A DNA stretch of 64,000 nucleotides from Squalus acanthias (Eukaryota), in contig CM059431.1 of the NCBI GenBank assembly GCA_030390025.1, forward strand, positions 112,532,001-112,596,000, written 5' to 3'. How positions within the stretch are numbered: the first letter of the stretch is position 1; each line of letters opens with the position of its first letter. Shown piece by piece: positions 1 through 64,000 of the stretch. Position numbers and translations under genes: made by a program. The notes beneath the pieces were generated by a model. It was not told where the DNA came from and did not search any database. It saw only the letters and a list, made by a program, of their open reading frames with translations.

Positions 1-44
1 GTCACTGTTCTTGAAGACTGTCATTTGTGGGGTCAAAAGACATT

Positions 45-2171
45 GGCCGGGAAATTGGAACCGTTTGTGCCGGCCGTTAAGGCCAGTTTGGAGGAAAAAA
101 TTGCGGCCGCCTCACATCCGCCTGCTTCCGGTGCGGAAGGCGGCGGCTGCCATTTTGGGCAGGTCGGCAGAGCTGCTGTTGCCTGCGCTTGCTTCAGATA
201 TTTAGATGAGCCAGATCATGACGTCAATCGGCGTGCAAGGCTGAATTGGCGCACTATCTGGTATTTTGGACGTCACCGCTCTAATTAACCATGGCAGAAC
301 GTGCGTGCAGCAGTACGACGGACCGACTGCCAGTGCTTCTTAAAGGGACACACGCAACCTACAGGTAAGTTTCGATTTTTGCTTTTATACTGGTTTCTTT
401 ACATTTTATTGGTGCAGTGGCTTGGTGTATTACATTTAAAAAGTCGTTAAAGTGTGCAGGGAGTGCTGCTGGGCGTTTGCAAGGCTTTGGCTCTTAAAGG
501 AAGGCCTCTGAGAACACCACTTGCTCCCAGTCCTGGAGGCTTTAGTTGCAGTCCCCCTTGAGCTGCAACATGACATGGAGATGGAGCAGAGGCAGCAAAG
601 GGGACACACTGCTCGCAGAGGGAGGAGGAGGAAGAGGAAAAAGCAGAAGAGAAAGAAGCAGAAGAGGAAGAAGCAGAAGGCGGAAACCCAGGCAGCCCCT
701 TTCTGGCCGGGATATCCGGGATCGAATCATCCGCCTGCGGTACCAGTGACAACAACCCCAATTCCCTTTTAAACATTTGTCCCACACCTTACCTTCCCTC
801 TGTTACTGACTATCACAGCGACCTCTTGGCCACAAGGCTGAAGTAAAAGCCACCATAAAGCAAACTTTCTGATCCAACTTTATCCATATATGCATCCAAT
901 ATTACATCAAGAAATCAACTAATCACCCTTGTGCATTCCCTTAGTGAGTGTCTTGCGTGTGCCTTTGCCTATCCTAGTGCTCTTAGGCAGTGCTACGTCA
1001 GTTGCTTCAGCATGGATGTTGGAAGGCTGCTGACTTTCAGTGTGGGACACTGCAGATGACCTTGTAGGACAACCTCAAGGAGCTGGTGGCTGGGAGTGTC
1101 AAATCGAGTGACGGTGTTTCTTCTTTTTCACTCTCCTCTCCCTCTTCTTGGTCAACCACTGGCTGGGAAGGCTGGATTTCTTGGGTGTCTGAAATGAGGA
1201 AGGCACAAGGTTAAGGTTGTGGTGAGGGGAGGGGCTAAAGAAAGAGGTGCATGCTTACACCATGTATAGCTTGTAAATCAGAAAAAATTGTGGATGAGGG
1301 AGAAGTGGGATGTGAGAAGGAGAATAGTGTATTTATTCTTTCAGCCCCGCCGCTGGCCAAGGGCTCAGCCATGCCCTTGCCAAGAATGGCCAGCACCATC
1401 TCCCCAAAGGGGGTGAGGTGGAGCTAGGAATATGAGGTGTGACTCGTGTTTGGTAAAGATTGTTGGTAGGTGAGTGATGGGGGGTCGTGCATTGAGCAGT
1501 GTGTGACGCTAGTGGTGCAGTTGGTAGGAGATGGCTTTTGAATATGCATTCACTGACCTTGACCACTCGTCTGAGGTCATGAAACTTCTTTGGGGACTGG
1601 AGCTGGGTCCTGGGGGCGACACTACTGGCAGTGACCGCCTCAGCGATCTGTTCCCACATCCTTCTTTCTGGAGCACCTCCTGGCCCCCTGTGGATAGAGG
1701 ACCTCTCTTGCAGTGTTCACTCCCTGCACAAAGCTGGAGTGCTGCGTCTGAGACCATGGGTGCCCTTTCCCAGGCCTGTTGAGCCATTTGTGTTCGTGCT
1801 GAAGCACTTGTACCATTTTTGATCAGCAGAAGGCAGCTCACCTTCAAGAGGTGCATACTGCCTAGTGCTGAAGCACTTCGAAATTTTTCCATCAGCAGAA
1901 GGCAGCTCACCTTTAAGAGGTGCAGACTGCCTTTAAGAGGAGCAGGCTAGCTTTAAGTAAAGCTAGGCTCGATTAAACAACACAAACTTCGGCCTCCTGC
2001 TGAGTGCACAGCCAGTCAGCAGCGCTTTCAGCACTAGGCTGTGCACTACAATCATTATAATTAGCAGGCAGCATGAAGTATTCATGCTGCTTAAGCTTTT
2101 TGAATGGGCCCGGGCATATCTCGCATCACATTGCTCATGCCCGTTTTTTAGTAGTATTGAATTTCTAGACC
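45..2171. mobile_element. Non-autonomous PIF/Harbinger-type DNA transposon (deletion derivative) with a degenerate Myb/SANT-like exon
   Basis: Imperfect TIRs ggccgggaaatt / aatttctagacc. Frameshifted minus-strand Myb/SANT-like exon at 1558-1787 (MAQQAWERAP...WEQIAEAVTASS...KKFHDLRRVVK|gt). Plus-strand remnant ending ...RDIRDRIIRLRYQ* at 749. Colinear in inverted orientation with the copy at 59168-61304. No matching TSD found. Confidence 0.75.
1558..1787 (-). pseudogene. Frameshifted Myb/SANT-like DNA-binding exon of the Harbinger-type element
   Basis: ATG at 1785-1787. The W-x-x-I-A...K-K-F-H-D-L trihelix pattern is split across ORFs 1509..1910 and 1333..1659. GT donor follows VVK. Confidence 0.7.
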
Positions 2172-2319
2172 AGAATCTGTTATTAAATGGTTACTGATAA
2201 CATTTCTAAATATCACGTAGCTCATAAATCATAGGGAACAATGGCGTCTGATAAAATGAATTACTAAGTGGTACTGCGGCATATGTAACCCATCAACACG
2301 AAGGAGTAGGCTTTCACTC

Positions 2320-2920
2320 ATCCATGCCTTTGTTACCTCTAGACTTGACTATTTCAATGCTTTCCTGGCCAGCCTCCCATCTTCCACCCCTCTATAAACT
2401 TGAGCTCATCCAAAACTCTGCTGCTCATATCTTATCTTGCAGCAAGTCCCAATCACCCATCACCCATGTGATTGCTGACCTACACTGGCTCCTGGTCTGA
2501 CAGCGCCTCAATTTTAAAATCTTCATCCTTGTTTTCAAATGCCTCCATGGCCTTGCCCCTCCCTATCTCTGCAACCTACTCCAGCCCTACAAGTCTTCGA
2601 GATCTCTGCGCCCCTCCAATTCTGGCATCTTGTGCATCCCTGATTTTAATCGCTCCACCATTGGTGGCTGTGCTTTCAGCTGCCAAAGCCCTAAGCTCTG
2701 GAATTCCCGCCCTAAAGCTCTCCGCCTCTCTACCTCTCTCTCCGCCTTTAAGATGCTCCTGAAAACATGCCTCTTTGACTAAGCTTTTGGTCATCTGTTC
2801 TGATATCTCCTTTTGTGGCTCAGGTCAAATTTTTATTGATAACGCTCTTGTTAAGCGTCTTGGGACGTCTTGCTACACTAAAGGCACTATATAAATGCAA
2901 ACTGTTGTTGCTGTTGTTGT
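2320..2920 (+). mobile_element. L2-type LINE 3' fragment
   Basis: Degenerate RT C-terminal sequence (IQNSAA...HITP.L.DLHWL-like), followed by a 3' UTR ending tatataaatgcaa and a (tgt)n tail. Confidence 0.7.
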
Positions 2921-2974
2921 ATTGTTATAACCGACCAGCCACAAGTTGTTTATGCAGTTTGTACCGTATATTTG

Positions 2975-3410
2975 TTTTATTCGTTCATGGGATGTGGGCG
3001 TTGCTGGCAAGGCCAGCATTTATTGCCCATCCCTAATTACCCTTGAGAAGGTGGTGGTGAGCCGCCTTCTTGAACCGCTGCAGTCCGTGTGGTGAAGGTA
3101 CTCCCACAGTGCTGTTAGGGAAGGAATTCCAGGATTTTGACCCAGCGACGATGAAGGATCGGCCGATATACTTCTTAAGTCAGGATGGTGTGTGACTTGG
3201 AGGGGAATTTGGAGGTGGTGGTGTTCCCACGCGCCTGCTGCCCTTGTCCTTCTAGGTGGAAGAGGTCGCGGGTTTGGGAGGTGCTGCCGAAGAAGCCTTG
3301 GTGAGTTGCTGCAGTGCATCTTGTAGATGGTACACACTGCAGCCACGATGCACCGGTGGTGTAGGGAGTGAATGTTTAAGGTGGTAGATGGGGTGCCAAT
3401 CAAGTGGGCC
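2975..3410 (-). mobile_element. CR1-group LINE 3' end
   Basis: ORF NIHSLHHRC.VAAVCTIYKMHCSNSPRLLRQHLPNP. Same 3' tail (gggatgggcaataaatgctggcc) as the repeats at ~32015 and ~53530. Confidence 0.7.
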
Positions 3411-6400
3411 CTCTCTAATATAATTGAATGAACATATCGCCCTAATTCAGTGATTGTACACTTGTATTGCTGACTTACATGATGGTCTGAAAAACAGTTA
3501 ATAAAATGTTACTTTCAGAATTATTGGTGGTCAAAAGGCAGGTTTTGTTAGAATGGAAATTGGATATTCCAATATTGGGAGCCCAGTGGGATAGTATTAA
3601 TCTGGAAAGAGTGGTATGTAATGATACAGTGAGGTATCCAGCATTGAGAGCCGTCTGAGGGAGGTCAAAGGATATGTTTGTGTTAAGGAAGATAAAACAC
3701 AAGAAGAGAGGACTGCGTAGAATACAACCACATTAGACGCCCTTATAATGCAAAGTGATGGAAGAAACCAAGAAATTAATACTTTTATCTTTGTGTGAAG
3801 GAGGTTTAAGCTGTTAAAAAAAGTTTTTTATTTTGTTTATTCAATTACTATCCTTTCTTTGTAAGGCATCAGGAGAGATTCATATAATGACCTTTTTTTG
3901 AAAAATGTAGGGATGCTCATAGGTCACGTGATATCACCGAGTTTGCTTCCAGATGAAAATAGAAAATGTGATTATTGGATTTTGTTATAATTATCACTAC
4001 TTTGTAGAACAGTTTATTTTTGAATGGTTTCACAATAGTTTTGTTAAGCTGACCTCGACACCCCCCCCGCCCCCCCTACAATCCAGAAGCTCTATCTTTT
4101 CATGAACTTTTACTTGCATTACTCAGGAATAACAACTGGAATTTATGTAGTTTCATTACTACACTGCACAGTCTCTTCAGAAATGGTAGCAATTAATTTT
4201 TACCGGATAAGCAACTAAAATATTTACATACGAATTCAATGGAAATATGAAGCACAAAAGAATTTGGCAAATGCTATTGAGTACAAATATTAGGTATAAC
4301 AAGCAAAGTCTTTATTGGGTTCATTATTCTTTTGGAAAATTTCCTTCGGATATGAACAAAGTGTCTGGGTTAGCTGTCCCGTTTCAGTCTCAGTGTCGAT
4401 TAAAACTGAACGGCGATGTACCTACTACAAGCCTTGTGTCTGACCAAATCTCAAAGCAAAATATGAACTATTGACCTAAAAATAACTTGCAATTTTTGGG
4501 ATGCCAGAGTTGGTTGAAGAAATTTCAAATGGTTACATTCCTGGCACATGTTTGTTCTTGTATGTAGTTAAATGTTTCCCTTGAGAACTTCCACTACCTG
4601 CTGTAATGCTAGACCTCCTATGATGTGCCACTTTTGAATTGTCAAACAGATTAAAACAAGGCAAATGGCACTTTTGGAATTCAGTCATGCTTTATGGTCA
4701 GTAAGAACAAGCCCTTTATATTTATCATGCATATATGTCCATCATCACCATATTAGGCCGCAGTACTTTAAACTACGATATAAATTCACCTATGATAGTG
4801 AACGAGAATGAGCCCTCTACATTCCTGCTTCATATATGGGTGGCAGAACAGCTCAGGTGAGATCAGGGCCCAACACAATGAGGACCTATAAGCAGATCCG
4901 TAAAAGGGTGTCATGACATGAAAAAGCCCACCACAGACATGCTACGTATTATGAAATGTCAAAAAGGGCAGATTAGAGCATGGTGGATCTGCTGTGCTAT
5001 GCCAGCCTCTTTGCATTGTTTCGCCGTTAACTACCTTGTGGCAGCAAAAAGATATTTTCCCCCACTGGCCATCTACTATCACCTCCGATGCCCCACTCAT
5101 TAAATTTGGCTTTCAAAATTGCAAACTGAGCCATAACTCCAACATTCTGCTTTCCCTTGTGCACACCACAGCTGGGTGAATCTAATATTCACTAGTTATA
5201 CGAGTGAAGTGGTCATTTCTATGCATGAAAAGTGTGAACGCACATTATCATGGGGTCATTGTGATTGGTCGGTTTTTCTGCCATTCCTACTATTGAATTT
5301 GTATTTCATAAAATTCCCTGAAGAATCGTGACCAGCTGTCATCTAGATGCTAAAACCTACTATTATAGCATTAAAATCTATTTCATACCAAAAGAGGAAA
5401 ATATTCCCCTTTCGTTCTAAAGTTTAAAACAAATATAAATCAACTATTCTGAATCATATTCCTGGCTAATGTTCATTTGGAGTTAAATCATTTTGGATGA
5501 AATACAGTTCACAGATGCTGACCTATTAATAGTATAGAAAATATTCTCTTATCATTTAGTAGCATTTTCTTTAGTGTTGGCAAACTGAATCAAGATTATG
5601 CAATATTTCTTTTCCTGTTACAAGACTGAAATTTAAAACATCTGCCAAAATAGCTTCAGATTTTTTAGGCAATGCAATTCAACTTGTTCAACATTTCTAC
5701 TTTTATCTTTTTGTATTCTACGAATTTGCGATCATCAATATGAAAAAAAATGAAATATTTCAAAGGAAAAGGTGCAGCACAGTTGAAAAGCCCAAGGAAA
5801 CCCAAGCTTACCTTGAAGGATAGGAAAGTATGATGGGGAATACTTTCAATGCGGAGTACTTACTGACATTTATACAATGCAACATATATGTCACTAAACC
5901 TTTATTTGAAAGAGGCACAGTCTTGCTCATTGATAAGGGAGATAAGCAGAAGTCACAAAAATAATGTCAGATGCAACAATAAAATGATCTTTTCACAATG
6001 CAGTGTTTAATTGTGATTAAGTGTGATAGAATCAGTTTGCATACACCAGAAAGTGACTAGCCAGACACATTTTTGTAAAGACACTTGTCATTGAAATCTC
6101 ATTGTTTTAAAAGTGTTTAATAAAACAGAAATGACAGTTGAGTTTGTGCACTTCAAAGACATTATATATATACTGTATATTGAAAGGCTCACGGTTAATA
6201 GTTTATCTCTTCTGATATGATCAAGAGTGAAAGTATCACTTTAACCTTCACCGCCTGAGCAGTAAGCTGGCGGAGCGGATCGCCACAAATTATAGGACCC
6301 GCCTGAGTTTCACTTTGCCAGATTATTCCAACCGTAATCACCCATTGAATAAAGAAGTTATAAAATATTTGTTTTAAGTTTACTTTTCATTCATTTTAAT

Positions 6401-7745
6401 TTATGTTCTCTGATCCTAATCTTTGAATTACTATTCTGGGTTTATTTTCTCTATCCCGGTAGATAGTTTAATGAAATTATTTGATCATCATCTTCAAGAG
6501 ATACATACTGTTCAGCTAATGCATTAATGTTAGAAAACAGTCCAAGACAAAAGCAAGTTTCTATGTTTTGTAATGAATGTTGAAACCTTCTCTTGTCTCT
6601 CGCCTTCGTTTTAAATGCTTCAATTAACATATAATAAAGATTCTTTGCTGCAGTAAATGTAAGCAAATGATACATCAGATTTCCCACAACAAAACTTCTA
6701 TTTAGTACTTTACTACCATGATTAACATGATGTAATTAGTTAAAATCAAGCTGAAAGAGAAGTGACATCAGAAGTATTTAATTTAAGCAACACTGTTTAA
6801 TTATTAAATTGCAATGATCTAGCCGATACATTGTGCATTGTAGTTTTACAAACAGTATGGCTCCTCTTCAGTGTCCCTGTACCTCCTTTCACCAATGAGA
6901 GATCACAAAGCTCAGCTTTAGTCGCATCATTCAAATGAATGAGAACTGTTGTTTGACCAACCATGATTGTTTTCCCCTATTAACTTAGTACTGGGGGTCC
7001 CTTGCATTAAGTCAAAGTTCTCAATTGCATCTAGATTTCTGCCAACCCACACTGTTCTACATGGTCCACAGTCATGGCTGGGAATAAATTCAATATGCTA
7101 CTGATTTACCACACTGTTTGATCAATGAGCATCCTAAATGCCTGACTGGATACTAGCAACTGATTTATATTTTTTCAGTTTCTTAACATATATTAAATAA
7201 AAACACATACGTCTACAAATAAGCATACAACAGCTGAGCACACAATCAATCTGGCCTGCCCCTCTTGCTGGCTGCTTCGTAAATAAAAAGCTCACTCTCT
7301 CCACTTGCACAGCAGCTGTGGGAATGAGACAAGATATTTACAGCAGCTGTCTCAAAGGTGCAGTGCCACTGGAATTCCCATTCTATAAACCACAAGTTAC
7401 TGTGTACAAACAGAGGCTAGTTCAAACTGTCAAGGCTGGCAGTGGAAATATAAGCGTGTTAAAATGTTTCAAATTAAAATACTTTGGACTGATTTAAAGA
7501 TGCGATTGTCACAGTACATTTTTGCATCTTATTTATACTTCTGAAACTATTCAAAACTGTATCCAGCATGAAGCTAGAAAAATTTTCCACTGTCACATTT
7601 ATTTCTCCAACATGACTGCAGTTTGTGTATAGACATTTCCAGATTGCGAACTGTTTTTTTTTAACATGATCTTTTCCATTTTCACCCTTCCACTTTGTCT
7701 TGCCCTCCTTGCACAATATCCTGTGAAGAGCAGTTGGCCAGATTG

Positions 7746-8011
7746 GGGGCGATTTTAACCCTCCTCGCTCAGCAGAAACCTGGTGGGTGGGCAGTTAAAA
7801 TCGCCCTGGCTCTTACCTGTCCGAAAGCCGCCCATGAGCGCAACATCTGCAATTTTAACCTGCTCTCCTGAGCAGACAGCAAGGACACGCTCCCGGAGCC
7901 AACAGGGTCCTTCTTTACCTATGCATGTTGTGGCCCGATGACATAATTGAGACCCGACTGGAATTTTACTCAGGCCTGCGCAGGGAATCCACTTGGAGTT
8001 AAAACTGGGGC
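7746..8011. mobile_element. Short MITE with Harbinger-like ends
   Basis: Ends ggggcgattttaac ... gttaaaactggggc; GC-rich island in the AT-rich region downstream of KCTD12. Confidence 0.45.
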
Positions 8012-10457
8012 AATGCCATTCTGTCAGCAGTTATTTAAGTGGTGCCTGAGAATAACTCTTCACCCTTCCTTCCCTGTGGACCTCTACTCGATATCTTCCC
8101 ACACAACTCAGCTAAAATAGGGAATGCTCAGTGTGAGAAATGAGGGCGGGCAAATTTATCCACATTGTACCACTCTGCCAGAAAATCATACTCGATAATG
8201 CCTTTTTTAATATGACATTTGATTTCCTTCCTTGTCTTGAAATAGATTCTGATTTCTTTAAATTTTATTGATTAGCAGTTAATAATGATCAATCTGCAGG
8301 ATCCTACTTCAAAAATCAATGCGCAAAAATTGACTGTTCTGTCAATTTTAGTACACTACTTTCACTGTTCTTTACTAGGAGCCAAATGTATTTTGGTCGC
8401 TGAATTGAAGAGAATCTCAGAGTTCATTATATTCCTGTATGTTTTTTAGCTAATGTGTACTGAATAATAACTGTGAAAAATAAATCAGCACTAACTCTAG
8501 GATTTACCGCAAAATCTGCTGTAAATCTCAAAGGTTTTGCAGGTTTTATGACTTGCAAACTCAGGGGTGCAACTTAGAAATGTTATCAGTCAATAGTAAA
8601 AATGCTCGGTGCACTGGAATTTGCCTAAAGAGTCGATCTAACTTGACAATGAGTAGCTGAGTCTTAAAACCAGGGAAGTCTGAAGTTTAATCCCTGGTCT
8701 CTTCTGAGTTGGTCAATCTAACTCGGCTCTGATACCCTCCCTGGTTGACTGCTAACACTCACTGCCAAGGCTCACAGAAGAATAATGCTCACTTGGGTTG
8801 AGCTGTTGAACCTTAGCCCAGCAAGGAGTCAACACAATCAGTAACGGAGAGATGAAAGAAAATTGGCAGAGAAAAACTGGCCAGAAAAAGAAAATCCTGT
8901 TAGTGATCCAGAACCAATGTTTTTTTTAAAATGATGTTTTCTGATTTTCAAGTAAATGGTCTCGGAACTGTAATTCCACAAAAGTTCAGAATTCTCTTGG
9001 TAATTTCTGAATTTTTTCCAATTTTTCTCTTGAGCTCCTATCTTTTCACGATAGACTTCTACTCCTTAACCATTTGCTTTCTTCCACTTGTTTTATTTAA
9101 CTTTTAATTCCACTTGTTAATCGTTTCCTTTTAAGGACTGGGCAGTTCCTTTTTCTACAGTCTTACATTTGCTATTTCTTTGGCACACAACAGAATATTT
9201 GCTGCTTTTTACAACTAAAAAATAGCAGGTCCCAAACACTAAACTAGTGCGTCATTTGCCCCGGGCTTTAAATAAAAACAAGAACCCAATGGTGTGATTT
9301 AAATAGTTGACTGCAATAGAACCCATGCCACTAGCTTATTCATAATGGGAGTTGCTGAGTCCTCTTGTGATATGCTTCATCTACAGCAAACATTAAATGA
9401 GGAAGGGAAACTTCCTGTTTGATATATGGAACCTTTTGCACTTCTACACAAAATGACTTCGGTTCTGTACTGAAAAAGTAACACAGTGAAACAGAATGTG
9501 GAAATTTACTGTCAGGGTCATGCTTAAAGGGGGGGAAAACATCAAATTATTAAAATCATATCCAATGTCGAGAGTGACTGCCCAGAATGTCTAAGTTTAA
9601 TCTTTGCTAATGCAATTTTCAAAATGGCAGACAAAAATTGAGAGGAGTTCAGGCTAGTTCAGGCAATGAAAGTCGTAAGACACACTCCAAGTCTAATATC
9701 AATCCAGTCAAAACACAACAGGGGCAGATTACCTTTGCATGTTTATAAACTTACAAATTGGTCACACATAATCTACGGTGGAAAGCTTCCCTCAATCTTT
9801 TTTTTCTTATGGAGTCAGATTTTATACCAGACTTGGGGTTTAAACAGAATACTGAATGACAAGCAATTGCCTGTGGAATTCACCGCACTGATCATGGGCA
9901 CCTACAAGAACATGCCCCTCTCCCCTGAACAGCAATGATACCCTTTTGGTGCACTGACTGATCTCTAGAGACTGTGTGGAGAAGTTAGTGACCAGAACCC
10001 ACACTGTAATCAATTAAACAAATGAGACTGCTGAATAACAAACATTTATTCATGTTGTGCACCTCCATACCAGTGGTATAAAATTACTTAATGTCATCGC
10101 TCTGTGCTGTTGATTGTTTCTTATCAGAATCACTAAAATAACATATCTGAACCAGGAAGTTTCCAACACTTTATTTCGACTGTTATCTTGCGCGCTACAT
10201 TTGGATGCATCTGGTCCATTAGTTGGCATACCTGCTTAAAGTAAAGTCCAACCACGCCATTGAGTGGCCTCACTACACTGTTCTACCATAGTACTCACAC
10301 AGAAAAAGGTTAAGAAAAGATCCATTCTGGCGCAGTGGCCAGTCACATATCCTCCAGCTCATTCGAACAGGACAGGCAACACGGCATTGAAGAGAGAGGT
10401 CTGTCTATTAAAGAAAGCTCGCTCCTGTGGTCTCCTGGACAGACTGGCTCGGTGAGT

Positions 10458-11450
<993 letters not shown>

Positions 11451-12554
11451 TTAGCAAATCAACAAGTTGGAAGGAGAGACTGACAATGTCCCTCTCCATC
11501 AGTCGGGGGAAAGTCTGAACTCTGAATCTATTCGCACACAACATGTAGGAGGTAACGACTGGAACTTTCACTGGTTGTGTTGTTCTTTGTACTGCTGTTT
11601 TACAAAGTAGTTTGACTGCATGTGAGCAACTGTCCCAAACATAAATCGAGTCGCTATAATATTACCAAACCCTGAACTTCTCTTTAACTCTCTGTGGATC
11701 GTTTCCGATCACATCTACGGGAGTGGGAAGATCACCTTTTCTCGTCTCGGTTTTGTTGAAATAGGTTAACGGTTGCTTCATCGTTTAATAACAAAATATA
11801 TATATATATTTAAATGTTTAACGAGTCTGCAAAGCACATGTGGATTAACAATCCCCGTGATTATTCGGCGAGGTTGCACCTTTTTTTTTAATGCCTTGTC
11901 TGGTTATAGAATGCAACCATTAAAAGCAATAACCGAACCGCAGTGGTGTGAACTCTTGGTCAAGAGTCATCCCGGATAAGCGTTAAGTAAAAGTGAGGAC
12001 GAGAGCCACGAGTTTGCGGCGCCTTTATAGATCATTGCTATAAAATGCAAAGATGAAATGTACGGAAACGATTGCAACTTCGCCCATTATCACATGCATT
12101 CCAGGTTTCATGTTATGACGAAGAATTGTGCTGAGCCTCTGGTATTTGGCGTTTGCAAGAGGCGTCCTTTACAATGCTTCATTCTTAAGTGCGAGGATGC
12201 AATTCACACTGTCTATATAACAACTTCAATCCAGATTGGATCGTTTAAATATCTATGTTTTTGTTAGTTGCACAAATTTGCAGCGAGTCGCCCGTTCCTT
12301 CCCCGTGTATTTTGTTTTATGTTAACGTGAGCAGCTCGAGTTTTACGAGACTCTTTTATGTCAAACTGATTTTTTTTCCCCTTAAACCCGAAACGTGCGA
12401 AAAGTAAGTGTTTCTCTTTTCACCACAGTTAACCCCGATAATTTCAGAGGCTTCCAAACGGTAATACCATTGAATTTCTAATACTGGACACAATTTCAGG
12501 CTCCCCTTGTCTCCACCTCCCGCCAGAAAGCTCCGTGTTTATGATGGAGGCTGT

Positions 12555-12570
12555 GGGCCCTCTAGTGGAT
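12555..12570 (-). promoter_or_regulatory. Candidate CTCF site
   Basis: Minus strand TCCACTAGAGGGCCC matches the CTCF core CCAC/GYAGRGGGC. Confidence 0.35.
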
Positions 12571-13189
12571 TTAAAAACATGGGGCAAGCTTTAAGGAACC
12601 AGTGAAAAGGTTCAATGGAAAGAAAATCAAGTTGGTTCTGTTAGCAGCGTGCGATGCTCCTTTGTCAGATGTTCCTTCCTGCACTCCGCCCAGATGATGC
12701 TTAACGCCCGGTCAGTAAAGGCGGATATCGACCCCAATGTCTCTCCATAGTATTGTAAGAATTAAATGTAAATAATTAGATGCCTTGCTCACTGCTCTCA
12801 CTCATTTTGTTTCCATGGGTGTATCTTGAAATTGGTTTGTTGCTGTAACATATTCTTCAGATAAACTGTAGCTAAACAAGGAAACCTCCATACAGCCTGC
12901 AGCAGAATGCTTATTGAAAGTCATCTCTCCAGGTCAGCCAACCCAGGATGCTCAGATAGCTTGCTTCAGTAGATCAAACACAAGTCTGCTTCGCCATTTT
13001 TACAGACTAACGACAGAACTAATCAGTGCCAGAATCCCAATCTTCAGTATTGCTAAATTGATGGAATACTGATTTTAGATTTACTTTAAAACACACTAAT
13101 GGAACATTCTCTGTTGAACTTGCCTGCAATCTATGTACCCATTTCAAAAGTGGCATATTGCTAATTACTTAGAATCATATCATCGTCAC

Positions 13190-14703
13190 ACAAATTTACA
13201 GCACGGAAGGAGGCCATTCGGCCCATCTTGTCCGTGCCGGCTGACAAAGAGCTATCCAGCCTAATCCCACTTTCCAGCACGTGGTCCATATCCTTGTAGG
13301 TTACGGCACTTCAAGTGCATATCCAAGTATTTTTTAAATGTGATGAGGATTTCTGCCTCTACCACCCTTTCAGGCAGTGAGTTCCAGACCCCCACCACCC
13401 TCTGGGTGAAAAAACTTCTCCTCAAATCCCCTCTAAACCTCCGACCAATTACTTTAAATCTATGCCCCCTGGTTATTGACCCTTCTGCTAAGGGAAATAG
13501 GTCCTTCCTGTCCACTCTATCTAGGCCCCTCATAATTTTATACACCTCAATTAGGATTCCCCTCAGCCTCCTCTGTTCCAAAGAAAACAACCCCAGCCTA
13601 TCCAATCTTTCCTCATAGCTAAAATTCACCAGCCCAGGCAACATCCTCGTAAATCTCCTCTGCAATTACATCCTTCCTGTAATGTGGTGACCAGAACTGC
13701 ACGTAGTATTCTAGCTGCGGCCTAACTAGTGTTTTATACAATTCAAGCATAACCTCCCTGCTCTTATACTCTATCCCTCGGCTAATAAAGGTGAGCATCC
13801 CGTATGCCTTCTTAACCATCTTATCTACCTGGCCTGCTACCTTCAGGGATCTGTGGACATGCACTCCAAGGTCCCTCTGATCCTCTCCACTTCTCAAGGC
13901 TGGATTTTGCCAGCCCTGGGGAGGCGGGTTTGGAGGCGGGACTGCCGGGAAAATGGCAGAATTTGGGGGCGGGTGCCCAACCCGCCCCCAACCCGCCTCC
14001 GTGCCATCTTGCCAGGAGGCGGGTAGCCATCCCGCGCTGGGTCCCGTCTCCTTGGAGGCGGGAAGGGATTACAGCCACTTAACTGCCTGTTAACAGGTAG
14101 TTAACAGGCAGATAAGAGGATTATCCCCATTTTGCCGACACAAGTGCGGGCTTCCCGAAGGCTCTGAACCCCGCCAGGGTCACCGAGGTGAGCAGTGGGT
14201 CTGCGGGGTTTGGAGGGGTCCAAAAGTGTGCTGTGAAGGTAAGTGATGGGTGCAAGTGTGGAGAGGTGAGTATCTGAGGTAAGTGGAAAGTGTTAGAAAA
14301 AGTGTACTTACCTTTGTTTCTTCCTGCAGGCTTCAATCGGTGGGTATGCGGAGAGTCTCGCACCTCCGCGGCAGAGATGACAGATGAAACGACATACAAG
14401 GGTTTAACAAGGTCAATCAAGGGAAAACAGCGTGGGTTGGCCAGAAGTTGATGGAGGCGGGACTGAAACCCGACAAGTGGGAGTCCCGCCTCCAAAAGCT
14501 CCCCATTGGCAAAATCCAGCCCTCAGTGTCCTACCATTTATAGTGTATTCCCTTGCCTTGTTAGCCCTCCCCAAATGCATTACCTCACACTTCTCCAGAT
14601 TGAATTCCATTTGCCTTGTTCTGCGCACCAGACCAGTACATTGATATCTTCCTGCAGTCCACAGCTTTCTTCTTCATTATCAACCACACGGCCAATTTTT
14701 GTA
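13190..14703 (-). mobile_element. CR1 LINE 3' fragment, interrupted by a MITE
   Basis: ORFs QMEFNLEKCEVMHLGR, LYKTLVRPQLEYYVQFWSPHYRKD, QRRFTRMLPGL..YEERLDRLGLFSLE, FFTQRVVGVWNSLP. Confidence 0.9.
13897..14522. mobile_element. Harbinger-type MITE inserted in the CR1 fragment
   Basis: TIRs aggctggattttgcc / ggcaaaatccagccc. 3-bp TSD TCA (13894-13896 and 14523-14525). The CR1 sequence resumes across the insertion. Confidence 0.85.
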
Positions 14704-16249
14704 CCCAACAAGAATTCTTTCGTACTCTAGCAAAATTCTATAAAACAAGATTTCATGCTAGTCAAACCTTGATGCAGTTCTCTGTATATATCCTCTTTAT
14801 ACTAATAAATAACTAAAGCCTGATTGATATTACATTTATTTATAGGATTTCAGTATTAGAGGTGCAATTTCTAGTGTGATTACAATATTACTTCAGGATA
14901 TCAAATGAAAGCCAGATAAAGTCAACTGAGATCCAAACACATGGGAAAGCCTTCATTAAATTTCTCCACATAATACATTGGAAAATATGAATGTGAATGT
15001 GCAAAATGATTAAAAGGCACAATGTCATCAGTAATTCCTGAATTGTAAGACAGCAATTTTAATGCTCAAAAAAGGGAATCAAAGTCAAAATAGTGCACAC
15101 ATGTGAATTCGTCACACTTTTGTTTGCAACAGTTTGACATTGTGCACTTCATAAGAAAAGCTTTTCAGTGAAGATTCCATTTTTAAAACATATCAATGGG
15201 TCCTTTTATATTTAAAAAAATGGTGGATTTCTTATAGTCTGTCCTATGATTGATTTTCTGAATTCTCTGGTTGTATAAAAGAATTCCTAGTTTGTTAGCC
15301 TAAATACTTAATGAGAACTTATTTTACAAACTATGATTTTTTTTGAAAAACATCTAAAGCAGTTGGGCTAAAAATTGAGTAGCGCCCCATTTGGGGTGCT
15401 AACTTCGCCGGGGTGCTACTTTTTAGCGCCCCGGAAAAATTAGCGCCCCCGCACCAGAAATTGAGTGGTTGCGCCCCAAGAGGGAAGCGGGGCACTACTG
15501 GAAGCGCCCCGCATCCCCCTTGGGGCGCTACAAGTCAATATCGCGGCGCTACGTGCCACAGCACCACGCGCTGCGGCACCTTGCGTCGCGATATTGCAGG
15601 CCTTCCCCTGCTTAAAGGGGAGGGGCTTTGCGCAGCATGACCCAGAGCCCAGTTGGGCCCCCGGGGATCGGGAGTGCCGGCAAAAGAGCCCGGCACTCAA
15701 GAGAAGTGCCAGACTCTTGGGCCTCGATTTTATCAGGCCCGAGGAGGCGGGATTGGAGGCGTGTGAGGCGTTAAAATCGCAAAAAATGGCGGGCGGCTTC
15801 GATCCCACCTCCATCCCACCTCCGAGCAATTTTCCCAGATTCGGGGTTTCAGACCCCGTTTCCATCCCGCCTCCAAGAGGCGGGATAGGCCCTTAATGCC
15901 CTTAACAACCAGTTAATTGCCTCTATAATCCCATTTTGAGAGGCCTTTCTGATTTTAACACATTTCCCCCATCCTGCATGTCTCCTCTGGAACACGCCAG
16001 GTAATCCTGGCGGCCTCACAAGTGGATTGCTTACTAACAGCTGCAGCTCCACCATTAAAAAGGAGTTTTCACCGATGATCATTTGCAGGTGGCAGAACTT
16101 TGTTGTCTCAGATCTGGGGGAACTTTTAGCAGGCCTACTCATTGTTGTGGAAGTTTGGAGCCTGACACCCATCTCCACTGTGACCTCCTGGGAAACCCCT
16201 CTCCCCACATTGACTGAGTGCTTCCTCAACTGTATCATATACCAGAAGC

Positions 16250-16476
16250 ATGGGAACCATTTATTTCCTTTCCTCCTGGACATCAGATTCAGACGAAGAC
16301 CAGCCACGGCAGCAGCAGAACCATGAACAATAGCAGCACCAACAGCAGCAGCAACAACAGGAGCGCCAAGCTGCTGCTCACCCACCTGAAGCTGCACAGG
16401 CCAGAAGGCACCAGCGTGTGACCACATTGCTGCCCGGGATGCAAAGGACGCACTCATGTTGGCCAGATTTGCTTAA
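16250..16476 (+). pseudogene. Probable transposase remnant (N-terminus joined to C-terminus, DDE core absent)
   Basis: ATG 16250 reads MGTIYFLSSWTSDSDEDQ-polyQ with an internal stop, then switches frame to IAARDAKDALMLARFA*. Position is convergent with the Myb gene. Transposase identity is inferred from position and the C-terminal motif only. Confidence 0.45.
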
Positions 16477-16734
16477 CCTGCAGAATCAAACACTTTTGCC
16501 TCGCACCTTCTTACCAGAGCATCGACAATGGACAAGAACCTGCGGATTCCTATCACTCTGACCACCATACTGACAATTGCAAGTCGCCCTAAGCCCTCAA
16601 TGTGGAAGTCCCATTTGCGAGATGACACAGGCCACAACTTCAACAGTTTACCATCAAATCTGTTTATCATCACATCACAAGGATGGCTTGTCAAAAAACA
16701 ATACAACAGAACACCCAAGTGACTACCCTTGTGA

Positions 16735-18675
16735 CTACTTGTGCTTTATCTTCCTCTTACGCGTGTTCCTACGTGGTGCTTCCCCTGTGGCTTCAGCAGA
16801 TGTGGAGGCCCCTTGCTCACTTTCTTGCTGCTCCTGTCTCGACACCTTTGGCGGGTGTCCTCTGGGGTTGCGAGCCTGTGAGGGCTCGGCAACAGTCTGC
16901 TGCTCCTGCGGCTGTGCAGGGGATGAGACGCCCATCTCAGTTGGGTGAGGACTCTGGTTGGGCTCTGACCGAGGGCTTTGCAGTGGCATGGTCATGTGAG
17001 CGCTTGGAGAGGAGCCCCCACTTCCTTGTTGTCTGCCACCAACATCCCTCTCATGGGTCAGCCCCACTTCAGAGCTAGCAAGTGGCTTGACAGCAACTTG
17101 CTGCACTTCAGAGGGGCCATGAGGACCCGTTTCTGCACTGGAAGTCCTACTCCAGAGGACTTCCATGTAGGTCTGGTTTGTATGCTCAATAGCTGACCAT
17201 CGCTCCTCAAGAGATGTCAGTCTATTCTGAACAATGACCATGTTTTCAACACTCTGGCGACTTAGCTCCTCCATGGCCATAGCCATCCTCTCCTCTACCG
17301 TAGCCATCCTTTCCACAGAGGTTGCCATCCTTTCCGTGGTGATGCGTTCATGCGCCAATGCCTCCACAAAGGCTCTGCTCATGTTCGCAATGGACTCCTC
17401 CATTCGCTCCACACTCGCAGCGACCCTGGAGACAAAACCTGCCAGAGACTCCTGCACCTGTTCCTGGAGTTCCAGCACCGCTCTCCTTCTGGATGGACCC
17501 GGAGGCACAGGGTCGACATGCAGCAGAGTCGAGCTGGGAGAGTCCTGCGCCCTCCGACGAGGACTCTCCACTGCTGTCCCTGTCTCCACCATCTGCTGAT
17601 GCTCACTTGTAAGCTGTGATACACCAGGTGACAACACTACTCTATCTCGCGAAGGTCCAACCAAGGTGTGAGTGTCTGCGCTGGTGCTGGGTACACTGAT
17701 TCTGCTGACGCTGCACCCTCAGAGGTTGCATCTTCCTCTGAGGAGTCTTGAGGCTCAGGCTGCTCCTCCTGGACAGTGGGGACGGGGGCTGTCGATGGTC
17801 CTGTGGGGGAGTAAAGGAAAGAGTTAGAGATGTGAGGTAACGGTTGCATGCACATTGAATTGTGTAGATGATCATAAGTCAATCTGTTAGAGCATCAGAT
17901 TCATTATCAGTCACTCATGCAATGTCAATGAGAGAGATGCCAAACTATTACGTCACCAGCTTGCTGTGATGCGCTCGTCTGTCCGTCCCCCACTTGCGAA
18001 TCTTCCTCAACACCGGCGATTTCCAGGGCCGCCTCCTCCGAGGTGGTGAGCTGGGCTACTGAGGATGGCCCTCCTCCTGTCCTCGCTCTTTCCCTCTTAT
18101 TGTGGACTCTCTTTTCCTGCAATGAGGGACACAAGTGGAGTTTGAGTGAGAATGAAGGAGTGAGTGTCGAGAATCCATAGCATAGATGCTTAGAAGGAGA
18201 CCAAGGGCCCTCCCTGTGTGTTGTAAGTTGTTGTTATTGCATCACAGTGATAGGGAGTGTGAGGGCTGCATGGTCGAATAGTTAAGTGAATGTGACCATA
18301 GAGAGACAGGGAATGGGTAAGGGTGCAGGGATGTAAGTGTCAAGTGGGATGTGGAGGAAGAGGTTGGCAAAGCTGAGTGTTGGTGAGGAGAGGCGATGGG
18401 GATCAGATTGAGGGTGATGGCAAAGTCATACTCACTTTTCCTGTGCAGAGAAGGTCATGAAACCTCTTCCTGCACTGCAGCCAGGTTCTGCGGCACATAG
18501 AGATTGAGTTGACCTCCTGGGCCACTTGCATCCACACCGCTTTAGTCTGCTGGGGAGGCTTTTTCCTCCCTGAGGAAGGGAAGAGCACCTCCTTATTTGA
18601 TCTTGCTCCCTCCACCAGAGCTTGGAGGGAGGCCTCATCGAACCTTGGAGCACACTTTGGCCTACTGCTGGACAT
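16735..18675 (-). pseudogene. Transposon Myb/SANT-like DNA-binding protein gene, 3 exons (18436-18675, 17957-18116, 16735-17800), one frameshift near 17700
   Basis: Exon 1: APRFDEASLQALVE...WMQVAQEVNS...RTWLQCRKRFHDL. Exon 2: EKRVHNKRERARTGGGP. GT-AG introns with matching phases 0 and 1. Exon 3 has heptad repeats (VERMATSVERMATVEERMAMAMEEL) and a basic C-terminus (RRNTRKRKIKHK*). Joined length is 1466 nt, one base short of an intact frame. Confidence 0.85.
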
Positions 18676-19957
18676 AGTTGCTGAATGAAGCGATCACAAC
18701 AATGGCCATAAAGTTTAAAGTCTCCAGAAGAAGCAAGGCTGCTTGCAGGCCTTAAATCCAGCTGCATTGATGATGTCACAGAGGCGACTTTCTGTATGAA
18801 AAGACTCATTGGGCCAGGGGTTTCCACACGCTGGAAATCAAGTGCCCAATTCGGGCAAAATCGCACTTTTTTCCCACTTCACATCGGAGTCGGGGTCCTG
18901 ACACGAAAACCACCTGACACGCCCCAGCCCGTCCCCAATGGCAAAATCGAACCCTTGGAGCGCAGCCGGCACTCCGCGGGGGGGTGCCGTTCAGGAGGCC
19001 GGGGACGAGAGCGCAGGCAGGTGCTGGCAGGTGGCCAGCAACAAAAATGGCCGCCCCGCACCTCGCCTTTAAATTGCACCTCCCCGGCCGCAGGTAGGCC
19101 CCCCTGACCCCGTCGACATAGCGTCCGGCGGTAAGTCAGGGGGTGTTCTCGAAGATCACGGCCGGGGCGCGAGCGGGGCGCTGCGCACAGCGATGACGTC
19201 ATTGCCGGCGGCGCAGCACCGTGGGGCGCTACTGGTTAGCGCCGCCGCTAACCTCCCGCTGAATTTCGTGGGAGGCGCAAAGCAACGCAATTTTTCCCCC
19301 GTTATGTTTGTGCTGAATACTTGTTCCTAACGATTTTATGGCGATAGCAGCTGTAATCACAATTTCAGTTGGATTAATTGACAAGATAATAGGATAATGC
19401 GAATTTTCTATCAGGAAAACTCATTAAGGTTTATTTGGAATAGATACTTATGCTTTCAAACATTTTGTGAACAATTCTTTACAGTTACCATGTTTTTCAA
19501 AAATGCTGAAACTTTGCATAATTATATACTAGCTGAATCAAAAGCTATTAAATGTGATTTTTTTTTAAATTATTATTTATTGCATTTTGCAATAGGAAGA
19601 GTGATACCGAACTTGACAGACCAACGTGTTATCCAAATTAGCTTGTATTTTACAACCAAAATATTTAAACTCGAAAGTAAATGTTTTGTGGGGATCAGAA
19701 TTGACTTTAAGAATCTCTAAGCCGGAAGCAAAGAAAAATACGATTCTGGATTTTCTTTAAGGAATTTATTTTAACAGTGGCTTCCCCATTTTGGCTTCGC
19801 CTTTGACATCCTTGTCTGAGAGAGTGGTCAGACAGTCTGCTAGCAAGCCCTTACTACTGCCACCAATCACAATGAGAGAAGTACTGTCCCGCCAACTTTT
19901 CTTCCCTGCCTATAGGGAAGAACCTGGGCACTAATTGGCACCAACCCCTGATGGCAT

Positions 19958-21420
19958 AGGTGAGATGCACTTTGGGAGGAACAACATGGAGAGGCAGTAT
20001 AATCTAAATGGTACTATTTTGTGGGGGGTGCAAGAGCAGAGGGATCAGGGGGTGCATAATCGCAAATCTTTGAAGGTGGCAGGGCAAGTTGATAATGTGG
20101 TTCAGAAAGCTTTGTAAAGAGAGGCATTGAATACAAAGGCAAGGAAGTCATGCTAAACCTTTTTAAATCACTGATTAGGCCTCAGTTAGAGTATTGTGTA
20201 CAATTCTGGGCATCACACTTTAGGAAGGATGTCAAGGCCTTGGAGAAGGTACAGAGGAGGTTTACCAGGATGATACCAGAATGAGAAGTCGCACAACACC
20301 AGGTTATAGTCCAACAGATTTATTTAAAATTACAAGCTTTCGGAGCTGTCGCCCCTTCGTCAGGTAAAGGTGCAATGAAGGAATCTACAATATTACACAA
20401 TATATAAACACAGAAACTGCAGAGATAAATACTAAATAAATAAATAAATACTGCAGGATGATACCAGGGATGAGGGAGTTTGGTTATGTGGAGAGATTGG
20501 AGAAGCTGGGATTGTTCTCCTTAGAGTTAAGGGGAGACCTAATAGAGGCATTCAAAATCATGAAGGATTTTGATAGAGCAAGTAGGGAGAAGTTGTTTCC
20601 TCTGGCAAGTGGGCCAGTAACCAGAGGTCATAGATTTAAAATAATTGGTAAAAGAACTAGAGGGGAAATGAGGAGACATTTTTTTCACACAGAGGGTTGT
20701 TAAGATCTGGAGCACACTACCTGAAAGGGTGGTGGTATCAGATTCCATAGGAATTTTCAAAAGGCATGTACTTGGAGAGGACTAATTTGCAGGGTTATGG
20801 GGAGATAGCTGGGTTGTGGGACTAAATTGGACAGCTCTTTCAAAGAGCCGGCACAGACATGGCTGGCAAAATGGCCTCCTTCTCTGCCACACCTGGAGTA
20901 CTGTGAGCAGTTCTGGGCACCACACCTTATGAAGGATATATTGGCCTTGGAGGGAGTGCAGCGTAGGTTTACCAGAATGATACCCGGACTTCAAGGGTTA
21001 AGTTACAAGGAGAGATTACACAAATTAGGGTTGTATTCCCTAGAATTTAGAAGGTTAAGGGGTGATCTGATTGAAGTTTTCAAGATATTAAGGGGAATAG
21101 ATAGGGTAGATAGAGAGAAATTATTTCTGCTGGGTTGGGGAGTCTAGGACTAGGGGGCATAGTCTAAAAAATTAGAGACAGACCTTTCAGGAGTGAAATT
21201 AGGAAACACTTCTACACACAAAGGGTAGAAGTTTGGGATTCTCTTCCGCAAACGGCAGTTGATGCTAGGTCAATTGTTAATTTTAAATCAGAGATTGATA
21301 GCTTTTCGTTAACCAAAGGTATTAAGGGATATGGGCCAAAGGCGGGTATATGGAGTTAGGTCGCAGATCAGCCATGATCTCATTGAATGGTGGAAGAGGC
21401 TCGAGGGGCTGAATGGCCCA
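19958..21420 (+). mobile_element. Tandem CR1 LINE 3' fragments
   Basis: EMHFGRNN...; [55 protein letters not shown]. Two successive CR1 3' ends. Confidence 0.85.
20280..20453 (-). mobile_element. Penelope-like terminal-repeat fragment (family B) with hammerhead motif, inserted in CR1
   Basis: Minus strand CTGACGA-A-GGGGC-GACA-GCTCC-GAAA-GCTT. Flanked by the 14-bp duplication caggatgataccag (20266-20279 and 20454-20467). Confidence 0.7.
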
Positions 21421-22698
21421 CTCCTGTACCTATGTTCCTGTAAAATGTTATGATTCTAGCCAGAATTCAGTATGTAGAGGGTCGCAGGTGAAAACATTTT
21501 GGAATGGGACATTTGGACTCCAATGCGTTGTGCTAACAAGGAGCAGTTCTTGTTTCATAAACAGCACAGTATTTTAAGTGAGGTTTTGGGATCCAGTAAC
21601 TAGTAGCTAGCAGCTGTCACTTCATTTTGAACCATTTTTAAGATACAAGTACAGAAACAATTTCAAGATTAATTTGATTTTCTCTAGTCTTATTTTAGTT
21701 TGTGTAATTATTAACTAAACTTGAATTTCAGCAATTACCATCATCCCACAGACTTCAGTTAGTACGGGGCTCCTAAACAACTAAAATCTTAACAGTTTTA
21801 AAAATAATGTGCTGATCTTAAGAAAACAATACAGAATTTGCATTTATATTGTACCGTTCATATCCTCAGGGCATAGCAAACCACTTCACAGCAAATTAAT
21901 TACTTTTTGAAGTGCAGCTACTGTTGTTTTCTAGGTGAATATGGCAGCCAATCTGTGCACAACACGGCCCTCAAACCTTCCCCAAGAACCTCTGCCACCC
22001 AGAAGGACAAGCGCAGCAATGTTGTGGGATCTTCATCACCTCCAAGTTCCTGATTAATTCACACACCATCCTGAATCAGACAAATAAAACATTTCCTTTA
22101 CTAATGCTGAATCATTAGCCTGGAATTCACTACGGGACACCATCGTGGGAGTGCCATTAGTAAAAGACTGCAACAGCTGAAGGAAAAGGCCCACAAACCC
22201 ACCTTCTCAGGGCAACTCGGCATGGGCGATAAATGTGGCCTTTCCAGCATCACTCACATCCTGAGGACAAATTTTTTAAAGTGCTAACTTAAATGTGAAA
22301 CTGTAGAGTACTGTCTATGGAATGTTCATGGAGATGACATAATAATTTAATACTTTCTTCTCTTCACAGAAGAGCTGGGATTTAAGCACAAACTATACCA
22401 CAAAGCACAAGCACCGCCACTGCGAGCACCAACCAAGGAATGATGCTATTAGTATTGGTACAGTGTACTAGATCACCAGGAGTCCTTACTCAGCACAGAG
22501 AAGTCAAACTGAAGAGACCTTTTTTAAGGAATCACAGATGTGTGGAGCATTGGTGGGTATAGAGCAGCGAGATATTCACAATCCTAACAATCTGAGGCTG
22601 GGAAATTTTGCATGGTCCTCCTCAAAGATTGGTGGAAGACTGGAATGCAGATTGGCTACAATCCAGTCCAGTATGGAGAAACTATTAGCTAACATAAC

Positions 22699-23462
22699 AG
22701 GCCAGAAATTCGGCTTTCCGGCTTCCTGCGGGTGCAAGCATCGCGCGCGTACTTACCTACCGCGCCTGCTGTTGTGCTTTGGGCCCACGAGGACTTCGGC
22801 TCCTGGGCCTCCTGCAGCTGCCGGCGCGCAGTGCTTGCATATCCCAGGGGCGCAGTTAGTTCGAAGCGTCCCCTGGATCACGTGGGCCATGGAGAGCCAA
22901 TCCTAGCAGGGCATTTTCATTCATAGATTTGACAGGAAGACCTGTCAAATCTATGAATAGAGATCGGCCCCAAAACCACACTTAAACTTCAAATACATTT
23001 TTTTTAAAACATCACATTTTTAAAATAACTATAAGTTAAATAAATTAACTACCTTAAACAAAAATTTAAATTTTTGAAAAAATTAATTATACTTTTTAAC
23101 AGTGCTAAAAATAAACTTACCTTTCTTTAAAGTATCTGAAAAAGATAAACCTGTTGAAAAAATGTTTAAATTGTAATTAATTAACCACTTACCTTGTTAA
23201 AAACAGGCCTTGCGCCTCCTTTTTAAAAGTGCAGCTTCTCCATACTTACCTTCCCGGAGAAACCTGAAAAAAAACCTGAAGTTCGTTGCGTGCGCGCAGC
23301 CTCTCCCGCGCACGCATTCGACTTCTGAACCCCTCCCTTCAGGGGAACGGAAGTTCCGGTTTCCCACGCATGCGCAGTGCATGCAGGAAACCGGCACTTC
23401 AGGTGGCCTTACGGGTGAGTTCACAACGCGTACTCACCCGACAACAGCCGAATTTCTGGCCC
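22699..23462. mobile_element. Harbinger-type MITE
   Basis: TIRs aggccagaaattcggct / agccgaatttctggccc. 3-bp TSD AAC. GC-rich ends, AT-rich centre and an internal 18-bp-arm hairpin. Confidence 0.85.
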
Positions 23463-25399
23463 AACATTTCCCGATATTACAACAGTGACTACACTTCAAA
23501 ACCACTTTGTTGGCTGTGAAGTGCTTTGGGACATTGTGAGATTGTCAAAGTGCGATATAAATGCACGTTTTTCTTCTTTTTTTTGTAACGCCTGGAATCA
23601 AATCCTCAGTGAAAACAAACTAAGTCTGTATCGGATATGGGGACAACTCATCAGGCAGCGCTGAGGGCAAGAGTGCAGATGTGAAGAGGCACCATATCAA
23701 TTAAAATGATATTCTCAGCATTTCCTGTTTTTTTTATTTCAGATTTTCAACAGTTGCAGTTCTTTGTTTTTTATTAGCTCTACTGAATAAGTTCTGGAAG
23801 TAGATTGTTCCCGAACTGAGCCTGTCCAAAAAATTCCCCAAGTTATCTTTTTCTCCATGTATGTAAAGTGCCTGCTGACAGTACATAAAATGGCACCTGA
23901 GATGTGTGCAGAGTCTGTGCCGAATGCTACACATTGGAGGAAAATAACATTGGAGGAAAATAACATTGGAGAACGTTAAGGGTTAATCAGGGTATCAGCA
24001 GGAATCCTGTGGCTAACCTGAGTAATTTGGTGCAATCCGCTGGTCTAGTACTGCTGTGCTTTGTTTTTATATATATATATGTATATGTAAAATCAAGTTA
24101 GTGAACATAGTGTAGTAGTGTAGGCTTTTAATCCTTTGTTTACAAAGCATGGTGGTGATAGTCTTTAAGAAATAACTAATCAATGTTTAGTTACTGGTCT
24201 GTAATATTTGCAGAATTTAAGGGGAAGCTAGGTAAGTACATGAGGGAGAAAGGAGTAGAAGGATATGCGGATAGGGTGAGATGAAGTAGGATGGGAGGAG
24301 GCTCATGTGAAGCGTGCACACTGGCATAGACCAGTTGGGCCAAATGGCCTGTTCCTGTGCTGTAAAATCCATGTAATTATGTGCCAGGGAGGATGTTTTA
24401 GCAGACGGTCCTTAAACGGGGAAATGATAAAGGAACAGACAGAATATATACAGATATCCTTATGGCTAGAGGATGATAAGAATGCTGAGGTTAAGGTCTG
24501 TCTCTACTCATGGAATGCATTAGAATGTAGCACCAAGATATGGAATCGATGTATTAAAGGTAAAGTGAATGTGGAATGGGTGCACTGGAGAGATCCAGGA
24601 TGAGACAGACTGGTACTGCATTAGGAATAGACCTGGAAGTCAACAGATTCCCAAGGATGAATAGTACCCAGAGATTGAAAGAAGGTGCTGGGTGTTTGGG
24701 TAACTGGTATAAACTGGTGCTAATTGCAAGGACACCCGAGTGTTAAATCAGCAGAAGGGTGCCAGCCGGTCAGACACTCCCTCTCTCGATGTAATAAAGT
24801 TTATGTAAAGTCTGGGAAAGAAAGGGGAGTTGTGGCAGAGCACAATGTGAGCTGTCACTTGGCTGTGATCAGAAAGAGTATATAGGAAGAGGGTCTGCAC
24901 CTATACGGGGAGCTGCAGCGAATCTCCAGAGAGCAAGAGATGTCAGCTGGCTGTGCGCCCAGGAGGCTTTGGCACTATTACAGTCAATGATGCACTTTTG
25001 TTGGAGTTGGAGCTTCTATCAAAGATTAAATTGATTCACATGTAGTCATGTGAGGCCTGAAGCCAAACTATAGAGACACGGTTACTAAATTCTCCAACCA
25101 CATATGCTGTTAACTATTCACCCATTCTTCATCTCTCTTAAGTCTTTAAATTCTTTTAATATGCTTCTTTGTATCATCTCATGTTAATCTCACTTCAGCC
25201 ATTTAACCTCTTGACTTTCTTTTAAGCATGTTACAGGTGTAACGTACTTCATCCCTTGTCTGTGTGTTTCCCTTTGTTCTGTTCCTATTTAAATGCTGTT
25301 CATTTAAAAAAAAATCAGTTCTGATGAAGTATTATACCCGAAACATTAACTTGTCTGGTCCCTCCATAGATACTCATTGACCAGCTGAGTGTTTACAGC

Positions 25400-25830
25400 A
25401 ACATCAACAACAACCTGTATTTATATAGCGTCAAAACATCCCCAAGGCATTTCACAGGAGCGATTATCAAACAAAATTTGACCCCGAGCCACATAAGGAG
25501 ATATTAGGACAGGTGACCAAAAGCTTGGTCGAAAAGGTAGGTTTTAAGGAGTATCTTAAAAGAGGAGAGAGAGGCAGAGAGGTTTAGGGAGGGAATTCCA
25601 GCGCTTAGGGCCGAGGCAGCTGAAGGCACGGCCACCAATGGTGGAGCGATAAAAATCAGGGATTCATAAGAAGCCAGAATTGGAGGAGCGCAGAGATCTC
25701 GGAAGTTTGTAGGGCTGGAGTAGATTACAGAGATAGGGAGGGGGGGGCGAGGACGAAGAGGGATTTGAAAACAAGGATAAGAATTTTTAAAACGAGGCAT
25801 TGCTGGACCGGGAGCCAATGTAGGTCAGTT
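25400..25830 (-). mobile_element. L2-type LINE 3' fragment
   Basis: Reverse-complement homologue of the 2480-2910 segment. Confidence 0.7.
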
Positions 25831-26019
25831 TGCATAAGGGCACTTTCTGTTTATGTTTAAAATGGACATTGTTCAAGTCAAAGGTCTCTCACAGATGCTG
25901 ATACATATCATGGCTGTTATCCATGGCAGACAAGGTGCAAATATACAATTGAATCATTTTGTGCCAAATATATATTGCATGTAGTTATTCCACTGATATA
26001 TTGTAAACTTGCAATAAAG

Positions 26020-26493
26020 AAAATAAATACTTGCATTTATATAGCGCCTTTTACGACCTCCGGATGTCTCAAAGCGCTTTACAGCCAATGAAGTACTCTT
26101 TTGAAGTGTAGTCACTGTTGTAATGTAGGAAACGTGGCTGGCAATTTGCGCACAGCAAGCTCCCACAAACAGCAATGTGATAATGACCAGATAATCTGTT
26201 TTTTTTTAGTGATGTTGATTGAGGGATAAATATTGGCCAGGACACTGGGGATAACTCCCCTGCTCTTCTTCGAAATAGTGGCGTGGGATCTTTTACATCC
26301 ACCTGAGAGAGCAGACGGGGCCTCGGTTTAACGTCTCATCCAAACGACAGCACCTCTGACAGTGCAGCACTCCCTCAGTACTGCACTGGAGTGTCAGCCT
26401 AGATTTTGGTGTTCTAAGTCTCTGGAGTGGGACTTGAACCCACAAGCCTTACCAACTCAGAGCAAGGGTGCTACCAACTGAGCCACAGCTGAC
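26020..26493 (-). mobile_element. tRNA-derived Deu-domain SINE (SacSINE1/DeuSINE-like), full length
   Basis: tRNA-like head (gtggctcagttggtag...gggttcaagtccc), central Deu domain (gagggagtgctgcactgtc...gatgagacgttaaaccgaggcccc) and L2-like tail (gcgctatataaatgcaag). Confidence 0.85.
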
Positions 26494-26711
26494 AATCAAA
26501 ATCCAAGCTCTTGTTGGTTTCATTGTTTAATGCTGTGTTCTTTTACCGGTGTCAGCCAAAACACGCGATGAAACTGCGTAACGTGAAAAAAAATGATCAT
26601 TACTTTTTTAGGATTTTGTAGTCATTAGATTTTGCTAAAAAGTCTCGGCTTGTCAAAAATTGTTTTACAAACCACAACATTGGGAGGCAAAAGCTGGCGA
26701 CCACTGTATCC

Positions 26712-26729
26712 ACCACCAGGTGGCGGCAT
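26712..26729 (+). promoter_or_regulatory. Candidate CTCF site
   Basis: CCACCAGGTGGCGGCA is a near-consensus CTCF core in non-repeat sequence. Confidence 0.5.
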
Positions 26730-29700
26730 ATTAAACTGAAGATGGTTCAAGTGTGGCCTCATGCATCGCAGGTATTTTGGTTTGAACAAACAAAAGTGTA
26801 TGAAAAATGAGAAAGAAGTGAGTTAAACCGTTTATGTGAAAACAGTTATTGTTGTTACAGCAAAAGCAGAATGCAGTTACTAGAACTATTTGACTAGCCT
26901 TTCCGTTCCCCCACCAACTACTCTCTTACTTCTTGCTGGGTGTCCTTCACTTGTAAAGCACTTTGGAACATTTTGTTACATGAAAAGTGCTATCGAGTTG
27001 TAAATTTTTGTAGCGGAGCCAGCTGTTACTACACTTCCTAGTTTCGTTTTAAATTGGGTGTGCTGATTTATGTCGTATTTTTTCTCTACATTTGAATTAG
27101 AATTGATACAAATTGCTTTCTGAGAGCTCGCTCAAGATACTTGTACTTCACAGTTTCCATCAGTTCTCAGCAGCAACTTTTTCATTTTAAGTTTATTTAG
27201 TTTAGCACAAAAGAAAAGTACAATGCTGTTTAAAATCCAGTAAAACACTGGACCTAGTCAGAATTTCTGATAATCTACAATCTCAAAACAAAGAGTACAA
27301 AAAAACTTCTATACAGGTATTGAGTTTACACTCATTCTAGACCCCCTCACTGAGTCAAATACCTATTGTAACAATAACATTTCCATCCTACTTAACAGCA
27401 ACCAAACGAAATGCACCTCATGAAAGGATGTTATTGTCACATCTAACTTTGACTGTATTTCGCTATTATCACAAGAAGTCTAACAGGATATTGTTCAGAA
27501 TTGTTCATCTAATGCAGTGGTTTTCAAACATCTGTCGAAAGGACCAGCTACAAGTACTGACACACTCCCAGCGATCCCTGCCCTAACTTCTGAAAGAGAA
27601 TTGGGGAGAGATTCAGCTTACGGTTTCCCATCTTGCGCCCACAAAACGGTCGTTAGGCCTGCGAATTTCGCGCTGTGATCTGTCACGCCCGATCTGGACC
27701 GGAAGCGCACCGGATGCTATATTGGCTCAAGCGACTTTTAGTCATCCAGGGCATCCCCTTAAATATGCAAATAGGGATCCCACGCCGGTTGTAGGTTCTC
27801 AAGCAGTTCCTTGGAGACATCAGTTCCGCACTAATTCAGCTAGACACTTTAAAGAGCTATTTGGAACGAATCCTATATTTGGAACAAACTGACTTCAGCT
27901 CTAACGTAAACCTCGCCACCTGGGCAGTGAGCGATAACAGGGAGCATCGAGCCAAGCCAGATTCTGCCTTTACCAGCTGTTCTCATGTACATATTTCTAG
28001 CAGGAATTGACAGATAGCAATGAGGATAAACAGTCCTGGCTTATTTAGCCATTCATAGTCCAGGCGCACTAAGGCCAATTATAACATCTGTGGTCCATCT
28101 GTCTTAGTGCACTGGTATTGCATTTAATCGCTCAGCTATTAGAGAAGCTGTATTAATGGATCTAAAGAGTACTACAATAGTTTTGAGGAGAGAAAAAAAA
28201 AAAGTTCAGTTCCTGATCCTTATTGGTATCTAACAATCCCTCTTGGGAGTACAGGTGCTCAAGCACCTGCTAAATGTGGACTGGATTAGGATGCGATTCT
28301 ATCAAGTTTGAATGAACATAAGAAGAACATAAGAAATAGGAGCAGGAGTAGGCCATACGGCTCTTCGAGCCTGCTCCGCCATTCAATAAGATCATGGCTG
28401 ATCTTTGACCTCAACTCCACTTTCTGCCTGATCCCCATCTCCCTTGATTCCCTTAGAGTCCAAAAATCTATCGATCTCACTAAGAACAATGCCTGTCGGT
28501 CTCTCTTTTCTAGGTTAGTACATGAACAATGGTCGCTTGCATAAAGTACCACACGACTGCTGGTGCCCACTGTGTGTCACTAACTTACTGAGATAAACAG
28601 AAAACACCAGCTACCTCAACAAGGACTTGGGATTTCAGCCAATGGTGCCCTGTAAGCAGCTGCTGTTAACCTTTGAGCACTGTCAAGAGTTTGGCCCAGC
28701 TCTGCCAGTGCTCATCGCCTTTCCAGCAAGGAGGACTTCTCATACATGCTTGGGATACTTCAGCCGGATTTTTCTGGTTTGGTGCACCTGGTATAATTTT
28801 GGTGGGGCAGGAGACCCGCCAATGGCCTGCCCCTGACCCCTGACAATTTTCTGGGGTCAGGGTAATTACCATATGTTAGGCAGGTTCCTGATGGGATTGC
28901 CACCCCCGTTGGGGAGCCCACTTAGGGAAGGGTGGGAAAGAGGGAGTGGAAAATGACTGTGGTAGGCCTCAGGCTTCTATCACAGTGTAGCAGGAACAGC
29001 AACCTCTGCAGTAGCTGAAGAGGATGTTCAAATTTCTTATTTAAATTTAAATTTTGCGGGGCTGAGGAGAGAAATCTATTGCCCCATGATTGATCAATGT
29101 TACATTCCCATACCAACTCAGAAATGAGCAGATGTTCCTAGGGTCCAGTGTTGCTATGCTGAAAATGACTAGATATATATTAAACAATATATTTCCCATC
29201 ATTTACATGGCCTCTAAATATATTCACCCATATTTACGTGGTCATCTCCCATCTCCCATAAAATCCTGGAAGTGGCCATTTTCCATTTGCAGCCCGCCCA
29301 CTCCCGCAGAGGTGGTAATCCCGCCAGGAGTTTGACTAAAATACAGTAATTACTCTGACCACGTAAGATTGTCCATTGGGGCAGAAAGCTGACTGACTAG
29401 CTGTCAAAGAATATCCTGCTCCAGCGTGCTGGGGTAACTCCAGTGATGGTAGCACTGAGGTTTGACCCTGATCTGTGCGCTGGTCAAACTTTAATATTCA
29501 GTTTGCTGATGGAATCTGAGCTTTAGCCAAAGGCTCTTGTTTTTTTTTGTTTCCAAAGCGGTTAGGGACCTAAATTTTACTTATGTAGGTTCAGATTGAT
29601 TGCCAACAGTAGAATGATGCAGTTGCGTAAAGACAGGATTAATTATTAAACTTGAAATGGAAGACCAGGTAAGATAAACCTTAAATTAGCACAAGCTCGC

Positions 29701-29888
29701 AGATGCAGATGTCTAAAAGCTAGTATTTAAAACACACTTTTTCAAGGAGTAGATTGAATGCAACTATGACAGTGTAGCATGGATTAAAAGGGTAGCTGAT
29801 GCCACAAACCAGTCACACAAATCCTCAGGTCCACAGAATGATCATAGCAAATGTAAATATGACTTAGAAGGTGGGGAAAATGACAAAG

Positions 29889-30353
29889 TGTCTGCCGGGG
29901 CTCAGTGGGTAGCACACTCGCCTCTGGGTCAGAAGGTTGTGGGCCCAAGTCCCACTCCAGAGACTTGAGCACATAATCCAGGCTGACACTCCAGTGCAGT
30001 GCTGAGGGAGTGCTGCACTGTCGGAGGTGCCGTCTTTCAGATGAGACGTTAAACCGAGGCCCCGTCTGCTTTCTCAGGTGGACGTAAAAGATCCCATGGC
30101 ACTATTTCGAAGACGAGCAGGGGAGTTCTCCCCAGTGTCCTAACCAATATTTATCCCTCAATCAACATAACAAAAACAGATTATCTGGTCATTATCACAT
30201 TGCTGTTTGTGGGAGTTTGCTGTGTGCAAATTGGCTGATGTGTTTCCTACATTACAACAGTGACTACACTTCAAAAAGAACTTCATTGGTTGTAAAGCGC
30301 TTTGAGACGTCCAGTGGTCGTGAAAGGCGCTATATAAATGCAAGTCTTTCCTT
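29889..30353 (+). mobile_element. DeuSINE (SacSINE1-like), full length
   Basis: Same head, Deu domain and tail as 26020-26493. Confidence 0.85.
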
Positions 30354-30790
30354 TCGACGTATCAGACTCAAAGTAGCACTGTAACTCTGCTTGTGTAGGT
30401 GCAGCAGAGAGGTTTGCCCTGACTTTACTGAACTTCCACTAATATCACTGTGAACAGTCCGAGCAGGAATTCCCACACATCCGTTGACGTGACTTAGATA
30501 CTGTGCTGAAATTACAATCTGAGCCATCAGAGAAGCTAAATTGTACTTTCATTAACAAGTGAAATCCACAATGTAATCATTTTCCAATTTTATTGAACTT
30601 TGGCAGTTACAACCATGAACAATTGATGGTGAGAAGCAGCGTCACACAAACAATATTTTGGTTACTTATATATGCCGTGATTCTACTGAAGTATTCCGGG
30701 TACCTTCTTATGGAATTTCATCTGTATCGTAATGTTTATGAAGCCCTTGCATTGACAATTGCAGTTGCATTAATGGACTTTCTTTCCACT

Positions 30791-30982
30791 TTAAACAAGA
30801 TCCAGTACTTCCTTAACCATTTTAGCAACCCCATCAAAAATTTCATGCAACTTTGCTTTGAAATGAAAGCACTTGTTGTCACCACTTTGTTTTTGGTGTC
30901 CACGTGTGTTTCGTGGACATCCTTGCAAATGTGTTGGCATCCGAGCTCTTCAATAACTTTTGCCGTGTCGGCATAAGGCCAC
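30791..30982 (-). pseudogene. GATD3/ES1-like gene, exon 4 (frameshifted)
   Basis: ag|G TGG gives [40 protein letters not shown]. After a 1-nt deletion near 30861 the homologous frame continues [22 protein letters not shown]. Matches the GATD3 C-terminus (WPYAGTA...HVDQKNKVVTTPAFMC...HDGIGAMV). Confidence 0.9.
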
Positions 30983-31164
30983 CTACCAAAGAAGGAAGGA
31001 AAGGGGGCAAGAAACAGCGTTGAAGAAACATTTCAGTATAGTTTACTCAATATTACTATTCTTGACTTTTTTTAATTTGTTACTACATGAGGTGTCACTG
31101 ACTGGTCAGAATCAACTGGAGTGATATAATCAACTAGAAAAGAGCAGCTACCCTTGGTCACATT

Positions 31165-31450
31165 AGAAACATAGAAGATAGGAGCAGGAGTAGGCCATTC
31201 GGCCCCTCAAGCCTGCTCCGCCATTCGATGAGATCATGGCTGATATCATCCAAACTCAGTACCCTGTACCTGCCTTCTCCCCATATCCCTTGATACCTTT
31301 AGCTTTAAGAAATATATCTAACTCATTCTTGAATATATTTAATGACTTGGCCTCAACTACCTTCTGTGGTAGAGAATTCCACAGGTTCACCACTCTCTGG
31401 GTGAAGAAATTCTTCCTAATTTCTGTCCTAAATGGATTACCCCTTCTCCT
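31165..31450 (-). mobile_element. CR1 LINE 3' end
   Basis: FRTEIRKNFFTQRVVNLWNSLPQKVVEA. Confidence 0.8.
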
Positions 31451-32014
31451 TAGGGGTATCTTCCTTTGCATTCCTTAATGTTCCTGTTGTCCACTGGCTT
31501 GTACTCCATTTTGTATCCTCACTACCCACCATCTTTTTCTACCCCTCCCCACTACTGCACAAAGCCTACTTCATACAGTCAACATGAAAATGCCAGTACT
31601 CCTACTGGGCAACTGGTCTCTGACACATGTACCCCTGAGATAGTGAACCGCCTTAACACTTGTGTGTATGGTGGTAAAGATTTTGGAAGTCAGTGTTGTA
31701 AATCATTTTTCTTCTCCCTTCTGATCACTAATCTCCCCTTCTTGTGCAAGCTAACATCAGAAGATAGTGATTATGGTTTTAAGTTATGTATTTTTGTTAA
31801 TTAGATAATGTAATTGGTAAGCATAACTTTATTCCAAAAAGCACATTTAGCAAAAGCATTTCTAAGAAATGAGTTAAAGGCAGCATCTTTCTTGTGTCTG
31901 CATGGATTTAGTTTAATATATTTTTGATATTGTTTTATTGAAAACGTCCAAGTTCTAATAAAATGACATTTCCATATGTAACTATTATTTACAGGCTAAC
32001 AGCATTTTGATGTT

Positions 32015-32510
32015 TATTTTATTCGTTCATAGGATGTGGGCGTCGCTGGCAAGGCCGGCATTTATTGCCCATCCCTAATTGCCCTTGAGAAGGAGGTGGT
32101 GAGCCGCCTTCTTGAACCGCTGCAGTCCTTGTGCTGAATGTGCTCCCACAGTGCTGACTTTGTTGTAGCGGTTATGGTACAACTGAGTGGCTTGTTAGGC
32201 CATTTCACAGGGCAGTTAAGAGTCAACCACATTGCTGTGGGTCTGGGAGTCATCTCTAGACCAGATTGGGTAAGGACGGCAGATTTCCTTCCCTAAAGAA
32301 CATTAGTGAACCAGTTGGGTTTTTCCGACAATCCGGTAGTATTCATGGTCAGCGTTACTGATACAAGCTTTTTAATTCCAAATTTATTTAATTAACTGAA
32401 TTTAAATTCCCCAGCTGCCGTGGTGGGCTTTGAACTCATGTCTCTGGATTATTAGTCCAGGCCTCTGAGATTACTAGTCCAGTAACATAGCCACTATGCT
32501 TCCGTACCCA
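32015..32510 (-). mobile_element. tRNA-headed SINE sharing a CR1-group 3' tail
   Basis: Head gcatagtggctatgttactggactagtaatc; tail shared with the 2975-3410 repeat; second copy at ~53215-53580 (+). Confidence 0.65.
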
Positions 32511-32611
32511 TTCACTCATTCACCTGCGTTACAATGTACATAGATTTGTTGTCCATATTAGCAGCTAGTGATACGATGAACCAAGCATGTAAATGAGATC
32601 TGCATGTGCAG

Positions 32612-32947
32612 TAGGGTTGCCAACCCTCCAGGATTGCCCTGGAGTCTCCAGGATTTGAAGATTAATCTCCGGGACACTGCTGCCAGCAACCCTGGTGAAA
32701 AATCACAGGGGCATTAAAAAAAGTCTGTTTATTAGTTATAAAAATATTGCAGTTGGGGAAAAAAGGCTGTTTGCCTAACAGTGAAGAATCATCCACTCGA
32801 GTCTTGTCGCGTTCCAATTGATGTGGGAAGACGGTGCATCATGAAGATGGACGACCAATGGCGTGAGTGTGGGGGCGGGGCAGGTGGAGGCTGGAGGTCA
32901 TGTGATGAAACCTCCAGGAATACATCCAACCAGAGTTGGCAACCCTA
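32612..32947. mobile_element. hAT-type MITE
   Basis: TIRs tagggttgccaac / gttggcaacccta. Same family as 55327-55583. TSD degenerate. Confidence 0.75.
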
Positions 32948-33001
32948 ATGTGTGATTCCCCCACCGCTCCCCACCACCCTCCCTGTTAAGTTGTAACTTA
33001 C

Positions 33002-33206
33002 CTGCCATCTGCATCTTCCTCGTACCCTACTGTGAGTTTACAGCCAGGGATAAGTCGAGCTACCAGCACAGGAGCAATGCAACTCAGTCCAATGGGTTTC
33101 CCAGCAGCACGAAACTCCTTGCGGGTATCTTCGACCTCCTGATTCACTTTGCAGCCCTTCCCTTCGATTGCCCAGTTGAAAAGGTTTTTCGTGGCTCCAA
33201 AGCCAC
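33002..33206 (-). pseudogene. GATD3/ES1-like gene, exon 3
   Basis: ag|GT GGC gives GFGATKNLFNWAIEGKGCKVNQEVEDTRKEFRAAGKPIGLSCIAPVLVARLIPGCKLTVGYEEDADG(R)|gtaag. 205 nt; phases 1 and 2 fit the neighbouring exons. Not present in the ORF track. Confidence 0.92.
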
Positions 33207-33369
33207 CTTAGAAACCAAAGAGTAACAAGGAGCAGGTTTTCAAATGTGGTGCATAAAAATACATTCGTTTGTTAGCAATTTTAGCACGGATTATTTACTG
33301 TAGTATTGTGAATATTAGAATTTTTTGGGTGAACTTGATGCTTCTCACGGTGAATAATGTTGTCTGTCA

Positions 33370-33897
33370 AATTCTGGGCACCACACTTTAGGGTCGATTT
33401 CAAGGTCTTGGAGAGGGTGTGGGGCAGATGTACCAGAATGGTACCAGGGGATGAGGGACTTCAGTTATGTGGCGAGACTGGAGAAGCTGGGATTGTTCTC
33501 CTTAGAGCAGAGAAGGTTAAGGGGAGATTTAATAGAGGTGTTCAAAATTATGAGGGGATTTGATAGAGTAGATAGGGAGAAACAATTTCCACTGGCAGGC
33601 GGGTCGGTAACCAGAGGACGCAGATTTAAGATAATTGGCAAAAAAATCCTGAGGGGAAATGAGGAGATATTTTTAGCGCAGCGAGTTGTAATGCTCTGGA
33701 ATGCACTAACTGAAAAGGTGGTGGAAGCAGATTCAATAGTAGCTTTTAAAAGGGAATTGGATATATACTTGTAAAGGAAAAATTTGCAGGGCTACGGGGA
33801 ACGAGCGGGGGAGTGGGATTAATTGGATAAATCTTCCAAAGAGCCAGCACAGAGACGGTGGGCCGAATAGCCTCCTGTGTGGTATTCGTCTATGATT
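33370..33897 (+). mobile_element. CR1 LINE 3' fragment
   Basis: [32 protein letters not shown]. Confidence 0.85.
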
Positions 33898-34065
33898 CTC
33901 CCACTTGTATCACCTCCTCTCCTGAAGATGGTGATTTATGCTCGGACACAGTTCTTTCATTGCCAGAAACCATCCTGAATCTGGACCACGTGGTCTTTAA
34001 AGGGTAGAGTTTTGCATTGGATAGTTGCAGGTCCACTACCAACAATTTTCCAACCCACACTTATG

Positions 34066-34770
34066 GGCCTGGGGTTTCCTCCGCATTTGTGCACAGACAC
34101 GCACGTAAACTGGGCGCTAACCAATGACATGGTTTAAAAGACCGCGGAATTTGGGGCGTATGTATCGCATATAACATTACGCCCCAAGTCGCCTCGTACT
34201 TTTACGTCCATCTATCAAACCTTCTGTCCAAATGAATCTCCGCCCACAAAACTGGCCACGCCCCCGGCTCGCAAATGCGAGTATCGTCCAATTACGTTTG
34301 TTCAGTGGGGGAGGGGGGGGATGGTCTCTCATCACAGCGACCAGATTTTCTGGGGCAGCAGAAAACAAAATAATTCTTCTGGTCATTTAAATGCCATTTT
34401 TTGAGGTTAACCTCATTGAGATCCGCGGTGAATTATTTGTTTCTTTGAATTCATTTTTATGTCAAAGTATAAGTCATATTGAAAATTGAAAAATCTTCCC
34501 CGGTTGCAGGTTTCTAAACATGTTGTGCCAGATGTGCTTGACGATGATTAAATGAGTTAAGAATTTTAATGTTAAGACTGAAAGAAGAAATATACTGGTG
34601 TGGGTTCAGCGTTTCCTTGTTTACATTGATTTATGCCCAGTTACGCCCATTTTAAGTTTGGGCGTATTCTAGCGAGGTTGGGAGGATACTTGAGTGTAAC
34701 TTGACATCGGCAAAATTGGCGCAGCTTCGGGCTCAATTTTGGATTGTGGCCACGGAGGAAATTCCAGGAC
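34066..34770. mobile_element. Harbinger-type MITE
   Basis: TIRs ggcctggggtttcctccg / cggaggaaattccaggac. Flanks ATG and ACG (3-bp TSD with one transition). Confidence 0.65.
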
Positions 34771-35324
34771 ACGGTGTGTAAGGTGCCTTACCACTTGTGA
34801 GGACTCGGAAAATCTAGCATTCTATGTGAGCCTAGAGAGTGTTGGCAAGATATTCAACTACACGGGGCATCACAGCCAATCCTGATTATCTCCTCACTTG
34901 ATGCACATTCTTCAGCTGGCGACACTAGCTAGGCCCCGATTTTAACTCTGGGCGGTTGGGTAGTTGGGTGAGTTCGAAACTCATCCGCTGCCCCAGAAAA
35001 CAGGCCCAGGGCAATCTAACTCCGGGGCCTCATCATAATCTCACGGGTGGCTTTCACACCTGATTTGATATCCCGCCCGGAAACCCACCCGTCTACTTCC
35101 AGAATGCCATTTCCAGCGAGTCAGCCAGAAATCTATTTAAAGCGACAATGCACCAATTAAAGCACTGCCTTCCGGCTCCTGGGTAAATTCTGCACAGAGA
35201 AGGGGACTTTCATATGTGTCAGGAAGTCTTCACACAAATAGTGATCAATACTTGGAATGGACTCCCAGATAGAGGAATGGAGGTGAAAGCTCTGGAATCA
35301 TTTAAAAACCAATTGAATGCCGGA

Positions 35325-35770
35325 GCCTCTGAGTCAGAAGGTTGTGGGTTCAAGTCCCACTCCAGAGACTTGAGCACATAAATCTAGGCTGACACTCCAG
35401 TGCAGTGCTGATGGAGTGCTGCACTGTCGGAGGTGCCGTCTTTCGGATGAGACGTTAAACCGAGGCCCCATCTGCTCTCTCAGGTGGACGTAAAAGATCC
35501 CCTGGCACTATTTCAAAGAAGAGCAGGGGAGTTATCCCCGGTGTCCTGGCCAATATTTATCCCTCAATCAACATCTAAAAAAAACAGATTATCTGGTCAT
35601 TATCACATTGCTGTTTGTGGGAGCTTGCTGTGCGCAAATTGTCTGCCGTGTTTCCTACATTACAACAGTGACTACACTTCAAAAAGTACATCATTGGTTG
35701 TAAAGCGCTTTGGGACGTCCGGTGGTCATGAAAGGCGCTATATAAATGCAAGTCTTTCTTTTTTCTTTTT
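35325..35770 (+). mobile_element. DeuSINE (SacSINE1-like)
   Basis: Deu domain and L2-like tail. Confidence 0.85.
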
Positions 35771-36405
35771 AGGGTATTTCTGGATGGCTAAAGTAAGATT
35801 GGTCGAATCGACTTTCTCATCAGTAACTATCTTGTGATAAAGGAATCCAGAGAAGAGGCAGTAAAAATCACTGAAGCCTAACTTATTCTTCTATTCTTGT
35901 TGTTTAGACGAGAATTAATAGTATAATGACTGAAAATATTACCATTTACTCTAATGCAGCAGCTGTACTTTTTTTTAGTTGGCCTTAATGTGGGAAAAGC
36001 TGTGTCATCATGAGTTGTGTCCTGTGATTCACTGTTAGCACTGTTGTAACTTCCTGTGTGTGTGTGTATTTCACTGACCCAGGGTAATGTACAGTGCTAC
36101 CAACCACCTTTGTTCTGTAGCTCACCTTGGCGCATTCATTGATGTCAGCTTCCTGAAAGGGATTTGGATGGTTGTATGGGTTTCTGTGCTCCTGTCACAA
36201 CAGGCAGGTAGGAGGGCAGGAACATTAAGATAACAAATTAACTGCAGTACTTTATTTGAGAGTGTTTTGATGCTGATATTTGGTTCACAAATGGAAAGCA
36301 TTCTATTCCCTAGTATGAACATCTCTCAGCTTGATGAGTACAAATATCATGAAAACAAAATGCATTTTAATTTTCTCAGCTAATTTGAATGCCACAGCGT
36401 GACAT

Positions 36406-36868
36406 GAAGAAAGAAAGAATGACTCGGATTTATATAGCGCCTTTCATGACCTCAGGACGTCTCAAATTGCTTTACAGACAATAAAGTACTTTTTGAAGTA
36501 TAGTTGTCGTTGTAATGTGGGAAACGCAGCAGCCAATTTGCACACAGCAAGCTCCCACAAACAGCAATGTGAAAATGACCAGATAATCTGTTTTGGTGGT
36601 GTTGCTTGAGGGATAAATGTTGGCCAGGACACCGGGGATAACTCCCCTGCTCTTCTTTGAAATAGTGCCACGGGAACCAACTGAGAGGGCAGACGGGGCC
36701 TCGGTTTAAAGTCTCTTCCGAAAGACGGAACCTCCGACAGTGCAGGATTTCCTCAGTACTGCACTGGAGTGCCAGCCTGGATTTTGTGCTCAAGTCTCTG
36801 GAGTGAGACTTGAACCCACGATCTTCTAACTCAGATGTGAGCGTGCTACCAACTTAGCCACAGCTGGC
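36406..36868 (-). mobile_element. DeuSINE (SacSINE1-like)
   Basis: Reverse-complement copy of the same SINE. Confidence 0.85.
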
Positions 36869-37144
36869 ACACAAAAGGGAATTGTTCTCCAGCTCTCTAC
36901 CGAATCTTTTGAAAATAATGAGGGTGCAGTTACGCTGACAATTAATTTGCTATCAGTTTGCTGCAGTTCTGGAGAGCTGATTTACACTTTCAGAAAACCC
37001 AGTATAACTGTTGATCAAAGCTTTAATGGCTCAAGAGGCATACCAACCACTAAAGTGATATGAGAGAGCAACCAGGTAGAACCACAGCAAAACCAAATGG
37101 AATTTACCAAGCAGTTTATGATCTGAGTTGACAAACTACTGTAA

Positions 37145-37240
37145 CAGTTCTGACGAAGGGTCATCGACCTGGAACGCTAACTCTGTTTCTCCTCGATGCT
37201 GTCTGACCTGCTGAGTGTTTCCAGCATTTTCTGTTGTTGT
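37145..37240 (+). mobile_element. Penelope-like short repeat (family A) with degenerate hammerhead motif
   Basis: AGTT-CTGACGA-A-GGGTC-ATC-GACCT-GGAA-CGCT-AACT; the GAAA box is mutated. Confidence 0.65.
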
Positions 37241-37825
37241 TACTGTAACAGCATGCTGCAGAATAGATTAGTGGGGACATTAATGTTTATTGCACCCGAT
37301 ACATGGCTATATGGAGTTGCAATCTTATTTGATTATATTTAATTTTCTTAGCACTGTCCACATTGTTCTAATCAATGTTTAAGTTTATTTTATGCAATAA
37401 ATTGCAGAAAATGATGGAGATGGTACTAATCTCATTTTTGTTTTAGGTTTGCATATTCCAATGACAAATGCTTCTGCTGACAATGGACTGATTTACTTTA
37501 GGATGAATTTACACTACAAACGTAAAATCAGCGCGAAGCACTTTCACTTCACACCAACACTGCATTAATCGGGTAGAATTTCTAGTCCTTGTCGATGTTG
37601 AGGTACCTGGCACACCGTAAGTGCAGGTCATAAAACTGCAGGCCCACTGCTGCCCATAGTGCGAATGCAGGCTATATCCAGAATCAGGGCCTGACCTGAT
37701 GTTAGAGCAAAGTAGAGTGAGACTGCTCCACTTTGCTGCAGAGTCAGGTAGGGCTTTAACAGCTGATTTGCACCATGGTAAGGGATGTAGGCTTCGGGTG
37801 TGAAACCACCAAGTGTTGTGGGTGA

Positions 37826-38069
37826 ATAAAAAACAAAAATGCTGGGAGAGCACTCAGCAGGTCGGGCAGCATCTGTGGAGAGAGAAACAGAGTTAACGTT
37901 TCAGGGCAATGACCTTTCGTCAGAACGCACGTTCCGTTCTGACGAAAGGCCATCGACCTGAAACGCTAACTCTGTTCCTCTCTCCACAGATACTGCCTGA
38001 CCTGCTGAGTATTTTCAGCATTTTGTGTTTTTATTTCAGAATTCCTTAATCCGCAGTATTTTGCTTTTG
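37826..38069. mobile_element. Inverted dimer of family A Penelope-like repeat with two hammerhead motifs
   Basis: Foldback centred near 37931. Minus strand 37892-37926 reads GTT-CTGACGA-A-AGGTC-ATT-GCCCT-GAAAC-GTT-AAC. Plus-strand motif at 37936-37970. Confidence 0.75.
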
Positions 38070-38324
38070 TATAAGTCTTGTGTGTTTCTCTTTTGGGTCC
38101 CCCCAAGTCCGCCGAGGACTCAAATTGTCGCTCTGACTGCACTCCAAATTTAATAGACGACTGCCCAGCTTGGAGTGTAAATGTACCTTGAAAGTCTGAA
38201 GGTTTTTAGAGAAATGATAGTCTGACCATTTGACTTGAGGGTCTCTTGATATCTGTGTTCTACCAATGTGGCTTCTATGTACTGCTGCATCTCTATTTAT
38301 AGCTGAGTGCTGTGTTTTTCTGAC

Positions 38325-38496
38325 TTGGAATGATGAGCATATCATGCTGAGTCACGTCTAGCTTGTTCAAGCTCTGGATGTTCCCTCGAGCAATACGGGC
38401 ACTCTCTGCCAATACATTACCAGTCTCTGTGCTTGGCTTCCCACTTGAGTGGTCAACCACTTGTAACTGATCACAGTCAGGTGCAAACATGTTCAC
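38325..38496 (-). pseudogene. GATD3/ES1-like gene, exon 2
   Basis: ag|[57 protein letters not shown](A|gt). Contains the ES1/ElbB signature [11 protein letters not shown]. 172 nt. Confidence 0.92.
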
Positions 38497-38637
38497 CTAC
38501 AAAGAAGCAGAGAGAGAGTAAGCAGAAGACTGCTTTAGTTTATAAACAAATATCTTTCATGTAAGTTTGTTCCACGCACTCAGATGTGCAACACAACATA
38601 GTGTAATGATTACATCATTGATTACAGTGTAAAGAAA

Positions 38638-38712
38638 TAATGTCATTGCTGGCCTTCGTATTCAGAAAACAGAGGCAACGTCATGATTTCAAGTGTGGAT
38701 CATTACACTTAA
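38638..38712 (+). repeat. 75-bp direct repeat, copy 1
   Basis: 67/75 identical, without gaps, to 39904-39978. Confidence 0.85.
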
Positions 38713-39903
38713 CATAAAAATCAAATTTCTTTTTCCCTTGGTTGCATTCCTGATTTTTTTTTCCCTCTCCTTTCTACTGATTCCCCTTCTGGGATACCTA
38801 ATGGAAATTTTTCAAAGGACTTTTTTTGGCAGATGGAGTATCTAAACTGCATTTGCATCATGTGATGTGGCACAATTATAATTTTGCACTGATACTGAAA
38901 TAAAGCGTTAACGCTCTCCTATGACCAAATTATGAGGCCTTGACCCAAATTTACCATCCTCAACACGAAAATCAGAGGTACCGTACCACCACACTGTACA
39001 ATAGTGACAATGGAACGAGCCATTGACAGTTTAATCAGAGCTTTTTAAATATTTATTCTCAGGGTGTGGGTTATATTGGCAAAGTGGCATTTATTGTCCA
39101 TCCCTAGATGTCCTCAGAAGGTGGTGGGTCTTCTTCCTGAAATGCTGCAGTCCTTATGGCAATGGTGCTACCAAAATGGTGATCCAGGATATTGCCCTAT
39201 TGACAATGAAGCAACAGTGACATTTGCCAAAATCAGGGTGGTGTGTGACTTGCAAGGGGATTTGGAGGTGATGATGTTCCCAAGGCATTGCTGCTCAGCA
39301 TTAGAGGTCACAAGATAGGGACGTGCTGTCAGAGTAACCTTGGTGAGTTGCTAAGGCTCATTCTGTAGATCATACATAGAGCAGCCACGGGTGGTGGAAG
39401 AGATGGATACTGAGTCCAATAGCAGAGGCACCGAAAAAAGTGACCTGCTCGTCCTGGATGGTTTGAGCTACTTGAGTGTTAATGTGACTGTTCAGTACCT
39501 CACATCTTTGACTTTTCTCTATCAAAGCCTCTGCACGGGTAACATTGTTTGTCCTAGTTAATGTACGTTCTTCTAACAATTTCTCCTTCTCCTCCTGTTC
39601 CCTTTTAGAGACATCTTTCAACCTCTACACTCTTTAAACATTTATTTGAGCTGGACATTAATGGAAAGAAATCTTAACAAAAAAGTAATTTTACAATTAT
39701 TGCCAATTTTGCATTCATAAAATGTGAAAAAGTTGGTTTACATTATAAATTTGATTAACATGCAACTTCCATAGCCAATGGCTTAACTCTTCAAAAGTCA
39801 CAAGAAAGAGTTTACTTACCAATTAAGATGGAAATTTGAATCACTTTCAATAGCTCGGAGCAACACTGATCCTTAACATTTTAATTAAATTCTTTGACGG
39901 AAG

Positions 39904-39978
39904 TAATGTCATTGCTGACCTTCGTATTCAGCAAACAGGGGCCACGTCATGATTTCAAGGGTGGATCGTTATAATTAA
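39904..39978 (+). repeat. 75-bp direct repeat, copy 2
   Basis: 67/75 identical, without gaps, to 38638-38712. Confidence 0.85.
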
Positions 39979-40010
39979 GACTGCAGATCAGATTTGTTCT
40001 TGTGTCTTAC

Positions 40011-40120
40011 CTCTGCCCCAGCCCTGCTCAGATGCACCAGAATTGCTGAAACTTTATGAATTTCAGTGCCAAATCATAGACCCCACAGCCAGCCAGGATC
40101 AATGCCACACGTGCCGCCAT
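40011..40120 (-). pseudogene. GATD3/ES1-like gene, exon 1 (frameshifted)
   Basis: ACAATGG start context. MAARVALILAGCGVYD, then two extra T (40071-40072), then GTEIHKVSAILVHLSRAGAE|gtaag. Read straight from the ATG, the frame stops at codon 31 (TGA). Confidence 0.92.
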
Positions 40121-40484
40121 TGTAGTTGCAGAAAAATAACCAAGAGGTTAAATCTCACAAAGATATTTCCAATAGGGTGCAGGAGTGATGTCTGTTGAAG
40201 GATCACTTGTGGCAAAGTTAAGAGGTCTCTGTTACAAAATGACACAAACAAGGTGGTCAGGTGCACAGGCTTTAAATTCTCTCAGGAACAAGGGTGGAGA
40301 TATGTCTCCTAGCAATGAGATACCATGGGGACCTCTACATCCGTGATAAGTGTCAATTGAATGATAAGGATCAACACTTCAGTTTACATTTGACTGAACA
40401 AAATGTGTTAGCCGTTCCTGTACTTTGCATTTGTTACTACTCAAATTAAAAGAATGATGATTTTGTGTTTGTAATGGTTCTGAA

Positions 40485-40651
40485 CAATGTTCCCCTTAAT
40501 TTTTTGGGGGGGTGTGCGGCCCCTTTGAGGGGCAGCGCGGCCCATTCACAGTTTTGCGCATGTGCGAGATTTAACATTAGAAAAGCCGGTCCCGGGTTGT
40601 GTGTGGGGCCAGCAGAGAGCTGCGTGGCCGCGCGGCTTCGAGGGAACGTTG
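40485..40651. mobile_element. hAT-type MITE (167 bp)
   Basis: TIRs caatgttccc / gggaacgttg. Perfect 8-bp TSD gttctgaa (40477-40484 and 40652-40659). Confidence 0.85.
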
Positions 40652-41006
40652 GTTCTGAACTATTAACTTATTAAAAACATATGAGTTTTCCATCCTGCAT
40701 TGATACTAGTGCCAACTCGAATAAAAACACAACACAAATTGTGTTTGCAAAAACAACATAGTAAACTTTACACGGCTGCTCTCTCAGTATGGAGCCTCAC
40801 TTAACGGGAGCGCAGAGTGAACAATCACTGGAAAACTGTGAGTGCCATAAATTGGGTCCGCCGATCTCCATATTGTTTAAGATTTGTAACTGGAGAGGAT
40901 CCAGGATGAAACTGACCCCTGCCCAGCTCCACTAGCCACTGCATTTCCCTTCCCTCTGACAGTTTTGTTTTCCACTTAACATCTCTTTGATTGGACCCTT
41001 CTGTTT

Positions 41007-41479
41007 CAGCTGTGGCTCAGTTGGTAGCACGCTCGTCTCTGAGTCAGAAGGTTGTGGGTTCAGGTCCCACTCCAGAGGCTTGAGCACATTAAAGCTAGGC
41101 TGACACTCCAATGCAGTGCTGAGGGAGTGCTGCGCTGTCGGAGGTGCCGTCTTTCAGATGAGATGTTAAACCGAGGCCCTGTCTGCTCTCTCAGGTGGAT
41201 GTAAATGATCCCATGGCACTATTTAGAAGAAGAGCAGGGGAATTATCCCTGGTGTCCTGGCCAATATTTATCCCTCAACCAACATAACAAAAACAGATTA
41301 TCTGGTCATTATCATATTGCTGTTTGTGGGAGCTTGTTGTGTGCAAATTGGCTGCTGCGTTTCCCACATTACAACAGTGACTACACTCCAAAAGTACTTC
41401 ATTGGCTGTAAAGCCCTTTGAGACATCTGGATGGTCGTGAACGGCGCTATATAAATACAAGTCTTTCTTTTTTCTTCTT
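41007..41479 (+). mobile_element. DeuSINE (SacSINE1-like), full length
   Basis: tRNA-like head, Deu domain and tail. Confidence 0.85.
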
Positions 41480-42950
41480 GGTCCAATCTACAGTTCACCA
41501 TTTTAGTTATTCGCAACTGGCTTTTGTATGACTACTTCTCACTTCCTCTTGTCTCATAAATATTTCCATTTGGCCTTCAGATGATTTTGTTTTCCTTATG
41601 GTTTACTGTATTTCCCCTTTCACAATAATGTGCTTCCGTTCCACAGCAACAACAACAACTTGCATTTATATAGCGGCCTTAACATTGTAAAACGTCCCAA
41701 GGCTCTTCACAGGAGCGTTATCAAACAATTTTTTTTTTAATCCAACGTTCAATAAAATGGTAATGAAAATTCTATCTTCTTGTGTTTTCTATTCTAGATC
41801 AGCTTCCCACCTGATTCTCCGTGGAGCTAGAGTGTTGCACAACAGTGTTGTGTTTTCGGCCTTAGGCCTATGTGTTTATGTATCAGGACAGGAAACATCA
41901 TCAAAACGCTATGTGCTCGCCCTATCTTTTGGCTAATTTCTTTTGCATGTGCTCTAAACATCTCTTCCCTCCACCTCCTGAGAGGGGCAAAACAACAGGG
42001 AACATGATGTCCATACCTTTAACGATCTTAAATAACTGCATCAGGTGCACTCTGTTTTGATCTCTCCAGAGTGTACAAACCCAAAGCATCAAGTCTATGT
42101 TCCTCGTTCAATGATCTCAGGCTGGGAGATCATCCTTGTTATCCTTCTCTGTACCTTCTCAAGAGTCAATATATTCTGCCTGAGGTGGGAAGACCAAAAA
42201 CTAGACACAGTATCCAAAAGCCTTATTTAACCCTATTAATGTGATCCGACCTTTGTAATGAATCATCCGGGTAATATTGAATCAAACTATGCCGTAATCA
42301 CAAGAACTCAATTGGTCACCCACTTCTAGGTTGCCAATCAGTTCTGATGGACTGCTAATATGAAATCGAACATCGGCTATGGTGTTCTGCATCATATCTT
42401 GTGTTATGAATTAGTAACTGATTGCAGCTTTGAAATTGGTTATATTTCAAGTCCCAAGTGGTTGAGGGTCATAGTCATAGAGTTATACAGCACAGAAAGA
42501 GGCCCTTCGGCCCATTGTGTCCGCGCCGGCCATCAAGCCCTGTCTATTCTAATCCCATTTTCCAGCACCTGGTCCGTAGCCTTGTATGCTATGGCGTTTC
42601 AAGTGCTCATCTAAATGCTTCTTGAATGTTGTTAACTCATAGCCTGGTGTCAGGCTAAATGCTGGACGATCAATGACGTCCAGTGTTGGAACACCTCAGA
42701 AGTGGTGGTCTTTGCCGAGTTCCACCCCCCAAAAAAAAATCCCCCCAAGTTTCTCTGGTGAAATGAGTTAACATCTGGCGGCTGGAGACCTGCTGCCAGA
42801 TGCTGGAGGAAAAGGGAAATGAGTATTCTTGATGATGTTTTTTCAAAGAGGCAGAAGTTAACTCAGACTTGGAGAAAAACAGTCCATAATGGAGGATAGA
42901 AGCAAATGTCAATGTTAAGAAAGAAAATGCAAGTAGCAGAGAAACACATT

Positions 42951-43840
42951 GGCCGGAATTTTGCTGGTGCTCAGGGGGCGGGTTTGGAGGCGGGACATCC
43001 GGCAAAATCGCAAAGATTGACAGCGGGCAGGAAACCTGCTGTCAACCCACCTCCAATCAATCTTTCCAGGTGTCGGGTCCCCGATTTGCACATGGACCCG
43101 ACACCTAGCGGCAGGAAGAAGATTATAGGCACTTAACTGCTTGTTAACAGGTTGTTAACAGGCAGTTAAGAGGCTTCTTGCAATTTTGACAGGTCTACTG
43201 CGGGCTTCCCGACGTCCGGACACCACGCCAGGTAAGTGGCGTGCTGTAGGTCTACTGTAATGTTTCTGCATTGATGACAGCTGCAGAAGTGCTGTGAAGG
43301 ATCCAATGGTACACTGGTGAGTTTCGGAGGTAAGAAAATGTTGGGAAAATCATTTTTAATGTATTTAGACTTTTTTGTAGGTGACAAGTTTGGAATTGTT
43401 TCTGTAGTCCCACCTCATTGGGAGAATCTCTCTCACCAGTGACCGATCACTTCTGTAACCTTACCTGCAGCTGCCATCTGTTCTAGCCTAAGGAGGGAGT
43501 CACTGGAGAGCCTGGATGCAAGGGCTCACCTTTGTACAATGATTGTCAGTGTTTGCAGCACCTCAATGCAGTCAAACACTGAGAAATCAGCTGTCAAAAA
43601 AAATTGTGCGTGGCCCCTTTAAGAAAACCGGCAGCTGACGCGTCATCAGCTGACGCGTCATCAACTGACATCATCTGACACTGGCTTTCTCTCAATTGGC
43701 CGGCAAGCCCGCAGGGCAGGCTTAACAAAGCCAATTGACATAAAATCGCGTCTGTGCATCGGACGTCTTTGGGGGCGGGATTGGAACCCGGAAGGCAGCT
43801 GTCCCACCCCCAAGCCGCAGCGAGAGGAAAAATCATGGCC
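42951..43840. mobile_element. Harbinger-type non-autonomous element
   Basis: TIRs ggccggaatttt / aaaatcatggcc. 3-bp TSD ATT. Left end resembles the elements starting at 13897 and 15720. Confidence 0.75.
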
Positions 43841-43922
43841 ATTATCTCCAATTAGTTATAACATAGTCATCTCAGTTAAAATAAAGAAATTATGCAACTA
43901 TTGTTAGCCTTTCTCTTACTAC

Positions 43923-44667
43923 TGTTCAGACCTCGAGAATTACGAATTTAGCGTAACAATGACAGACAAGGATGTGATCAATAAAATTGGTCTTTATTCA
44001 CACTACAGTTCAAAATTCAAGTGTACAATCACACTCAATATGCTCCCAATTTACCCGTACATAACAGTATTTCCCAGCAATTTATACGCTACCTCTGGGC
44101 GATTTATATTCCAAGTCAACCGTACATAAAAGTACCCCTTTTAACAATATCTAAGCTCTCTGTCCGACTTTCATACATACTCCTTTATCTCTGGGTGATC
44201 AATCCAGAAAAGTTGTAGGTCAAAACGTAGACTGGCCAGCCTCCTCTGTTCGTCTGTTCTTCCGTTCGGTCTTCTTTGTCCTTTCTGTGTTCTGAATTTC
44301 CCGCCCCTGGGTTTATAGGGCCTTTCTGCCGGCCTCCCTCGTATATCACTGTCTGCCTCCCTCTGAGAGGTCAGTTTCACTCCAAACCTTCCCTGATTGG
44401 AGTTCCTTCCACATGACATGTTCCTGTTCCTGTGAGGTGTGTGAGGGGGGGGCGGGGGTGACTTCCTTGTCAATCATGTTCCTCCTTCCTGTCCATGTGG
44501 CCTTTCAAACAAAGGACTATATGTTGACCACCAGGCAAAGGACCCCCTGCTGACTTCCACCATTTTTTGTCTTCACAAACAAATAACACATGCTGACTTC
44601 CACCATTTTGAATCCGTCTGTAACCATTTCACAATTCATTCTGAACTTCGATCGCCACACGGTAACA
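43923..44667 (-). mobile_element. Possible solo LTR
   Basis: TG...CA termini (tgttacc...gaaca on the minus strand). Minus-strand TATA-like ctataaa (~44315) lies upstream of AATAAA (~43995). No TSD found. Confidence 0.35.
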
Positions 44668-44718
44668 GTGGTTTTGTTACAATTTTCAGAATCTTGCACT
44701 ATTTTAGTTAATATTAGC

Positions 44719-44887
44719 CATGATGTGGAGATGCCGGTGTTGGACTGGGGTGGACAAATGTGAGAAGTCACACAACACCAGGTTATAGTCCAACAGTTTT
44801 ATTTGAAATCATAAGCTTTCGGAGCGCTGCTCCTTCGTCAGGTGAAGTGAAGAAATGTATATTGGCACAGCATATATATGCGCAAAT
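44719..44887 (-). mobile_element. Penelope-like terminal repeat (family B) with hammerhead motif
   Basis: Minus strand TCAC-CTGACGA-A-GGAGC-AGC-GCTCC-GAAA-GCTT-ATGA; near-identical to the 51579-51839 arms. Confidence 0.75.
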
Positions 44888-47346
44888 CGGGGACCCGACT
44901 CCTAGGTCTCTGAACATAATAAACTGAAATATTTTGTGCTTGAAAGTGGACTATTTGTTCTGTAAAAGGAGTGAAAACTAAAATAGATTTACAAAAATAA
45001 TGGTAGCACCTTTGACTTTCAGGGCCTTAAAGTTATATGACTTCAGCACAACTTCTGGATCTGAGTGTCTGACAAAGCATAGCTCAACGCTCAGGCACGC
45101 ACATGTGGTATAAACTATACTGGCCAAGGTTTTCCCACCAGTGGTAAATTGTCAATTTTGGATGAGCTGTGAGGCCCAATTTTCCAAGATTTGCACTTGC
45201 CCATGGATTAGGCACAATAGTGCTCATACAGGTGAACAGTGAAATACAAATTGCATAATTTTATTGTTTCCTGCCACCCTCTCCCCCCCCCCCCCCCCCC
45301 ACTGCAATTGTCATGCAGTTATTGTTGAATGTGTTGGAAACATGGGTCAGTGCTCTGTGCATGCTTTCCAGCTTATCTTCTTGAAGAGGCACCAAATGAA
45401 CATTTACTTTAGGTCCGTGCCTTGTTTGCAGGAAGATTACATGGGGGTGAATTCCCCCTGGGGTCCTCCCACTTGACTGCCGTACCATTGGTGGAAGACC
45501 TGCAGAACCCCAAGAAAAATGGTGTAAATGCCATTTGCATCATTTGTCCAGGGTTTCCGCAGCTCTTCCACTGAAGTTATGGTGGACAAGAGGGAGAACA
45601 TCCGTGGAAATTCATCCTCCATATGTGTAGAAGGTGCTGACGCTGACTCTTGGCACTTCTTCTGATACCATTGAACTTCTTTCTCATTTAATCCCAAGTA
45701 CGACAAAAAGTGGGAAGGGTGAATTCAGAGGCTTCCTTCAAGCTCATGTATGGTATCCTTTCTCTTCATTTCCTCATTCATTCATTCCCTCACACACAGG
45801 CCACATAGTAGCATTTCAGTGTAACGCACTGCAATTACTTCCCATGTGTAACTACGGTCCAAGGAGCACACATTATTATAAAGTACGTTTTTTCTTGCTC
45901 CTCCAGGTACCTGAGAGAAGGAGCTGGACCAGTCGACTGTACAGCCTTGATGTAGCACATCACAACACCCAGCATCAACCACTCCCATAGCAGCAAGCAC
46001 CAGTGGATATACATCCGCTCCGGGGGGATCTATTAATTAGTAGTAGGAGAGGGACGCGTTAAGCATGAGTGAGAAAGTGCAGATGGAATTTTATGAGATA
46101 CAACCTGCTGGCTAAAGGGCCAGCATGAGGCCTCTTTCAGTTGCTGTGCCAAGGGATTTAAATCCTGCAGGGCCTGTCTACAAATCTGGGGAATCAGCCA
46201 TAATGCAGAGCTTCAATTACCTCATTGTTGCCCAGTGATCTGCTCCCACACAGTTCTCTGGCCACGCTGAAGGAGCTCCAAGCAGCAGAGGAATGGCAGA
46301 AATTGGCACAGATGATGCAGTTCTCTTGCAACATTCCAAGCTCTTTGCCACTCCAGTCAAAGGAGAATCACCCAATGTAAAGTGCAGGCAGTCACTTTTT
46401 TTTTATTCATTCGTTCGTTCGTTCGTGGGATGTGGGTGTCACCAGCAAGGCCGGCATTTATTGCCCATCCCTAATTGCCCTAGAGAAGGTGGTGGTGAGC
46501 CTCCTTATACAACTGAGTGGCTTGCTAGGCCATTTCAGAGGGCAGTTAAAAGTCAACCACATATAGGCCCAGACCAGGTATGGATTTTTACAACAATTCA
46601 TTTGCAGGGCCATCAAGGACATGGAAAGTCTGGGTTGTCAGTGCCTGCTGTGACATCAGCTACCAACAAAATTATTCTACATTTCCCCCCCCCCCCCGCA
46701 CCCGCACCCCAACTCCACTAAGGGTAATGAGACTGCGGGATACCTCTGGCATATGGTGTGGGTCAGTAACTGTGAGGGTGTGCATGGGGAGAGAGGCTGG
46801 AAAGTCAGAGAGAGGAAAAATTGGATGTGTGAAGATCCTAAGAACAACATTAAGGGGCATAGGGTAGCTTGGCAGTGAAGGGCAAAGAGAAGAATACAAG
46901 CTCCTGGGGACAAAAACAGAAGACAAGTCTGAAGCTGTTCAGAAAGGGAAAACCTGTGAAGGGAGGTAAAAATTATTCAATGTATAGTACTATGTAATGG
47001 GTAAGATATTCCAGAATTCCTGTATTTTGTACATATTCAGGGGCGGGGCTATTCTCGAAGGATGGGGTGGGGCAGGGGGCTTAAAGTCCAGATTTGGCCA
47101 ATTTAGCCCCCAGAATCACAAATTTAGTTGAGGATCCAGGATCAGAGCCCTGAGGGGAGGCCCAGGGGGCAAAGTGCGATGTAGCATATTGAAGTGCCTT
47201 CTGTAAGTAGTTCCACCCCTCTACCTCCTCCTCCTCCCAATGGAGAGCACATAAATCGACCAAACTCAAAGTGATTGGGAGGGGTCTTGAACCCACCCTT
47301 TACCCCCAATACCTCCACCTGCATGTATTTGTTATGTTAGAAATCA

Positions 47347-48132
47347 AGAAAAAAAAGGATGACTTACATTTATATAACGTCTTTCATGACCTCTGGATGT
47401 CCCAAAGAGCTTTACAGCCAAAGAAGTACTTTTGAAGTCTAGTTCTTGTTGTAATGTGGGAAACGCGGCAGCCAATTTGCACACTGCAAACTCTCACAAA
47501 CAGCAATGTGATAATGACCAGATAATCTGTCGTTAGCAATATTGTTTGAGGGATAAATATTGGCCAGGAAACTGGGGAAAACTACCCCGCTTTATTTCAA
47601 ATAGTACCAGAGGATATTTTACGACCACCTGAAAGACAGTACCTCCGACAGTGCAGCATTCCCTCCGTGCTGCACTGGAGTGTCAGCCTAGATTATATGC
47701 TCAAGTCTCTGGAGTGGGACTTGAACCTACAACCTTCTGACTATTTTAATTATTTTCTGCGTGGGTTTCCTCCGGGTGCTCCGGTTTCCTCCCACAGTCC
47801 AAAAATGTGTGGGTTAGGTTGATTTGGCTATGATAAATTGACCCTTAGTGTTAAGGGGGGGATTAAATATGTGGGGTTACGGGGATAGGATAGGAAGGGA
47901 TATGTTAGGGGGAATTAAATACGTGGGGTTACGGGGATAGGGTGGGATATGTGTCGGTGCAGGCTCGATGGGGATTCTGTGTGAGAAAGCAGGGACAGGG
48001 TACTGGATTTGGATGATCAGCCATGATCGTATTGAATGGTGGAGCAGGCTCGACAGGCCGAATGGCCTACTCCTGCTCCTAGTTTCTATGTTTCTATGTT
48101 TCTATGACTCAGAGGTGAGAGTGCTACCACTG
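47347..48132 (-). mobile_element. DeuSINE whose head is split by a V-SINE/HE1-like plus CR1-tail insertion
   Basis: SINE body 47347-47742 and head remnant ~48105-48132. The intervening 47757-48104 (+) carries the V-SINE core tgcgtgggtttcctccgggtgctccggtttcctcccacagtccaaa and a (tttctatg)n tail. Confidence 0.7.
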
Positions 48133-48234
48133 AAAATATTATTTGTCGGGATATATATTTGAGTTGCTGAGGGAGCACTATAACCACTTTTTCTACTTGA
48201 CTATATTTGAGCATTTTTTTAAATTATTTGTTCC

Positions 48235-50115
48235 TGGGCTGCATGCGGGCGTGGACTGCTTCATTATCTGAGGAGTTGCGAATGGAACTGAACACTGTGT
48301 AATCATCAGCGAACATCCCACTTCTGACCTTATGATGGAGGGAAAGTTATTGATGAAGCAGCTGAAGATGGTTGGGCCTAGGACACTGCCCTGAAGAACT
48401 CCTGCAGTGATGTCTGGGGCTGAGATGATAGACCTCCAACAACCACAACCATCTTCCTTTGTGCTAGGTATGACTTCAGCCAGTGGAGAGTTTTCCCCCT
48501 GATTCCCATTGACTTCAATTTTACTCGGGCTCTTTGATGCCACACTCGGTCAAATGCTGCCTTGATGTCAAGGGCAGTCACTCTCACCTCACCTCTGGAA
48601 TTCAGTTCTTTTGTCCATGTTTGGACCAAGGCTGTAATGAGGTCGGGAGCAGAGTGGTCCTGGCGGGACCCAAACTGAGCATCGGCGAGCAGGTTATTGG
48701 TGAGTAAGTGCTGCTTGATAGCACTGTCGACGACACCTTCCATCACTTTGCTGATGATTGAGAGTAGACTTATGGGGTGGTAATTGGCTGGATTGGATAT
48801 GTCCTGCTTTTTGTGGACAGGACATACCTGGGCAGTTTTCCACATTGTCGGATAGATACCAGTGTTGTAGCTGTACTGGAACAGCTTGGCTAGAGGCATG
48901 GTTCATTCTGGAGCACAAGTCTTCAGCACCACAGCCGGGATGTTGTCGGCGCCCATAGCCTCTGCTGTATCCAGTGCGCTCAGCCATTTCTTGATGTCAC
49001 GTGGAGTGAATCGAATTGGCTGAAGACTGGCTTCTGTGATGGTGGGGTCCTCAGGAGGAGGCCGATATGGATCATCCACTCGGCACTTCTGGCTGAAGAT
49101 GGTTGCAAACGCTTCAGCCTTGTCTTTTGTACTCACGTGCTGGGCTCCACCATCATTGAAGATGGGGATGTTCATGGAGCCTCCTCCTCCCGTTAGTTGT
49201 TTAATGGTCCACCACCATTCACGACTGGATGTGGCAGGACTGCAGAGCTTTGATCTGATCCGTTGATTGTGCGATCGCTTAGCTCTGTCTAGAGCATGCA
49301 GCTTCTGCTGTTTAGCATGCATGTAGTCCTGTGTTGCAACTTCCCCAGATTGGCACTGCATTTTTAGGTACGCCTGGTGCTGCTCCTGGCATGCTCTTCA
49401 GCACTCCTGATTGAACCAGGGTTGGTCCCCTGGCTTGATGGTAATGGTAGAGTGAGGGATATACTGGGCCATAAGATTACAGATTGTGGTGGAATACAAT
49501 TCTGCTGCTGCTGATGGCCCATAGCGCCTCATGGATGCCCAGTTTTGAGCTGCTAGATCTGTTCTGAATCTATCCCATTTAGCACGGTGGTAGTGCCACA
49601 CAACACGATGGAGGGTGTCCTCAGTGTGAAGACAGGACTTAATCTCCACAAGGACTGTGCGGTGGTCACTGCTACCAATACTGTCATGGACAGATGCATC
49701 TGCGACAGGTAGATTGGTGAGGACGAGGTCAAGTAGGTTTTTCCCTCGTGTTGGTTCTCTCACCACCTGCGTATGCCCAGTCTGGCAGCTATATCCTTCA
49801 AGATTTGGCCAGCTCGGTCAGTAGTGATACTGCTGAGCCACTCTTGGTGATGGACATTGAAGTCCCCCACCCAGAGTACATTCTGTGCCCTTGCTACCAT
49901 CAGTGCTTCTTCCAAATGGTGTTCAACATGGAGGAGTACTGATTCATCAGCTGAGGGAGGGCAGTAGGTGGTAATCAGCAGGAGATTTCCTTGCCCATGC
50001 TTGACCTGAAGCCATGAGTATTCATGGGGTCCGGAGTCAATGTTGAGGACTCCCAGGGCCACTCCCTCCTGACTGTATACCACTGTGCTGCCACCTCTGG
50101 CGGGTCTGTCCTGCC
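48235..50115 (-). mobile_element. CR1-group LINE ORF2 fragment (APE endonuclease plus reverse transcriptase), frameshifted
   Basis: WVGDFNVHH; PTRGKNLLDLVLTN...SDH; NYHPISLLSIISKVMEG; QFGSR; ALDIKAAFDRVWH; GVLQGSVLGP. Confidence 0.92.
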
Positions 50116-50195
50116 GTTTGAGTCAATCAGAAAAGTCTAACAGAATTTTTGTGCTGCAGGCGCATTTTTAAAATGTGAAGGCTTTATGCAATACA

Positions 50196-50415
50196 TAACA
50201 AAAGCAAAATACTGTGGATGCTATAAATCTGAAATAAAAACAGAAAATGCTGGAAATACTCAGCAGGTCAGGCAGCATCTGTGGAGAGATAAACAGAGTT
50301 AACCTTTCAGGTCAATGAACTTTCGTCAGAACTAGGACATCAACCTGAAAGGCTAACTCTTTTTCTCTCTCCACAGATGTTGCCTGACCTGATGAGTGTT
50401 TCCAACATTTTCTGT
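50196..50415. mobile_element. Inverted dimer of family A Penelope-like repeat
   Basis: Foldback centred near 50333. Minus strand AGTT-CTGACGA-AAGTTC-ATT-GACCT-GAAAG-GTT-AACT. Confidence 0.7.
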
Positions 50416-51206
50416 ATATATTATATAATTGGGTTAATTTTACAAATGTGGCAAATTTTACACTATATTCTGCATAAAATACTACTTTGTCCCACGACCA
50501 TTTATGCTTTCTGCAAGCGACTACTGGAAGTTATTTTGCAATGCAGTAGAAACTCTACATTTCCCTCTTTGCTCTTGCTTGCTGCACACCACATCCTCCA
50601 AGCTCCTGCAACAGGCTGCCAAAAACATTAATCTGCTGGTATGCATTAGCTGACAGGCAGACGGTAATTGTGCCAAATACAGTACATTAATCTGCATTGC
50701 CATAAACCGTATGTGCAATTACCATAAAGCCTTGAGTGCACTTTGTTCCCCCCAACAAGACATTCAACAACATTTCTCTGCTGCATTGTAGCTCTTGGAA
50801 AAATTGGGGATGGGGCTTATTATAGACAGATACAACATTTATCCTAAAATTGGTGCTTCTAAGTGGGAGGTGTGTGTACACTATACATTGTGAACATATT
50901 ATAACCCCAAGTTTACAGTGCCGATCATCGCCCACTTATATTTTACAAATAGAATGGCTGGTTTACAGAAATGACATTGCTACACACACATCACTGCTGA
51001 GTACTTCCAGCAGTTTCTGTTTATATTTCAGATTTGCAGCATCCGCAGTATTTTTCCTTTTGTACACATTGCGGAGTTGTACAATTGACAGCACCCGGAG
51101 GTTTATTTCCTCCAGTTTATCGGTGCCCAGCGTATCCTTTATAGTGTGACTTATCACAAATTAGCGCAGATGTTTCTGTATTCACCAAATAAATGCCCCA
51201 CTAACT

Positions 51207-51563
51207 CATAGAATTACATAGAATTTTACAGCACAGAAACAGGCCATTCGAACCGACTGGTCTATGCCGGTCTTTGTGCTCCACACGAGCCTCCTCCCAC
51301 CTTACTTCATCTAATCCCATCAACATATCCATCTATTCCTTTCTCCCTCATGTACATATCTAGATTCCCCTCAAATGCATCTATGCTATTCGCCTCAACT
51401 ACTCCATGTAGTAGTGAGTTCCACTTTCTCAAAACTCTGGGTAGAGAAATTTCACTTGAATTACTTATCGGATTTATTGCTGACTATCTTAGATTTATAG
51501 CCCCTAGTTTTGGACGCCCCACAAGTGAAAACATCTTCTCTATATCTACCCTATTGAACCCTT
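51207..51563 (-). mobile_element. CR1 LINE 3' end
   Basis: Reverse-complement CR1 3' region with (tctatg)n-type tail. Confidence 0.75.
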
Positions 51564-51578
51564 TCATAGTTTTATTAG

Positions 51579-51839
51579 TGAGAAGTCGCACAACACCAGG
51601 TTATAGTCCAACAGCTTTATTTGAAATCACAAGCTTTCGGAGCGCTGCTCCTTCGTCAGGTGAAGTGAAGAAATACATATGGGCACAGCATATACTGCCC
51701 ATATGTATTTCTTCACTTCACCTGACGAAGGAGCAGCGCTCCGAAAGCTTGTGATTTCAAATAAAGCTGTTGGACTATAACCTGGTGTTGTGCGACTTCT
51801 CACTTTTGTCCACCCCAGTCCAACACCGGCATCTCCACA
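51579..51839. mobile_element. Penelope-like inverted terminal-repeat insertion (family B), perfect foldback
   Basis: 109-bp identical inverted arms (51577-51685 and 51696-51804) with a 10-nt loop and a 35-bp one-sided tail. 15-bp TSD tcatagttttattag (51564-51578 and 51840-51854). Confidence 0.85.
51718..51754 (+). ncRNA. Minimal type I hammerhead ribozyme motif
   Basis: TCAC-CTGACGA-A-GGAGC-AGC-GCTCC-GAA-AG/CT-T-GTGA: stem I TCAC:GTGA, core CUGANGA and GAAA, 5-bp stem II, palindromic mini stem III. Activity untested. Confidence 0.7.
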
Positions 51840-51854
51840 TCATAGTTTTATTAG

Positions 51855-52323
51855 CCATGGCTCAGTTGGCTGTCAGCTGTAGCCCTCTTGTCTCTGAATC
51901 AGAAGACTTGTGGGTTCAAGTCCCACTCCAGACATTTGAGCACATAAAGCTAGGCTGGCACTCCAGTGCCATACTGAGGGAGTGCTGCACTGTCAGAGGT
52001 GCTGTCTTTTGGACAAGACGTTGAATCGAGGCCCCGTCTGCTCTCAGGTGGATGTAAAATATCCCATGGCACTATTTCAAAGAAGAGCAGGGGAGTTATC
52101 CCCGGTGTCCTGGCCAATATTTATCCCTCGATCAACATCACTAAAACAGATGATCTGGTCATTATCACATTGCTGTTTGTGGGAGCTTGCTGTGCACAAA
52201 TTGGCTGCCACGATTCCTACATTACAACAGTGACTGCACTCCAAAAGTACTTCATTGGCTGTAAAGCACTTTGGGACGTCCTGAGGTCGTGAAAGGTGCT
52301 ATATAAATGCAAGTCTTTCTTTC
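51855..52323 (+). mobile_element. DeuSINE (SacSINE1-like)
   Basis: tRNA-like head, Deu domain and tail. Confidence 0.85.
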
Positions 52324-52856
52324 TATCAGGTCATCTCTTCTCTTTTCTCGAGACTGGCACACCATTTAATGGTATTTAACCTCCTAGTGGATAAGAGACA
52401 CATCCCCAGCCCTTCAGGCAGCATTACAGAGTTAAATGCTCAGCAATGAGGTTTAGGAACAAAAAGGTAGATTGTAAATATATTGAATACACAGTGGGGC
52501 AAATAAAGGTCATCACTTGGATTAGACTTTCTGAGAACTCAGTGCTGCAGGAACGTTAAACTATTTTTTCTATATTTTTATTTCACATTTTCTTTGATAA
52601 ATGTGAGTTTTCATCTCCAGATTCGGCTGTTTTGGTTTTGCTGCGGATGATACGGGACTAGCAACAGCAGCAGCTGCAGGGATCCTGAAACGTTGTTCAC
52701 AGGACGCAGCTGTGAGTCAGGAAGCAATTCATGTGACTCCGGCTCGGAAACAGGAACCAGCCTCATTCTGCACTAGGCTGAGATCAGCAGCGGGGGGCGG
52801 GGGTTGTGTATTTATTCCGAGGCGCTGAGCTGAGCCCGGCCCCGATCGCTTGGAGG

Positions 52857-52960
52857 ATGGGGATAGCCCTATGGAGCGTCGCCTGCCTTTGCCTAGCTTT
52901 GCAGCGAGCCTCCAGCGCTGTTGCTGCCCGGGGACCTCAGACATGGCCAGTGCCTTACAG
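52857..52960 (+). CDS. CLN5: CLN5 exon 1 (signal peptide)
   Basis: ATG 52857: MGIALWSVACLCLALQRASSAVAARGPQTWPVPY(R)|gtggg. The WPVPY motif ends CLN5 exon 1 in human. Phase 2 matches exon 2. GC-rich context. Confidence 0.88.
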
Positions 52961-53803
52961 GTGGGTGTAGCCCGTCCTGGACTTGTTTCGGTTCCTGGCT
53001 CTGTGGAATGCGGAAGTGTTCCTTCAGGGCTGTAGCAGTGCATTGCAAATAAGTTTCAGATTTGGAGATGAAACATTAATAACAGCAATTGCCACTGTTT
53101 CTTTCTAATAATCTATAGCTTGGGGTTAATTACATTACTTCAGTGAAACTATAACAGCCCCTTGGGGCCTTTGGAAGTTCAATTTCTTCATGAGAAAAGC
53201 AACAACTACTTGCATGGGAACGGTAGCATAATGGTTATGTTACTGGACCAGTAATCCAGAGGCCTAGACTAATGATCCAGAGACGTGAGTTCATATCCCC
53301 CATAGCAGCTGTGGAATTTAAATTCAGTTAATTAAATAAATCTGGAATAAAAAGCAAGTATCAGTAATGGTGACCATGAAACTAACGGATTGTCATAAAA
53401 ACCCATCTAGTTCACTAATGCCCTTTAGGGAAGGAAATCTGCCGTCCTTACCCGGCCTGGCCTATATGTGACTCCAGACCCACAGCAATGTGTTTGACTC
53501 TGAACTGGCCTAGCAAGGCAATTAAGATGGGCAATAAATGCTGGCCTAGCCAGCGACGCCCACATGCTGTGAACATATTTTAAAACATAGTGCCTTTAGG
53601 GTAGTAAAATGTCCCAAGGCACTTCACAGGAGTGTTATCGGAGACATTAGGGCAGAAGCTTGGTCAAAGATTTAGATTTTAAGGAGCATCGTAATGGAGG
53701 TAGGCCAATGGTGGAGTAATTAAGATTGCAATTGAACATATAAACAGACACTCGAACATATAAACAGACACTCAGCAAGTCAGGCAGCATTTGTGGAAAC
53801 AGA

Positions 53804-54549
53804 GGCCCGGAATTTGCGGTCAGGATGATGGCGAACTGGCAACGTTCGCCGTCATTCCGCCTTTGAAAATGAGACCCCGCAACTTCAGAAATCTCGAAGT
53901 TGCGGTCTGTCAATGACAGCTCCAAAACTGGCTGCGCTGGCCCCGCCCCCCCACCCCCCCACCCCCCACTGAGCCGGCAATCAGTGAAATCTCATAAAAC
54001 GTTAAAACTGACAAACTTTGGCTCTTTCGCAGTAAGTCCGCTGTTAAATTCCCCACTAAAAGTTAGACCCAGAGGGATTAGGTGTAACTGGGGTTTTAAC
54101 AGCGTATTGACTGCTAAACAAAGGTTAAGGGCCTGGAAAATGAATTTTCATTTTGCGCAGTGTGAAATTTGTCCATTTTTTAAGAAACTTTTCAAAAAAA
54201 TGAATTTAATTTTTGTTTTCCGTTTGTCCATTTTTATTTCAGGTTTGCCTTTTCCCCAATGTGAGAACCCCAATCTTTTGCTCTCTAACTATTTAAAAAG
54301 TTAGAATTTTAAGAGTGTACTCCGTTCCTTGTTCGCTGTCTGTGAGAATTCTGCCTTTTGATTGGCTGCTTAGACAGCCTGTTGACGTCACAGCAGTTCG
54401 AACAAGGGGATCCTCTGCTACAGTCCATTGAACTGAGGATCGGTAAACCCGAAGTTCTCAACACAGGGATTGCGAGATCCTTGTGCGGAGCGTACTTCGG
54501 GGCCAGCAGTGAACGTCTTCGCTTTGTTACTGACCGCAAATATCGGGCC
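53804..54549. mobile_element. Harbinger-type MITE inserted into a family A repeat, in CLN5 intron 1
   Basis: TIRs ggcccggaatttgcggtcag / ctgaccgcaaatatcgggcc. 3-bp TSD AGA. Removing it restores gaaacagagttaacgtttcagg. Confidence 0.88.
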
Positions 54550-55326
54550 AGAGTTAACGTTTCAGGTCGGTGACCTTGCGCCTGACCTGCCGAGTACTTC
54601 CAGCACTTTCTGTTTACATTTCAGATTTCCAGCATCTGCAGTATTTTGCCTTTGCAGCTGGACAGTTCATTTTAACTTAAAAGAGGAAACATTTCACTTT
54701 TTAATGCAAAATAAAAACTTACCCGTGCCCAGTGTTGCAAACAAAATCAAGGCTGAGGTGACAGTGAATTGTACGGGTCTGGTGAGAGGACTGTTAGGAG
54801 TGACAATATACTTTAATACGTCACTCTCCGCAAGTTGGCCTGAAAGGTGGAGACTGACTGAGTACATTTATTTTTCCCTGGTGGGTCCCACCTTCTCAAG
54901 GAATAGCAGATGCAGTCTCATGAGCACATTTACTAACAAGCTTTGTAATGGCTTTTCATCAAGTCTTGTTTCTAAAGAAGCAGCAACTGTCCCGATTAAC
55001 AGAAGTCCTTTGTCCTGTCTACGGAGCAGTTTAGTCCACTGCACATCGATCCAGTGACATTTTTATTTCACCGTGAACTGGTGGATAAAACTCTTGATTG
55101 TGTGATTTCCTGAAACAAGAAAAAAAAACTGTTAGGCAGAGGGGAAAGATGGGGCTTGAGAACTCCCCAGACTGTATACTAAATAAGATAAGGAAAAACT
55201 GCTGCCATTGTGCACAGTTCACTAATCCTCCATGTCGGTACAAGTGCTATTAAAAGAGAGTCATTTAAGATCACAAAAACCTATAGGTTCTACAGGGCTT
55301 GACATTAGATTGCTTAGACTTGGCCA

Positions 55327-55583
55327 TAAGGTTGCCAACTCTGGTTGGATTTATGCCTGGAGATATCATTATATGACCTCCTGCCCTCAAACAGCTAACC
55401 CCCCCTTCCCCCCCCAAAGTCTCCAGTATTTTTTAATGAATTAACAAAAGTTTTAAAAAAAAGGAAATAGTTTTTTTTAATGCCCCCAATGCTTTTTCTC
55501 CCGGGTTACTCGCAGCAGTGTCCAAGAGATTAAACTTTAATTCCTGCAGACTCCAGGGCAATCTTGGAGGGTTGGCAACCCTA
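55327..55583. mobile_element. hAT-type MITE
   Basis: TIRs taaggttgccaac / gttggcaacccta. Perfect 8-bp TSD cttggcca. Confidence 0.88.
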
Positions 55584-55770
55584 CTTGGCCACGGAACTGA
55601 CCCCTGTCTGAGATGAGATATTCTCCATGTGGGTGAGGAGCACCTCCTGCTTCATGTTAGATCACCGGACTGTGAATTTTTCAATTCCCCCCACCCCCCC
55701 CCCCCCCCCCACAAGAGTTCTTGTATAAATTTGTAAAATGATTTCACTTTACAATACTTCTATCTAATTT

Positions 55771-56160
55771 TGAGACTAATAGAGGTCTTTAAAATTATGA
55801 AAGGTTTTGATAGAGTAGATACAGAGAGAATGTTTCCACTTGTGGGGAAGAGCATAACTAGAGGCCATCAATATAAGATCATCACCAAGAAATCCAATAG
55901 GGAATTCAGAAGAAACTTCTTTACCCAAAGAGTGGTGAGAACGTGGAACTCGCTACCACAGGGAGTGGTTGAAGCGAATAGTATAGATGCATTTAAGGGG
56001 AGGCTAGACAAGCATATGAGGGGGAAGGGAATAGAGGGTTATCCTGATAGATTTAGATGAGGAAAGACGGGAGGAGGCTCGAGTGGAGCATAAATGCCGG
56101 CATGGACTGGTTGGGCCGAATGGCCTGTTTCTGTGCCGTATATCCTATGTAATCCTATGA
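55771..56160 (+). mobile_element. CR1 LINE 3' end, about 50 bp upstream of CLN5 exon 2
   Basis: LIEVFKIMKGFDRVD...FFTQRVVRTWNSLPQGVVEA. Confidence 0.85.
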
Positions 56161-56210
56161 TGTTTGATGGTGTTTTATGGAATTGCATGTTGACATCATT
56201 ATCTTTTCAG

Positions 56211-56385
56211 ACGATTTGATCATCGGCCCAAAGCTGATCCATTCTGCCAGCCCATATACCCATTCTGCCCCACAGGCTCTCCTGATGGGGAGATTCCTCA
56301 GATGAAAGACCAGGATATCATTGAAGTCTATCGGCTTCAGACTCCCGTCTGGGAGTTCAAATATGGAGATCTGCTTGGACATTTT
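56211..56385 (+). CDS. CLN5: CLN5 exon 2
   Basis: ttttcag|A then [58 protein letters not shown]|gtgag. 175 nt. Confidence 0.95.
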
Positions 56386-57527
56386 GTGAGTATTTGCAAT
56401 ATTAAATCTCTTTATAATAAAAAAAAATGAAGCAGTTATTTTTTTTTGTAATGACCCAACAAATGGTACGGTGTACTCCACATAGAATCATAGAATGATA
56501 CAGCACAGAAGGAGGCCATTCGGCTCATCATGCATGTGCCGGCTCTTTGTTAGCGCTATCCAATTAGTCCCATTTCCCTGTAGCCCTGTCATTTTTTTCT
56601 CCTCAAGGATCGATCCAATTTTCCCCTGAATGTTAACATCGAATCTGCCCCGTCAGCCCCCCCCAGGCAGTGCATTCCAAACCACAGCAACTCGCTATGT
56701 AAAAAATATTTCCTCATGTTGCCTCTGGCTCTTTTACAAATCACCTTAAATCTGTGTCCTCTGGTTACATGACTCTGCAGGGATATCCAGTGCAGATTTT
56801 CCAGCTGTCAGAACAAGGGTAACCATGACCCTAAAATAGGCTGCAACTTTCAAACTTCGTGTCCCCTAGTTCTTTTTCTTTCCAAATTGTCTGAGACATC
56901 TTTCTGTATGTGAGGAGGTGCTATGTGTTGCCATGATCGGGTTGCAATGAGGGGGAGTAGCCTCTGCTGAGGTTCCCAATGGTGGATGGGGTCTGGCGCA
57001 CGTCTGTGCTGTGCTCCGGAGGGTGGTGCAGATGTACTCATTGTTTGGTGCTGTTTATCAGGCCATTTGCGAGGGGCTCTTGAGCACTATGTGCGGCAGG
57101 TTCTGCTATTGCAATTGATTAGAATCACTTCATTTTTTGAACACTTTATCTGCGTGAATAAAATGAACTGCATGAAACAGTGGGGTTAAATGAGATGCAA
57201 ATTGATGGCCGTTCATTTTAATAGTCAGATTGCAAAGAAAGTGTTATAATATGCTTAATGAGGTATGAACTTTGGCAAATGTAGGACATATACCAAGAGG
57301 TCCCACTTTTTGCCTTTATTACATTTAGATGTAACTTGTTCCAATTTGCAACAGAAAATGCAAATTTTCTACAGGATACCCACCCCAGATGATGTTGGAT
57401 AGTAGCTTACTCAAAAGTGCATCAAGGAATCTTGTAAATAGGTAGAGTCTAGGCAGATATTATTTGAGGGTTTATGTTAATGGTGACAGATGATCATTGA
57501 TTTGGTGTATTTTTTTTCTGATCGCAG

Positions 57528-57753
57528 CAAATTATGCATGATGCAATTGGTTTCCGGAGCACTTTGACAGGCAAAAACTACACGATGGAGTGGTATGAGC
57601 TCTTTCAGCTTGGGAACTGCACCTTCCCACATCTTCGACCTGGTATCGAGGCTCCTTTCTGGTGCAATCAGGGAGCTGCCTGTTTCTTTGAGGGAATAGA
57701 TGATTTACATTGGAAAGAAAATGGGTCCTTGGTAAAAGTATCTGAAATAACAG
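57528..57753 (+). CDS. CLN5: CLN5 exon 3
   Basis: cag|[75 protein letters not shown](G)|gtaag. 226 nt. Confidence 0.96.
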
Positions 57754-59167
57754 GTAAGTGTGTTGGTTAACAAACCAATATATACAAGGATCAATTGGCT
57801 GTTCAGAAAGGTACTTTCATTAACCAACACTCGAAAGGATTCACACGATTAAAGGATGATATTTAGAATAGGTTGAGTAGCAAACATAAAATTAATATGC
57901 ATTTTAAAAGCAATAAAAGCCCAACAAAATGTTTTAAAATGCTAGCATAAACTGCATAATTCAGTTTAAACTGCAGTGCCCAATAGCCGAATGCTCTTGG
58001 AATGGAGGTCTTCACTTAACTATATTAGGGAAAAATTGCCATTTGAATCAGCCTATTTGGAACACATTTCTTTCTAGCGGATTCAACATTGCGAAGTGTA
58101 CAGTTTATTAACATTTGCGCTGAACTCCACTTTTTCCTACTAGTCTCTGCTGGTGATGAGGAATAGTAAATGGAGCGAATTTAACCTAATTTGCTTAAAA
58201 TCATGTGAAATCCAGATACTTTCCTCATTCTTTGAATCTTGCAAAGCCCTTGATATTACACAAGGTCAGTGGCAAAATGCAATTTTGTCACAAGTTGGCC
58301 TTGTTACTCTGGAACCTGCCTTGTAAATAACCCAGCTGTGTTATTACAAGAACCTTGCACTTTGTCACTTTGAGAGCTTCTTCGTAATCTTTGTACATTG
58401 CTGGACGGAGTTCATTGATCGCGTGGAGGCCTCTGGATTTCACCAGGAAAGATTTACTGTTGAGCACATTGTGTGCTAAGCTGGAGGTTTACGATTCGAA
58501 TTAAGCTGCTAACAATGGACTAGTTTGTGCCTGGGTGGTTTATCTGTTGAAAGTGGCTGTCTGATACTGGGAATACAAATGGCAGCTCAGCAGCAGAGCA
58601 CAGATAATGTAGAAACTTCAAAGAATGGCATTATAAACTTAACGTTGGTGTTGAAATCAGCAGCCACTGCATAGCTGCAGCTGATACTGCCCTTGTGTGC
58701 ATTACTGCTGATAATGGCGCTCAGGTTTTAAGTTGGTAATTCTGTTCCTGTACGTTGCATGCTTGGAAGATCAGCTGTAGCTGCAGCGTATCGTGTAGCC
58801 AGAGTACAGGTACAATTGAGTCTGGCACCCGAGTACAGCAATCTTGTGCAACATCTCAAATCTCAAACCAAGTTAATTACTTGCAATAGATGCCAATTTC
58901 TGATTAAAGCAGCATTGATATATGCTGTAAACAATAGATTTATTGTTGAATCTAATGGGTTTATTTTGGAATTTGAGATTCTGCCTGGTGTCAGCAGTTG
59001 TGTGCACTGATCTAAGTGGAGCTGACTCATTTTGAAAACAAAAATAAGGCTGTCGGAATAATGAGTAAAGGAAAGTAGTGTTGTTTAATCAGCTTGATTC
59101 AGCCCCAAGTTAAAGAATATTCTTTTTTAAAAAACAACAGACTAGCGACATTAAGGGCAAAAACAGC

Positions 59168-61304
59168 AGCCTAGAAATTCCAGTGCGCTGAAAAGCTGCC
59201 GGTGCCACCACGGGTCGCAGTTGACTGCCGTCTGAATTAATCGGGCAGGCAGCACCGGTATTTTGGTGCTGCCTGCTAATTTAAATTAGCGCAGCCCTAA
59301 ACTTACTGTGTAAGGCTGGTTTTCGGGCGCTACCCTCAGTGTAGCGTGGCCATAGCGTCCCTGGAGCAAGAACAGCGTGAGCTTAAAGCTAGCCTGCCAT
59401 TTTAAAGGGGAACTGCCTTCTAAAATTAAAAAATTAAAATCATTTAAAAATAGGCAGTTTATAGCCCTTCGAGCTCAACTGCCTTCTGGAAAAAAAAAAT
59501 AAACAATAAAAATAATTCTCAAACGGCAGTCTCCAGCTCTTAAAGCTGAATTGCCTTCTGCACCTAAAAAATTGGTAAAAGTGCTTCAGCACTAAAATAA
59601 ATGGCTCAACAAGCCAGGGAAGGGGCACTCCAGCTTTCTCCAGGGGGGTCAACACTGCAAGAGAGGTCCTCTACCCAAAGGGGCCAGGAAGCCCTCCAGA
59701 AAGAAGGATGTGGGACCAGATCTCTGAGGCCATCGCTGCCAGCAGTGCCGCACCCACGACCAGGCTCCAGTGCCCAAAGAAGCTTCATGACCTCAGACCA
59801 GTGGTCAAGGTCAGTGAATGCACCTTCAAAAGCCGTCTCCTATCAACTGCACCACTAGCCTCCCACACTGCTCATTGCACGACCCCCCCCCCCCCCCCCA
59901 CCCACCCACATCACTCACCTACCAAACACGAGGCACATCTCACATTCCAAACTTCACCTCACCCATTTGGAGGAGATGGTGCTGGCCATTCTTGGCAGGG
60001 GCATTGCTGAGCCCTTGACCAGCGGCAAGACTGAAAGGATACAAGATGTTTGTATCCTCATACGTTATTCTCCTTCTCGCATACATCTCTTGCTTTCCTG
60101 CCCTCCCCTCCCCACAACTTCACCCTTGTGCCTTCCTCATTTTACACACCCAAGAAATGCAGCCTGCCCAGCCAATGGTTGACCAATAAGAGCGAGAGGA
60201 GAGTGAAGAAGAAGAAGAAACACCGTCACTTGATTTCACACACCCAGCCACCAGGTGGCCCAGCAAGGCCATCTGTAGTGTCTCCCACTGAAAGTCAGCA
60301 GCCTTCCACCAGCCATGTTGCAGCCACTGGGGTAGCACTGCGTGACATCACTAGGATAGGCAAAGGCACACACAAGACAGTCACTAATCGAATGCACAAG
60401 GGTGATTAGTTGATTTCTTGATGTCATATTGGATGGATAGATGTATAAAGTTGGATTGGAAAGTTTGCTTTGTGATGGCTTTTATTTCAGCATTGTGGCC
60501 AAGAGGACACTGCGATGGTTAGTAACAGAGAAAAGGTAAGGTGTGCGACAAATGTTGAAAGGGGAATTCAGGTTGTGGTCACTGGTACCGCAGACGGATG
60601 ATTCCATCCCGGATATTCGCGACAGAAAAGGGCTGTCTGGGTTGCATCCTTCCTTCTGCTTCCTCCTCTTCTGCGTCTTCCTCTTCTCTCTGCGAGGGCA
60701 TGCTGGAAATCTGAAATAAATGCTGGAAATACTCAGCAGATCAGGCAGCATCTCAACCTGAGATGTGAACACTGTTTCTCTCTCCATGGATGCTGCCTGA
60801 CCTGCTGAGTATTTCCAGCAATTTCTGTCTTCTCAGAGGCCTTCCTTTACCATCCGAGGCCTTGCAAGCATCCAGCAGCACTCCCTGCACACTTTAAAAA
60901 CTTTTAACATCTATTGCACCAAGCCACCAGTTCAATTAAATATTATTTTTAAAGTCCAAAAATCTTAAATCCAAACTTACCTGAAAGATGTGTGTGTTCC
61001 TTTAAGTAGCGCTGACAGCGTCTCCGTAGGTCTATTGCATGCCCGTCTTTCTGAGCGAGCTTAGGGCCCAGCATTAAAGTCAGTGCAAAGGTCCAAGTTT
61101 GCAGAGCGTGGCACGACGACTGACGTCACACTCTGCTGTTTTGCATTTCTAGGGCCAGTGCTGCTAACGGCAGCGCTATCGCCCTAAGCAAAATGATGGC
61201 CGCCGAGTCCCGCGCCAGAGGCGGGCGGAAGTAAGGCAGCCATCATTTTTTTTCACAAAATGGGCCTTACCGTAGAGAGCGGTAAGTACCCGAATTTCTT
61301 GGCC
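59168..61304. mobile_element. Non-autonomous Harbinger-type element, second copy of the 45-2171 family in inverted orientation
   Basis: TIRs agcctagaaattc / gaatttcttggcc. Degenerate Myb exon 59601-59809 (+) (WDQISEAIAASS...CPKKLHDLRPVVK|gt). Contains a family A repeat at ~60700-60830. Confidence 0.8.
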
Positions 61305-62978
61305 GACGTGTTTGTTTTGTGGACACATTCTGACGTTTGAATATAAAAACAAGGCTTTTAATTAAAAAAAAAATGTAACCCAGGCATTTTAATATAGAAT
61401 CGAAGTTAGCACAGAAGGAGTTCAGCCTATTGTGTCTGTGCTGGATCTTTGCAAGAACAATGTGAAACTAAGCCCACTGCCCGGTTCTCCCCCTAGCTCT
61501 GTATCGCCAGCTTCAAATGTTTATTAAGTCTTCCCTCACAAGATGCAATGGCCTCTGCCTCAACTATTCTCTATGGCAAAGCATTTCGCGCTCCAATAAA
61601 ACAACCTTCTGCGTGAAAAAAATTCTTCATGCATCTCAGCTCACTCTGGTACTGACGATTGTAAATGGATGACCCCCCCTCATCACTGACTCCTGCAATC
61701 AGGGGAAATAATCTTTCTCTCTTCACTCGATCAACATCATTTAAAAAATCTCTACCAAGTCTCCTCTCGGCTTTTCCTGCTCCGGTGAAAATAGTCTCAG
61801 TATCTCCAGTCGTTCCTCATGACTAGTTTCTTATCTTTGGTGTCATCCTAATATGCATTCATTTATTCAAGTTCATTAAAACTGCAGTTACCTCTTGGGC
61901 TCTCCTGTCCACAACCAAAATGTAAACTTCTTCATATATGAATGTGATCAATGTTAACCTATACAATATAGCAGGCTTTCACATTGAGATTGTTTCAAGG
62001 CCTGTAGCCTACAGTATGGCTTAGATTAACTGAATGTATTCTTATTATGGTACTTTCAGAGAAGGAACCTCTCAAATTGTTTATGTCATACACATACAGA
62101 ACTTTTTGGGGCTTTTAAAAAAAAAAAAATCAGGACTGATTTTTTCCTGACCTTTGCCCCTGCTGAATGCTTAATCCCTTGGCACAAAGGTCAGGAAAAA
62201 AGAGGGTGGAGACCTGTTATACTGCCCTTTAATAGCTGTGGGCCCATCACAATGATTTAAATGAGGCTTAAAGGGGTGTTCCCAGCCTCCTGCCTCTTCC
62301 TCACCCACCCCCCCCCCCCCCCCCCCCCACCCATAGTTGTAGTGATGGAGCAGTCAGAAACAGGGGTAACCCAAAAATTGTGCGCTGGGTATCCCCCCTC
62401 CCCACCCCCCCAGACCGGAAGGCCTGGGGCGGGGTGGTAACAAGCCGAGGAGGCTCCACACAAGGTGAGCTATACAATTTTTAAAACTTTGCTCCGTTGG
62501 ATTTTTGGGCTTCGAGGCCCTGAGGCTGACGATAACTGCAGGCCTTTCAAGCTATATTAATGGCCCGGGACAGGAAATGTAGGCACCCCTGAACATGGAG
62601 AGGCGGGCTGGTCTGCAGTTGTATTGATTCCTACTTATTACTGTGGAGCCAGGAAATCGACCTCCTTGTGACCTTTGTGCCTAGGGGCAAATGTCAGGAA
62701 AAATCAGCCCCGATTCGTTTTTTGAGGCATTTAAAAAAAAAAGTCTATAGAAATCTGTATGTATATGACCTAAAAGAAAAAGAAAGACTTGCATTTATAT
62801 AGCGCCATTTATGACCACTGGGCGTCCCAAAGCGTTTTACAGCCTAATATGAACAATTTAATTGGTTCCTTCTCTGAAAGTGCGGGAATAATAGTAACAA
62901 ATCGGTTAAACTAAGCCATACTGTAGGCTACAGGCCATGAAACAATCTCGATGCAAAAGCCTGACATTGTATAGGTTA

Positions 62979-63378
62979 TGATGCGGAGATGCTGGTGTTG
63001 GACTGGGGTGGACAAAATTGAGAGGTCGCACAACACCAGGTTATAGTCCAACAGTTTTATTTGAAATCACAAGCTTTCGGAGCTATCGATCGCCCCTTCC
63101 TCAGGTGAAGTAGAGAAATACAGACTCGACAAAGCATATATAGATAGAGAACAATGCATGTGTGCCTTACAATTGCAGACAACTAAATTAAATCATCCTG
63201 ATGATTTAATTTAGTTGTCTGCAATTGTAAGGTACACATGCATTGTTCTCTATCTATATATGCTTTGTCGAGTCTGTATTTCTCTACTTCACCTGAGGAA
63301 GGGGCGATCGATAGCTCCGAAAGCTTGTGATTTCAAATAAAACTGTTGGACTATAACCTGGTGTTGTGCGACCTCTCA
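62979..63378. mobile_element. Penelope-like inverted terminal-repeat insertion (family B), near-perfect foldback
   Basis: 182-bp arms (63016-63197 and 63200-63381) with one mismatch and a 2-nt loop. 13-bp TSD attgtataggtta (62966-62978 and 63379-63391). Confidence 0.85.
63289..63330 (+). ncRNA. Minimal type I hammerhead ribozyme motif, sense to the CLN5 pre-mRNA
   Basis: TCAC-CTGAGGA-A-GGGGC-GATCGATA-GCTCC-GAAA-GCTT-GTGA. Activity untested. Confidence 0.65.
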
Positions 63379-63822
63379 ATTGTATAGGTTAACATTGATC
63401 ACATCCATATGAAGAATTTTACACGTAGAATAGTACATTTTCCAATCTTATGTTGCTAGTGTCTTATTCTATCAGAATCCACTATCTTGGAAGAAAGTTC
63501 CTTGTAATGTTATGATGACATTAGAGGAGTATATTATTTTACTTTGTACATTGTTCAGGACTGCAACAAGATTCTGAAATGCTCCTGAAAATGTCATGAA
63601 ATAATTTAAATAGGCAAAAATTGTGTTTTTTAATGATTGTGCCTGAATTTTCAGTTTATAGTCTATACGAGTCTCACTAGAATTCACGCGTCCCAGTAGC
63701 TACTTAAGCTCTGATCTTGCAATTTAATATCCTCTCAAACCTTTGATTTGGGTTTCTCTCAAGCATTCATGAATATACATATATAATTTACAGAAGTTTG
63801 TTTTAATATCATGTGTAACTCT

Positions 63823-63940
63823 TGTTTCCCACATTACAACAGTGACTCCACTGCAGAAGTACTTCATTGGCTGTAAAGCGCTTTGAGACGTCCGGTGGTC
63901 GTGAAAGGCGCTATATAAATGCAAGTCTTTCTTTTCTTTC
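63823..63940 (+). mobile_element. DeuSINE 3' fragment next to the CLN5 exon 4 acceptor
   Basis: tttcccacattacaacagtgact...ggcgctatataaatgcaagtctttcttttctttc. Confidence 0.85.
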
Positions 63941-63952
63941 TTATCTTATCAG

Positions 63953-64000
63953 GTGAAATATTTAACAAACTGGCCAAGTGGGTGAAGGAGGATAATAAAA
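63953..64000 (+). CDS. CLN5: CLN5 exon 4 (5' part; continues beyond the window)
   Basis: tcag|GT gives (G)EIFNKLAKWVKEDNK, matching human GNMFNQMAKWVKQDNE. Phase 1 fits exon 3. Confidence 0.9.

Follow-up and report, generated by a model that had tools for sequence, protein, structure and literature searches.

Known relatives of the gene considered here include E. coli ElbB (PDB 1VHQ, 1OY1) and mitochondrial GATD3 (GATD3A/C21orf33), together with zebrafish ES1. Published accounts equate E62 of GATD3A with E18 of DJ-1 and give G74/G75 an oxyanion-loop role (PMC8935817, PMC12135873). ElbB is described as inactive both as a cPGA hydrolase and as an esterase (PMC12135873, PMC11301059). Vertebrates also carry gatd3l/zgc:162944 (gar, bowfin, sturgeon, teleosts, lizards, birds including chicken NP_001269129.1, monotremes and marsupials), whose members are linked to KCTD12 or FBXL3 by scaffold length or annotation and are mostly 225–226 aa long, and a second short paralogue of the si:ch211-153b23.5 type (P0061 and 15 others). 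A functional study of the gatd3l/zgc:162944 subfamily was not found in the literature searched. The Salmonella-induced chicken ES1, LOC422305 on chromosome 4 according to a review (PMC4256799), is probably a member of the si:ch211-153b23.5 type; it was rejected as an orthologue of the gene described here because of that chromosomal placement.

The window, by which we mean the whole 64-kb stretch of DNA that was analysed, carries four collinear minus-strand exons of a GATD3/ES1-like gene between KCTD12 and CLN5, matching the location of gatd3l/zgc:162944 in the KCTD12–CLN5–FBXL3 block (Table 1). A sequence-only reading had joined these exons through GT-AG introns of phases 0, 1 and 2 into an ES1/ElbB-type protein of about 225 aa, and splicing and tblastn bear this out. 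All three introns are GT-AG, the phases are 0/1/2 when the two extra bases of exon 1 are left out of the count, and the spliced coding sequence of 679 nt comprises 225 codons and a stop, plus two bases and minus one. Exons 2, 3, 4 and 1 match the intact homologue at tblastn E-values of 3e-30, 3e-29, 1e-22 and 3e-10, respectively, which together with their collinearity argues against a chance match. A profile search of the window gave six matches, every one of them on the four exons, so that the gene is single copy within the 64 kb. When the window's stop-to-stop frames are listed from a length of 80 aa upwards, those of exons 3 and 4 appear and that of exon 2 does not.

Table 1. Coordinates of the four exons, the flanking genes and a candidate polyadenylation signal in the window
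Feature	Position	Strand	Remarks
KCTD12, single-exon ORF, 285 aa	10458..11315	-	Synteny anchor; groups with Pristiophorus japonicus
AATAAA, candidate old poly(A) signal	30589..30594	-	About 200 bases past the stop; consensus match only
Exon 4	30791..30982	-	Codons 162–225 and stop; carries G215A
Exon 3	33002..33206	-	Codons 94–162; DGR motif at exon end; A99T, H126R, C135S, A142V, K144R, E150K; elbow Cys136 kept
Exon 2	38325..38496	-	Codons 37–94; carries R62G, G94S
Exon 1	40011..40120	-	ATG at 40120; codons 1–36
CLN5, two coding exons	56194..57770	+	Within 56194–56427 and 57522–57770; Pfam PF15014, E 5e-30 and 8e-45

The read-through protein (225 aa) is identical at 189 of 225 positions (84%) to XP_067841592.1 (P0003), which appears to come from the sevengill shark Heptranchias perlo. 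P0003 shares with the window gene its length, start and DGR motif and apparently lies, together with H. perlo KCTD12, on a chromosome of 112,544,244 bases; however, it is intact, whereas the window gene has two frameshifts and has lost E22, R62, G94, A99 and C135. P0003 aligns with ElbB from residue 3 to residue 225 (E 8e-56) and is matched collinearly by the four window exons; it has the GCGVYDG.EIHE, PGGFG and CIAP motifs in common with ElbB, which is itself intact and carries a non-Cys residue where the window family has C135. The Pfam family PF01965 is not matched by exons 2–4 alone, and isoform P0001 of the intact orthologue, with a score of 26.5, falls short of the gathering cut-off (26.6). 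A single-sequence AlphaFold model of P0003 reached a pLDDT of 35, too poor for use.

By its sequence, the gene belongs among the short GATD3/ES1-like paralogues and lacks a transit peptide. Mitochondrial GATD3 and zebrafish ES1 have the same catalytic-domain motifs but carry an N-terminal extension of about 34–46 residues and form a separate group in the tree, with the window gene outside it; the conserved Glu lies at residue 22 in the window gene versus 56 and 68 in canonical GATD3 members. Members of gatd3l/zgc:162944 resemble the window gene in length, in having no transit peptide and, outside teleosts, in the DGR motif, while the teleost proteins differ in having an N-terminal extension. 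As sole proof of orthology the DGR motif was rejected, since its 13-residue spacing also occurs in canonical GATD3. The gene is most likely the gatd3l/zgc:162944 orthologue. The best tree places it next to the second short paralogue (support 70/75) and does not recover it within the gatd3l clade; joining it to that clade is not rejected (p-AU 0.173). Gar member P0096 and gar KCTD12 lie on scaffolds of equal length (806,429 bases) and marsupial members carry the annotation FBXL3 isoform X3, although such links in other species (gar, bowfin, wrasses, marsupials) reflect equal scaffold lengths or annotation, not gene order. The second short paralogue has the same fold family, length and lack of a transit peptide, but is intact across elasmobranchs and lies on another Heptranchias chromosome (66.8 Mb, against 112.5 Mb). 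The further elasmobranch short paralogues that were retrieved, 16 proteins from shark, skate and ray, all fall in a separate clade (SH-aLRT 100 in a quick-method tree), and among the elasmobranch proteins retrieved an intact copy of the window gene's subfamily is seen only in Heptranchias.

The lesions that the sequence-only reading had listed are present in the window. A 2-base insertion at 40071–40072 in exon 1, between D16 and G17, shifts the frame and brings in an early stop at codon 31, and a 1-base deletion near 30861 in exon 4 (codons 202–203) is seen in the assembly only. The three substitutions that it had placed at conserved positions correspond to E22K (codon at 40055–40053), G94S and R62G, and each replaces a residue that is the consensus in 121 of 121 homologues examined. 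Its statement that the elbow Cys is retained in SCIAP holds for C136: all 30 homologues aligned have this residue, it is conserved in ElbB, and it lines up with the Cys in structures of plant DJ-1-family proteins. The reading overlooked the loss of the first of the two cysteines, as the motif reads CCIAP in 119 of 119 homologues (C135S). E62 and C176 of GATD3A map to E22 and C135, the latter by an offset of 114 from the Glu (PMC8935817), and the counterparts of both are mutated in the window gene. The PGG of the window family probably corresponds to the G74–G75 oxyanion loop; on that reading E22K and G94S change both the active-site Glu and the Gly-Gly loop, which the ancestor had. Overall, 5 of the 21 columns that are invariant across 30 eukaryotic and distant homologues are altered (E22, R62, G94, A99 and M202). 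The G94S change is the final base of exon 2, where the donor looks weak. The intact ATG and six splice dinucleotides (P 0.40) and the absence of an in-frame stop (P 0.24) are unremarkable at such divergence.

Contigs built from sequencing reads were compared over 346 of the ~9,330 bases, around exon 1, for 4 of 24 listed runs, representing four organisms (A–D) from three studies; organisms E–I, with small shares, were left out. None of the listed runs is recorded as RNA, and five, with shares of 0.06–0.12, are presumed RNA. The insertion and E22K occur in the contigs of all four runs, that is, in the best-matching organism and in three relatives that differ by 2.9%, 3.2% and 6.2% over the compared stretch. 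The read check at 40071 thus shows that the decay is real and that the exon-1 lesion is no assembly error. Two of the three relatives have a further frameshift, and in relatives the shifted frame stops at codon 28 or 16. A search of JGI metagenome contigs for the exon-1 pattern gave no match, and the protein collection searched contains no exact counterpart of the window's KCTD12. Since the insertion and E22K are common to four organisms, the loss is old and shared, and the gene is a long-dead pseudogene rather than one now dying; the earlier view of a relatively recent, lineage-specific inactivation does not hold.

Nor does the window branch retain a trace of constraint. Amino-acid changes on it fall in 12 of 91 near-invariant columns versus 15 of 133 others (Fisher p 0.68), and near-invariant columns account for 13 of 36 differences between the window and P0003 versus 14 of 237 in eight intact control pairs, which are not fully independent of one another (p 2e-6). 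Purifying selection, the finding that would have spoken for a living gene, was likewise not seen in exon 1 among A–D, where nine nonsynonymous and two synonymous differences on 79.7/28.3 sites look neutral (p 0.74 for neutrality; omega of 0.2 rejected, p 0.003) and divergence is at least that of the flank. The neutral distance since the loss is 0.061 per site (95% CI 0.031–0.107), about 1.9 times (1.0–3.3) half the A–C distance. With the epaulette-shark mutation rate of 7e-10 per generation (PMC10587355), the loss dates to at least about 100 My ago for a generation time of at least 5 years; this rate transfers poorly across lineages, and the pedigree-rate range, from 110 My to more than 1,000 My, is usable solely against a recent loss.

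We consider it very probable that the locus is a unitary pseudogene, dead before the A–D split and drifting neutrally since, and likely the gatd3l/zgc:162944 orthologue. The ancestral gene would have encoded an ElbB/ES1-type protein of 225 aa, belonging to the DJ-1/PfpI superfamily and without a mitochondrial transit peptide, and would have lain in a KCTD12–(IRG1)–CLN5–FBXL3 block. By analogy with its family, a deglycase or glyoxalase function may be supposed, and its product could have been a cytosolic hydrolase of the Cys/Glu type with a glyoxalase-III or deglycase-like action on reactive carbonyls; that ElbB showed no cPGA hydrolase or esterase activity weakens any assignment of the ancestral substrate. 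The killing lesion, predating the A–D split, may have been the exon-1 insertion, E22K or something earlier, and neutral drift followed. Any transcript would be a predicted target of NMD, because the stop precedes three introns. The gene was probably lost because it was redundant, given that sharks and rays keep the second short paralogue. Such a neutral loss within a redundant family is ordinary and implies no phenotype. No published description of it appeared in the titles and abstract openings searched, a coverage outside which most subscription journals fall.

An intact gene with two assembly errors at short T runs has a negligible probability in our estimate, even though TTT runs touch both indels, the exon-4 deletion is known from the assembly alone and run X5 is possibly the window's own sample. 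The insertion also lies in the contigs of three other organisms, one of which covers 341 bases ungapped, the 12 changes in near-invariant columns are no homopolymer errors, and the base missing from exon 4 is, relative to P0003, more simply G (one deletion and one substitution) than T (two substitutions). A recent, species-specific inactivation would fit the 84% identity to an intact orthologue and the preserved ATG and splice sites, yet a lesion common to organisms up to 6.2% diverged, together with the neutral distance and the age given above, makes it extremely unlikely.

The locus might instead still work, as a spliced non-coding RNA or as an exon 2–4 protein starting at Met39, like the 187-aa isoform X2 without exon 1 that RefSeq predicts for Heptranchias (P0001), since Met39 and every GT-AG site are preserved. 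We regard this as most improbable: 11 of the 12 near-invariant-column changes of the window branch lie in exons 2–4, the product would be without E19 and E22 and would end in about 40 out-of-frame residues, and exon 1 evolves no more slowly than its flank among A–D. It is also very unlikely that the gene is a defunct local duplicate, or a parent copy that stayed behind, with a working copy of its subfamily elsewhere in this genome, or that it belongs to a fourth subfamily rather than to gatd3l. The single-copy evidence covers the 64-kb window, not the whole genome, and P0003 pairs with the window gene as its sister (100/100) on a long stem (0.34) that has no firm place among three subfamilies; against a duplicate stand the one copy in the window, the syntenic site and the presence of introns, and among the best 120 of 7581 matches nothing outside Heptranchias exceeds 69% identity to P0003.

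The unitary pseudogene points to a little-studied vertebrate GATD3-like subfamily that is misnamed in databases and adjoins IRG1/ACOD1, the itaconate gene, which is reported missing from cartilaginous fish. No MmgE/PrpD Pfam match was found in the KCTD12–CLN5 interval among stop-to-stop frames outside repeats and 42 aa or longer (all 158 on the plus strand and 142 of 156 on the minus strand), a search that a heavily decayed remnant could escape, and a fuzzy scan for eight IRG1/ACOD1 motifs gave chance-level matches only. Earlier loss of IRG1 in cartilaginous fish may have helped the loss of the gene. Placental mammals retain IRG1 and are not known to carry a gatd3l-type gene, which weakens a strict link between the two. 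That Heptranchias retains a trace of IRG1 beside the gene is a further possibility.

The scar in exon 1 could be scored cheaply as present or absent and is a potential marker for the node of shark monophyly, which a 2026 preprint calls unresolved and for which its UCE topology makes sharks paraphyletic, with Hexanchiformes first (bioRxiv 10.64898/2026.02.13.705779). The distribution of the gene requires one loss if Hexanchiformes diverge first and at least three otherwise; as the gene seems loss-prone, only a common lesion, not bare absence, counts as a character. A single loss about 250–280 Ma, in the ancestor of all sharks and rays other than Hexanchiformes, with the insertion and E22K also present in galeomorph or batoid remnants, is a tentative and rather doubtful proposal; if true, the two changes would be a rare genomic change favouring the UCE topology. 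For this, the neutral rate of the lineage would have to be close to 2.4e-10 per site per year, and the short KCTD12 branch of the window lineage is compatible with such a rate.

The four minus-strand exons of a GATD3/ES1-like gene lie where the sequence-only reading had placed them, between KCTD12 and CLN5, with introns of phases 0, 1 and 2, and all four match the intact Heptranchias perlo orthologue XP_067841592.1 collinearly (tblastn, E 3e-30 to 3e-10). The spliced gene comprises 679 nt, corresponding to 225 codons and a stop with 2 bases added at 40071-40072 and 1 base lost at ~30861; both frameshifts recognised earlier are thus in the assembled sequence, and the unrepaired frame stops at codon 31. 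The read-through is identical to the Heptranchias protein at 189 of 225 positions, and the substitutions that had been read as GTEIHK, GNVL and PSG correspond to E22K, R62G and G94S. A homologue profile gave 6 matches in the window, all within the four exons, and no further family members. The locus is unable to make the ancestral protein.

Coordinates of the pseudogene exons, flanking genes and other features
Feature	Position	Strand	Remark
Exon 1	40120-40011	minus	GT-AG introns
Exon 2	38496-38325	minus	GT-AG introns
Exon 3	33206-33002	minus	GT-AG introns
Exon 4	30982-30791	minus	GT-AG introns
KCTD12	10458-11315	minus	flanks pseudogene
CLN5	from 56194	plus	flanks pseudogene on other side
Myb/SANT-like domain (PF13873, E 2e-12), then 327-aa open frame	16735-18693	minus	open frame without good Pfam match
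Broken non-LTR retrotransposon	48196-50122	minus	endonuclease and reverse transcriptase fragments
Coding-looking stretch	45260-46040	minus	several short frames; possibly nothing

Assembly error had been allowed as a source of the frameshifts. Contigs of 4 of the 24 read runs listed, from organisms A-D (X5, X6, X8 and X9, respectively), were compared over 39985-40330, which spans exon 1 and its flank. X5, which may be the window's source sample, matches 39985-40170 without differences or gaps, while a single contig spans the stretch in each of X6, X8 and X9, with other letters at 10/345, 21/341 and 11/345 positions. All four are ungapped at 40071-40072 and agree with the window at the E22K codon, and the 2-base insertion and E22K are therefore common to all four organisms, of which B-D are probably close relatives. 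For exon 1, assembly error is ruled out. For the exon-4 lesion in the assembly, loss of a G explains the comparison with the Heptranchias protein more simply than shortening of a T run does. A second insertion, of 1 base at 40080 (40080-40084), is present in B and D ~10 bases upstream of the shared one, and the net +3 restores the frame downstream; this does not revive the gene, because the intervening stretch holds a premature stop at codon 16. In C the stop falls at codon 28.

Of the 91 columns with conservation of 95% or more, 12 are changed on the window branch, as are 15 of the 133 remaining columns (Fisher p 0.68). Of the 36 differences from the Heptranchias protein, 13 are in such conserved columns, compared with 14 of 237 for eight intact pairs, three of which share one sequence (p 2e-6). 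Exon 1 shows 9 nonsynonymous and 2 synonymous changes among A-D, on 79.7 and 28.3 sites, consistent with neutrality (p 0.74) and rejecting omega values of 0.2 (p 0.003) and 0.3 (p 0.017). Near-invariant columns put divergence since the loss at 0.061 substitutions per site (95% CI 0.031-0.107), ~1.9 times (1.0-3.3) half of the A-C distance. At that distance, it is unsurprising that splice sites remain intact and that in-frame stops are missing (P 0.40 and 0.24). At the epaulette-shark mutation rate reported as 7e-10 per generation (PMC10587355), and with a generation time of at least 5 years, the loss would be at least 110 My old, a rate-based range too wide for dating, yet one that argues against a recent event. 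The proposed recent, lineage-specific inactivation therefore holds as to real decay, given the neutral pattern and the exon-1 lesions in 4/4 runs, but not as to timing: the loss is old and shared by A-D. The gene is very probably an old unitary pseudogene, a common kind of thing.

The nucleophile-elbow Cys (SCIAP) had been reported as retained. This is correct for Cys136, the second of a CC pair carried by vertebrate homologues, which is invariant in 30/30 diverse homologues, kept in ElbB and aligned with the DJ-1-family Cys; the change of the neighbouring Cys135, present in 119/119 vertebrate homologues, to Ser had gone unremarked. In GATD3A, E62 and C176 are named catalytic, and C176A lowers activity (PMC8935817). 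The first Cys of the pair lies 114 residues past the conserved Glu in two canonical GATD3 proteins, so if that Glu is E62, C176 appears to correspond to the first Cys, and not to the second, which is the one that ElbB and distant homologues conserve. By that numbering the equivalents of both E62 and C176 would be lost here, and a conserved second Cys could explain why C176A merely reduces activity.

Vertebrate homologues form three groups in trees: mitochondrial GATD3, the short si:ch211-153b23.5 type (the other short paralogue) and the zgc:162944 type (gatd3l), the last with members from gar, bowfin, sturgeon, teleosts, lizards, birds, monotremes and marsupials. Two observations tie zgc:162944 to the KCTD12 block: its gar members and gar KCTD12 are on scaffolds of equal size (806,429 bases), and its marsupial members bear the annotation FBXL3 isoform X3. 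This RefSeq name ("F-box/LRR-repeat protein 3 isoform X3"; P0095, P0131, P0133), like the Mx isoform names of some cyprinid GATD3 cluster members, looks like a neighbour-gene naming artefact. The window gene shares a DGR motif with the zgc:162944 group. On its own, the tree does not decide: the window gene forms a long-stemmed pair with the Heptranchias protein next to the si:ch211 group (70/75), and grouping of this pair with zgc:162944 is not rejected (p-AU 0.17). On synteny, the window gene is very probably orthologous to gatd3l. The window KCTD12 is 94% identical to that of Heptranchias and has Pristiophorus japonicus as its tree partner (96/93); by this one gene, the host is probably a squalomorph shark that is not a hexanchiform. 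A bird, Sapayoa, has the other short paralogue (P0049) and a KCTD12-family gene (P0440) on scaffolds of equal size (311,755 bases), which suggests that both short paralogues belong to whole-genome-duplicated KCTD12-IRG1 blocks.

Outside Heptranchias, none of the best 120 of 7581 matches is more than 69% identical to XP_067841592.1, whose 90% cluster has 2 members only, and the 16 further short proteins retrieved from elasmobranchs all fall in a single clade, that of the other short paralogue. An intact copy is thus on record for Heptranchias only, though KCTD12 is recorded from ten further chondrichthyans (Pristiophorus, Heterodontus, Cetorhinus, Mustelus, Chiloscyllium, Scyliorhinus, Narcine, Hemitrygon, Rhinoraja and Callorhinchus), and the absence elsewhere applies to annotation and not to genomes. 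The matches listed include neither short paralogue from Callorhinchus. In one shark, the other short paralogue (P0125-P0127) is present as three nearly identical copies on a single 107.9-Mb contig, and Xenopus also has several. We found no description of the gatd3l-type loss in the literature. Retention in Heptranchias only implies one elasmobranch loss if Hexanchiformes branch first, and at least three on the alternative tree. Absence alone is weak evidence on the tree because the family seems loss-prone; a galeomorph or batoid remnant sharing this 2-base insertion would be strong evidence. A single loss ~250-280 Ma in the ancestor of all sharks and rays except Hexanchiformes, which we consider unlikely, would place the insertion and E22K in such remnants.

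The ancestor would have been an ElbB/GATD3-type enzyme, presumably cytosolic because it is without the 34-46-residue extension of canonical GATD3, and would have employed the elbow Cys, Glu22 and a Gly-Gly loop like C106, E18 and G74/G75 of DJ-1 (PMC12135873). By analogy with GATD3A, its likeliest job, slightly favoured over others, may have been the removal of glyoxal-type carbonyls or of early glycation adducts (PMC8935817). Against this role, ElbB is reported to be without cPGA hydrolase or esterase activity (PMC12135873, PMC11301059), and a 2026 review terms the true function of DJ-1 controversial (PMC13333263). PMC4772128, on zebrafish ES1, contributed nothing about the gatd3l subfamily. 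Redundancy with the retained other short paralogue would be the simplest reason for the loss. Eight cartilaginous fish, with no hexanchiform among them, are reported to lack IRG1; the same preprint describes synteny between human KCTD12 and IRG1, and a GAT-domain gene that accompanies both IRG1L and the IRG1 of invertebrates (10.1101/2022.06.17.496652). Between KCTD12 and CLN5 we found no IRG1/ACOD1 (MmgE/PrpD) remnant in 11500-30790 and 40130-57500, in agreement with the reported loss. A chicken ES1 homologue on chromosome 4, probably the other short paralogue, is co-induced with IRG1 by Salmonella (PMC4256799). A functional tie of the window gene to itaconate is only a lead.

Elsewhere in the window, the coding-looking stretch matches nothing in Pfam or the PDB, its Atlas matches are only weakly recognised, and the Myb/SANT-like locus probably belongs to a Harbinger-type transposon as its helper gene.

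Follow-up and report, generated by a model that had tools for sequence, protein, structure and literature searches.

The hairpin-shaped insertion of 261 bases at 51579-51839 of the 64-kb window (the whole stretch of DNA analyzed here) is quite likely a dead-on-arrival, 5′-truncated pseudo-LTR (pLTR) insertion of an endonuclease-bearing Penelope-like element (PLE). This reading is based on 3′ ends at two fixed sites, 5′ ends that vary, an inverted arm without tail, a 15-bp target-site duplication (TSD) and a consensus hammerhead motif, all of which are seen in the window. The family is real, abundant and Penelope-type, and its copies are best interpreted as truncated pLTR ends. Their insertion pattern is known for PLEs, and the element is most likely a mostly ordinary one. 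As the parent was not found in our searches, PLE membership is judged by cis anatomy only. A first-pass annotation of this DNA had reported four related insertions, hammerhead motifs, TSDs and perfect arms, and as observations these are confirmed.

Structure of the insertion and its sister copies

The insertion, hereafter copy 3, is bounded by the same 15 letters (80% A+T) on the left (51564-51578) and on the right (51840-51854). An inverted arm without tail (51579-51694, minus strand) is joined to a ribozyme-sense, tail-bearing arm (51696-51804, plus strand) that aligns as a 5′-truncated pLTR. The arms are 100% complementary over 109 nt (51577-51685 and 51696-51804) around a 10-nt centre, 2 nt of the left arm lying inside the TSD. 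The tail-less arm reaches 9 nt deeper into the parent than its partner on the right. It therefore supplied the centre loop, which can be read as parent sequence along this arm but not along the tail-bearing one. One junction base (51695) is unmatched to the parent sequence of either arm and differs both from the consensus of loose contig ends (see below) and from the copy at 44.7 kb. Together with the first bases of the right arm, it matches a word 13 nt further along the parent continuation given by those loose ends, and a short-homology jump (word match at 51695-51700) is a possible origin of the centre.

Copy 3 had previously been described as a perfect 109-bp palindrome and as probably young. 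The arms are indeed perfect, but the insertion is not a pure palindrome, as 51805-51839 has no mirror. Likewise, 0 of 109 arm positions are mismatched, but this bounds arm divergence only to below 2.7%. The one-sided extension of 35 nt (51805-51839, plus strand; 4-nt overlap with the TSD, to 51843), missed in the earlier annotation, is by analogy with described elements the Penelope tail. A contig of run X1 carries the right junction (51821-51928) with no differences, but X1 is possibly the source sample. None of the listed contigs crosses copy 3 from end to end.

When the element was compared with the window by blastn, four copies (six arms) at the positions annotated earlier gave the only matches at E < 1e-29; two further matches at E 0.32 are noise. 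Copy 1 (20280-20453, minus strand) is a single arm without tail, hosted by a LINE fragment and flanked by a 14-bp TSD (20266-20279/20454-20467). Copy 2 (44715-44880, minus strand, edges approximate) is a single arm with the full tail, for which boundary comparison found no TSD. Copy 4 (62979-63378) is a second fold-back, with arms of 182 bp (99%, one arm mismatch), the tail at the left and a 13-bp TSD (62966-62978/63379-63391). The 13-15-bp TSDs claimed for three copies are thus exact (14, 15 and 13 bp, the second at 51564-51578/51840-51854), and among random boundary pairs only 1 in 5000 shares a word of at least 13. Core-region identities to copy 3 of 88/92 (copy 2), 84/99 (copy 1) and 83/97 (copy 4) indicate that several subfamilies are present.

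The 5′ ends differ in every copy, and all six arms extend beyond an initiator-like word. Two of the four copies consist of one arm each, in one case bounded by a clean TSD, and two are fold-backs; the copies are spaced 6.8-24 kb apart, with tandem units in 0 of 4. Alignment of the six arms shows that they end at two sites, three arms at each, which is what the two reverse-transcription (RT) start sites of a PLE would predict. Copy 1, the left arm of copy 3 and the right arm of copy 4 end at an internal site near 51804, while copy 2, the right arm of copy 3 and the left arm of copy 4 end at a distal site near 51843. The two sites are 35-39 nt apart, and the tail is found in both fold-back copies. 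At the five TSD-bounded 3′ junctions, element and target overlap by 4, 2, 1, 3 and 0 nt (the overlap of 2 nt being that of the tail-less arm of copy 3), with P about 0.0003-0.006 under a geometric model and for a small sample.

Extent of the family in public contigs

Contigs of four runs (three from organism A, namely two samples and a guessed RNA run, X19, and one from organism B) were matched to 51450-51970 at 88% likeness. Run X1 gave 23,724 matching contigs and the others 15,255, 11,665 and 2,998, part of them on the flanking repeats. Summed contig depth in X1, which is not copy number and is to be read as an order of magnitude only, rises from 14,925 to 1,206,059 (about 80-fold) at the internal end and falls from 2,053,732 to 5,744 (about 350-fold) past the tail end. 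The steps at both ends have the same direction in the other three runs. Depth in the tail bin is about 4e5 times that of the unique junction contig, in line with six arms per 64 kb.

Behind 51843, loose ends (136 contigs in X1, 106 in X5 and 23 in X19) agree at 0.36-0.41 after a few letters, a scatter as expected of unrelated flanks. Their first letters match copy 2, indicating that the parent end extends a few bases further and contains an ATG. This tail-end ATG (predicted at 51842-51844 in the parent) may be the start of an ORF. For a 30-codon open frame before it there were four protein candidates, none at E 0.01, which is weak evidence; one protein match (E 5e-4, among 1.84 billion representatives) was to a repetitive protein and was rejected. 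Behind 51694, loose ends of 39, 34 and 15 contigs agree at 0.73-0.85 in three of the four runs. Copy 3 is therefore truncated from something longer, a sequence that both organisms have.

The contigs also contain 409 arm-to-arm joints. The 15 listed of these 409, seen in up to four runs, have 15 different centres, so the fold-back is made anew at each insertion and is not inherited as a unit. An empty-site joint was not found among the 15.

The hammerhead motif

In the tail-bearing arm of copy 3, the hammerhead motif occupies 51718-51754 (plus strand). Stem I is formed by 51718-51721 and 51751-51754, the core by 51722-51728 with an extra A at 51729, stem II by 51730-51734 and 51738-51742, and GAAA stands at 51743-51746. 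The motif has the extra A after A9, G10.1-C11.1, a 5-bp helix II, a palindromic G-C pair at 15.2/16.2, a CUU site and a 4-bp helix I, and helix III is absent. Cleavage is predicted after 51750, and the position given for it earlier is correct. A mirror motif lies at 51627-51663 (minus strand; C3 at 51659).

The earlier identification as a minimal type I hammerhead is borne out by the published consensus for metazoan PLEs (Cervera and de la Pena). CUGANGA plus an extra base, G10.1-C11.1, a 5-bp helix II without helix III, the palindromic 15.2/16.2 pair, a 4-bp helix I, a U-rich upstream and an AU-rich downstream part are all shared; its turtle row has the same G-C-U-U junction and its lamprey row the same helix I. 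No cartilaginous-fish row occurs in the searched supplement text of PMC4209133 (0 for 'shark' and 'Callorhinchus'), a text without file 1 and perhaps incomplete for figures.

A minimal-hammerhead descriptor found six motifs in the window, one per arm and all within the four copies, compared with 0.015 per dinucleotide-shuffled window (200 shuffles) and 0 in 20000 shuffled arms. On the other hand, the covariance-model check that the first-pass annotation had proposed was negative: Rfam gave no gathering-level match in the 64-kb window and, at E up to 10, no hammerhead among its 12 matches on 51500-51900. Such a miss would be expected for a motif without helix III.

Across the six arms, 53 of 54 paired cells (98.1%) are kept, versus 22-49% for slid partners. 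The statement that stem pairing is kept therefore holds with one exception, the closing pair of stem I, which is broken in copy 2. A clean stem I had been noted for the two fold-backs; it is there, but copy 1 is complete too, through a C-G to U-A double change. By itself this single double change is not significant, being reached by 91 of 500 shuffles. The catalytic boxes, described earlier as kept, are invariant in 6/6 arms, but most of the downstream 50 nt is equally invariant; only in comparison with the stem II loop and the upstream part are the boxes distinct. In the contigs, whose reads were preselected at 88% likeness, 1 of 11 core positions (G12, CpG) is variable at 5-10% of depth, like the rest of the arm. 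In organism A, U17 (51750) is C at about a quarter of depth, which leaves the triplet cleavable, and at 51753 the stem I G-to-A change of copy 1 is present at 4-9% of depth.

RNA folding of the isolated motif gives the structure as drawn (stem II p about 0.99, stem I p 0.84-0.95). In the whole element, both ribozyme stems have p 0.0 and are inside a hairpin of -210.6 kcal/mol. Because of the head-to-head arrangement, transcription from either side reaches the antisense arm before the sense arm, and read-through RNA therefore cannot form the ribozyme. Thus, the earlier remark that copy 3 presents a motif on each strand is true of the DNA, but not of read-through RNA, in which the motif is fully paired. 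According to these models, the ribozyme of copy 3 is a passenger, locked in the 109-bp hairpin; for cleavage it would have to meet a second sense copy, and the protein of the element may be required too. Such motifs are described as not cleaving as monomers and only weakly as dimers (Cervera and de la Pena); dimer cleavage is attributed to Lunse et al. 2016, as cited in PMC6765202. Cofolding of two motif copies favours an intermolecular stem II over a 4-bp helix III, which says little, as energy models do not score the hammerhead core. Whole-arm folding is no better than that of shuffles (z -1.05).

A perfect 9-bp stem (51768-51776 with 51817-51825, plus strand) surrounds the internal end site. 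It is invariant across the arms and for that reason without covariation support. It appears to resemble the stem-loop of PAc, a Poseidon-type PLE of Anolis carolinensis, and is a candidate RT-binding stem-loop, a role taken from Frangieh et al. 2024 (PMC11167929).

Affiliation and alternative explanations

Several PLE features are present in the family: a pLTR with a minimal hammerhead in 6/6 arms, a tail of 35-39 nt in both fold-backs together with two end sites, an inverted 5′-truncated copy in 2/4 copies and in the 409 contig joints, and variable 5′ truncation with a TSD in 3/4 copies. Partial-tandem pLTR-ORF-pLTR copies were not found in the 64-kb window. Hammerhead-bearing PLE ends with inverted copies and tails have already been described in many animals. 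Published PLE anatomy comprises an inverted 5′-truncated copy and, at one end, a tail of 30-40 bp (PMC8557442; PMC3846280). According to Frangieh et al. 2024 (PMC11167929), this tail is what lies between two internal start sites of the RT. Opposite-strand motif pairs 100-700 bp apart are reported from S. mansoni, and single motifs are ascribed to truncated PLEs (Cervera and de la Pena). Literature searches for a shark or elasmobranch Penelope family listed no paper that, judged by title and abstract opening, concerns a family of this kind.

Like copy 3, Pen2a of A. vaga has a head-to-head inverted 5′-truncated copy, an extension of 30-40 bp and a TSD, and the A. vaga pLTR shares with the present family a TATA-like box, there about 20 bp before an initiator-like TCACT word (PMC3846280). 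Unlike in Pen2a, the pLTR end alone is copied here, with no ORF between the arms, and the element is known here from pLTR ends alone. The D. virilis promoter is described as TATA-less (PMC2377424). In PAc, two RT start sites, placed in a stem-loop downstream of the hammerhead, bracket the tail, as appears to be the case here, and insertions from uncleaved RNA and AT-rich targets are similar as well (PMC11167929). The PAc ORF, however, starts in stem II, whereas here no frame passes through the ribozyme and the sole downstream ATG is the one predicted at the tail end.

No RT/GIY-YIG parent was found among the 329 stop-to-stop ORFs of at least 62 aa in the window (Pfam). The only RT in these frames is that of an APE-type LINE at 48.4-50.1 kb, which is unrelated and was rejected as a parent. 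Exact-motif scans of metagenome contigs, viral contigs and prokaryote genomes gave 0 matches; a 22-mer tail motif occurs in three metagenome contigs, all from a single locus that is otherwise unlike the window, and this match was rejected as chance.

The first-pass annotation had proposed a non-autonomous family of Penelope type. Anatomy and consensus support the second part of that proposal, but not a discrete non-autonomous unit: the 5′ ends differ, the family continues upstream of the centre and the fold-back centres vary, all of which 5′ truncation of a longer element predicts. It is possible that this longer parent is non-coding instead of a coding PLE. A dedicated non-autonomous PLE derivative (a dispersed monomer of retrozyme type or a SINE-like RNA, transcribed as a short unit of its own and mobilised in trans) would nevertheless agree with the very high abundance of the family (23,724 contigs in X1 alone), with the 30-nt spacing of TATA-like and initiator-like words kept in longer copies and with the failure to find an ORF. 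Moreover, pLTR derivatives of this kind have been described. The non-LTR retrozymes (Li, Clavereau, Pollet, bioRxiv 10.64898/2026.07.22.740005) are, like the present copies, non-coding, pLTR-derived and provided with a type I hammerhead, and they are reported from the one chondrichthyan sampled. They are defined by head-to-tail tandem units, however, whereas here the copies are solitary or head to head, of variable length, widely spaced and in 0 of 4 cases tandem. Since the 5′ ends differ everywhere and pass the initiator-like word in 6/6 window arms, and since the family continues upstream, we consider such a derivative improbable.

Three further explanations bear on the shape of copy 3. A MITE or fold-back DNA transposon with an incidental ribozyme likeness would also be small, non-coding, hairpin-shaped and TSD-flanked. 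Where a MITE has equal terminal inverted repeats, a fixed TSD and a fixed size, we find outer ends made unequal by a 35-nt tail, TSDs varying from 13 to 15 bp, variable centres and single arms in half of the copies, one with a clean TSD. Together with the absence of the motif from 20000 shuffled arms, this already largely refutes the MITE reading, to which we give hardly any credence. An assembly or sequencing fold-back artefact might be suspected from the 100% arm identity and from the want of a listed contig across the whole stretch, but it is extremely unlikely in view of the exact 15-bp TSD, the asymmetric tail, the arm mismatch in the second fold-back, the right junction in X1 reads (possibly the source sample) and the hundreds of analogous joints, the listed ones occurring in up to four runs. 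Finally, a location about 1 kb ahead of the CLN5 start codon and sub-threshold Rfam miRNA matches could suggest a regulatory hairpin co-opted by the host, either as a miRNA precursor or as an upstream element of CLN5. However, none of the 12 Rfam matches reaches its gathering score, all of them reflect the long hairpin, and with four such insertions in 64 kb the closeness to a gene is unremarkable. We therefore regard co-option as very improbable and retain the truncated pLTR reading.

Proposed formation of the fold-back

For a PLE insertion, the GIY-YIG/RT protein of the parent would make cuts staggered by 13-15 nt in the target. Reverse transcription would be primed by one DNA end at the distal site, yielding the arm plus tail, and by the other at the internal site, yielding the inverted tail-less arm; pairing of 1-4 nt with the target would help priming. 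Both cDNAs would stop early, a few bases apart, and then be joined head to head. For PAc, both target strands are reported to be cut and extended by the PLE protein, with uncleaved RNA as the principal template (PMC11167929). In line with this, all six arms run through the cut site, so the templates were uncleaved or religated there. Among the 15 listed joints (of 409), only 2 have an arm end at most 2 nt from the predicted cut; these joints give no sign of cleaved templates, although the numbers are too few.

Some observations do not fit easily. Two independent cDNAs leave the near-symmetric arm stops (differing by 9 nt in copy 3 and 2 nt in the 63-kb copy) unexplained. Four of five junctions have short target overlaps, whereas PAc primes in vitro at sites not homologous to the target (PMC11167929). 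TSDs are 13-15 bp here but 8-10 bp in A. vaga (PMC3846280), and one of the three TSD targets has only 50% A+T. The nearness of the arm stops points to some coupling between the two syntheses, and it agrees with self-priming (a hairpin) on one cDNA or antisense template, which Arkhipova et al. 2013 argue for on an antisense template (PMC3846280). On the other hand, the loop of copy 3 belongs to the tail-less arm and would not result from a simple fold-back of tail-primed cDNA, a hairpin from the internal-primed strand alone cannot add the tail, and PAc extends both target strands in vitro (PMC11167929). Self-priming thus seems possible but doubtful; it touches one step of the mechanism and not the identity of the element. 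For the way in which head-to-head inversions and tails of PLEs arise, the family is a very large natural data set: at about one insertion every 16 kb (4 in the 64-kb window), the genome allows the loop arm, the arm stops and the target pairing to be counted.

The joints also bear on a candidate promoter. In copies 1, 2 and 4, a TATA-like box lies 21-22 nt before the initiator-like word (predicted at 51713-51719, plus strand, with a candidate start A at 51715), and the bases between them drift. In copy 3 the box is lost on the tail-bearing arm and clipped on the other, making this copy an unlikely source element. By analogy with A. vaga, the word may be part of a promoter. In 12 of the 15 listed joints (of 409), the longer arm ends at 51713-51718, in 6 an arm ends exactly at 51715, and the next letter is often G or C; the clustering reflects either a transcription start or an alignment effect. 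We suggest, tentatively and as something rather unlikely, that many stubs represent the initial 90-130 bases of the PLE's own capped transcript, copied in full. The RT, starting internally, would load on the 5′ pLTR, with both target strands priming, one per start site and as a dimer; both cDNAs would run off at ~51715, just before hammerhead stem I, and the G or C would be the copied cap. Against this, the joints are 15 listed of 409, subfamily divergence upstream of 51713 can clip alignments, the extra G is maybe a subfamily's own base, and all four window copies pass 51715. If true, ~1e5 insertions in the genome would be a direct read-out of the PLE promoter position and of the inversion step.

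Genomic setting and other repeats

Copy 3 precedes CLN5, the exons of which are on the plus strand of the window, and is situated between two older repeats, which we take to be a LINE fragment and a SacSINE1-like SINE. The likely first coding exon of CLN5 is at 52858-52961, in a CpG island (52501-53000). A KCTD8/12/16-type gene (intronless ORF, 10458-11450, minus strand; Pfam) was also found; in humans, KCTD12 adjoins CLN5. No ACOD1 domain was found between the KCTD gene and CLN5 in frames of at least 62 aa. Copy 4 lies downstream of CLN5 exon 3 (about 57529-57754), and no further CLN5 exon was found up to 64000; copy 4 is therefore probably a long double-stranded hairpin in CLN5 pre-mRNA (intron 3). 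Many long perfect hairpins in host pre-mRNAs are implied, which would be likely ADAR or Dicer substrates.

A second, more decayed hammerhead-like fold-back family is present at 37860-38070, 50189-50430, 37147-37241, 54549-54654 and 60718-60843. Several of its arms start directly with the stem I strand that precedes CUGA, which recalls the clustering of centres in the family described above. The APE-type LINE is represented by an ORF2 with APE-endonuclease and RT (48196-50122, minus strand), broken across several frames. Additionally, Myb/SANT-like domains at 18406-18693 and 1336-1716 (both minus strand) and an inverted pair of about 1 kb (676-1687 with 59680-60652, 86%) presumably represent the remains of Harbinger-type DNA transposons.
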